Positions 1-24,640 of a stretch of 24,640 nt of DNA are shown here, piece by piece. The stretch is from positions 1 through 24,640 of the forward strand of contig JAAFKJ010000148.1 in the NCBI GenBank assembly GCA_021399395.1, read 5' to 3'. How positions within the stretch are numbered: position 1 is the stretch's first letter; each line of letters opens with the position of its first letter. Both the position numbers and the translations under genes were made by a program. The notes under the pieces are model-generated. The model saw only the letters and a list, made by a program, of their open reading frames with translations. It searched no databases and was not told where the DNA came from. The DNA is from Candidatus Heimdallarchaeota archaeon. Its GTDB lineage: Archaea; Asgardarchaeota; Heimdallarchaeia; Heimdallarchaeales; Heimdallarchaeaceae.

Positions 1-81
1 ATCAGAAAAATTGGCACTCTTAAATAAGTCTCGAGCTTCTGACATTAATTTAGCAAGATCCTCATCATATGACTTTTCCAT
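1..81 (-). CDS. N-terminal fragment of a hypothetical protein running off the left edge (MEKSYDEDLAKLMSEARDLFKSANFSD...)
   Basis: ATG at 81-79 on the minus strand, frame open to position 1, AT-rich promoter-like stretch upstream. Only 27 codons are visible. Confidence 0.55.
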   Translation of the reverse strand, partial: MEKSYDEDLAKLMSEARDLFKSANFSD

Positions 82-190
82 AATCCTAAACTACAGTTAA
101 AATATATAAAGATTATTTAAGCTTCTAACAAGAAGTCTCCTAGGGGCACGAAAAGATAATACTGGAGATTTTTATAAATTTTAAAAATTA

Positions 191-267
191 TGGTGGACCG
201 GGCGAGATTCGAACTCGCGGCCTCTTCCATGCCAAGGAAGCGATCTTCCAGACTGATCTACCGGCCC
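191..267 (-). tRNA. tRNA-Ala(GGC), CCA encoded
   Basis: Reverse complement GGGCCGG...CTTCC-TT-GGC-AT-GGAAG...GTTCGAATC...CCGGTCC-A-CCA folds as a cloverleaf. The G3:U70 Ala identity pair is present. Confidence 0.97.
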
Positions 268-327
268 AGAATCATCTGAATTGTTAAGCAGAAATGAGTT
301 CTTAACTATGGGTCTATTTGAGCAAAT

Positions 328-492
328 CTAGTGTCTATGCCAAGCATAGTTTCTAAGTTTAGAGGATCTACCAAAACCACAAGATGAACATTCTTTGTGT
401 CTTCTATGGAAGGATCTATTACCACATCTTCTACATACAATATGGGGGGCCTTCTTATTGTGTTTCCCAAATGATGGTGTTCCTTTTGTCAT
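328..492 (-). CDS. rpl37e: 50S ribosomal protein L37e (missed by the ORF track, 54 aa)
   Basis: My translation: [54 protein letters not shown]. It has the eL37 N-terminus and a C2-C2 zinc finger, and sits in the conserved archaeal position directly downstream of Lsm. Confidence 0.97.
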
Positions 493-514
493 TTTTTTAC
501 CTTCTATCTAGATT

Positions 515-742
515 CTATTTAGGTGGAGGGCTAATCATAATGACATTGTCTCCACGTACAATGACATCTCCCAATTTTACAGCTCCTCCTTCTCCTATCT
601 CTTCTGCATTTTCAAGTGTTAGATTTAGATGAATATCATAGTTTTTCAGAATGCCTCTCATTCTACGGTTACCACGTAATCTAATTAATACTCCTTTTTC
701 TCTGGCTTGGTTTAAGATATCCATTGGTTTGCTAGTTGACAT
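515..742 (-). CDS. Sm-like archaeal protein (Lsm/SmAP1)
   Basis: 75 aa with Sm1 (GILKNYDIHLNLTLENAEE) and Sm2 (IVRGDNVIMISP) motifs, syntenic with rpl37e. Confidence 0.95.
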   Translation of the reverse strand: MSTSKPMDILNQAREKGVLIRLRGNRRMRGILKNYDIHLNLTLENAEEIGEGGAVKLGDVIVRGDNVIMISPPPK

Positions 743-918
743 AGTTATTACTCCAAAACTATACGAACTCCAGCTTTAAGATTTCATTATAAAACTTTCT
801 GTATTGTAGAATAAAGCCAGTACAGTTAGAGGATTATTCCTTTAGTTAGAAATCGTTACCTTTAAGTAGAGAACGGCTTGCTTCCTTCTTAAGTTATTAT
901 TGATATAAGGCGAAACTA

Positions 919-1416
919 ATGAGTACTGAATATGTAACTGTGGATTTGCTTGTAGATGGAGGAAAAGCATCGCCAGGAGGAGCTATGGGACCAGCTCTAG
1001 GGCCACTTGGTGTTAATATTGGTCAAATAGTTCAAGATATAAACAAAAAGACTCAAGCTTACTCAGGAATGAAGGTTCCTGTAAAAATTACTGTTAATAA
1101 GATAACCAAATCTTTCGAACTTGAAATAGGTATTCCTCCCGCTTCTGCACTTGTATTAAAAGCTGCAAATGTTTCCAAAGGTTCGGGGACTCCAAATACA
1201 GAAATAGTAGGCAACATCACTTTTCCACAACTTATTGATGCTGCTAGAGCAAAATGGGATGACTTAGCTGCCAATACAATAGGTGCTGCATGCAAAGTTA
1301 TCCTAGGTACAATGGTTTGCATGGGTGTAACTTGTGAAGGAAAAGATCCTCGAGAAGTACAGAAAGAAATTAATGAAGGAAAATATGAAGAACTTCTCAA
1401 AGCAGCTGAAATGTAG
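919..1416 (+). CDS. rpl11: 50S ribosomal protein L11 (uL11)
   Basis: Archaeal uL11 signature: GGKASPG..GPALGPLGVNI, GMKVPV, PPASAL, GT..MGV. Confidence 0.97.
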   Translation: MSTEYVTVDLLVDGGKASPGGAMGPALGPLGVNIGQIVQDINKKTQAYSGMKVPVKITVNKITKSFELEIGIPPASALVLKAANVSKGSGTPNTEIVGNITFPQLIDAARAKWDDLAANTIGAACKVILGTMVCMGVTCEGKDPREVQKEINEGKYEELLKAAEM

Positions 1417-1484
1417 TTTACTTACAGTTAATCAACAGAACAATTAATAATAAGAAATAAAATCAGTTAGTGAGGCAAAAGAAC

Positions 1485-1676
1485 ATGAGCAAAATTGTTG
1501 CTAAAACACGAAATTTCTTCGTTAATAGCCGAAAAGTACTTCGACACGCAAAAAGACCTAGTAGACGTGAGCTTTCTATTACAACTAAAATGAGTGCATT
1601 AGGTATTATAATAATTGGTGTAATAGGTTATGTTATCAGTTTGCTTTTTAATGCAATAATGGGTACTGTAAATTAA
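1485..1676 (+). CDS. secE: Protein translocase subunit SecE/Sec61-gamma
   Basis: RKVLRHAKRPSRRE followed by a C-terminal TM helix (ALGIIIIGVIGYVI). ATG at 1485 is preferred over the track's GTG at 1470. Confidence 0.92.
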   Translation: MSKIVAKTRNFFVNSRKVLRHAKRPSRRELSITTKMSALGIIIIGVIGYVISLLFNAIMGTVN

Positions 1677-1708
1677 TAAGCTCAATAACCTCTAAACAAA
1701 AAATAGAA

Positions 1709-2206
1709 GTGAATAAAATGCCTATCTATGCCCTAAGAACAACAATCGGTCAAGAACACTCTTTGAGTGAACATTTGGCTCGTAGAGCTGAAAGAAGACC
1801 CCATCTCAAAATATTCTCTGTTTTAGTTCCAGGTGGACTTAAGGGCTATATATTTGTTGAGGCAAATTCTATTGATGATGTTGAGCTATTGGTAGAGGGA
1901 ATGAGACATGTTAGAAAGAGACCCAGAGCTTCAAGAGCTGAAGAAATACCAATTGATGAGCTGGATCATTTCTTAGTACCAAGACCTGTTATAGAAGGTG
2001 TAGATATCAACGATATAGTTGAAGTCATTAATGGACCATTCAAAGGTTCAAGAGCAAGAGTTCTTGATATTAATGTAGGGAAAGAAGAAGTTACAGTTGA
2101 GCTTCTAGCAATGGATTTGCAAATACCTGTTACAATTTCTGGTGAATCAATTCGTGTAATTGAGAAATCAACAGAAAAGGAAACAGAAGAAGAATATCTA
2201 TTGTAG
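1709..2206 (+). CDS. spt5: Transcription elongation factor Spt5 (NusG family)
   Basis: NGN domain (IYALRTTIGQE, LKGYIFVEA) and KOW motif (DIVEVINGPFKG). The true start may be the ATG at 1718. Confidence 0.96.
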   Translation: MNKMPIYALRTTIGQEHSLSEHLARRAERRPHLKIFSVLVPGGLKGYIFVEANSIDDVELLVEGMRHVRKRPRASRAEEIPIDELDHFLVPRPVIEGVDINDIVEVINGPFKGSRARVLDINVGKEEVTVELLAMDLQIPVTISGESIRVIEKSTEKETEEEYLL

Positions 2207-2239
2207 TACATTTTTAAATTTTAATTTAATTTTATCTAT

Positions 2240-3358
2240 TTAGAGAAACTCTTCCAAAGTTGGTTTCTCTTTAGATAATTTGATAGGTCTTGCAAATAGT
2301 TTGAGTTTTTGTCTCACAACTGACGCAAACTCTGAATCAAATCCATATAATGTATACACTTTCTTTGGATTTATTGCTTTGACATGATTCAAGAGCTCAT
2401 TGCAATTGGCGTGCATTGAAAAAGGAAACGCTTGTTCAAAACTAGAAAAAGCAAAACGGGAAGCTTGTCCTGTTACAATACTCCTTGCTATTTTGCGAGA
2501 TTTCAGAAATTCAGGGGGTTTTTTTAAAGCTCTTGGTAATAAAATCACACTGTTTTCAGCTTTAAGTTCTGTATCATTTAAAATATCAAAACTATTCCAA
2601 TTTAGCTTTATTCCTTCTTGTTTGTAGATTTTATTTATTTGACTTGTTCGACCATCGCAGTAAATGTCGATGGAAAGCATCTCATTTAGGAACGCAATTA
2701 ACTCTTGAGCTCCTCCCAGATGACCTATGTTGATTACTGGTATTTTTTTGCTCTGAAGGCTATCAGTAATCCATTTTAGAATAGAGATATTTATTCTTTC
2801 TCTGGAATCGAACATCAAATCAGCTTTTCCATAAGTTGATTCAATAATTAAGATATCAATTTCATCATCTGGAATTTCTGCTTTTGGCACTGTTAGCATC
2901 TTATCTGTACTAATATCTCCAGTGTAACAAAATGTCAGATCATCGAAATAGAGAATAACTTGTGCAGCTCCAAGCAGATGTCCTGCAGGAATGAATTTTA
3001 CTTCGATATCATTTATGTTCATTTTTTTATTGAAATCTACAAAATGTGTATTTTTCGGTTTTCTTGCAGTTAGACTTTCATACAATTTACTTGCAAGTTC
3101 AGTCGAATAAACCTTGATACCTTCATTTGGAAAAGCTATTGAATGATCGGTATGCGAATGAGTAATGATCGCAACATCGCAGTTTGAAGCAGCTTTAGTT
3201 GTTGTAGGGTCAGCTATTAAAGTGAGATTTTCTGGTTTTGATAGAAATTTAATACCACTTTCATATTTGAACAGAGTTGGCATAAGCTGAACCCCCAGTC
3301 TTCCAATAGTGGTTGAGATTCTATTGACTATAGTCTTAAGTCTTTTCAATATTTTCAA
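2240..3358 (-). CDS. Metallo-beta-lactamase / beta-CASP family nuclease
   Basis: THSHTDH, PAGHLLG, YTGD, ESTYG (motif A) and SMHA (motif B). Start codon uncertain (TTG). Confidence 0.85.
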   Translation of the reverse strand: MKILKRLKTIVNRISTTIGRLGVQLMPTLFKYESGIKFLSKPENLTLIADPTTTKAASNCDVAIITHSHTDHSIAFPNEGIKVYSTELASKLYESLTARKPKNTHFVDFNKKMNINDIEVKFIPAGHLLGAAQVILYFDDLTFCYTGDISTDKMLTVPKAEIPDDEIDILIIESTYGKADLMFDSRERINISILKWITDSLQSKKIPVINIGHLGGAQELIAFLNEMLSIDIYCDGRTSQINKIYKQEGIKLNWNSFDILNDTELKAENSVILLPRALKKPPEFLKSRKIARSIVTGQASRFAFSSFEQAFPFSMHANCNELLNHVKAINPKKVYTLYGFDSEFASVVRQKLKLFARPIKLSKEKPTLEEFL

Positions 3359-3367
3359 GACTTATTC

Positions 3368-5743
3368 CTAATCTTTTTCTAACTTTTTGGCAACAGCATC
3401 AGTTATTGTTCTAAATTTGAGCCCAAGCATCATTGAACCTTCAAAGATTAGTTCTTTAGCCATGTAAGCAGAAGCGGCATTAACTGTTCCTGCAAAGATA
3501 CCGCTCGCAATAGATGGATCCATACAGATAGTAACATCCGGAGTTTCAACTTTGTTTTCTCCTGTAGAAAACAAACCATTTTCAATTTTTATGAAATAAT
3601 GCTTGTCATCTCCAACCGAGATTTGAAATTGTAATCTGGTCTTTTTGTTCTTCTTCTGTATCTTGTCATCCTCATTACAAATCTGGGCTAACAAATCCAA
3701 ATAGTTAGGTATGTCTTCATTAGTAAATGTACGTCTCTTAATCTTTATTTTAATTAAAGATTTTAAATCCCCATCTTTTATATCAAGTTCATCAGCATAG
3801 AGCATATCCGCTTCTTGTGTTTCAACGATAAGGCCTAATTCATAACCCTCTTGAACTGAATTAAGTATTTTTCTCGGATAGACTTCTTTACAATCTCCAA
3901 TCTTGAACACTCTTTTAACATGGTTTTTAACAGTTTTTTCGATTTCTAATGAAGGTTGAACTGAAGTTAAAGCTAGTTCATCAAAATCAATTTCTATTGT
4001 TTTGTTATTCTGAACCGCAATTAGTTTGTTTTCTTTAAACTCTGAAACGGTTGTTTCAAGCATTATTTCGATTTGTTCGTCTTCTTCAATTGTAGGTATA
4101 ATCTCTTTAGCAACCAAGGAATACACATCAGTTGCAAGTCTCTTCTTCTCTGTTACAATAGTAACATCCTTGTTAGCACAAGAAAGAAATTCGGCTAATT
4201 CTAGACCAATCATATCTCCCCCTAGAACAACTATTTTCTGTCCTTTTGGAATAGTTCCACCAAGAATCTCCGAATAATGTTTAAAATTCGCATTATTAAT
4301 TCCCTCTATGTCCGGTAATTTGGGTGAAATACCAGTGGCAAGTATGACTGTGTCTGGGTCATACTGTTTCAATAACCCCTCAAAGAACTGTGTATTAAGC
4401 TTAATTTCTATCTGAAGCTTCTCTATAATGAATTTATAATAATCAATTAAATTCTGAACTTCCTTCTTCATAGGAGCTACTTTTGCGTAATTTAAAGATC
4501 CTCCTATGGAAGATTCTTTTTCTATTACTACAACATCGTGCCCCCTTAGCTTAGCTGTTCGAGCAAACTCTAAACCAGCTGGACCCGCTCCTATTACAAG
4601 TAGTTTTTGAGGATTTTCAGATGTTCCTATCGCTTCATCTGAAGCAATTAGATTAGGATTAATTGAGCAAAGAACTTGTTGTTCTGTCATTATTTGATTT
4701 AGGCAAGCGTTACAACCTATACATGTTCGAATAGATTCAATTTGTTTTGATTCAATTTTATTAGGAAACTCAGGATCTGCAATTACTGCGCGACCTACAG
4801 AAACTAGATCAGCTTTGTTACTTTGAAGAATATCTTCTGCTACATCAGGGGTGTTTATTCTTCCAACCACTGCTATGGGTGTTCTTTCTAATGCTTCTTT
4901 TACTAGATTTGCGTTCTGAACAAAACAACCTCTAGGATAGTTCATATAAGGAACAACAGGGAATCGGGGGCTATCGAAGACTCCACCTGTGATGTTAATC
5001 AGATCTACTCCTTCTTTTTCTAAAATCTTGGAAATTTCAATAACATCTTCTACTTCCAACCCTTCGGATATATAGTCGCTACCGTTGAGTCTAAATCCTA
5101 TGATGAAATCGTCTCCACATTTCTTTCTTACTTCTCTGATAATTTCAACAGCTGCTCTAGTTCTATTCTCAAAATTCTGTCCTCCATATTCATCGTCTCG
5201 TTTGTTAGTTCTTAAAGATAAGAATTGATTGAGCAAATAGCCATGTCCTGCGTGGATTTCTACACCATCAAAACCTGCTTTCTTTGTTCTTAGACAAGCC
5301 TCTCCATATCCCTTGATAATCTTAGAAATTTGTTTTGTGGTTAATGGTACTGGCATCTCTCCAGACATTTCAAAGGATATCGCTGATGGGGCAACTGATT
5401 GAAGGCCGATCATATATGATGAAGCTTGGGCACCAGCATGGTAGATCTGAATAAGAGCATGAGCACCGTGTTTCTTTATCGCATTTGCTAGTTCTTTGAA
5501 TTTAGATATGCGTTTATTGCTATCAATACTGAGCATGGTAGCGGTGCCAGCACCTCTTTGATCGAAGTATGCACCTTCAACAATAATTAAACCAACACCT
5601 CCCTTCGCTCTTAACTCATAATAATCTATGAGTTTGTCAGGCATATTTCCTTCTTCATCACCAAAATTGGTATCCATTCCAGGCATGACAAACCTGTTTT
5701 TTAGTGTTATTTGGTTTAGCTTAAATGGCTCGAACAATTTCAT
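3368..5743 (-). CDS. NADH:flavin oxidoreductase (2,4-dienoyl-CoA reductase/BaiCD-like) fused to a C-terminal SCP2 lipid-binding domain
   Basis: Old-yellow-enzyme barrel (HAGHGYLL, NKRDDEYGG), 4Fe-4S motif CIGCNAC-x11-C and FAD Rossmann GAGPAG. The last ~110 aa have an SCP2-like pattern (PDVTICMD...IFAGTVNAASAYMAKELIFEGSMMLGLKF). Confidence 0.88.
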   Translation of the reverse strand: MKLFEPFKLNQITLKNRFVMPGMDTNFGDEEGNMPDKLIDYYELRAKGGVGLIIVEGAYFDQRGAGTATMLSIDSNKRISKFKELANAIKKHGAHALIQIYHAGAQASSYMIGLQSVAPSAISFEMSGEMPVPLTTKQISKIIKGYGEACLRTKKAGFDGVEIHAGHGYLLNQFLSLRTNKRDDEYGGQNFENRTRAAVEIIREVRKKCGDDFIIGFRLNGSDYISEGLEVEDVIEISKILEKEGVDLINITGGVFDSPRFPVVPYMNYPRGCFVQNANLVKEALERTPIAVVGRINTPDVAEDILQSNKADLVSVGRAVIADPEFPNKIESKQIESIRTCIGCNACLNQIMTEQQVLCSINPNLIASDEAIGTSENPQKLLVIGAGPAGLEFARTAKLRGHDVVVIEKESSIGGSLNYAKVAPMKKEVQNLIDYYKFIIEKLQIEIKLNTQFFEGLLKQYDPDTVILATGISPKLPDIEGINNANFKHYSEILGGTIPKGQKIVVLGGDMIGLELAEFLSCANKDVTIVTEKKRLATDVYSLVAKEIIPTIEEDEQIEIMLETTVSEFKENKLIAVQNNKTIEIDFDELALTSVQPSLEIEKTVKNHVKRVFKIGDCKEVYPRKILNSVQEGYELGLIVETQEADMLYADELDIKDGDLKSLIKIKIKRRTFTNEDIPNYLDLLAQICNEDDKIQKKNKKTRLQFQISVGDDKHYFIKIENGLFSTGENKVETPDVTICMDPSIASGIFAGTVNAASAYMAKELIFEGSMMLGLKFRTITDAVAKKLEKD

Positions 5744-5853
5744 CTGATTTATCTCCTAATACATCAAATATAGAAATGAGTAGAATAAAAGTATTTGTTG
5801 CTATCTATTGAATAAGATTAAAGTATTTGTTTAATCTAGACAGCAAGATAGTG

Positions 5854-6927
5854 ATGGTTCAAGAAATTCCTCTTTTTAGAGCATACCCAAAACTAGTATC
5901 TGTTCCTTGGGTTTCAGTTGTCAACTCTCCTACACCTGTCCATAAAATGGAAGAATTAACCAGAATTTTAGACAATGGAGAGATTTGGGTAAAACGCGAT
6001 GATTTAACTCATGAAACATATGGTGGGAATAAACTACGAAAATATGAGTTTGTTTTTGCTGATGTTCTAAAAAAAGAAAAGAAGAAGATCTTAACACAAG
6101 GCAGTATTGGAACCAATCATGGATTGGCAACAGCAGTCCATGCAAAGAGATTTGGTTTGAAAACCCATTTATTTTTACTTGAACAAGAACCTTCACCAAC
6201 TGTTCTTGAAAATCTGCTGTGTCATCATTATTTTGGTGCAAAGTTATCTTTATTGAAAAACAAACTTCACAGAAAACTAGCAGTAAAAACAAAGTTACTT
6301 CTTGATAGAAAAGCATACTCGGTTGTTATTGGGGCTAGTTCTCCACTCGGAACACTAGGTTTTGTTAATGCAGCTTTTGAGCTTAAAGAACAAATAGACA
6401 AAAAACTGATACCAGAACCAGATAAAATCTTCATAACTGTTGGTTCTTTTGCTACTTGTGCCGGTTTAGTACTTGGTTTGGAACTAGCACAACTAAAGTC
6501 TCAGGTTATTGGGATTGGAGTAACAGATCCTTCTTGGAGTTCAAAAGAAGCTACTCTAGATTTAGCTACAAAGGCTTTAGAACTTATGAGAAGTAAAGAT
6601 TCGTCTATTCCTGATGTTTCAAAGAAGTTGTCAAAAAGGTTAGTAGTTGATCATTCTTATTTCGGTGGCAAATATGGTGTCTCTACAGAAGAAGCTCTAG
6701 AAGCAATTGAGCTGGCAAAGAAAGATGAACTTAAGCTTGAATATGTTTACACGGGAAAAACACTAGGCGGATTAATAGACTATAGTAGAAAATCAAAAAT
6801 TTCAAAAAATGAAGTGATTCTTTACTGGAATACAAAAAGCTCAGCAGATTTAACTCCGTATGTTAAGGAAATGAAATATCAGGATTTACCAAAAAAGTTC
6901 CACAAATTCTTTGAAGAAGTGCAATAA
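5854..6927 (+). CDS. PLP-dependent D-cysteine desulfhydrase / ACC deaminase family protein
   Basis: WVKRDD...YGGNKLRK (PLP lysine), TNH and VYTGK. The Thr in VYTGK, rather than the Glu of true ACC deaminases, favours the D-Cys desulfhydrase type. ATG at 5854 preferred over TTG at 5827. Confidence 0.88.
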   Translation: MVQEIPLFRAYPKLVSVPWVSVVNSPTPVHKMEELTRILDNGEIWVKRDDLTHETYGGNKLRKYEFVFADVLKKEKKKILTQGSIGTNHGLATAVHAKRFGLKTHLFLLEQEPSPTVLENLLCHHYFGAKLSLLKNKLHRKLAVKTKLLLDRKAYSVVIGASSPLGTLGFVNAAFELKEQIDKKLIPEPDKIFITVGSFATCAGLVLGLELAQLKSQVIGIGVTDPSWSSKEATLDLATKALELMRSKDSSIPDVSKKLSKRLVVDHSYFGGKYGVSTEEALEAIELAKKDELKLEYVYTGKTLGGLIDYSRKSKISKNEVILYWNTKSSADLTPYVKEMKYQDLPKKFHKFFEEVQ

Positions 6928-6953
6928 TGTCGTCAAGCTTGAAATTAAATTAG

Positions 6954-7020
6954 TGTTGAGAATCAGCTTACCTCGAACAATCATAAATCAGACAGGGGTA
7001 ACCAAATCATTTTCTCAACA
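6954..7020 (-). ncRNA. Box C/D 2'-O-methylation guide sRNA (double guide, large-subunit rRNA peptidyl-transferase centre)
   Basis: Minus strand reads TGTTGAGAA-A-[ATGATTT]-GGTTACCCCTGT-[CTGA]-TTT-[ATGATTG]-TTCGAGGTAAG-[CTGA]-TTCTCAACA. It has a perfect 9-bp terminal stem, boxes in C/D'/C'/D order, and 12- and 11-nt guides complementary to conserved 23S PTC sequences. Confidence 0.85.
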
Positions 7021-7073
7021 AATATCAATTTAACAAAAATAAAATAGTGTTTTGGTTTGTTACTTATGTAATA

Positions 7074-7685
7074 TTATTCTGTTTCTTTAACATATTCAGA
7101 CTTTAACATACCAAAATAGAATAACCCAAACCGTTTACCTGCATCAATATAGCCTTCTCTGAAGTGTCCTTCTTTAACGAAATTCAATCTCTCTGCTAGT
7201 TTATAGCTATCTTCATTATTATCTCTTGTAATCAATATTATTTTATATGCTCTTAATTCATCAAAAACGAAATCCATACTTCGTCTTACTGCTTCTGTTG
7301 CTAATCCTTTCTTTGTGTAACCTTGATCAAGGTAATAACCGATTTCAAATGATGGAACTTCCCATTTATTCGGTTCAATCCAGATATTACCAATAAAATC
7401 CTTAGTTTCCTTTGACCAAATTCCCATAACAAATCTAGTTCGATTAATGAAATCTGCAGCTAATGAACGAATGCGGATTTCTGCATCTTCTAAGGATTGA
7501 ACATCCATTGCTTCATCAACTGCTTCCCTTAGAAACTCTCGATTATCATTTCTATCTAGTAAATTCAAAAGCCCCTCCCCATCTCCTTTGTCAAACTTTC
7601 TGATAACAAGTCTATCTGTCTCAATTTGAGTAGGTAAATCCAATAACTGTTTCAACACTTCCTTTTTTTCTTTACTAGATCTCAA
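7074..7685 (-). CDS. GNAT family N-acetyltransferase, RimJ/RimL type
   Basis: IETDRLVIR start, EIGYYL..YTKKGLATEA (motif A), N..S..LAERLNF.KEG. Confidence 0.9.
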   Translation of the reverse strand: MRSSKEKKEVLKQLLDLPTQIETDRLVIRKFDKGDGEGLLNLLDRNDNREFLREAVDEAMDVQSLEDAEIRIRSLAADFINRTRFVMGIWSKETKDFIGNIWIEPNKWEVPSFEIGYYLDQGYTKKGLATEAVRRSMDFVFDELRAYKIILITRDNNEDSYKLAERLNFVKEGHFREGYIDAGKRFGLFYFGMLKSEYVKETE

Positions 7686-7867
7686 ATTCTATCATCTCAA
7701 AGGTTTTTTAGTATCTCTTGAATATTTAGATAGTTATCATCTTTCAATCTTTATCCTTGCTCTTCTTGCGCAAATAGTGTGGGTATCTTATTGTAAGGTC
7801 TACTTTACTTTCTAAAAACCCATTATTCAATAAGGGAGACAATACAAGAAGGGAGGGTATTTCACCT

Positions 7868-10027
7868 CTAAGAAGAATTCTTGCTTTTGTTAAAGACTAG
7901 GCTCTTGACTGTTACAGGGAAAGCTTGACCGGAATAGAGCGGTGCACCGATGTCTATCCAATCTCCTTCTTCTAGTTCTAATTCATCCATACAAATGAGG
8001 TTGTCCTTTAAAGCTGTATCTCTACGAAGAGCAATTCCTATAGATCCTCCCATATCTTGGTCAAAAATCAGAATCACCAGTTTGTTGTCAACAACTGAAT
8101 TTGGCAAAGCTTCTGCGATTGCTTTAGCGAGATCTGACAGATAGAAATTGTTTCTATATATTGGATCTTTGAAGTATAAAGCAACTAAATCCTCTCCTTC
8201 ATGCATATCAAATCTTCTGAAAGCAATATCTATCTCTTTCTTAAGATTCTCTTGACTGTATTTTTCTTTTTGAATATTTACATTTATTACAGGAATGTTC
8301 TCAAGAGGGAATAGGATGCTCTTATCAAAATAACAAGTAGATCCAGATACTGAAAGTGAAAATGATCCTGCACCAATAACTGTAGCTCTGATTTTATTTT
8401 CAGGCTCTAATATAGGTAATTTGTATTTTTTCATTAAAACTTGGATTTCTTCTGCAAGGTATACACCAATATCATCATATTTGTTATCCTGACCATAAAT
8501 GAATTCAGCAACTCCTCCAGAGAATGAATAACAATCAATTGGGATTGAAAAACCTAAATCGTCAGTCATCATCAGTTTCTTAGCAATTTTACTTTTTGCA
8601 GGTCCTTTCATTACTTCAACCAAAGCTTTTGCATATTCTTGAGCTACTAATCTAACATCTTTTTCGGGAATAATTTCCCCAATTTTATGGTCTAGACCTA
8701 GTTCTTTAAAGAGGAACTCAGTGGGTTCGTCTATCCTCCAGATTTTGAAATCTTTATCAATTCCTAGTAATCTTCCGCCAACATTTATGCAAGATGTACT
8801 AGTAACTTGCCCCTTTGACGCAATTGCAAGATTACTGGTTCCTCCCCCAACATCTATATTCATTATTGTATTCTCTTCTTCTTGTGTCTGATCAACAATA
8901 CCGCTTCCCATAGCTCCAAGCAGAGATTCAAAATTTGGTCCTGCTGCGGCACTGACAAATTTTCCAGTTGTAGAAGACAATCTTTTTACTATTTCCTCTG
9001 CATTTTGTTTCTTAGCTGTTTCTCCAGTAACTATAACAGCTCCTGTATCTACCATCTCTGTAGTAATTCCAGCTTTCTTGTATTCTCCTTCAAAGAATTC
9101 AACAACAGCATCAATATCGATAGTAAAGCGGTCTATTATGGGAGTGTCAATAATATTGCCCTCATAGATTAATTTACGGTTAATAAGATGAAAACGGTTA
9201 GACATATTCATGAAACTCTGTTCTCTTCTAAGAGTTAAACCAGAAAATACAAGATGCGATGTAGAAGAGCCAACATCAATTCCAACACTTAGAACATTAA
9301 GATATTCACCAATATCATCATTTGCTTGAGAAAGAATTTCAGGGAAGATTTCAGCTAACTTGTTAGTACTTAGCTGTATTTTTTCAATTTCTGCTCTAGA
9401 ATAACCCATTAACTCTCTTGCAGATTTAACTTTGAAAGCTGGTTTATCACTTTTCAGCTCAAATGAATCCTCTACAACATTTACGATTCTTATCTCTAAC
9501 TCTTTATCATGGTGTTTGGGTAATTCCACTCTCTCATCTGAATTTAACAACTGTTCCTTCAAATCTTCAGGAATGTCTAAGAATTCTTCGCAGACAGTAC
9601 AGAAGAATTTGATTGTGGATGTTTTATCGCTACCTGGAAGAATTGGTCCATTTTCAGTAGGACGTCGGATCTTATTATCAACCTGTCTTTGAATACCAGC
9701 TAGACTGATATCAAACATTTCTGCCATTCTATCGCATATACTTTCATAGATTTGACCTTTTTCAACAACTGATTCAAGTGCCAATCTAAATTCTGAAATA
9801 AGACGATAATATTGTAAGAGTTCTGTTTTATCTTCTTGTTCATTTTGTTTAACAAGTGTATCGTACTTTTCTTCGAATGTCTTTCTCAATTCTTCTGCAT
9901 TCTCTTTGTTGTATCGGTCTAAGAACGCATGAACAATTCCTACTATTGACCATTTTTGAGTTGCTATATCGACTTTAATGTTAGATCCGTCAACTGATTT
10001 CTTTGACATATGTTGAAAAAATACCAT
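7868..10027 (-). CDS. eutA: EutA-family (ethanolamine ammonia-lyase reactivase-like, ASKHA ATPase) protein with a ~240-aa N-terminal extension
   Basis: LSVGIDVGSSTSHLVFS, TGAVIVTGETAKKQNA, FVSAAAGPNFES..GAMGSG, NIDVGGGTSN, IRATVIGAG and WIDIG...PVTVKSLVF are EutA hallmarks. The start may be the second Met. Confidence 0.85.
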   Translation of the reverse strand: MVFFQHMSKKSVDGSNIKVDIATQKWSIVGIVHAFLDRYNKENAEELRKTFEEKYDTLVKQNEQEDKTELLQYYRLISEFRLALESVVEKGQIYESICDRMAEMFDISLAGIQRQVDNKIRRPTENGPILPGSDKTSTIKFFCTVCEEFLDIPEDLKEQLLNSDERVELPKHHDKELEIRIVNVVEDSFELKSDKPAFKVKSARELMGYSRAEIEKIQLSTNKLAEIFPEILSQANDDIGEYLNVLSVGIDVGSSTSHLVFSGLTLRREQSFMNMSNRFHLINRKLIYEGNIIDTPIIDRFTIDIDAVVEFFEGEYKKAGITTEMVDTGAVIVTGETAKKQNAEEIVKRLSSTTGKFVSAAAGPNFESLLGAMGSGIVDQTQEEENTIMNIDVGGGTSNLAIASKGQVTSTSCINVGGRLLGIDKDFKIWRIDEPTEFLFKELGLDHKIGEIIPEKDVRLVAQEYAKALVEVMKGPAKSKIAKKLMMTDDLGFSIPIDCYSFSGGVAEFIYGQDNKYDDIGVYLAEEIQVLMKKYKLPILEPENKIRATVIGAGSFSLSVSGSTCYFDKSILFPLENIPVINVNIQKEKYSQENLKKEIDIAFRRFDMHEGEDLVALYFKDPIYRNNFYLSDLAKAIAEALPNSVVDNKLVILIFDQDMGGSIGIALRRDTALKDNLICMDELELEEGDWIDIGAPLYSGQAFPVTVKSLVFNKSKNSS

Positions 10028-10072
10028 TCAATATAAATACATTATTATGCTATAAAAATACAATAATGTATT

Positions 10073-10417
10073 ATGGCTGAAACTAAGAATCGAAGAACGT
10101 TGTTAGAAAGAGCTCAAGCAATATTCAAATTAGTTGAGTACGAGGATGATCCTTTTCCAAAATCAAAACTTCAAAAAGTAGGTCTAAATCCAACTACAGC
10201 TGAAAAATGGTTAGATCTGATTGTGTATATTCAGAAGCAACCTAGAATACGATTGATAAGAACAAGAAATAATACAATAATAGAAAAACATGAACAAAAG
10301 TATCATACAATGAGCAGAGAAATCTTCATGGATTCAAATAGAAGCTATGAAGAAAGGTTCCATGCTTTGCAAGACTATCTTAGTGCACTTATTACATCAG
10401 AAAAATTAAGGGGATAG
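10073..10417 (+). CDS. Hypothetical protein, possible winged-helix DNA-binding domain
   Basis: 114 aa, basic. KSKLQKVGLNPTTAEKWLDLI resembles a helix-turn-helix followed by a beta-wing. Divergent from the eutA-like gene. Confidence 0.7.
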   Translation: MAETKNRRTLLERAQAIFKLVEYEDDPFPKSKLQKVGLNPTTAEKWLDLIVYIQKQPRIRLIRTRNNTIIEKHEQKYHTMSREIFMDSNRSYEERFHALQDYLSALITSEKLRG

Positions 10418-10423
10418 AAAGTT

Positions 10424-11290
10424 TTAGAATTCAGATACTAACGCAACAATATTTGGACCTGTATGTGCAGATATGGTGACTCCCGTGCATACTGTTCTTA
10501 TTTTTATGTCATTGAAATGTTGTTTTAATTTCTTCTCCATTCTTCCAGCAAATTCCAAATTGTTACCATGAATAATAATAACTTGTTTTGGAACTCTAGT
10601 AAAATTCTCTGAGGTTAATTCTAGGATTTTATGGATACCTTCATTTATTTCTGTTACAGATGCAGCAACTTCGTTCTTGCCTTCTTTATTAACAACTGTA
10701 ATTGGTTTCTTTCTAAGTAGAGTTCCAAGAATGTATTTTGTCACCGAGATTCTACCTCCTTTTCGTAAATATTTCAATGAAGGGAGAAGTATGTGAGTTT
10801 TGATATTTTTGGTGTGTTCTCTTAATTTCTTTGCTATCTCATCGCCATCCAAACCTTGTTTCTGTAGTTTCAATCCTTCTTCAATCAACAACACTTCAGA
10901 ATATGATGCATTCAATGCGTCAACAAGATGAACTTTAATTTTCTCATTTTTCCTTTTGAGCATATTCACTCCTAGCCTTGCACTGTTAAGTGTACCACTT
11001 AAACCTGAACTTAGAGTTACTACTATTATTTCTTTTACTCCTTCTTTTGCTAGTTCTTCATATGCAATAAAGAAGTCATTAGGAGTTGGCTGAGCAGTTT
11101 TTGCAGTGAAATCGTCATTTGTTTCGTATTTGCGATAATAGGATTCAAGATCAAAACTTCTATCCTCCTTATGCACGACATCATCTGCATCACTAAAAGT
11201 TACAGTCAAAGGAATGACTTTTACACCTATTTTTTCAGCATAATTAAGATCAATATCTGAACCACTGTCGGTAACAAAACCTATCTTCAT
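10424..11290 (-). CDS. DegV family fatty-acid-binding protein (FakB-like)
   Basis: IGFVTDSGSDI, KTAQP, LSSGLSGT, VDALNAS, YLRKGGRI, ISAHTGP. Confidence 0.93.
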   Translation of the reverse strand: MKIGFVTDSGSDIDLNYAEKIGVKVIPLTVTFSDADDVVHKEDRSFDLESYYRKYETNDDFTAKTAQPTPNDFFIAYEELAKEGVKEIIVVTLSSGLSGTLNSARLGVNMLKRKNEKIKVHLVDALNASYSEVLLIEEGLKLQKQGLDGDEIAKKLREHTKNIKTHILLPSLKYLRKGGRISVTKYILGTLLRKKPITVVNKEGKNEVAASVTEINEGIHKILELTSENFTRVPKQVIIIHGNNLEFAGRMEKKLKQHFNDIKIRTVCTGVTISAHTGPNIVALVSEF

Positions 11291-11398
11291 GATTTATTTC
11301 TGAATTTAACATTTATAAAACGTTCTCAGAAACAAGAGAAAACTTAGTTTATTTCGATTAAATTTATTAAACCATGTTCTCTTCTTTAGTAGTATATC

Positions 11399-12271
11399 AT
11401 GGATTATTCAGTTTCTCACTATAATAACATCAGCGAGATATCAAAAGAGGTTGATAAGTATCTCAATCAACATTCAATTATCAACTTCGAAGCGATAGGG
11501 ATTTTGGAGAAGTTAAGAGAAAATTCCAAGGAGTTTGAAGGTGTCCTAGAATGTATAGTGGTCTCAGAAGCTGAAAAAATTCAAGTTGTTAGTTGTAGAA
11601 TCAGACCATACAACCTTCTAATTTCTAATTCACAGGATATACACGCAATCTCAGCCTTAGTTCAATATTTCTCACAATCCAGAATCACTATACCAGGAAT
11701 TTATGGGCCAATGGCAGAAGTGGAACACTTTACTAATCTCTGGAAAGAGATTTCAGATGAAGTATTTCAAACATCTGATGAGTTTTTACAATATTCATTA
11801 AGTAAAAAGACATTATCAACACAATTGATAGGAGATATCTCAATAGCAAAAATTGAATATACAGAGCTTCTAAAGGGGTGGACAGAAGCTAGTATCAGAG
11901 AGATTATACCAAGCTCTACAGTTGAATTTGTCAAGTCATGCACTCAATCATTTCTTAGATTACTAGAGAAGAATAAAGTATTCATTTTAAAAGTAGATAA
12001 TTCACTTGTATCAATGGCAGCGATTTCAGGTCAAACAAAAACTATGCAAGCAATTAACGATGTGTATACCCCGCCTGAATATCGTGGAAAAGGGTATGCA
12101 ACAGAATTGTGTATATTCTTGTGTGAGTATATTTTGAATGATTGTGATAATATTCCTATACTTTGGGTAAAAGCAACAAATCTTACAGCTATTCATATTT
12201 ATGAAAAAATAGGATTTGAAAAAGTAGCAGAAATGGAGTTAAGTCTGAAAAAATTGGTGGCCGGAACATGA
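11399..12271 (+). CDS. GNAT family acetyltransferase (two-domain, FR47-like C-terminus)
   Basis: INDVYTPPEYRGKGYA and N..AIHIYEKIGF. Confidence 0.88.
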   Translation: MDYSVSHYNNISEISKEVDKYLNQHSIINFEAIGILEKLRENSKEFEGVLECIVVSEAEKIQVVSCRIRPYNLLISNSQDIHAISALVQYFSQSRITIPGIYGPMAEVEHFTNLWKEISDEVFQTSDEFLQYSLSKKTLSTQLIGDISIAKIEYTELLKGWTEASIREIIPSSTVEFVKSCTQSFLRLLEKNKVFILKVDNSLVSMAAISGQTKTMQAINDVYTPPEYRGKGYATELCIFLCEYILNDCDNIPILWVKATNLTAIHIYEKIGFEKVAEMELSLKKLVAGT

Positions 12272-12331
12272 TTTGAACACGTGATCACCTGGACCCAAAC
12301 CAGGGGCCATACCAAGCTAGACCATCCGGCC
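12255..12331 (-). tRNA. tRNA-Pro(TGG), CCA encoded
   Basis: Reverse complement GGCCGGA...CCTGG-TT-TGG-GT-CCAGG...ACGTG-TTCAAAT-CATGT-TCCGGCC-A-CCA. Confidence 0.95.
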
Positions 12332-12360
12332 AGTATTTCTACACTATCTCCCTTTCCCTC

Positions 12361-12378
12361 ATATAATTAAGCCTTTCG
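12361..12378 (-). promoter_or_regulatory. BRE-TATA promoter of tRNA-Pro
   Basis: CGAAAGGCTTAATTATAT about 30 nt upstream of the tRNA. The same CGAAAG BRE precedes tRNA-Glu and the fdh gene. Confidence 0.6.
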
Positions 12379-12386
12379 TTCTTATC

Positions 12387-13916
12387 TTAATCGAACATAG
12401 CTCTGTTTTGTAGCATTAGAAGTATGTCTTCTATCATCCAGTTATTTACTTGGAGCCATAATTCACCATGAGAAAAATCATCCCAAACTTGTTGGGGTGT
12501 TACTGGTTTGCTCATTACACTTGGAGGATCATCGGTTCTATCTCTATCATAGGCTCCAAAATTATGAGCGATTTCGTGTTGAACTAAATTTTCTGCCCAG
12601 TCTGCTACAATTCCTATCCAACTATACTCTCCCAATTCTCCAGATTCAGCAAAATGAAACGCAGCATTTCTTTCATAATAAGCAAAACCAAAATGCTCAG
12701 AGGTTTGGTTGGAGAAACTTGTTAATAAGTCAAAACCATGATTATCTGGAGAACGGCCGAATTCGACATCCCAACTACCATCTAGACCTAATAAATCCCC
12801 AGCTGTTTGGAGAGCGATAGTATCAACAACACTCATACTAACGTCCTCAGGATGCCAAGGAAGTTCAACAACTGGAATGAGTTTAATCCCAAGTTCCTTC
12901 TCGAAAAATGCAGACGTTTCATGCATAGTGGTAAAAAGATTGTCTCTAGCAACTTCTTTTCCAGAAATCTCCCAATTGTCATTTAACATGAAAACAAACA
13001 CTCTGTGTTCATATTGAAGAATAGAAAGATTATCAAGATAGACGTGAGTAGAGTTATCTGCATAGACGAAAACAACTTGTAAAGTAACATTTGACATTCC
13101 AATTCCCTCACCAAAATGGATAAGTTGATTCTGTAGAGAAGAGATGTCTAAGTTTAAAGACATATTCGATTTAATTCCGTTTGTAAATAAATTAACCTCA
13201 ATTGAGCTATTTGTACTCTCTATTTCTTGGTCAAAGGATAAGTAATGGCTTTTTGTTAAGTTGACTGTCTGAGAGATACTTATCCAAGTAGAGTTTCCAG
13301 GATCAATAGTCTCAATATTAGTAAAGCGAATACAATTTCCTTCAAAAGATGGATGGGTAACAATCCCAATCTCTGTTTTGTCATTTTGTCTATCACCTTG
13401 CCAGTTATTTAGACTGTCACTGAAATCTCCGTTGATTATCTGTTCTACCTCTAATTGATTGGTTATATTCAGAGAAAAATCGACATTTTCGCTAATTTCT
13501 GGCACTCGATTTTCAAATGTAATCTTAAATGAGTAAACATCATATTCACCAACATTCAAAGCAAATAATCCTGTTGAAGCATTAATTAGGGGCCCCATCT
13601 CTACTACAACAATATGTGAACCTCTTTCAATCTCTTGATTTAATTCATAAGTTACAGAACCATTAAGAGAGTACGTATCAGATGAAATGCCAATTTCTAA
13701 CGTTTCTATTGTTGTTCTTGGTGCTCCCTCTAGTTCAATTTCAAAAGTGATTGGAACTGGATCTCCTTTTATCTTTTCTAAAGGCATTGAAATAAAAATC
13801 AATTCTGTATTTCCAGAGAAATAATTATTTATTATCATATCAGTAAGAAAATATCCTCCTATACCTACACTCAACAATCCAACAAAAATAAGGCTAAGAA
13901 GGACAGTTTTTCTCAT
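12387..13916 (-). CDS. Membrane-anchored/secreted metzincin (M12/reprolysin-like) zinc metallopeptidase with beta-sandwich domains
   Basis: N-terminal hydrophobic helix, CBM-like start IINGDFSDSLNNW, and C-terminal HEIAHNFGAYD with Met-turn SVMS. Confidence 0.75.
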   Translation of the reverse strand: MRKTVLLSLIFVGLLSVGIGGYFLTDMIINNYFSGNTELIFISMPLEKIKGDPVPITFEIELEGAPRTTIETLEIGISSDTYSLNGSVTYELNQEIERGSHIVVVEMGPLINASTGLFALNVGEYDVYSFKITFENRVPEISENVDFSLNITNQLEVEQIINGDFSDSLNNWQGDRQNDKTEIGIVTHPSFEGNCIRFTNIETIDPGNSTWISISQTVNLTKSHYLSFDQEIESTNSSIEVNLFTNGIKSNMSLNLDISSLQNQLIHFGEGIGMSNVTLQVVFVYADNSTHVYLDNLSILQYEHRVFVFMLNDNWEISGKEVARDNLFTTMHETSAFFEKELGIKLIPVVELPWHPEDVSMSVVDTIALQTAGDLLGLDGSWDVEFGRSPDNHGFDLLTSFSNQTSEHFGFAYYERNAAFHFAESGELGEYSWIGIVADWAENLVQHEIAHNFGAYDRDRTDDPPSVMSKPVTPQQVWDDFSHGELWLQVNNWMIEDILLMLQNRAMFD

Positions 13917-13979
13917 CTTGTTCTCAGTAAATATTATTATTCAAGCCATTATATAATCTTTGGATAAGTAAAAAATAGA

Positions 13980-14690
13980 TTAGGTTGATTCCTGCGGAAT
14001 CTCAACCTTTTCTCCCATTTTTCTTTCTGTACCTTTGAGTAAGCTTTTGATATTTACTCTATGTCTCCAGAAGATAAAAGCAACCATAACACAACTAACA
14101 ATTAAAGCCCATAGACTTCCGTTGAAGAACCAGGACTCATTACCTGCAAAAATCCAATAAATAACAGGAGATATTGCTGCCATAATAAGATTTGATAGAG
14201 ACATAATTTTAGTGAATTTGAGTAATGGAAACCAGAGGAGCATAACAAATACCCAAGCAATTGGATTAATTCCTAAAATAGCACCTGATCCAACTGCTGC
14301 AGATTTACCACCCTTAAATTTCACCCAAACTGGTAAAGCGTGACCCACAACTGTCATAAAGGCAACAAGAGTTAGAAGGAACCCTTCATCTAGATAATAT
14401 GGGAAGCCAGCTTCTGAATCGGTTCCAAAACCTGAATAAGTGCCAAACCAAACATAAATTCGTGCAAGAAAAACAGCTGTTGCTCCTTTTACCATGTCAA
14501 GGCCCATAGTCAGATATCCAGCTTTGTTACTTACTGTTCGCATAACATTTGTTGCACCCATATTACCCGAACCATAATCTCTGATGTCGATACCTTTGCT
14601 AACTTTACCAACAATATATCCGACAGGTATCGAACCAAATAGGTAACCTAAAACCACTAGGAGAATTTCATATAAAATCTCAATTGCCAT
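13980..14690 (-). CDS. plsY: Acyl-phosphate:glycerol-3-phosphate acyltransferase PlsY
   Basis: All PlsY motifs are present: GYLFGSIP, DIRDYGSGNMGATNVMR, DMVKG, GHALPVW.KFKGGK, RHRVNI. Multi-TM protein. Confidence 0.93.
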   Translation of the reverse strand: MAIEILYEILLVVLGYLFGSIPVGYIVGKVSKGIDIRDYGSGNMGATNVMRTVSNKAGYLTMGLDMVKGATAVFLARIYVWFGTYSGFGTDSEAGFPYYLDEGFLLTLVAFMTVVGHALPVWVKFKGGKSAAVGSGAILGINPIAWVFVMLLWFPLLKFTKIMSLSNLIMAAISPVIYWIFAGNESWFFNGSLWALIVSCVMVAFIFWRHRVNIKSLLKGTERKMGEKVEIPQEST

Positions 14691-14779
14691 GAACGAGTAG
14701 AACGATGACTTTTATTTAAAATTTGTCAGATACAACTAAAGAAAGAAAAACAAATGAAAATAAAGAAGAGAAGGAGATT

Positions 14780-15013
14780 TTATTTTTCAACGCAGATCAT
14801 GGTCATAGTACTACGTACATTCTCTAATGCTCGCAGATTCTCTGTAACAATTCTCTTTAACTCATCCATTGTATCTGCTTCAATTTTTGCAATTAAGTCA
14901 TAAACACCATAAACTACGTGTGCTTCACCAACATTAGGTAGAGACATAAGTTGATCGAGCACGCTTTTTTCTTCACCAATCTCACTATTGATTAAAATGA
15001 ATGCTGTTGCCAT
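14780..15013 (-). CDS. Stand-alone Lrp/AsnC ligand-binding (RAM) domain protein
   Basis: 77 aa, AFILIN...EAHVVYGVYDLIAKIE...IVTENLR.LENVRST.T, with no HTH. Confidence 0.9.
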   Translation of the reverse strand: MATAFILINSEIGEEKSVLDQLMSLPNVGEAHVVYGVYDLIAKIEADTMDELKRIVTENLRALENVRSTMTMICVEK

Positions 15014-15183
15014 TAGGAATTCACCAACGGAATATATGTATTGGCGTTTAATAAACCTTTTTCAGAATTGATTGAATTGAAGTGATTGATTTTCTAATAA
15101 ATCTGTATTAAATATTGACGCAAAAGACAGTTTTTAGGACAAAACGACGTTATTTTAAATGCATATCAGCATTTTATCTTAGA

Positions 15184-15960
15184 ATGCAAGAAGTAATCTT
15201 TCCAGAACGACTTAAAGAATTGGCACAACCTTATTTCTATAAAGCTGAAAATAACCATACGAAAACATTAGTAATTCTTGTTCATGGTTTTGGTGCTTCA
15301 GCTACAGAAACAAGACCTCTAGGTGAGTTTCTCTGTAAGAATGGTTATGATATCTTTGGTGTCCTTCTATCAGGACATGGCACCGTTTCTAAAGACTTGG
15401 ACAATATATCTTGGAAGGATTGGTATCAAGATATTGAAGATGCTTATTTACAGAATTCAGAAAAGTATGAGCATGTATTTATTGGTGGTCTTTCCTTGGG
15501 AGGAGCGTTAGCACTGTATACTGCAACCAAATTAGATTTCGAAGGTATTTTTACAATTAATGCTTTATACAGATTCAAGAGAATCTGGACTTTATTTTCT
15601 TGGATAGCTCATTTCTTCAAACTACATAGACCTAGGAATCTAGAAAGAGTTAAGTGGTATGTGGAAAATGATCTGTTTGCTTATCAAGATGATTCAACAT
15701 ATGCATCTTATCAAATTCTAAAATTCTTAAGATTTTTACATGTAGAAATTAGAAAAATTGAGATTCCAGCATTGATAATCCAATCACAAGAAGATAAAAC
15801 GATAAATCCTCAAAGCGCAGAATGGATATTTGCAGACTTGAAGACAAAAAAAGAACTCATGCAACTTGAAAAGGGGGATCATATTCTTACTGTTGATGAA
15901 AACAAGGATATAGCATTTGAAAAAATCTTAGGATTCTTGAAAAACAAAATAAGCAAATAA
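15184..15960 (+). CDS. Alpha/beta hydrolase (carboxylesterase / monoacylglycerol lipase-like)
   Basis: HGFG oxyanion motif, GLSLGG nucleophile elbow, QSQED acid and GDH His. ATG at 15184 preferred over TTG at 15115. Confidence 0.88.
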   Translation: MQEVIFPERLKELAQPYFYKAENNHTKTLVILVHGFGASATETRPLGEFLCKNGYDIFGVLLSGHGTVSKDLDNISWKDWYQDIEDAYLQNSEKYEHVFIGGLSLGGALALYTATKLDFEGIFTINALYRFKRIWTLFSWIAHFFKLHRPRNLERVKWYVENDLFAYQDDSTYASYQILKFLRFLHVEIRKIEIPALIIQSQEDKTINPQSAEWIFADLKTKKELMQLEKGDHILTVDENKDIAFEKILGFLKNKISK

Positions 15961-15977
15961 CGAAAGATATTAAAAAG
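15961..15977 (+). promoter_or_regulatory. BRE-TATA promoter of tRNA-Glu
   Basis: CGAAAGATATTAAAAAG about 32 nt upstream of the tRNA 5' end. Confidence 0.6.
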
Positions 15978-16008
15978 AATACTGAAAGAAAGCGATATAA
16001 CAATAAAC

Positions 16009-16117
16009 GCCTCAATGGTGTAGCTCGGCCAATCATTGCGGACTTTCACATGAGAAAGTCCGCGTGACTAAACAGGAATATCCGCAGACCCGGGTTCAAA
16101 TCCCGGTTGAGGCACCA
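16009..16117 (+). tRNA. tRNA-Glu(TTC) with 31-nt anticodon-loop intron, CCA encoded
   Basis: Acceptor GCCTCAA/TTGAGGC-A-CCA, archaeal Glu-type D arm (GTGTAG..CGGCCAATCAT), anticodon stem GCGGA/TCCGC separated by CTTTC plus 33 nt, and T arm CCGGG-TTCAAAT-CCCGG. Confidence 0.9.
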
Positions 16118-16206
16118 ATCTTTTTTCAAGATTTTACTTTAACACCCACAAATAAATTTAAAAAATCCAATAGCTTGAGTTTCTTACTTACAATATTTCT
16201 TCCCTT

Positions 16207-16291
16207 GCGGGGATTGCCGAGTGGTCAAAGGCGCTGGACTTAGGATCCAGTTCTTAGTGATTCGGGAGTTCAAATCCCCCTCCCCGCACCA
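16207..16291 (+). tRNA. tRNA-Leu(TAG), CCA encoded
   Basis: Acceptor GCGGGGA/TCCCCGC-A-CCA, anticodon arm CTGGA-CT-TAG-GA-TCCAG, extended variable region. One A-C mismatch in the T stem. Confidence 0.95.
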
Positions 16292-16422
16292 CCTTTCAAT
16301 TTCAGATGGAACTTTGTGTCGTTGTTCGTGACTGATATTTGACGTTTTAGACATTTTTTTCACTTACAAGCCACTCTGTCTGTTTCTCTTAAATATGACA
16401 ACACCAATGTTTACTTGTCATC

Positions 16423-16887
16423 ATGTCATCGTACTCACTCGTTCAGGAAAATCTTTTAGATTTAGGATTGGTATCAGTAAAATTCGATTTGCAGCTTGGT
16501 CCTATGGTTATGAACAATCATTCAGATTTGCCAGAAGATCTCTTAATGAAACTGGCAATAAAAGGGACATCAACTTTGATGAATGGTTTAGGATATGACT
16601 TCTCAAACTCTAGAAGGTTTAGAGGGTTATTCCAATTATCCGAGGATTATTTTGTATATGGTTTTGATTTGGTACTTATTGATGACCAAGGTGATGAAGG
16701 GGGTTTTTCTCCCGTTATCCTTTTTTTGGTTTTTCCTACAAAATCTTTGCCACTAATAGGTTCTAATATCCGTTCAATTGAAGAAACGATTTATCAATCA
16801 ACTCGTTCATTCTTAACACTATCAAACATGGTCACAAATTTTGATACATCTCTCCTATTCTCAATTCAAGATATTTTAGCACGATAA
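16423..16887 (+). CDS. Longin/uDENN-like domain protein (putative eukaryotic signature protein)
   Basis: Hydrophobic strand + FDLQLGP + strand, helix, three strands (FVYGFDLVL, VILFLVF), then helices. This matches longin topology with the F-x4-GP turn of uDENN domains. Fold call is by eye. Confidence 0.65.
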   Translation: MSSYSLVQENLLDLGLVSVKFDLQLGPMVMNNHSDLPEDLLMKLAIKGTSTLMNGLGYDFSNSRRFRGLFQLSEDYFVYGFDLVLIDDQGDEGGFSPVILFLVFPTKSLPLIGSNIRSIEETIYQSTRSFLTLSNMVTNFDTSLLFSIQDILAR

Positions 16888-17020
16888 CCAATCAACACAT
16901 TCTACCACTTTTGAACTAGATTTCCTATTCAATTTTCTCTGATTTTTTTCTACTAGGGGAAAAATAACCTATTTATAGGCTTATGAGCTATATGGAAGAT
17001 AACAACCCAAAGTTGATTTT

Positions 17021-19294
17021 ATGAGTGAAAAAGAAATAATTGAAGAACCAATTAAAAAAAGGAAATGGAGTTTTTGGGGATATGGCCTTCTTTTCTTCAC
17101 AGTATTTTACGTTGCACTAATGTTTATACTTGAGGCAGCACTTCAACCAAGGGAAAGTATGACGGCAACCATTGTTGCTTACATAATTGGTATTATAGGA
17201 TTAGCGATTTTTGCAGGTCTTGTTAGAGACAAATCAAGAGTTCTAATATCAATACCACTTCTCTTGATAATTGTGTTTGGTACTGGCTATCTGTTTAATT
17301 ATGTAGCAGAAGCGCCAGTGTATAACCCCTTAGCTCCAGTTTCAGAACGTACAGGAACACTCCTTGAAACAGTACAAGTTCTAAATGACTCGGAGTTGAT
17401 TGCAGATGAATTACCTCCTGAATTCAATCCTGAAACTATAGAATTATGGAGCCAATTTGCTTTTGTTATCGATTTAATAATAGCATTGCCGTTGTTTATT
17501 TTCGGCACGCTGTCATTGACGTGGCTTGTACAGATATTCACGTCAGCGTTAAAGATATTGACAATCTTGAGCATATTCTTTGCACTAGTTTTCTTCCTGA
17601 TTGGTCTAGTCGTAACGCCATTCGTTCATCTATTGTTTTCAAGCTTCATAATACTTGGAAGTGATCTTCTTCCAGGAGCACTATATGTGATGGAAGGAAT
17701 ATCAATATTCCAAGGAGATTTTGGAAGTCTGACGCAGGCAGAAATAGATGAGGCGATGGCGGCGTTTTATAATGCGTCGTTCTACTTTAACCAAGCCGCT
17801 ATTAATCTAGATGGATTACAAAAAGCGGGAATAATAGGTTTTGCACAGATGATACCCGTGCTAGGAACAGTTGTTTCTAATCTCTATTGGTTTTCATTAG
17901 CAGCATTACATCTGTCTTCAGGCTTAGGTCCATTTGCAAATGGAACATTCTATATTATGAATGGTCTTCAAGATGCGATGGATATGCTAGAATGGAGCTC
18001 ACCGATGCCATTATCAGTAGATGGGGAATCTGTGAAAAAATCACCTGGAATAAATGAAACCTTGTTCAATGAAGCTATTGATGTGGTAGAAACGGGTTTA
18101 GAGGTACTGGGTGATAGTACAAATTCCATCCAACAAGCATTAGATGATTTAGATAATGTCTCCTTAGAGGATGTAATAGGTAACATAACAAAGATTCCAG
18201 GAGTTCCTGCTGAAGAAATTGAAGCTGTTTTAGAATACATGACTGTAATTGAAGAATATATAGCAATGTTTGAAGGCGGATTAGAAGTAATCTCAGTTCT
18301 ACTTGATAAACCAGAAATCAGTCCTGGTGTGGAAAGTGATTATGCTACATTGAGCCATTTCTTATATGGGTCATACAACCTATATAAGGCAAAAGAAAAA
18401 ATCAATGCTACCATGAATTTCAAAGACACAGAAGAGAATTTCATGAATTCGTATGGAAACTTCTCGTTAGTTCAAACTCAACTTCACCAACCGGAAATTG
18501 AGGCTGTAGCAACATCAGATACACCTTTCTTAAACGCAACTGTTATGTTTCTAACTGATATGGTAGATATTGGTGTGCCTTTATGTGCTTTAGGATATGA
18601 AATGGCATCGAATTTCTACGCATTAGAGGACACTTTGAATGTATTCGATGGCCAAGATTACGAAGATATCTCAAATTATCCAGTTTTGATAAGTTCACTT
18701 GATAGTTTGCGAACAGCAGTCAATAGTATGTCTGGTAATGCATCACTAGTAGAAACAAGCTCTAATAATATGGAAGCAAAAGCCGCTGCTAATTCCTATG
18801 GGATATTGAATAATTTAGCAGTTATATTTACATCTTTAACGTCCGAATTTGGATTTGTTGAATACGTAGTAAACGCTGGCTATGTGGCAAATTCATTCTA
18901 CTATATGTTTGTAGGAATAATGCATTTGAGTTTTGTAGCTGGGAATATAACCCAAGGTCAATCAGATTTCCTAGGGGCAAATTATGCTACAGCAAACACT
19001 AGTTTCCAGAATGCACAATCAAGCTTAGATTCTTCTATATCTAATTTGAATCAATCAATTTCATATATGAATGATGCAGTAAATGTTGGGGGAATGACAC
19101 ACCTACAAGTGACTCTTGATGCTTTAACAACAGTACGCGACAGCCTTCTGGATATTCAAACAGATTTGGATACTATAATGGTATTGATGGCTGATCCAGT
19201 AGCAAATGGAGTTGCTATAGGTAATTTGTTAACTGATATGTTAAATGATTTAGCAAACGTGAATACTGATTTACAAGATATCACTGCTCAATAA
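17021..19294 (+). CDS. Large membrane protein: ~5 N-terminal TM helices plus ~540-aa acidic alpha-helical extracellular region
   Basis: 757-aa ORF with hydrophobic segments in the first ~215 aa and 13 N-x-S/T sequons. No family recognised with confidence. Confidence 0.85.
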   Translation: MSEKEIIEEPIKKRKWSFWGYGLLFFTVFYVALMFILEAALQPRESMTATIVAYIIGIIGLAIFAGLVRDKSRVLISIPLLLIIVFGTGYLFNYVAEAPVYNPLAPVSERTGTLLETVQVLNDSELIADELPPEFNPETIELWSQFAFVIDLIIALPLFIFGTLSLTWLVQIFTSALKILTILSIFFALVFFLIGLVVTPFVHLLFSSFIILGSDLLPGALYVMEGISIFQGDFGSLTQAEIDEAMAAFYNASFYFNQAAINLDGLQKAGIIGFAQMIPVLGTVVSNLYWFSLAALHLSSGLGPFANGTFYIMNGLQDAMDMLEWSSPMPLSVDGESVKKSPGINETLFNEAIDVVETGLEVLGDSTNSIQQALDDLDNVSLEDVIGNITKIPGVPAEEIEAVLEYMTVIEEYIAMFEGGLEVISVLLDKPEISPGVESDYATLSHFLYGSYNLYKAKEKINATMNFKDTEENFMNSYGNFSLVQTQLHQPEIEAVATSDTPFLNATVMFLTDMVDIGVPLCALGYEMASNFYALEDTLNVFDGQDYEDISNYPVLISSLDSLRTAVNSMSGNASLVETSSNNMEAKAAANSYGILNNLAVIFTSLTSEFGFVEYVVNAGYVANSFYYMFVGIMHLSFVAGNITQGQSDFLGANYATANTSFQNAQSSLDSSISNLNQSISYMNDAVNVGGMTHLQVTLDALTTVRDSLLDIQTDLDTIMVLMADPVANGVAIGNLLTDMLNDLANVNTDLQDITAQ

Positions 19295-19296
19295 AC

Positions 19297-19322
19297 CTTC
19301 TCTCTTTTTTTTCTTTTATTTT
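19297..19322 (+). terminator. Pyrimidine/oligo-T archaeal terminator
   Basis: CTTCTCTCTTTTTTTCTTTTATTTT directly after the stop at 19294. Confidence 0.55.
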
Positions 19323-19423
19323 CCACTATAAGAATCGACCTTAATTCAATTGCCTAAAGAGAATAACTTTTTATTAAAAAAACATCTATTGAATTAGTAA
19401 ATTTCATAGGTAAGGGTACTACT

Positions 19424-20758
19424 ATGAGTAATGTTTTCCTAGGATACGATCACAGTAAAGGAGATTTCCAAGAGATAAAGGACCAATCTAAATACCAAAC
19501 TATGCTAGATACTGAATCTGGTGAAATAGCCAGAAAATTGTCTGGATTGGGGTTAGATGGGCTTTTGCTTTTCAATCGCGAAAAAGAAGAATGGCATCTT
19601 ATTTTTGGTAGCCATCTCGGTCTTGTAGCTCAGAGAACAGGAAGAAGAATAGCTGATACAATCAGCAGATCCGGTTTCATGTTAGCTTCAGGAGAACGAG
19701 CTGGTACAAAATGTAGATTAGAACAAATAACAGACGACAATATTGGTGACTTACACAAAACAGTTCAAGAGAAATATATAGACACTGATCTTGGTGGTTT
19801 TCAAGGAGATTCAAGACAAGATTCTTTCCCACGAAAAGTAGGTTCACAGGATGTGCCACCACAAAAAGGCGTTCCTGTTGTAACACCTGAACCAGTAGCA
19901 GATCAGAAACTTATGCCTCCTCAAGATGTATACGAACCTAAACCGGTATATGAACCAACACATGAACCAGCTATTGAAGAACCAGTAGCTGAACCTGAAC
20001 CTCAAACTGTTATATTTACAGAACCAGAACCAATTCCAAGACATGAACCTGTTATTGAAGAACCAGTAGCTGAACCTGAGCCACCAGCAAAAACTTACGT
20101 TGAACCTGTTGTTGAACCTATAATAGAGCCAGAAGTAAGTGAGGAACCAGTTATAGAAATATACACCGAGATAGTTGACGATCCTGAACCTGTTGTTGAA
20201 GAAGCAGTTAGAGAAACAGTTGAGGAAGTCGTCGAGGAAGTTGTTGAAGAGATAACTGAAGCTGTAGCTGACGCTGTAGCCGAAGAGATTTCAGACGAAA
20301 CTGTTGCAGATATGGTACAAGAAGCAATAGAGGAGAAATCTGAAGAGATTATTTCCCAAGTTTCCGCAGAAGTAACTGATAAGGTAATGGAAGAAGTTGC
20401 TGAAGAAATAGCAGATGCTGTCGAAGATGTTATTGAAGAAGATAAATCTCTTGAAGAAGTTGTTGAAGGGATTGTCGAGGAAGTTATTGAAGAAGTCGCA
20501 GAAGAAGTAACTGAAGCAGTCGAAGAGATAGTCGAAGATGCAATGGAAGATATTGTTGAAGAAGTTCTTGTAGAAACAGTTGAAGAAATAGGCGAAGAAA
20601 AAGCTGAACACATTGCAGAAGACGTTGTCGAAGGTGTTATAGAACAGGTTACTGAGGAAGCAGTCGAAGAGATTGTAGAAGAAAAAGCTGATGCAATAAC
20701 TGACGCGGTTGAAGACGCAGTTAAAGAAGAATTAAACAAAGAATCTGAAGAATTATAA
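19424..20758 (+). CDS. Hypothetical protein: globular N-terminal domain (possibly gelsolin-like), Pro/Glu linker, hyper-acidic repetitive C-terminus
   Basis: 444-aa ORF with upstream AGGTAAGGG. Three compositionally distinct segments. Confidence 0.85.
   Translation: MSNVFLGYDHSKGDFQEIKDQSKYQTMLDTESGEIARKLSGLGLDGLLLFNREKEEWHLIFGSHLGLVAQRTGRRIADTISRSGFMLASGERAGTKCRLEQITDDNIGDLHKTVQEKYIDTDLGGFQGDSRQDSFPRKVGSQDVPPQKGVPVVTPEPVADQKLMPPQDVYEPKPVYEPTHEPAIEEPVAEPEPQTVIFTEPEPIPRHEPVIEEPVAEPEPPAKTYVEPVVEPIIEPEVSEEPVIEIYTEIVDDPEPVVEEAVRETVEEVVEEVVEEITEAVADAVAEEISDETVADMVQEAIEEKSEEIISQVSAEVTDKVMEEVAEEIADAVEDVIEEDKSLEEVVEGIVEEVIEEVAEEVTEAVEEIVEDAMEDIVEEVLVETVEEIGEEKAEHIAEDVVEGVIEQVTEEAVEEIVEEKADAITDAVEDAVKEELNKESEEL
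19972..20079 (+). repeat. Exact 27-nt intragenic direct repeat (IEEPVAEPE), copies at 19972-19998 and 20053-20079
   Basis: TATTGAAGAACCAGTAGCTGAACCTGA occurs twice, 81 nt apart and in frame. Confidence 0.9.
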
Positions 20759-20764
20759 GAATCT

Positions 20765-20786
20765 TCATTCTTTTTATTTATTTTTT
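20765..20786 (+). terminator. Oligo-T terminator
   Basis: TCATTCTTTTTATTTTATTTTTT after the stop at 20758. Confidence 0.5.
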
Positions 20787-20824
20787 ACAAAATCCATTTA
20801 AAGAAAAATAATCATTTTGTTTTA

Positions 20825-21847
20825 ATGTCTGATAGAGTATTGACGATTCTTGCAGGAGGGTCTTCACGACGATTTCAAAGTAAGGAAGGTCAATGGTCAG
20901 ATAAAGCGTTAATGGATTACAATGATAAACCATTGTTGGTTCATCTCATAGAAGAATGTAGAGGAATTTATGATGAAATTGGGATCTCTCTCAACTCGAA
21001 AGCGAGAAAGAAAACCTATTCGAAAATAATCAAATCATATGTCTCTAGTACATCTATTGAATATATTGTTGATTCAACAAAAGTTACATTTGAGGGTGTT
21101 TTAAAAGGAATTCAATCTACAATGAACTATTTTATGAATAAAGAAATACAGTTTGTTCCCTCTGATAGACCTCATCTATTATTCAAGATCTCAGATATGT
21201 TAGAAGTTAAACCGAATGGCGTAAGTGTCTTCAAGTATTCAGATGGGATGATAGAACCATTACTGGCTTTATATGGTTCAAATTCAAGAATTCCTTCACA
21301 GTTTCTCAATCTACCTTTGTCGAGAGCTGATGTTCCAATTCGTCTTGCACAATCTATTCAAACTTATAATATTGATGAATTGATTGAAAAGAATGCTCTT
21401 TCTCTTAGCATTTTTGCGAATATTAATGTTCAAGTGGATGTGAATGAGGAGATCGCAAAACATGATATCCCAGCCAATTTAGATATGCCCTCTCCTGATA
21501 CCATTGTGAGGAAAGTTATACCCATTCTAGATAATCAAAATATCAGTGAGGACATATTTGATTCTTTTAGTATTTTAATGGAGAAAGAACATTTCTATGC
21601 TGCTTACTTGTGGGTTTTATCATCATTAAATAATAAGCAAATAGATTCAAAACTGTTCAAAGAACTTGGAAAGGAAGCTCTTCTAAAGGAAAAAGATTAT
21701 TGGAAGAACAACGATATTTCTCTTCTTGAACTACATGCTTTACAAGATTTAGTTTTCATTTTTCCAGAAGAACAAACCAAGGAAAATATGCGTTCTATGA
21801 TACAATTAAAAGAAAAAATGAAAATAAAACCCAGAAGAGTGAATTAA
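20825..21847 (+). CDS. mobA: MobA-like molybdenum cofactor guanylyltransferase (NTP transferase) with C-terminal helical extension
   Basis: ILAGGSSRRF...DKAL, GVLKGI, PSDRP, IEPLLALY and FANIN. Adjacent to a bis-MGD enzyme gene. Confidence 0.75.
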   Translation: MSDRVLTILAGGSSRRFQSKEGQWSDKALMDYNDKPLLVHLIEECRGIYDEIGISLNSKARKKTYSKIIKSYVSSTSIEYIVDSTKVTFEGVLKGIQSTMNYFMNKEIQFVPSDRPHLLFKISDMLEVKPNGVSVFKYSDGMIEPLLALYGSNSRIPSQFLNLPLSRADVPIRLAQSIQTYNIDELIEKNALSLSIFANINVQVDVNEEIAKHDIPANLDMPSPDTIVRKVIPILDNQNISEDIFDSFSILMEKEHFYAAYLWVLSSLNNKQIDSKLFKELGKEALLKEKDYWKNNDISLLELHALQDLVFIFPEEQTKENMRSMIQLKEKMKIKPRRVN

Positions 21848-21858
21848 ACTCTCTGGAT

Positions 21859-24573
21859 TTATTCTTTTGAGACTTTAATAGCACATACTTTGAATTCAGG
21901 TATTTTTGCTAGAGGATCTAAAGCGTCGTTTGTGAGTAGATTTGCAGCAGATTCCTTGAAGTGGAAAGACATGAATACCAGACCCTCTTGAATCTTATCA
22001 GTGACTTTAGCAACTGTGGTAAGTTTACCTCGTCGAGATTCTATCTGAATTTTATCTCCATCCTTGATACCTAATTTTTCTGCATCTTTTGAGTTGATTT
22101 GGCTTCTTTCAATAGGTCTTCTTTCGTGCAGTCCCTTGGATCTTCTAGACATCTCTCCAGTATGGAAGTGATATAAAATACGACCTGTTGTAAGCATGAA
22201 CGGATACTCTTCATCTGGTAATTCTGCAGGGTCGATATAGGAAATAGTATGGAATTTTCCTTTTCCTCTACTGAATTCTTCTTGATGTAGGATTTTAGTT
22301 CCTTGATGATTCTTATCTTTACAAGGCCATTGTAATCCAACTTTCTCAATTCTATCAAAACTCACTCCTGCATAAATAGGTGACAATGAAGAAATTTCAT
22401 CCATTATTTCACTTGGATGCTTGTAATCTGCTGGAATATCAAATCGATTTAGAAACTCTTGTAATATTACCCAATCGTCTTTTCTTTCACCAATAGGCTC
22501 AATGGCCTTTCGAACTCTCTGAACTCTTCTCTCAGTATTAGTAAATGTTCCATCCTTCTCAGCAAAAGAAACACCGGGAAGAACAACATCAGCATACTTG
22601 GCAGTTTCTGTTAGAAAGATATCTTGAACAACTAGAAATTCTAATTTATCAAGAGCCTCACGTACATGATTAACGTTTGGATCACTTAGGGCAGGATTTT
22701 CTCCCATTATGTAAATACCGCGGATATCTCCATCATAAGCCGCATTCATTATTTCAACAACTGTCAAACCGTTTTTATCATCAAGATTAGAGACATTCCA
22801 AGCCTTCTCGAATTTTGCTTTAATCTCGGGATCAGTAACTTTTTGATATCCCGGATAAACATTGGGAAGACCACCTAAATCACAGGAACCTTGAACATTG
22901 TTTTGCCCTCTCAAAGGATTAACTCCGGCACCAGGACGACCAATATTGCCAGTTAACATAGCAAGATTTGCTAGAGATAAGACGTTATCAGTACCAGTAG
23001 TGTGTTGAGTGATACCCATGGAATAAACGATAGAAGCTGTTTTAGCTGCCGCATACATTCGGGCTGCTTTTTTAACTTCTTCAACCTCTAGATTAGCTAT
23101 TTTACATAAAACATCTAATGGTGTTGTTTCTAACCCCTTCTTGTATTCTTCAAATCCTTCAGTTCTCTCTTTAATGAAGTTTTCATTGTGAATATTTTCG
23201 TCAAGAATAACTTTCATGAAAGCGTTGATTAGAGCCACATCAGAGCCAGGCTTTTGTTGTAGGTATATTTCAGAATAATCAACAAGCTCAATCTTTCTTG
23301 GATCTGCAACTATAAGTTTGGATTTTCCTGTAATTACAGCTTGTTTAATCTTCATTCCTATAACAGGATGGGCTTCTGTTGTGTTACTACCTATAATAAA
23401 AATGACTTCTGCATCATTTGTTAAATCATGTATGCTATTTGTCATAGCTCCAGAACCAAAGGCTCTTGCAAGACCTGTGACTGTTGAAGCGTGACACAAT
23501 CTAGCGCAATGATCAACATTATTTGTACCAATACCAGCTCGAGCAAGTTTCTGCATAAGATAATTTTCCTCGTTTGTACATTTTGCAGAAGCAAGAAAAG
23601 CTAAGGAATCTGGACCACTTTCATCTTTGATTGTTTTGAGTTTCTTTTCTATTAAATCGTAAGCTTCATCCCATGTAGCTTCAACAAGCTCACCATTCTT
23701 CTTGATTAATGGAGTATTTAATCTGTCAGGGTGATTAACAAAATCCCAACCAAAACGTCCTTTGACACATAAAGCTATCCCATTAACAACATTGTTGAGA
23801 TTGGAATCAACAAAAGAAATGGTATTGGCATCCTGATTAGCTAGTATATCGAAATTACATCCAACACCACAGTATGAGCAGACAGTTGTTGTTTTGGTTA
23901 GTTCCTCACAAAATTCTGAATGTTTCATATGGTGACTGGAAAGCGCTCCAGAAGGACACAAGGCAACACAATTACCACATGCAACACATCCTGAGGATTC
24001 GAAACTGACTTCGTCATTAGGAAATGGAAAGCCATCAAATTTACCTCTTTCCATGTTTAGAACCTTACAAACTTGAAGTTCTTGGGTTACTCTTACACAC
24101 AAACCACATTTAACACAAACACTGGAATCAAAGGAGAAGAATTCATTATTCTCTCTATAATAAACTTCAACAGCTTCTTTCTCAATGGGCTCTTCTTCAG
24201 CTAGATATTTCTCTTCTAGAACTTTAATCTTACAGCTTTGTCCTGTTCCACAAACTGAGCAATCATCTGAATGTGATTTGGCCATTTTTTTGATTAAAGC
24301 AGTTCTTGTTTTGACGATCCTCTCTGAATCAGTTCTAATAATAGCGTTAGGTTTAGCGAGTTCCTTACATGAAGCAACAACTTTTGATGTGCCATCAATC
24401 TCTTGTTCGACAACACAAACCCTGCATTTCCCTGCAGGTTCTATTTCGGGATGATGACAGACAGTAGGTATCTCAAATCCATTTCTTGTTGCAATGGTAA
24501 GATAGGTTTCGTTAGAATAACCTTCAACTTCTTTACCATCAATAATAATCTTAATCTTCTCTTTATTTGACAT
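21859..24573 (-). CDS. fdhF: Formate dehydrogenase alpha subunit (Mo/W-bis-MGD, cysteine-ligand type, NuoG-like N-terminal Fe-S module)
   Basis: 2Fe-2S motif (CHHP...GKCRVC...ASC), H-x3-C-x2-C-x5-C, two ferredoxin 4Fe-4S motifs, CSYCGVGC...CVKGRF, active site DHCARLCHAS, PLRGQNNVQG, C-terminal PEFKVCA. RBS GGTGA. Confidence 0.95.
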   Translation of the reverse strand: MSNKEKIKIIIDGKEVEGYSNETYLTIATRNGFEIPTVCHHPEIEPAGKCRVCVVEQEIDGTSKVVASCKELAKPNAIIRTDSERIVKTRTALIKKMAKSHSDDCSVCGTGQSCKIKVLEEKYLAEEEPIEKEAVEVYYRENNEFFSFDSSVCVKCGLCVRVTQELQVCKVLNMERGKFDGFPFPNDEVSFESSGCVACGNCVALCPSGALSSHHMKHSEFCEELTKTTTVCSYCGVGCNFDILANQDANTISFVDSNLNNVVNGIALCVKGRFGWDFVNHPDRLNTPLIKKNGELVEATWDEAYDLIEKKLKTIKDESGPDSLAFLASAKCTNEENYLMQKLARAGIGTNNVDHCARLCHASTVTGLARAFGSGAMTNSIHDLTNDAEVIFIIGSNTTEAHPVIGMKIKQAVITGKSKLIVADPRKIELVDYSEIYLQQKPGSDVALINAFMKVILDENIHNENFIKERTEGFEEYKKGLETTPLDVLCKIANLEVEEVKKAARMYAAAKTASIVYSMGITQHTTGTDNVLSLANLAMLTGNIGRPGAGVNPLRGQNNVQGSCDLGGLPNVYPGYQKVTDPEIKAKFEKAWNVSNLDDKNGLTVVEIMNAAYDGDIRGIYIMGENPALSDPNVNHVREALDKLEFLVVQDIFLTETAKYADVVLPGVSFAEKDGTFTNTERRVQRVRKAIEPIGERKDDWVILQEFLNRFDIPADYKHPSEIMDEISSLSPIYAGVSFDRIEKVGLQWPCKDKNHQGTKILHQEEFSRGKGKFHTISYIDPAELPDEEYPFMLTTGRILYHFHTGEMSRRSKGLHERRPIERSQINSKDAEKLGIKDGDKIQIESRRGKLTTVAKVTDKIQEGLVFMSFHFKESAANLLTNDALDPLAKIPEFKVCAIKVSKE

Positions 24574-24623
24574 TTCTTTTCACCAGAAAAGGTAATATAC
24601 ACTTGGATTTCGATACTAGGAGG

Positions 24624-24640
24624 AAATAAAAAGTCTTTCG
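24624..24640 (-). promoter_or_regulatory. BRE-TATA promoter upstream of the fdh alpha gene
   Basis: Minus strand CGAAAGACTTTTTATTT about 50 nt upstream of the ATG. Confidence 0.55.

Follow-up and report, generated by a model that had tools for sequence, protein, structure and literature searches.

The window, i.e., the whole stretch of 24,640 nt that we analyzed, is contig C56 of a Heimdallarchaeote metagenome-assembled genome (MAG) of 2.8 Mb (201 contigs, 34% G+C, 81.8% completeness). A 146-nt gap in this contig separates the 3' ends of a PALP gene for a PLP-dependent enzyme (+ strand, ending at 6927) and a gene for a GNAT acetyltransferase (- strand, ending at 7074), and within it lies the gene for a 65-nt box C/D sRNA (Table 1). 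The initial annotation had proposed a guide with its box at 6988-7003. The + strand reads TCAGACAGGGGTAACC at these positions and its reverse complement is GGTTACCCCTGT-CTGA as claimed, and the feature is embedded in a complete C/D architecture on the minus strand. The accompanying view that this is an Asgard genome was also borne out, since relatives of the neighboring PLP enzyme gene, at 70-89% identity, are titled Heimdallarchaeota.

Table 1. Coordinates of the box C/D sRNA gene and its elements in the window
Feature	Position	Strand	Basis and remarks
Whole box C/D sRNA gene, 65 nt	6955..7019	-	Covariance model R1, 89.6 bits; Rfam matches across this span: RF00213, 31.8 bits, and RF00095, 19.5 bits
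Terminal stem, 5' half, GUUGAGAA	7012..7019	-	Pairs with UUCUCAAC at 6955-6962
C box AUGAUUU	7004..7010	-	RUGAUGA variant with the UGA core kept; AUGAUU invariant in 10 aligned and 9 further family copies
D' guide, 12 nt, GGUUACCCCUGU	6992..7003	-	Positions 2-11 complementary to 23S 2443-2452; position 5 opposite G2446
D' box CUGA	6988..6991	-	Read from the sequence; invariant in the alignment; CGGA in paralogous type C copies
C' box AUGAUUG	6978..6984	-	AUGA invariant; remainder differs among copies (AUGAUGU, AUGAUGA, AUGAGGU)
D guide, 11 nt, UUCGAGGUAAG	6967..6977	-	Target uncertain; best candidate 23S UACCUCGA, 8 bp, position 5 opposite C2498
D box CUGA	6963..6966	-	CUGA in 7 of 10 aligned copies; UUGA in G001; AUGA in both genus g12 copies
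Terminal stem, 3' half, UUCUCAAC	6955..6962	-	Complement of 7012-7019
A/T-rich TATA-like element, CTATTTTAT	7039..7047	-	~20-28 nt upstream of the first stem base; putative promoter

The 8-bp terminal stem brings the C and D boxes together, with one A between the stem and the C box and UUU between the D' and C' boxes. The C box deviates from the consensus by UU for GA at positions 6-7, and this variant is constant in the family. The RNA thus has the C and D boxes and stem of archaeal box C/D sRNAs, their internal D' and C' boxes with spacers of 12 and 11 nt, and a ~10-bp guide that sets its target nucleotide at position 5 on congeneric 23S rRNA. The protein partners are encoded in the same genome, where the fibrillarin gene (308.9 bits) adjoins that for Nop5 (229.4 bits) and an L7Ae gene was found as well (91.5 bits). 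With regard to expression, TTATATTTT is found at the same upstream distance as the TATA-like element in four copies of other genomes (L013, L014, L016, and L018), which suggests that the sRNA may be an independent transcription unit with a TATA-like element of its own.

At gathering thresholds, Rfam returned no sRNA match in the window but only four tRNAs. One of these, at 16009-16114 (+), spans 106 nt against a 71-position model and probably bears an intron. In addition, the 719-aa ORF at 7868-10027 (-) comprises a full EutA (ethanolamine utilization reactivase) domain preceded by an N-terminal extension of ~240 aa.

We also searched the host genome for further C/D sRNAs. A first strict regular expression had found this sRNA and one doubtful candidate only, and a scan anchored on rRNA complementarity was dropped as too noisy (151 real versus 43 control matches). 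The strict motif scan gave four candidates, three of them convincing, with none in the reversed control. Besides the sRNA described here, the convincing ones lie outside the window, at C21:15751-15802 (-) and C127:7397-7444 (-) of the host genome (G000), and their D' guides match 10-mers of congeneric 23S and 16S rRNA. This suggests a small C/D sRNA repertoire, given that a motif scan is surely incomplete. The 12-mer guide complement does not occur a second time in the 2.8-Mb genome.

The sRNA is conserved among close relatives of the host. Within the order, 10 of 47 genomes contain the guide-plus-box pattern GTTACCCCTGNCTGA, whereas the reversed control had no match. In an alignment of 10 copies, GUUACCCCUG is invariant, guide positions 1 and 12 vary, and variation is greatest in the D guide; the terminal stem is kept in all 10, where the only changes are single mismatches or substitutions that still allow a G.U pair. 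With a covariance model derived from the alignment, 17 of the 83 genomes of the class proved to have the sRNA; these belong without exception to family f1 and cover all five genera of that family, and there was no match in families f2-f7. Within the genus of the host, it was not detected in 14 of the 24 congeners, whose MAGs are incomplete.

Further comparison revealed three subtypes in f1 with a common backbone. Type A, which the window shares with four further genomes, carries the D guide UUCGAGGUAAG, and type B (four genomes) a D guide of the form UAUC...GG. The D guide of type C, AAUUGCAUA, is complementary to AUAUGCAAUU ~860 nt into the 23S rRNA, and its D' box is CGGA; four other genera have this type, and in the genus of the window it is present as second copies. 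Synteny with a PALP gene holds at 7 of 16 Heimdallarchaeote loci, the sRNA lying downstream of the gene in three and upstream in four.

No 23S gene is assembled in the host MAG, so the target was read from its relatives, 19 of 31 of which have a 23S gene, and from metagenome contigs. The peptidyl-transferase ring reads ...AAAAGUUAC(C/U)CCAGGGGUAAC... in all five congeneric 23S genes, and UCAGGGGUAAC in five 23S genes from other families of the order. We take this motif to contain A2451 in E. coli numbering, which would make UAAC positions 2449-2452. Because 10 Watson-Crick pairs join guide positions 2-11 to C2443-C2452 in all five congeneric genes, with position 5 opposite G2446, we regard G2446 as the well-supported predicted target of the D' guide. 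The C at position 7 stands opposite G2448, and the U at position 1 faces C2442, unpaired. Among 200 shuffles, 4 matched the score of the guide anywhere in the rRNA loci. The copies in other genomes differ slightly in their pairing: G at position 1 of the G017 copy adds an eleventh pair, to C2442, and the G004 copy has a G.U at 2447. Two genomes (G005 and G002) hold both the sRNA and a matching 23S gene. In addition, the congeneric 23S target is covered by metagenome contigs in four of four sediment and cold-seep runs (two of which are possibly source samples), with no listed difference; these contigs attest the target in the samples and are not assignable to the host genome.

The pairing also bears on the composition of the guide. 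A U at position 7 fits A or G at 2448, whereas C fits G only. The initial annotation had predicted either a tolerated mismatch or an unusual G at 2448. The G is indeed present, as GGGGUAAC, in the five congeneric and five other 23S genes of the same order, and the archaeal Rfam consensus is GGGAUAAC. It is not unusual, however: a 23S-specific pattern found G2448 in at least 120 archaeal records from Nitrososphaeria, Thermoproteota, Heimdall, Odin, and Jord lineages, Archaeoglobaceae, and DPANN. Likewise, the guide had been thought to imply a eukaryote-type ACAGGG target. The relatives do have CAGGG, but in the context CCAGGGG or UCAGGGG, so that the last U of the guide is unpaired, and guides of the CAGGG type are not confined to Asgard archaea, as illustrated by a Hydrothermarchaeota sRNA that carries the exact eukaryotic guide.

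For the D guide, the rRNA match of UUCGAGGUAAG is not above shuffles, 138 of 200 of which reach the observed score; nor did any of seven D guide variants tried against rRNA rise above them (23 to 190 of 200 reach the observed score). By inspection, the pairing with UACCUCGA extends to 9 bp in the G017 variant, and the candidate site C2498 lies across from the D' target, on the strand that exits helix 89. We consider the D guide evolutionarily labile, and that of the window copy may address C2498 across helix 89. A near-identical guide, AAUCGAGGUAAG, was found in the other slot of sRNAs with the 2446 guide in a Pyrolobus MAG and a Desulfurococcales MAG. These sRNAs (L363 and L396) have the 2446 guide in the D slot and AAUCGAGGUAAG or AAUCGAGGUAGA in the D' slot, and their guide pair is nearly that of the window sRNA with the slots swapped. 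The segment UACCUCGAU is carried by 23S genes of the Desulfurococcales order too, as read in other genomes of that order; 4 of 26 matched in the search for such genes, three in a 23S gene and one by chance in a protein-coding sequence. The recurrence of the 2446 guide with a AAUCGAGGUAAG-like partner in Heimdall and Desulfurococcales lineages is suggestive, as far as sequence comparison goes.

The initial annotation had described a nearly identical guide in yeast snR38 and human SNORD1, and this proved accurate. The RF00213 (snoR38) consensus guide GUUAUCCCUGUCUGA aligns with GUUACCCCUGUCUGA of the window; register and slot (D') agree, and the single difference is U to C at guide position 7. 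An Rfam scan of window positions 6800-7200 (401 nt) returned RF00213 as the best match, but its 31.8 bits fall short of the cut-off of 45, and the E-value of 0.0023 holds for this 401-nt search only. The RNA therefore shares the D' guide for the G2446 equivalent with RF00213 and does not reach the gathering score of that family; the alignment matches the stem, boxes, and guide only, with no further similarity that would mark common descent. As controls, sRNAs from a Hydrothermarchaeota MAG and from Methanothermococcus scored 39.8 and 33.9 bits against RF00213. Because these non-Asgard sRNAs outscore the Heimdall sRNA, the Rfam similarity is driven by the guide and boxes and is not specific to Asgard archaea. 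The archaeal model RF00095 (snoPyro_CD) gave 19.5 bits against a cut-off of 45, and 46 bits for a Hydrothermarchaeota control.

With the aim of placing the guide in a wider context, we analyzed its occurrence in other archaea. A relaxed pattern (C box, guide core, and NNGA) matched 34 of 83 genomes of the class and two in the control. By family, it was found in 14 of 30 genomes of f1 plus the window's own genome, in 18 of 22 of f5, in 1 of 12 of f3, and in none of the rest. The sRNA of f5, a family that includes a record titled Hodarchaeota, was recovered by BLAST in 20 of 22 genomes at E<=1, and GUUAUCCCCGN is present in 19 homologous copies. It differs from the window sRNA in its stem, its degenerate D' box, and the presence of an internal hairpin. 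Its D guide, GAAGAGCCGU, is conserved and by our own pairing would address C2510. Throughout these copies (L419-L437) both guides are kept and the hairpin between D' and C' is conserved, and the D' box drifts (CUGA, CAGA, AUGA, UUGA, AGGA, and UAGA). In one f5 genome (G068), G2448 of the 23S faces the U of the guide as a G.U pair.

The guide also occurs in the class that includes a Thorarchaeota-titled record, in 17 of 61 sampled genomes and 8 of 17 genera, with no match in the control. Many copies read precisely GUUACCCCUGU and follow the C box GUGAAGC, and most have C at position 7, like the window. In another Asgard class, with one match in 51 sampled genomes versus two in the control, it was not found. 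A 15-nt pattern search of species genomes gave nearly only chance bacterial matches and one useful Thorarchaeota locus.

Across 185,579 species genomes, TGATGANGTTAYCCCNNNCTGA has 51 exact matches, 35 of which are in archaeal-titled records (Woesearchaeota, Methanosarcinales, Methanothermococcus, Nanoarchaeota, Desulfurococcales/Pyrolobus, Marsarchaeota, Hydrothermarchaeota, Hodarchaeota, and two titled simply "archaeon"). A regular expression recognized C/D architecture in 31 of these 35 (27 with a D'-slot guide and 4 with a D-slot guide) and left 4 unclassified, whereas 14 of the 16 non-archaeal matches have no C/D context. The Methanothermococcus guide forms 11 Watson-Crick pairs with the 23S rRNA of its own genome; a pattern search did not find the 23S genes of the sRNA-bearing Thorarchaeota, Hydrothermarchaeota, Pyrolobus, and Desulfurococcales MAGs. 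In seven sRNAs of Methanosarcinales, Woesearchaeota, and Nanoarchaeota MAGs (L361, L378, L390, L394, L400, L403, and L410), the partner guide resembles GGAGUAACUG. Its complement would adjoin the 5' side of the 2446 target, so that both guides would lie on one continuous stretch of rRNA.

Collectively, these data make it highly probable that the locus encodes a functional Heimdallarchaeote box C/D sRNA that guides 2'-O-methylation of G2446, i.e., a functional counterpart of snR38/SNORD1 that is one of many archaeal guides for this site and not a demonstrable Asgard-specific orthologue. The gene has the complete architecture, its elements are conserved in related genomes, its guide is complementary to the rRNA of relatives, and its host encodes the protein machinery. 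We infer that it is transcribed and assembled into an RNP. In this RNP, the C/D boxes, closed by the 8-bp stem, and the C'/D' boxes would each fold into a kink-turn or k-loop that is bound by L7Ae, after which Nop5 and the methyltransferase fibrillarin would assemble. The 12-nt D' guide would then pair with the 23S strand 2443-2452 in the peptidyl-transferase ring, and fibrillarin would 2'-O-methylate the nucleotide opposite guide position 5. This is G2446, which is also the nucleotide guided by snR38/SNORD1/snoR38. The archaeal guide resembles the eukaryotic one because each has to pair, in the same register, with one rRNA motif that hardly varies, and the single U-to-C difference tracks the lineage's G at 2448.

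How the Heimdallarchaeote and eukaryotic guides came to be alike is a separate question. They may have arisen independently, if methylation at G2446 is useful and C/D sRNAs were repeatedly retargeted to it; we hold this to be a strong possibility, just short of probable. Indeed, the archaeal distribution is patchy and the stems are unrelated, the guide sits in either slot, at least four different partner guides accompany it, and guides change fast even inside one genus. Published surveys, in the parts that concern such sites, likewise hold no Pyrococcus counterpart (PMC11542601; PMC3511168). Against repeated origin stand the occurrence in three Asgard lineages, including the Hodarchaeota-titled family, which inheritance would explain equally, and the pair of the 2446 guide with UCGAGGUAAG in Heimdall type A and in the Pyrolobus/Desulfurococcales MAGs. 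Such a recurring pair may point to common ancestry, to transfer, or to a strong structural link between the two guides.

The alternative is gene-level homology, in which the Heimdall sRNA and snR38/SNORD1/snoR38 descend from one G2446 guide gene in an archaeal ancestor and their backbones and second guides have since been replaced. This we consider doubtful, even though site, register, and D' slot are the same and the guide is conserved in the Hodarchaeota-titled family (18 of 22), in Heimdall f1, and in Thorarchaeota (17 of 61). Hoeppner and Poole (2012) place RF00213 in the last eukaryotic common ancestor (LECA) (PMC3511168). Moreover, the f1 orthologues and paralogues keep their D' guide and swap their D guide, so unlike backbones do not exclude common descent. 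On the other hand, every shared letter is dictated by the target and the boxes, leaving no independent character for descent, and neither the stem nor the box variants nor the partner guide are the same in the three Asgard backbones. The guide was also not found in the 51 sampled genomes of another Asgard class (one match versus two in the control) or in f2-f4, f6, and f7 of the Heimdallarchaeia by the covariance model (the relaxed pattern matched 1 of 12 in f3), and the non-Asgard controls score higher on RF00213. The relevant passages of Hoeppner and Poole judge cross-domain homology of this kind unprovable (PMC3511168).

The initial annotation had offered, as an alternative to convergence, a specific Asgard-eukaryote snoRNA family that predates eukaryogenesis. 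In that form the proposal is not supported: guides for the site are patchy across Archaea, with different backbones and in both slots, which is an outcome that the annotation itself had named as refuting, and non-Asgard sRNAs do equally well or better against RF00213. A version of it would have the G2446 guide already present in the Asgard lineage ancestral to eukaryotes and kept in the Heimdall, Hodarchaeota-titled, and Thor families, with snR38/SNORD1 as its direct descendant. We think this rather unlikely; if true, snR38/SNORD1 would join the very small set of snoRNA genes whose history can be followed through the transition from archaeon to eukaryote. Going further still, one could propose an even older RNA, common to Heimdall and Desulfurococcales, whose two guides flank helix 89 (G2446 and C2498).

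The congeneric 23S genes have one further peculiarity. An insert of ~350 nt lies inside the catalytic-center motif, after the U2449 equivalent (L002:4046-4393, and at the same place in L004-L007), in the context ...GGGGU/AAC...CCCUG/AACAGAG, where slashes mark the junctions. The junction is ambiguous within AAC, and the guide complement is therefore kept in precursor and mature RNA alike. A group I intron model gave no match to the insert at E<=10, and no canonical bulge-helix-bulge was seen there by inspection. The metagenome contigs contain a different insert, of 340 nt, at the same point, and in other families of the order the insert lies ~25 nt further 3'.

The sRNA could act mainly as an RNA chaperone for the folding or processing of this interrupted region, with methylation secondary or absent. 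The guide target spans the insertion point, and the 3' end of the insert is complementary to the very exon bases that the guide binds, a finding that counts against our preferred reading. The candidate second target around C2498, seen by inspection, would lie across helix 89 from the first, and dual guides on nearby sites are a known archaeal theme in the part of the literature concerned (PMC7994747). We nevertheless regard a chaperone role as improbable, since the register puts the conserved G exactly at position 5, the boxes for placing fibrillarin are intact, the same guide occurs in lineages without a 23S insert at the site, and the D guide match is not above chance. Least credible of all, to the point of being very improbable, is a real target in 16S rRNA (GUAGGGGUAAUG near nt 270) or an mRNA instead of 23S G2446: the 16S site, the best alternative pairing, offers 8 Watson-Crick and 2-3 G.U pairs in four of the five congeneric 16S genes, and two other genomic 10-mer matches lie on contigs C111 and C176, but pairing is stronger at the 23S site (10 Watson-Crick pairs in all five congeneric 23S genes), the variable guide positions 1 and 12 fall outside the 23S duplex, the position-7 U guides of other lineages fit their own 23S rRNA, and partner guides elsewhere aim at neighboring 23S segments.

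We therefore return to a methylation guide for G2446 as the preferred reading. Its functional equivalence with snR38/SNORD1 is well supported, whereas gene-level homology with them is unproven and not Asgard-specific. Common descent cannot be shown because similar guides occur in many archaea and, the identity of the guide being forced by its target, guide similarity alone cannot prove snoRNA homology. As an archaeal target, the site is old and has been used recurrently, and the archaeal groups nearest to eukaryotes conserve it. The catalytic-center G methylated in yeast, plants, and humans is thus addressed by guides in many archaea, among them those most closely related to eukaryotes, and this adds snR38/SNORD1 to the cross-domain site equivalences and addresses the question of which individual snoRNAs predate eukaryotes. 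Continuity of the G2446 modification becomes testable on Asgard cultures or enrichments.

Only a few cross-domain site equivalences are named in the published comparisons, in the sections that treat such sites, and snR38/SNORD1 is not among them (PMC3511168; PMC11542601). Hoeppner and Poole list sR12/snR70 and a few others with archaeal site equivalents, and snR38 is not named in that part of their study (PMC3511168). The portion of a 2024 review that covers the site records it in plants, human, yeast, and an alga and is blank for Pyrococcus abyssi (PMC11542601). Our literature search, which covered article texts, found no catalogue of Asgard C/D sRNAs and no archaeal counterpart of snR38.

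Among known systems, yeast snR38, human SNORD1A-C, and plant snoR38 (RF00213) have their guide upstream of the D' box as the window RNA does, with an 11-nt core that differs by one base and in the same register, and hence on the same catalytic-center G. The window RNA differs from them in length (65 nt versus 91 model positions), in its compact archaeal spacers of 11-12 nt, in its C box AUGAUUU, and in its stand-alone gene with a TATA-like element. With the archaeal dual-guide C/D sRNAs of the Pyrococcus family (RF00095), it shares a size of ~55-65 nt, four boxes, spacers of ~12 nt, a short terminal stem, and the presence of L7Ae, Nop5, and fibrillarin genes; unlike that family, it has a degenerate C box, an AT-rich backbone, and a stem that is unusually long at 8 bp, in a genome where only 3-4 such genes were found. 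The 2446 sRNAs of other lineages have in common with it the guide core GUUAYCCC followed by 3 nt and the box, mostly in the D' slot, and differ in stems, box variants, and partner guides (GAAGAGCCGU, ACGGUGAGCAG, GGAGUAACUG, and AUAACAUCGAUGUG); most non-Asgard matches and the Hodarchaeota-titled family have U at position 7, unlike the C of the window. A likeness of the same kind, in the guide only, is described in the pertinent part of PMC3511168 for sR12 and snR70-SNORD43, an archaeal and a LECA-level guide that act on an equivalent rRNA position, albeit at another site than the one addressed here.

Follow-up and report, generated by a model that had tools for sequence, protein, structure and literature searches.

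Positions 7020-6954 on the minus strand of the window, the whole analysed stretch of 24,640 nucleotides from Candidatus Heimdallarchaeota archaeon (assembly GCA_021399395.1, contig JAAFKJ010000148.1), are as a whole best explained as a gene for a Heimdall archaeal box C/D sRNA, a reading which is very likely on the sequence evidence. The most likely and primary function of its conserved D' guide would be to mark, within the peptidyl-transferase ring of 23S rRNA, the equivalent of G2446 on its 5' side. For the second guide, the D guide, there is about an even chance that in the window's sub-clade it marks the equivalent of C2498 at the 3' side of this ring. The anatomy of the element, the pattern of its conservation, the complementarities, the numbering of the target nucleotides and the protein genes were read directly from the genomes.

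Catalogues of C/D guide RNAs come mainly from thermophilic archaea, and Asgard archaea are the closest known relatives of eukaryotes. The host genome is AT-rich (34% G+C), mesophile-like Asgard and 82% complete. Its archaeal origin, presumed in the first-pass annotation of the sequence, was confirmed, and the C/D protein set is encoded: the fibrillarin gene (308.9 bits) adjoins the Nop5 gene (229.4 bits) on contig C150, and an L7Ae gene (91.5 bits) was identified on contig C66, with all three matches exceeding the Pfam cut-offs.

Anatomy and genomic setting of the element

The element is located between two convergent genes, in a gap for which the previously given length of 146 nt was found to be correct. 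Rereading of the minus strand likewise placed the boxes, both guides and the perfect 9-bp terminal stem at every coordinate given in the first-pass annotation. The features are the following:

5827-6927, plus strand: gene for a PALP-family enzyme (PF00291, E 2.1e-32)
7074-7685, minus strand: gene for a GNAT acetyltransferase (PF13302, E 4.3e-19)
7039-7046, minus strand: TATA-like A/T-rich box, candidate own promoter, about 19-26 nt upstream of the stem
7020-7012, minus strand: terminal stem, 5' strand TGTTGAGAA (UGUUGAGAA), pairs with 6954-6962
7011, minus strand: single A between the stem and box C
7010-7004, minus strand: box C, ATGATTT (AUGAUUU), non-canonical
7003-6992, minus strand: D' guide GGTTACCCCTGT (GGUUACCCCUGU), 12 nt
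6991-6988, minus strand: box D', CTGA (CUGA)
between 6988 and 6984, minus strand: TTT, 3-nt spacer from box D' to box C'
6984-6978, minus strand: box C', ATGATTG (AUGAUUG), 3 nt past D' in a K-loop arrangement
6977-6967, minus strand: D guide TTCGAGGTAAG (UUCGAGGUAAG), 11 nt
6966-6963, minus strand: box D, CTGA (CUGA)
6962-6954, minus strand: terminal stem, 3' strand TTCTCAACA (UUCUCAACA), pairs with 7012-7020

Known archaeal box C/D sRNAs include the sR families of Pyrococcus, Sulfolobus and Pyrobaculum and the Rfam family RF00095 (snoPyro_CD). The element resembles them in the C-guide-D'-C'-guide-D layout, in Watson-Crick pairs at N+5 of both sites, in targets within the hotspot of the peptidyl-transferase centre (PTC) and in a host which encodes the protein set. 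The spacers of 12 and 11 nt and the total length of 67 nt are within the norms of C/D sRNAs (guides of about 12 nt, 50-70 nt in total), and the internal D'/C' pair is present as CUGA, 3 nt and AUGAUUG. It differs from them in the box C sequence AUGAUUU, the box C' sequence AUGAUUG and the long stem of 9 bp. The consensus for box C is RUGAUGA. The first five positions (R-U-G-A-U) and the spacing of the 3-nt bulge relative to the stem agree with this consensus; positions 6-7 are UU instead of GA, and U6 opposes C1 of box D in a mismatch replacing the consensus G-C pair. A7011-A7010-U7009 would be the 3-nt bulge of a K-turn, and G7008-A7007 would make the sheared G.A pairs with box D. The fold energy of the element is unremarkable (z = -1.84).

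The TATA-like motif TTATATTTT / TATTTTATT is present at the same distance in all eight same-genus copies, and the remaining flank diverges. It is possibly the sRNA gene's own promoter; the promoter scan used a sigma-70 model, which is not applicable to an archaeal host.

From this anatomy we infer transcription of the sRNA, assembly of an RNP and methylation of its targets. The terminal stem would join box C and box D into a K-turn, and boxes D' and C' would form a K-loop. L7Ae would bind to both, and Nop5 and fibrillarin would then assemble. In archaea, counting guide bases upstream from box D or D', methylation falls on the nucleotide which is paired with the fifth. The 11-12-nt spacers would thus pair with 23S rRNA, and fibrillarin would 2'-O-methylate the nucleotide opposite this fifth base. 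For the D' guide, this would be the G2446 equivalent, the same nucleotide as marked by eukaryotic snR38/SNORD1/snoR38, and a D guide acting at C2498 would make the sRNA a 'double guide' straddling helix 89.

The position between two convergent stops would also suit a conserved intergenic hairpin serving the neighbouring genes, such as a terminator or a site for protein binding, with no RNA gene involved; the 9-bp stem exists on both strands and by itself accounts for a weak reverse-strand match. However, no terminator-like site was found (0), and a 49-nt loop is not terminator-like. Furthermore, paralogues and other-genus copies of the element are located in unrelated gene contexts, in the sister sub-clade the element is found at the opposite end of the PALP gene, and conservation coincides exactly with the C/D boxes and the rRNA-complementary guide. 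A mere hairpin is considered very improbable.

Distribution and conservation of the box C/D element

Recurrence in relatives sets the element apart from a chance arrangement. By BLAST, it was matched in 8 of 40 relatives at E<1e-8. Across the order, a covariance model (R1) identified it in 17 of 47 genomes and, within the window's family, in 16 of the 30 other genomes and in all five genera; the same model gave no match among 16 genomes of three sister families. The distribution inside the genus is patchy, with a homologue undetected in 14 of the 24 genomes surveyed. Eight of these 14 genomes have the PALP gene assembled, and with filters off no match was obtained within 1.5 kb of it. The presence of two copies in one genome (G021) was considered and rejected, the two being a single locus divided over two contig ends. 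In the GTDB species representatives, of which archaea are a small minority, the combined pattern of box C, D' guide and box D' was identified at 15 archaeal and 14 bacterial loci. The D' guide also occurs in Thorarchaeota, Hydrothermarchaeota and Desulfurococcales.

Same-genus copies are 76-96% identical to the window's element, with 50-78% identity in the 40-nt flanks. The stem, the boxes and the D' guide are conserved, and the D guide and the flanks are variable. Of the checks suggested in the first-pass annotation, conservation of the boxes and guides in related genomes was thus borne out for the boxes and the D' guide, the D guide being the part that varies. The covarying stem suggested there was not seen: among 18 distinct homologues, compensatory changes were found at 0 of the 9 pairs, and the substitutions comprised four one-sided ones. 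The stem was nevertheless paired in 94.8% of cells over these 18 homologues, versus 38-60% with the partners slid.

In box C, AUGAU is invariant in seven of the eight same-genus copies, and all eight have a U at position 6. The D' CUGA and the C' AUGA are kept in all eight; in other genera and in paralogues, box D' is CGGA or CAGA. Box D reads UUGA in genome G001, and most paralogues from other genera have AUGA there. The core of the D' guide, GUUACCCCU, was identified in 19 of 20 aligned rows, and the remaining row contains GUUACUCCU, in which pairing is retained by a G:U pair.

The D' guide, its predicted 23S target and the eukaryotic snoR38 family

Positions 2-11 upstream of box D' form 10 contiguous Watson-Crick pairs with the 23S segment CAGGGGUAAC, and this match is present in all 23S genes that cover the region, five of five from the same genus and four of four from other genera. 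The first-pass annotation had named the right segment and had assumed an A interrupting the pairing. This interruption did not hold: the 23S of the lineage carries a G at the position of E. coli A2448, so that the 10 pairs are uninterrupted and no bulge is formed. Alignment with E. coli rrlH placed D'+5 on the G2446 equivalent, as had been proposed, and N+5 is a C-G Watson-Crick pair. Genome G004, which has its own D' guide AGUUACUCCUGG, forms 11 Watson-Crick and two G:U pairs on its own 23S. Among shuffled D' guides, 335 of 20000 reached 10 contiguous Watson-Crick pairs on 23S and 16S rRNA. The D' guide has the pairing expected of such guides, a complementarity of 9 bp or more to an rRNA or a tRNA in which N+5 is a Watson-Crick pair, the 9-bp complementarity being that used in the available text of Dennis et al. 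2015. The assembly of the host genome lacks its copy of the D' target, along with the 5' PTC strand and a 16S; searches with RF02540 and RF01959 gave no match, and the 3' end of the 23S was located on contig C21 by motif search.

In the window's family, the 23S gene contains an intron of about 350 nt (an insertion of 335-423 nt) with a bulge-helix-bulge (BHB) motif. The D' target CAGGGGUAAC covers the strand of the BHB central helix (GGGG), the 5' bulge (UAA) and the first base of the inner helix in all eight 23S genes of the family, and the D target is located 43 nt into exon 2. In an Rfam search, the insertion gave no match at E<=5 and no group I or II model. The H89 insertion of the sister family f4 showed no similarity to the f1 intron, and C/D boxes were not seen inside the 23S intron itself. 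In 19 of 20 rows a purine occupies position 12 of the guide, and it can pair with the U following AAC in the unspliced gene and not with the A of the spliced rRNA.

This arrangement would also suit an RNA that is mainly a chaperone of assembly or splicing. The D' guide would then compete with two folds, the BHB of the intron and a local GUUACCCC/GGGGUAAC hairpin, and the guides of the sub-clade would hold the end of exon 1 near exon 2. A comparable competition is known from the archaeal pre-tRNA-Trp intron, which holds a C/D guide and can fold in either of two ways, with the guide paired or with the BHB splice motif formed. There, also, the two compete for the same nucleotides; the guide of the window differs in that it is encoded by a separate gene and would act in trans on 23S. 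Chaperone roles are further proposed for double guides in the available part of Dennis et al. 2015. However, the same D' guide is found in lineages whose relatives have a 23S without the intron (a Thorarchaeota relative), in an older type of paralogue from this family the D guide is directed at 23S position ~862 (G004 numbering) and not at exon 2, and both sites retain a Watson-Crick pair at N+5, which would be expected if they are methylated. A chiefly chaperoning role is considered unlikely, and methylation and chaperoning are not mutually exclusive. Little probability is also given to the wider view of a Heimdallarchaeaceae sRNA in which the invariant D' guide would bind the BHB nucleotides of a conserved structured intron of ~350 nt splitting the peptidyl-transferase ring, the second guide would grip exon 2, the RNP would time or chaperone splicing and refolding, and the same guide lineage would perhaps be the archaeal forerunner of snR38/SNORD1. 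The gene offers a concrete connection, open to testing, between binding of the guide and excision of the intron in the ribosome's catalytic centre.

For a methylation guide of the box C/D type, the closest known families were sought with Rfam, a search which the first-pass annotation had recommended. The best matches are indeed C/D families, but none of them reaches the gathering score: snoR38 (RF00213) gave 31.8 bits (E 0.001, gathering score 45), followed by snoPyro_CD (RF00095) with 19.5 bits versus a gathering score of 45. Since the C/D models of Rfam are family-specific, a sub-threshold score weighs little. Three relatives scored 40.2, 39.8 and 33.5 bits with snoR38, all below 45, and the copy from Hydrothermarchaeota exceeds the gathering score of snoPyro_CD (46.0 versus 45).

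With snoR38/snR38/SNORD1, the element shares a guide in the D' position, GUUA(C/U)CCCUGU followed by CUGA. Guide and box D' align column by column, so that N+5 falls on the same rRNA nucleotide, the G2446 equivalent. The sole difference in the guide is a U in the snoR38 consensus versus the C of the window, which matches an rRNA G here versus an A in the archaeal consensus of Rfam and in E. coli. Own 23S genes were found in 0 of the 5 genomes of non-Heimdall guide carriers; among relatives, a match was obtained in 2 of 13 for the Thorarchaeota genome (one of them Heimdall-like and left out), in 0 of 13 for the Hydrothermarchaeota genome and in 0 of 13 for S141, so that the U-guide/A2448 half of this covariation draws only on the Rfam consensus and E. 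coli. The snoR38 model has 91 positions; the RNA of the window is shorter (67) and has a second guide. According to the available text of the respective reports, snR38 guides Gm2815 in yeast 25S and Gm4362 in human 28S (PMC3511168, PMC5199042), and the site of the snoR38 family in Arabidopsis is Gm2805. In the accessible part of their study, Hoeppner and Poole 2012 trace the snR38/SNORD1 family to LECA and describe no significant similarity of LECA snoRNA families to archaeal sRNAs. Because the similarity is confined to the boxes and the guide, which a shared target would impose anyway, homology and convergence with snoR38 cannot be told apart on this basis. Since the guide shares its sequence, box position and register with that family, the site is well suited to testing whether some snoRNA lineage is older than the eukaryotes.

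The D guide and a further candidate guide in the genome

The D guide forms eight Watson-Crick pairs with the 23S segment UACCUCGA through positions 3-10 upstream of box D; an oligonucleotide for this 8-bp duplex would carry GCUACCUCGAUG. The pairing of the guide core, proposed in the first-pass annotation on the basis of a conserved archaeal sequence, was found in the genome's own 23S fragment and in four of four same-genus 23S genes, and D+5 came to lie on the C2498 equivalent in the alignment with E. coli rrlH, where N+5 fits a Watson-Crick pair. The site is 52 nt from the D' site in the spliced rRNA, and the two predicted targets are thus less than 100 nt apart, as in archaeal double guides. 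In the copies of 'archaeon S141' and of Thorarchaeota, the second guide also pairs with nearby PTC sites (~C2510 and the A-loop), which corresponds to the double-guide pattern described in the available text of Dennis et al. 2015.

Taken alone, the D guide with its eight pairs is one below the 9-bp criterion of the same source. It is quite possible, though doubtful on balance, that only the D' guide is functional and that the D guide is an orphan or has another target (23S ~2303 or 16S ~1233 in G004 numbering, or a non-rRNA), the match at C2498 being coincidental. There are three equal 8-bp matches, the rival ones being 23S 2299-2306 and 16S 1232-1239 (G004 numbering), and 3130 of 20000 shuffled D guides reached eight pairs anywhere in rRNA. 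The D guide is also the fastest-changing part of the gene: at least four versions were found at the PALP locus inside one genus, four further genomes of this genus and every other genus have unrelated guides in its place, and the D guides of the sister sub-clade have no consistent rRNA match. Against this, the core UCGAGGUA is invariant in five of five genomes of the window's sub-clade, although the flanks are 58-78% identical in the three compared, and only 185 of 20000 shuffled guides reached eight pairs at a distance of up to 100 nt from the D' site. Two natural variants bear on the choice of site. In G017, the match at the PTC site is lengthened to 9 bp, and in G001 the changed base is unpaired at the PTC site and paired at the rival 23S site; both variants were judged to favour the PTC site over its rivals. 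A tRNA as the target of either guide was rejected, since the 30 tRNAs detected in the genome gave 6-7 Watson-Crick pairs at best, and at most six for the D guide. The earlier argument that two guides landing on the same loop are unlikely to be chance was judged to hold, with the caveat that the D match is short and has two rivals of equal length.

Both predicted nucleotides had been called known 2'-O-methyl sites, which is true of each somewhere in life, for the G2446 equivalent in eukaryotes and for C2498 in E. coli. Cm2498 of E. coli is made by RlmM, as given in the available text of two reports (PMC3488215; PMC11542601), the latter of which, in the same part, tabulates no equivalent for Haloarcula, yeast, human or Arabidopsis. 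Guidance of this methylation by an RNA would thus be a convergent solution. RlmM modifies the same nucleotide as predicted for the D guide and is a protein enzyme acting without a guide RNA. A functional D guide would provide an RNA-guided counterpart of this bacterial enzyme.

A published catalogue of Asgard sRNAs was not found in a literature search, and a 2021 review (PMC7994747) contains no occurrence of Asgard, Lokiarchaeo- or Heimdall-. A strict regular expression for fully canonical double-box sRNAs gave 0 matches in the 82%-complete genome. Since the Heimdall-group lineage uses relaxed C boxes and no canonical double-box sRNA was found, standard screens of the snoscan type would miss its guides. 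With a looser de novo search, 16 candidates were obtained versus two in the reversed genome; most of them resemble coding-sequence noise, and they were not used. A second candidate sRNA was identified on contig C18, which has the same AUGAUUU box C and forms 10 Watson-Crick pairs and one G:U pair with the 23S segment ACUGGGGCGGU, its N+5 position being presumably the G2251 equivalent in E. coli numbering.

The box C/D sRNA gene and its conservation

A so far uncatalogued but genuine gene for a box C/D sRNA of 67 nt is located at 7020-6954 on the minus strand of the window. As described in the first-pass annotation, it lies in a gap of 146 nt, flanked by the stop codons of two convergent genes, and all coordinates proposed there for stem, boxes and guides are correct on the minus-strand reading.

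Features of the sRNA gene, read from the sequence, and its neighbouring genes
5827-6927, plus strand, PALP-family enzyme gene on one side of the gap
7020-7012, minus strand, terminal stem, 5' strand, TGTTGAGAA, followed by a single A
7010-7004, minus strand, box C, ATGATTT
7003-6992, minus strand, D' guide, GGTTACCCCTGT
6991-6988, minus strand, box D', CTGA, followed by TTT
6984-6978, minus strand, box C', ATGATTG
6977-6967, minus strand, D guide, TTCGAGGTAAG
6966-6963, minus strand, box D, CTGA
6962-6954, minus strand, terminal stem, 3' strand, TTCTCAACA
7074-7685, minus strand, GNAT acetyltransferase gene on the other side of the gap

The flank comparison revealed a TATA-like A/T box about 19-26 nt upstream, kept among same-genus copies, from which the sRNA would be transcribed. 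At gathering thresholds, four tRNAs are the sole Rfam matches in the window. The genome (G000; 2.8 Mb, 201 contigs, 81.8% complete, 34% G+C), of which the window is contig C56, contains adjacent fibrillarin and Nop5 genes on contig C150 and an L7Ae gene on C66. Each of them scores above its Pfam cut-off, and the three proteins would assemble on the sRNA. The host lineage is taken to be Heimdall-group Asgard archaea; in a collection scan, identical or near-identical copies were identified at Heimdall-group loci.

BLAST recovered the element in 8 of 40 relatives (E<1e-8). With 8 same-genus copies as its basis, a covariance model identified it in 17 of the 47 genomes of the order, including 16 of the 30 other genomes of the family (all five genera represented) and none of the 16 genomes of three sister families. 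The distribution is patchy: a homologue was undetected in 14 of 24 congeners, and in 8 of these, where the PALP neighbour is assembled, a search with filters off gave no match. Same-genus copies are 76-96% identical to the window, and their 40-nt flanks 50-78%. The 20 aligned rows, which represent 19 loci (one is split across two contig ends), have in common the stem, AAUGAUU and UGA in the 3' box, and the D' guide core GUUACCCCU is present in 19 of them. Over the homologues, pairing of the stem amounts to 94.8%, but there are no compensatory changes. Conservation is selective and covers boxes, stem and D' guide. An intergenic element that is not an RNA is very improbable; the annotation as a C/D guide RNA holds as observation and as interpretation.

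Three main kinds of D guide occur. The window and four congeners have UUCGAGGUAAG, four further congeners have a variable AUCAUAAGAGG-like form, and AAUUGCAUA is the kind of the other genera, present also in the paralogues that three congeners have. This last kind forms 10 Watson-Crick pairs and one G:U pair with 23S UAUGCAAUU at about position 862, in the numbering of the 23S gene of congener G004. In a sister sub-clade of four congeners (loci L024, L026, L027, L028), the orthologous sRNA is located not in the PALP-GNAT gap but next to the PALP gene on its 5' side, and has fast-changing D guides unrelated to that of the window.

Predicted rRNA targets of the two guides

The genome's own 23S gene is assembled only for its last ~440+ nt, at the end of contig C21, and 23S and 16S genes of congeners were therefore used in its place. 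The fragment, which forms the start of the reverse complement of C21, was missed by an Rfam-based search; the contig breaks inside helix 89.

Positions 2-11 of the D' guide, counted upstream of D', form 10 Watson-Crick pairs with 23S 5'-CAGGGGUAAC-3', a target present in all 5 same-genus and all 4 other-genus 23S genes covering the region. In alignments to Rfam LSU and to E. coli rrlH it corresponds to E. coli 2443-2452, which bears out the earlier placement of N+5, the nucleotide opposite the fifth guide base, on the G2446 equivalent. At the position of A2448, the A of E. coli and of the Rfam archaeal consensus is replaced by G in the 23S of this lineage, and the guide has the matching C. The variant D' guide of G004 forms 11 Watson-Crick and 2 G:U pairs with the 23S of the same genome.

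For the D guide, positions 3-10 form 8 pairs with 23S UACCUCGA and N+5 falls on C2498, as had likewise been claimed. This target was found in the genome's own C21 fragment; the D' target was located in the 23S genes of relatives. Equally long rival 8-mers for the D guide exist at 23S 2299-2306 and 16S 1232-1239; the best tRNA match to the guides has only 6-7 pairs. In G017, a natural variant of the D guide lengthens the match at the peptidyl-transferase centre (PTC) to 9 pairs, and in G001 the changed base is unpaired at the PTC site and paired at the rival 23S site. These two variants favour the PTC site over its rivals.

Among 20000 shuffled D' guides, 335 had 10 Watson-Crick pairs anywhere in 23S and 16S; among 20000 shuffled D guides, 3130 had 8 such pairs anywhere and 185 had them no more than 100 nt from the D' site. 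By these statistics, the D' assignment stands unaided, and the D assignment stands only because the two sites are close together, its core is invariant in 5/5 genomes and the two variants favour it. It is likely that the D' guide directs Gm at the G2446 equivalent, and there is an even chance that the D guide directs Cm at the C2498 equivalent. That only one guide is functional, the D guide being an orphan, is compatible with this reading; with the frequency of chance 8-pair matches on one side and the two variants on the other, it is a possibility of somewhat lower probability.

A 23S insertion whose bounding motif overlaps the D' target

Directly after GGGGUAAC, an insertion of 335-423 nt was identified in all eight 23S genes of the family with both junctions, where it splits the peptidyl-transferase ring.

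L012:4049-4396 (23S gene of G004), 23S insertion; equivalents in L014, L015, L016, L040, L041, L042 and L043

A helix of 4 bp (GGGG/CCCU) bounds each insertion, together with two bulges of 3 nt, UAA and GAA (GUA in G009), and an inner helix of 7-8 bp, in which two pairs covary from GC to AU. For this bulge-helix-bulge (BHB) geometry, the tRNA intron in the window itself (16009-16114) was the positive control. If both bulges are cut at corresponding points, the product is CAGGGGUAAC-AGAGUUGUCG, the uninterrupted sequence of the sister families. The interior has conserved motifs and covarying helices, and an Rfam search of the insertion gave no match. From the bounding helix and bulges, the excision product and the internal conservation, the simplest reading of the insertion, at about E. 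coli 2449-2452, is an intron of BHB type.

The D' target takes in one strand of the BHB helix, the bulge on the 5' side and the first base of the inner helix, so that, at the level of sequence, guide duplex and splice motif are mutually exclusive on one molecule. At position 12 of the guide, 19 of the 20 rows have a purine, which could pair with the U that follows in the unspliced gene; spliced rRNA has an A there, with which it could not. As to the order of guide pairing and splicing, we infer that the sRNA would act once the rRNA is spliced, or on nascent rRNA in which the 3' strand of the intron does not yet exist. A role chiefly as chaperone or in splice timing is unlikely. Of interest is that a target for methylation would at the same time form one half of the motif for splicing an intron in the catalytic ring of the ribosome.

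In the literature found, including the passages of PMC8813620 on intron, 23S and rRNA, there is no description of this 23S intron. The passages of PMC7594248 state that known intronic regions were removed, with nothing further on them, and in the text of PMC6125680 neither 2449 nor Heimdall occurs.

The 23S genes of the sister families f4 (L011, L013), f3 (L099, L100, L101) and f2 (L103) are without this intron; in them, helix 89 is longer by ~180-360 nt, placed between the same two strands of the PTC. The helix 89 insertion of L011, the sole one compared, has no similarity to the intron. In all 23S genes of the family, the strand GUUACCCC just upstream of the D' target (L012:4029-4048) is the reverse complement of this target, GGGGUAAC; a local hairpin of nascent rRNA, in competition with the guide, is thus possible. 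The D' guide is nearly identical to this upstream strand. L043, the 23S gene of G046, spans 4136 nt compared to ~3400 in sister species, and therefore holds at least one further large insertion elsewhere. The tRNA gene at 16009-16114 (plus strand; Rfam 47.1 bits), whose 31-nt intron is flanked by a bulge-helix-bulge motif, is probably tRNA-Glu UUC, judged from the anticodon loop CUUUCA; it was missed by ARAGORN.

Relaxed box C and likeness to known families

A search of G000 for sRNAs with fully canonical boxes gave 0 matches. Two further candidates were identified:

C18, 49 nt from 21748 of the reverse complement, minus strand, candidate sRNA with box C AUGAUUU, D' CGGA and D AUGA
C127, from 7397 of the reverse complement, minus strand, candidate sRNA with box C AUGAUGU and CUGA

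The D' guide of the C18 candidate forms 10 Watson-Crick pairs and one G:U pair with 23S ACUGGGGCGGU, with N+5 on the second G, a site which we take to be E. coli G2251 in the P-loop. The guides of the C127 candidate form 11 and 9 Watson-Crick pairs with 16S, at sites 73 nt apart. Since box C is AUGAUUU also in the C18 candidate, a U in position 6 of box C would be tolerated in this lineage, a relaxed box C of interest within an Asgard lineage. A box D starting with A, as in C18 and most other-genus copies, is able to pair with this U; in the window it is opposite the C of box D, and K-turn and K-loop would form although this leaves a U.C.

In a permissive Rfam scan, the best match was snoR38 (RF00213; E 0.001), with 31.8 bits where the gathering score is 45, followed by snoPyro_CD with 19.5 bits. 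Both are C/D families, and both matches remain under the gathering score. Relatives reach 33.5-40.2 bits against snoR38, and a Hydrothermarchaeota sRNA with the same guide clears the snoPyro_CD gathering score (46.0 vs 45). According to PMC3511168 and PMC5199042, RF00213 comprises plant snoR38, yeast snR38 and human snR38A, guiding Gm2805, Gm2812 (2815) and Gm4362. PMC3511168 traces the family to LECA and reports that none of the LECA families is significantly similar to archaeal sRNAs. The D' guide and boxes of the element align column by column with the snoR38 consensus GUUAUCCCUGUCUGA, and the likeness is limited to the boxes and the target-constrained guide. This aligned register shows a shared predicted function, from which common descent does not follow; of interest is that the element is functionally equivalent to snR38/SNORD1, a LECA snoRNA, which is also its best available match in sequence.

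The pattern 'UGAU-3 nt-GUUAYCCCUG-N-CUGA' was found at 29 loci among GTDB species representatives, 15 of them archaeal (Heimdall, Thorarchaeota, Hydrothermarchaeota, Desulfurococcales, Nitrososphaeraceae and other archaea); the 14 bacterial loci look like chance. A relaxed pattern (N for G before the D' box, D' box as CDGA) occurs in 18 of 400 Asgard genomes, with 0 for the reversed-pattern control. In the S141 and Thorarchaeota versions, the second guides are aimed at ~C2510 and at the A-loop, which fits the 'double guide within 100 nt' pattern and the relaxed pairing criterion of Dennis et al. 2015.

Follow-up and report, generated by a model that had tools for sequence, protein, structure and literature searches.

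A candidate fatty-acid activation module of FakA-type kinase, DegV and PlsY in Heimdallarchaeia

The closest described counterpart of the genes considered here is the Fak system of the Firmicutes, in which FakA and a FakB (DegV-family) protein lead to the acyltransferase PlsY. According to the available text of PMC9136124, the N-terminal (FakA_N) and middle (FakA_L) domains of S. aureus FakA restore kinase activity whether fused or separate, the C-terminal domain does no more than bring the KM for FakB down from 0.99 to 0.09 uM, and binding of FakB1 by FakA_N and FakA_L is not detectable. A zinc-ligand cysteine of the middle domain (C240 in S. aureus, C244 in S. suis) is described as important for activity.

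Homologs of PlsY and PlsC have been reported from Lokiarchaeota, Thorarchaeota, Heimdallarchaeota LC_2 and Poseidoniales (PMC6431249, PMC6737245, PMC9385802), and two Ca. Heimdallarchaeum genomes without PlsC have been published (PMC8813620); the remark in an initial annotation of the present locus, that PlsY was already known from uncultured archaea, is thus borne out by Asgard MAGs in print, a Heimdallarchaeote among them. Coleman et al. thought it unlikely that archaeal PlsY and PlsC take part in membrane synthesis (PMC6431249). These papers remark on the missing PlsX without settling where acyl-phosphate comes from or what the enzymes do, and their available text says nothing of DegV, of FakA or of a fatty-acid kinase in archaea. 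In our literature searches an archaeal Fak system was nowhere described: Asgard PlsY and the lack of PlsC are already published, and for Fak-type supply of acyl-phosphate in archaea we found no prior description.

Here we analyse a stretch of 24,640 nt (the whole of which is called the window) from Candidatus Heimdallarchaeota archaeon, assembly GCA_021399395.1, contig JAAFKJ010000148.1, a member of the Asgard archaea (class Heimdallarchaeia, order Heimdallarchaeales, family Heimdallarchaeaceae, f1 in our numbering of families). From the identities of the genes, their domain architectures, their operon linkage in a sister family (f5) and their co-occurrence, we think it reasonably probable, though far from assured, that the window genes belong to a Heimdallarchaeia-wide fatty-acid activation module, a minimal fatty-acid kinase feeding PlsY.

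Genes of the window

The initial annotation had placed a degV, an intact plsY and a GxSxG esterase in the window, and all three lie where it put them (Table 1); its spacings from plsY, 2.7 kb for degV on the same strand and 0.5 kb for the esterase, agree with the 2.69 kb and 425 bp found here, the esterase and plsY being divergent.

Table 1. Features of the window around plsY and degV
Feature	Position	Strand	Length (aa)	Basis
degV: DegV/FakB-family fatty-acid-binding protein (putative)	10424..11290	-	288	PF02645, TIGR00762, 4x9x
GNAT acetyltransferase, between orf509 and degV	11399..12271	+	290	Pfam Acetyltransf_1, 1.9e-12
orf509: N-terminal hydrophobic segment, HEIAHNFGAYD motif	12387..13916	-		translation; weak Reprolysin_5/3
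plsY (paralog A, canonical): acyl-phosphate:glycerol-phosphate acyltransferase homolog	13980..14690	-	236	PF02660, TIGR00023, 5xj5
small ORF: stand-alone Lrp/AsnC ligand-binding (RAM) domain	14780..15013	-	77	NCBIfam
alpha/beta-hydrolase esterase, bacterial monoacylglycerol-lipase / Est30 carboxylesterase type	15115..15960	+	281	Hydrolase_4, PDB relatives

The window PlsY matches Pfam G3P_acyltransf (PF02660) with E 3e-48, exceeds the NCBIfam PlsY equivalog cut-off (TIGR00023; 159.1 bits against 137.2) and aligns over its full length with Aquifex PlsY 5xj5 (E 3.8e-25), including the blocks GSGNMGATN, LDMVKG, GHALPV, FKGGKS and RHRVNI; every PlsY motif is intact. Its closest loci share 72-88% identity and belong to 10 records, which bear the titles Heimdallarchaeota, Promethearchaeati or uncultured archaeon; the next best are bacterial, at 29-39%. 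Paralog A forms a clade with orthologs from the whole family, among which identity falls to 43-56%, and its sister is the PlsY of families f3 and f4. There are three PlsY matches in the genome, and Heimdallarchaeaceae carry two extra, divergent paralogs besides paralog A; the RHRxN block of canonical PlsY is missing from both of these and from the PlsY of the f5 operon described below.

The window DegV matches PF02645 (E 3.7e-62) and, with 218 bits, passes the TIGR00762 cut-off of 99.7, while lying far under the NCBIfam cut-off for the FakB1 equivalog (129 bits against 350). Its best solved relative is the S. aureus DegV/FakB-type protein 4x9x (E 6.7e-33), and its KTAQP, LSSGLSGT, GGRIS and SAHTGP stretches align with FakB. 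It is one of 12 DegV matches in its genome, the range among Heimdallarchaeaceae being 9-15 per genome; bacteria have few FakBs.

For the esterase, whose ORF opens with TTG at 15115, the ATG at 15184 is the likelier start. The protein matches Hydrolase_4 (E 1.3e-19) and has a G-L-S-L-G nucleophile elbow and a GDH close to the C-terminus; among its best solved relatives are the bacterial lipase 7e04 (E 1.7e-32), thermostable monoacylglycerol lipases (MGL 7e0n, 4lhe, 3rli) and Est30 (1tqh). Eight other ORFs of the genome resemble window-type hydrolases, three of them at most 2 kb from a degV.

As to the remaining genes, the GNAT acetyltransferase has, besides the window copy, a counterpart here in just 2 of 10 loci of the genus (L037, L104) and is not considered part of the system. 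Orf509 (Reprolysin_5/3, weakly, at 5e-4 and 8e-4; no NCBIfam match; all Atlas leads below 0.9) is a zincin-like protein that is membrane-anchored and probably extracellular. The RAM-domain ORF, which shares the strand of plsY and lies 90 bp upstream of it, matches the NCBIfam models for the AsnC C-terminal part (9.7e-9) and a LysM regulator (4.9e-7) when scanned as 14780-15016, and is a possible small-molecule sensor.

A FakA-type kinase and its linkage to degV and plsY

The initial annotation had staked its reading on the presence of an acyl-phosphate source, and a candidate is encoded in the genome by two FakA-type Dak2 genes and a middle-domain (M) gene. The Dak2 proteins stand alone (218-228 aa) and match best the N domain of S. 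aureus FakA (8vip/7rm7, E 5.9e-46) and the full FakA 7w7h; the NCBIfam YloV/FakA model gives them 250 and 211 bits, the DhaL model 28 and 25. No Dak1 partner was found in the genome; one relative (G030) has a true DhaL-DhaK-DhaM cluster, separately. The motifs DGDTG, GAKGNSG, EGT and VVDAGA vary little or not at all across 32 Heimdall sequences of the kinase. The M gene, at C165:3-173, is interrupted by a contig end, and its 57-aa fragment is 82% identical to the M domain of a congener.

Families f2-f5 have a fused protein of Dak2 and FakA-like_M (308-349 aa), whereas in the window's genus 19 of 24 congeners encode M in an ORF of its own, the frames being 89-140 aa long and for the most part 100-120, and the N (Dak2) gene is duplicated. 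The zinc-ligand cysteine of M is kept in f2-f4, and is Asp in the window's genus and Glu in the f5 operon proteins. A FakA C domain was found neither in this genome nor anywhere in the order, where the FakA-like_C profile reaches at most 35.5 bits, on frames of 290-310 aa, as against 209-259 bits for bacterial FakA; those weak frames that were checked (C84 of this genome, two each in G001 and G032) fall within DegV genes. With a fused N+M query, the best 13 of 7605 library matches include 11 N+M-only proteins of 312-350 aa, and full-length proteins (~530-600 aa) begin to appear only lower down.

Complex prediction for one of the genome's Dak2 proteins (C118) with the window DegV gave a score of 0.38 (best of three controls, 0.00). 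This passes a mark that 58 of 80 solved complexes attain, as do 2 mismatched pairs out of 110, although passing scores of 0.60 or less belong to only 7 of those 80 and to both of the mismatches. The three runs share at least 92% of contacts, with a partner pLDDT of at least 89. A similar complex, 7w7h, has already been solved, so the pass may merely reproduce a known structure, and the prediction lends weak support to a Dak2-DegV complex.

The initial annotation cautioned that these genes are not one operon. Within this genome the caution holds, the module genes being spread over 13 contigs with no fakA adjoining degV or plsY, but elsewhere it is lifted. In all three Dak2-positive genomes of f5, fakA (N+M), degV and plsY are consecutive and overlapping, as in L111 (fakA 6403-7452, degV 7449-8345, plsY 8338-9003; L113 and L112 are alike), and an esterase-like gene adjoins this operon, on its downstream side in L111 and on its upstream side in L113; in G032, of f3, the gene immediately before fakA is a Hydrolase_4 gene. 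The window's genus conserves the arrangement of a divergent hydrolase gene (abH) followed by plsY-orf509-degV: the last three genes are co-directional in 9 of 10 distinct loci, orf509 lies directly downstream of plsY in 10 of 10 (as it does in 2 of 3 further genera of this family), and the divergent abH/plsY pair is retained in 8 of 10 (again 2 of 3).

PlsY, DegV and FakA-type Dak2 also occur together in relatives, as the initial annotation would have it, throughout the order and, within the phylum, only in this class. PlsY is present in 41 of 41 genomes of the order and FakA-type Dak2 in 40 of 41; of 151 Asgard genomes drawn evenly, 25 have DegV, every one of them in Heimdallarchaeia (0/123 outside the class), with PlsY in 25 and FakA-type Dak2 in 23 of these 25, counts that overstate linkage because related genomes share genes by descent. 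One genome, G153 (f6, 90% complete), gave no Dak2 match despite 15 DegV and 6 PlsY matches.

The proposed module and its alternatives

In the proposed module, monoacylglycerol-lipase-type esterases would free fatty acids from scavenged esters, a FakB-like DegV, to judge from its conserved ligand-contact residues, would take up the fatty acid, and a FakA without the FakB-docking C domain would use ATP to convert DegV-bound fatty acid to acyl-phosphate. We propose a kinase step of this kind because the corresponding S. aureus domains are described as active, fused or separate (PMC9136124); in the window's genus it would be carried out by a split FakA, consisting of the stand-alone N proteins and the small middle-domain protein. 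PlsY would then move the acyl group onto glycerol phosphate to give acyl-glycerol-phosphate. The acceptor could be G3P, by way of the genome's glycerol kinase (above the equivalog cut-off in 5 of 5 Heimdallarchaeaceae genomes), or G1P, by way of its G1P dehydrogenase (above the NCBIfam cut-off), since bacterial PlsY is described as accepting both (PMC13400652).

The salvage route of the initial annotation, from lipid through fatty acid and acyl-phosphate to lysophosphatidate, is thus supported by the kinase, the co-occurrence and the f5 operon. Its bacterial-type ester-lipid toolkit is incomplete, in that PlsX was not found in this genome or in any of 12 genomes, nor PlsC in this genome or in any of 8 Heimdallarchaeaceae genomes, two of them closed; diacyl phospholipid would therefore not be makeable by the known route in this family. 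CarS-like genes are present in 12 of 12 genomes (1-3 matches per Heimdallarchaeaceae genome, 2-3 in 6 of 8) and, with the G1P dehydrogenase, indicate that ordinary archaeal lipids are probably still made.

Alternatively, the genes may not form a lipid-building pathway: DegV and Dak2 would bind, sense, detoxify or transport fatty acids or other lipids, PlsY homologs would have another role, and co-occurrence would reflect joint inheritance after a shared bacterial acquisition. The scatter of the genes in this genome, DegV numbers far above those of bacterial FakBs, a window DegV under the FakB equivalog cut-off, the failure to find PlsC and PlsX, and co-occurrence inflated by descent would all fit. 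We nevertheless consider this unlikely, for the overlapping f5 operon is hard to explain without a common pathway, and the genes have been kept intact over the deep divergence seen in paralog A, with PlsY motifs intact and the Mg/ATP motifs of the kinase invariant.

It is distinctly improbable, in our judgement, that the genes serve a full bacterial-type membrane synthesis, in which diacyl or mixed acyl/isoprenoid phospholipids form a substantial share of the membrane and the PlsY paralogs of f1 replace PlsC. An inverse pattern points that way, f1 having three PlsY and no PlsC while f3 and f5 have 1-2 PlsY and 3-5 PlsC-type matches, but it comes from few, related genomes; at the C-terminal RHRxN block the extra paralogs diverge from paralog A, as would suit another acceptor, and PlsY is not known to acylate position 2. 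Glycerol kinase, the number of CarS-like genes and the lack of detectable GGGPS, in this genome as in the family, are also in favour, whereas the G1P dehydrogenase and those same CarS-like genes argue for continued ether lipids, and the lipids so far reported from cultured Asgard archaea, including one Lokiarchaeon with archaeal lipids only, are archaeal, as cited in PMC13400652.

Contamination or mis-binning of bacterial contigs, conceivable for a MAG of 201 contigs (81.8% complete, 2.56% contaminated), is refuted by the ribosomal L11 and Spt5 NGN-KOW genes (Pfam) on the plsY/degV contig, which bear out the archaeal context claimed at the outset, by the same genes in two single-contig Heimdallarchaeaceae genomes, by Asgard-typical neighbours (Ras-family GTPases, a CCDC47-like protein) and by the distance of the nearest bacterial PlsY.

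Comparison with known systems

With PlsY, a stripped-down kinase and a dozen DegV in an Asgard archaeon, the question whether ester lipids are made by our closest archaeal relatives becomes directly testable. DhaK and DegV have the EDD fold in common. The DhaK/DhaL (Dak1 plus Dak2) system resembles the proposed module in that a stand-alone Dak2 nucleotide-binding subunit works in trans upon a ligand bound to another protein, and differs in that no Dak1 was found in this genome, whose Dak2 proteins have scores 8-9 times higher with FakA/YloV models than with DhaL. The S. aureus truncation FakA_NL has the domain content of the Heimdall N+M proteins, fused or separate, but is engineered, with an 11-fold higher KM for FakB1 (PMC9136124), where the Heimdall forms are natural.

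From the Firmicutes Fak system the module is set apart by the absence of the FakB-docking C domain throughout the order, by the separate N and M and duplicated N of the window's genus, by Asp or Glu in place of the zinc-ligand cysteine in two families, by the many DegV proteins of Heimdallarchaeaceae, by the lack of PlsX for acyl transfer to ACP and, in Heimdallarchaeaceae, of PlsC, and by an archaeal host, which has G1P dehydrogenase and CarS-like genes. What the two share is the same three families in the same logical order, with a Dak2 nearest to the FakA N domain, a FakA-like_M domain and a DegV with FakB-like ligand-contact stretches.

Genes of the window and their products

The genome that holds the window, as its contig C56, comprises 2.82 Mb in 201 contigs and is 81.8% complete and 2.56% contaminated. 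Pfam matches confirm the degV, plsY and esterase genes where the initial annotation had placed them (see the table), and the archaeal setting that it had described is borne out by genes for L11 and Spt5 (NGN-KOW) on the same contig, so that contamination, or a mis-binned bacterial contig, is rejected. In a search of named genomes the ten closest PlsY loci, at 72–88% identity, came from records titled Heimdallarchaeota, Promethearchaeati or uncultured archaeon, and the other 34, at 29–39% identity, were bacterial.

Coordinates of the features described, by contig or locus (G000, the window's genome)
Location	Feature	Coordinates	Strand	Match or remark
Window	degV	10424-11290	-	Pfam DegV 3.7e-62
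Window	plsY	13980-14690	-	Pfam G3P_acyltransf 3e-48
Window	alpha/beta hydrolase	15115-15960	+	Hydrolase_4 1.3e-19; GLSLG
Window	EutA-like gene	7868-10027	-	ethanolamine ammonia-lyase reactivase family, 1.2e-136
Window	OYE + pyridine-nucleotide-disulphide oxidoreductase + SCP2 fusion	3368-5743	-	
L111	fakA(N+M)	6403-7452		operon
L111	degV	7449-8345		operon
L111	plsY	8338-9003		operon
L113	fakA(N+M)	6370-7401		operon
L113	degV	7398-8285		operon
L113	plsY	8239-8928		operon
L101	Cys-rich ORF and stand-alone M gene	4243-4629, 4634-4939	-	
G000:C174	glycerol kinase	76787-78262	-	
G000:C174	tandem degV pair	89255-91082	-	
G000:C119	divergent DegV-like paralog	4434-5227	+	
G001:C15	half-matching DegV frame	440793		
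G065:C1	half-matching DegV frame	3018358		
G109:C1	half-matching DegV frame	3260915		
G043:C48	half-matching DegV frame	182664		
L089 (G000:C24)	TnpB/Cas12f-like gene	5244-6059	-	OrfB_IS605
G001:C4	CarS-like paralog and three-degV group	95823-99766		
L082	GNAT-SCP2 protein	7975-9156		
L090	SCP2 protein	8448-8867		139 aa
L146 (G117:C106:4500-9985)	three PlsY fusions	405-1628, 1783-3012, 3110-4312	-	
L147	PlsY fusion	995-2203		

The PlsY of the window (A) lies above the NCBIfam TIGR00023 PlsY equivalog cut-off (159.1 against 137.2 bits) and aligns over its full length with the solved Aquifex PlsY (5xj5), with all conserved blocks in place. The blocks GSGNxGxxN, DxxKG, GHxxP, FKGGKG and HRxN, which we take to be the active-site blocks of PlsY, are all present, and G40, G45, N48, R51, D65, G116, H117, G127 and G128 do not vary among 14 sequences. 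There are three PlsY matches in the genome; paralogs B (contig C58) and C (contig C20) fall under the same cut-off, at 106.4 and 112.6 bits, and have no RHRxN block at the C-terminus, which is also missing from the PlsY of an operon in f5, a family of the same class. Judged by its sequence, A is the canonical copy, and acyl transfer from acyl-phosphate to glycerol phosphate is its predicted activity.

A tree of 59 PlsY rows was built by a quick method, with bacterial rows chosen by similarity and therefore a biased sample; near-identical orthologs of the genus were omitted (six loci were kept), as were the genome's own B and C, represented by their orthologs in genomes G065 and G120. Copy A belongs to a family-wide clade (support 98) that adjoins the PlsY of f3 and f4, families of the same order (80), and B and C cluster with copies from f6, a further family of the class (95). 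The deep branches, with support of 48–80, are not resolved, and for this reason, together with the biased bacterial sampling, we claim no donor or direction of transfer.

The window DegV scores well above its family profiles (PF02645, 210.6 against 27 bits; TIGR00762, 218 against 99.7 bits) and short of the FakB1 equivalog cut-off NF038249 (129.1 against 350 bits); it belongs to the DegV family without being the equivalog of FakB1 from staphylococci. Its best solved relatives are staphylococcal and streptococcal FakB proteins (4x9x, 6.7e-33), with whose structures the stretches KTAQP, LSSGLSGT, GGRIS and SAHTGP align. The Thr, the Ser-Ser pair, the Arg of GGR and the His are presumably the residues that hold the fatty-acid carboxylate in FakB/DegV proteins. 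Across 26 Heimdall DegVs G179 never varies and R180 hardly does; the carboxylate-contact His and Ser are missing in several paralogs and in the DegV of the f5 operon. The window's genome has 12 DegV matches, and among 12 better genomes there are 9–15 in the window's family, 2–3 in f3 and one in f5.

Only the N-terminal half of one divergent DegV-like paralog, on contig C119, fits the DegV model (positions 2-160/170); similar frames occur in four other genomes, and in the closed genomes such a paralog is conserved as the first member of the degV cluster. A TnpB/Cas12f-like gene ends the short contig C24, which carries a divergent degV pair.

The third gene had been described as a lipase-like hydrolase with a GxSxG motif. 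This description stands: the translation has the GLSLG nucleophile motif and a C-terminal GDH and matches the Hydrolase_4 profile (70.9 against 27 bits), and its closest relatives are bacterial monoacylglycerol lipases and Est30-type carboxylesterases (7e04, 1.7e-32, full-length alignment). For positions 10424–15960 of the window, the eight sequencing runs listed as matching are all DNA, from sediment or cold-seep metagenomes, with no RNA run among them.

Elsewhere in the window, two genes from degV, lies a gene for a 719-aa EutA-like protein that is extended at its N-terminus by about 240 aa; the position of the gene is kept in the single relative locus where it was observed (L040, the same record as L106). 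SCP2 (sterol/lipid carrier) domains recur near degV and plsY genes: in the OYE–oxidoreductase fusion of the window, which we take to resemble 2,4-dienoyl-CoA reductase, in a GNAT-SCP2 protein two genes from PlsY paralog C (L082) and in a small protein 3 kb from a degV gene (L090).

The FakA-type kinase

Two Dak2 genes are found in the window's genome, on contigs C118 (228 aa) and C161 (218 aa), and the best solved relatives of their products are the N domain of S. aureus FakA (8vip/7rm7, 5.9e-46) and full-length FakA (7w7h). On the NCBIfam YloV/FakA models the two proteins score 250 and 211 bits, and a local match to model positions 1–200 gives 250.5 bits for YloV and 202.1 bits for FakA_VfrB. 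The Mg/ATP motifs DGDTG, GAKGNSG, EGT and VVDAGA vary little or not at all across 32 Heimdall sequences. Both proteins are of the FakA and not the DhaL type; a DhaKL reading is rejected, as no Dak1 was found in the genome and the DhaL scores are just 28 and 25 bits.

The other families of the order, and f5, carry a single protein of 308–349 aa that combines Dak2 with the FakA middle domain, M (PF21645). In 19 of 24 congeners of the window's genus, M is an ORF of its own at a different locus (frames of 89–140 aa, mostly 100–120). The PF21645 profile has no match in the window's genome, where tblastn with a congener's M protein recovers the first 57 residues of the gene (82% identity), behind the same upstream neighbour as the congener's copy and running off the end of contig C165. 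The HxH pair of the domain is kept everywhere; its Cys is kept in f2–f4, all families of the order, and is replaced by Asp in the window's genus and by Glu in f5, residues that can bind zinc. In S. suis FakA the zinc site consists of one Cys and three His, and the Cys is required for activity; its replacement is a caveat for the activity expected of the Heimdall proteins.

In all three congeners examined (L101–L103) the stand-alone M gene is followed by a Cys-rich 128-aa ORF without a Pfam family, at a gap of 4 bp in L101 and of some tens of bp at the other two loci; the M domains of these loci have lost the zinc-ligand Cys.

No real match to the FakB-docking C domain (PF13684) exists in the window's genome, the score of 19.8 bits lying inside a DegV gene. 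Across 41 genomes of the order PF13684 reaches at most 35.5 bits, on frames of 290–310 aa which, where checked, lie inside DegV genes; bacterial FakA proteins score 209–259 bits. The Heimdall Dak2 proteins also fall short of the whole-protein FakA cut-offs of 396 and 975 bits and, because of this and the missing C domain, the kinase is not a canonical FakA as modelled by NF038248 and TIGR03599.

When a fused Heimdall N+M protein was searched against 1.84 billion representatives, the 13 best matches comprised 11 N+M-only proteins (312–350 aa), a 203-aa fragment and one 780-aa protein with a C domain, domain content being checked for eight short and two long proteins among the library matches. 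Proteins of about 530–600 aa begin below the best 13, with a few more short ones lower down.

A complex of the C118 Dak2 with the window DegV, each given as an alignment, was predicted with a score of 0.38, against 0.00 for the best of three controls. Among solved complexes 58 of 80 reach the mark for this score, and among mismatched pairs 2 of 110; passes at 0.60 or under comprise only 7 of the 80 solved complexes and both of the passing mismatches. At least 92% of the contacts coincide between the runs, with a partner pLDDT of at least 89. The model lends weak support to binding between the two proteins, and its pass may reflect memorisation, because the FakA–FakB complex has already been solved (7w7h).

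Gene linkage, distribution and the rest of the lipid pathway

The initial annotation had noted that the genes are not one operon. This holds for the window's genome, where they are scattered and the neighbourhoods of all 12 degV, three plsY and two Dak2 genes bring no two of these families together outside the window, but not for f5, which belongs to another order of the class. There fakA(N+M), degV and plsY stand in direct succession, their stop and start codons overlapping, in the three of seven sampled genomes that have Dak2 (loci L111 and L113, with L112 arranged alike). This operon is the strongest new fact on linkage. A serine-esterase-like gene lies 52 bp downstream of it in L111 and an Abhydrolase_1 gene 140 bp upstream in L113; in G032, a genome of f3, a Hydrolase_4 gene directly precedes fakA.

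Synteny within the genus was followed in ten distinct loci (L040 and L106, apparently the same record, counted once). The pair formed by plsY and orf509, the gene directly downstream, is found in all ten, a co-directional downstream degV in nine and the divergent esterase in eight; one of the two loci without esterase is uninformative because it starts at plsY. Gaps of about 75 bp and 210–250 bp occur in six of the nine plsY–orf509–degV loci, and wider degV gaps where other DNA is interposed, namely a GNAT gene in both L037 and L104 and a stretch of about 2.3 kb in L046. The GNAT gene that stands between orf509 and degV in the window is thus present in just two of the ten loci. In three other genera of the family, esterase–plsY is kept in two, plsY–orf509 in two and an adjacent degV in none. 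Searches of Pfam, NCBIfam and Atlas with orf509 turned up no more than weak leads to zincins or to carbohydrate binding, and a role in the pathway is rejected for want of evidence.

In the window's genome 11 ORFs resemble the hydrolases collected, three being the queries themselves; of the other eight, three have a degV gene no more than 2 kb away (one on contig C24, two on C200), and the 15 degV and plsY loci cover roughly 3% of the genome. The recurrence of alpha/beta-hydrolase-like ORFs beside degV is suggestive only, because the queries came from such neighbourhoods.

Within the order (41 genomes, four families) PlsY is found in all genomes, Dak2 in 40, the miss being a genome 63% complete, and FakA_M in 34. 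A wider, even draw of 151 Asgard genomes, scanned for DegV at E <= 1e-10, gave DegV in 25, all in the class (20/20 in the order, 4/7 in f5 and 1/1 in f6), and in none of the 123 genomes outside it. PlsY is found in 41 of the 151, that is, in all 25 with DegV and in 16 outside the class, and Dak2 in 25, of which 23 are DegV-positive, counts that are not independent events because the genomes are related. Co-occurrence in relatives, a check that the initial annotation had set, is seen. High-scoring frames in the two remaining Dak2 genomes resemble the DhaL of genome G030, which adjoins Dak1 and an EIIA gene. No Dak2 match was obtained in the DegV-positive genomes G164 (f5) and G153 (f6). The latter, 90% complete, has 15 DegV and six PlsY matches, and either its kinase was missed or another kinase is used.

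In f13, an Asgard family outside the class, PlsY forms the N-terminal half of proteins of about 400–410 aa whose C-terminal 200 aa or so have no Pfam match; one genome has three such fusions in tandem (L146). This family has no DegV, and a Dak2 match, DhaL-like, in only 1 of 25 genomes (G158).

As for the remainder of the pathway, the window's genome has a G1P dehydrogenase (447.7 bits, equivalog cut-off 413), a glycerol kinase (692 bits, cut-off 590) and a CarS-like gene; CarS-like genes occur in all 12 better genomes, with one to three per genome in the window's family. PlsX, a PlsC-type acyltransferase, Dak1, the GpsA C-domain (PF07479) and PcrB/GGGPS were not found in the window's genome. 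The companion genes named by the initial annotation are thus divided: the FakA-type Dak2, glycerol kinase and G1P dehydrogenase are there, and PlsX, PlsC and the GpsA C-domain were not found. A candidate acyl-phosphate source, in the form of FakA-type kinase domains, is present.

Because the genome is incomplete, absences were re-tested in 12 better genomes, two of them single-contig. PlsX (PF02504) was found in none of 12, the window's own and both single-contig genomes included; the same profile matched in 9 of 14 reference genomes. PlsC-type proteins (PF01553) were found in none of the eight genomes of the window's family and are present in both f3 and both f5 genomes. The diacyl-lipid pathway is incomplete in the window's family. 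The work of Wu et al. (PMC8813620) independently describes two Ca. Heimdallarchaeum genomes without PlsC.

The GGGPS profile PF01884 has no match in the window's genome, and weak matches in two relatives of the family proved to be OMP-decarboxylase-family proteins. With the GGGPS-like proteins from f3 and f5 as queries, phmmer returned no match among the ORFs of the window's genome; the f3 query found nothing in four genomes of the family and recovered the ortholog in G032; a three-sequence GGGPS HMM, run without any filters, scored no higher than 8.3 bits on the ORFs of the window's genome. By these searches GGGPS appears not to be detectable in the family, the two single-contig genomes included, and we do not claim a loss.

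Divergent PcrB-like proteins (28–54 bits) are carried by f3 and f5, and in the window's family, which has G1P dehydrogenase and CarS-like genes, attachment of the first isoprenoid chain is unaccounted for. In each of the five genomes of the family examined, 9–13 kb separate glycerol kinase from a tandem degV cluster. Downstream of the window genome's own tandem degV pair, and on its strand, come a HAD-like hydrolase gene and a 575-aa ORF without family. In genome G001 three degV genes form a group at a distance of about 400 bp from a CarS-like paralog, an arrangement not kept in the other genomes compared.

Interpretation and comparison with known Fak systems

The most likely mechanism, and one to which we give somewhat better than even credence, is a minimal Fak that supplies PlsY: esterases would feed it, FakA N and M with DegV would produce acyl-phosphate, and PlsY would use this acyl-phosphate. 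The salvage route cautiously proposed in the initial annotation withstands, at the level of the genomes, the checks set there on the acyl-phosphate source and on co-occurrence.

A more far-reaching reading, which we consider improbable, is that the membrane-lipid pathway of Heimdallarchaeaceae has been remodelled and in part 'bacterialised'. The split, C-less FakA and the 9–15 DegVs would activate scavenged fatty acids, and the three PlsY paralogs would esterify G3P (from GlpK) or G1P (from G1P dehydrogenase), replacing the missing PlsC and perhaps compensating for the undetectable GGGPS; the products would be acyl or mixed acyl/isoprenoid, possibly heterochiral, glycerophospholipids. If true, the archaeal class nearest to eukaryotes would contain a living intermediate across the lipid divide. 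The ester lipids of eukaryotes are of bacterial type, yet their host lineage is archaeal, and the course and timing of this membrane change have long been debated.

Reports of PlsY homologs in Asgard MAGs date back to 2017–2019; the homologs were discounted partly for want of a source of acyl-phosphate, the PlsY substrate (no PlsX), and reviews leave their function open (PMC6431249, PMC9385802). These two papers and PMC6737245, PMC9723677 and PMC13400652 report Asgard PlsY and PlsC homologs, no PlsX and a function left open; in the last, bacterial PlsY is also shown to accept G1P. We found no description of a Fak system in archaea in a literature search with subscription journals and supplementary tables outside its reach, and the only co-mentions concern B. 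subtilis FakA/FakB used as reagents.

A candidate acyl-phosphate source is now named, tied to PlsY by an overlapping operon and by co-occurrence (Dak2 in 23 of the 25 DegV-positive genomes), and speculation on ester lipids becomes testable with four proteins in vitro, with G3P versus G1P as the read-out. In this lineage the proposed minimal Fak with PlsY bears on the origin of eukaryotic membranes, and a naturally C-less, split FakA beside an unusually large DegV family is of interest for the recognition of binding proteins by Fak.

According to Subramanian et al. (PMC9136124), S. aureus FakA_N and the middle domain, as one chain or two, form an active fatty-acid kinase, and the C domain just docks FakB, with a KM of 0.09 uM with it and 0.99 uM without. 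The domain content of the Heimdall kinase is thus that already proven sufficient in S. aureus: the N and M proteins have the same domains as the active FakA_NL fragment, and they would be natural versions of this minimal enzyme.
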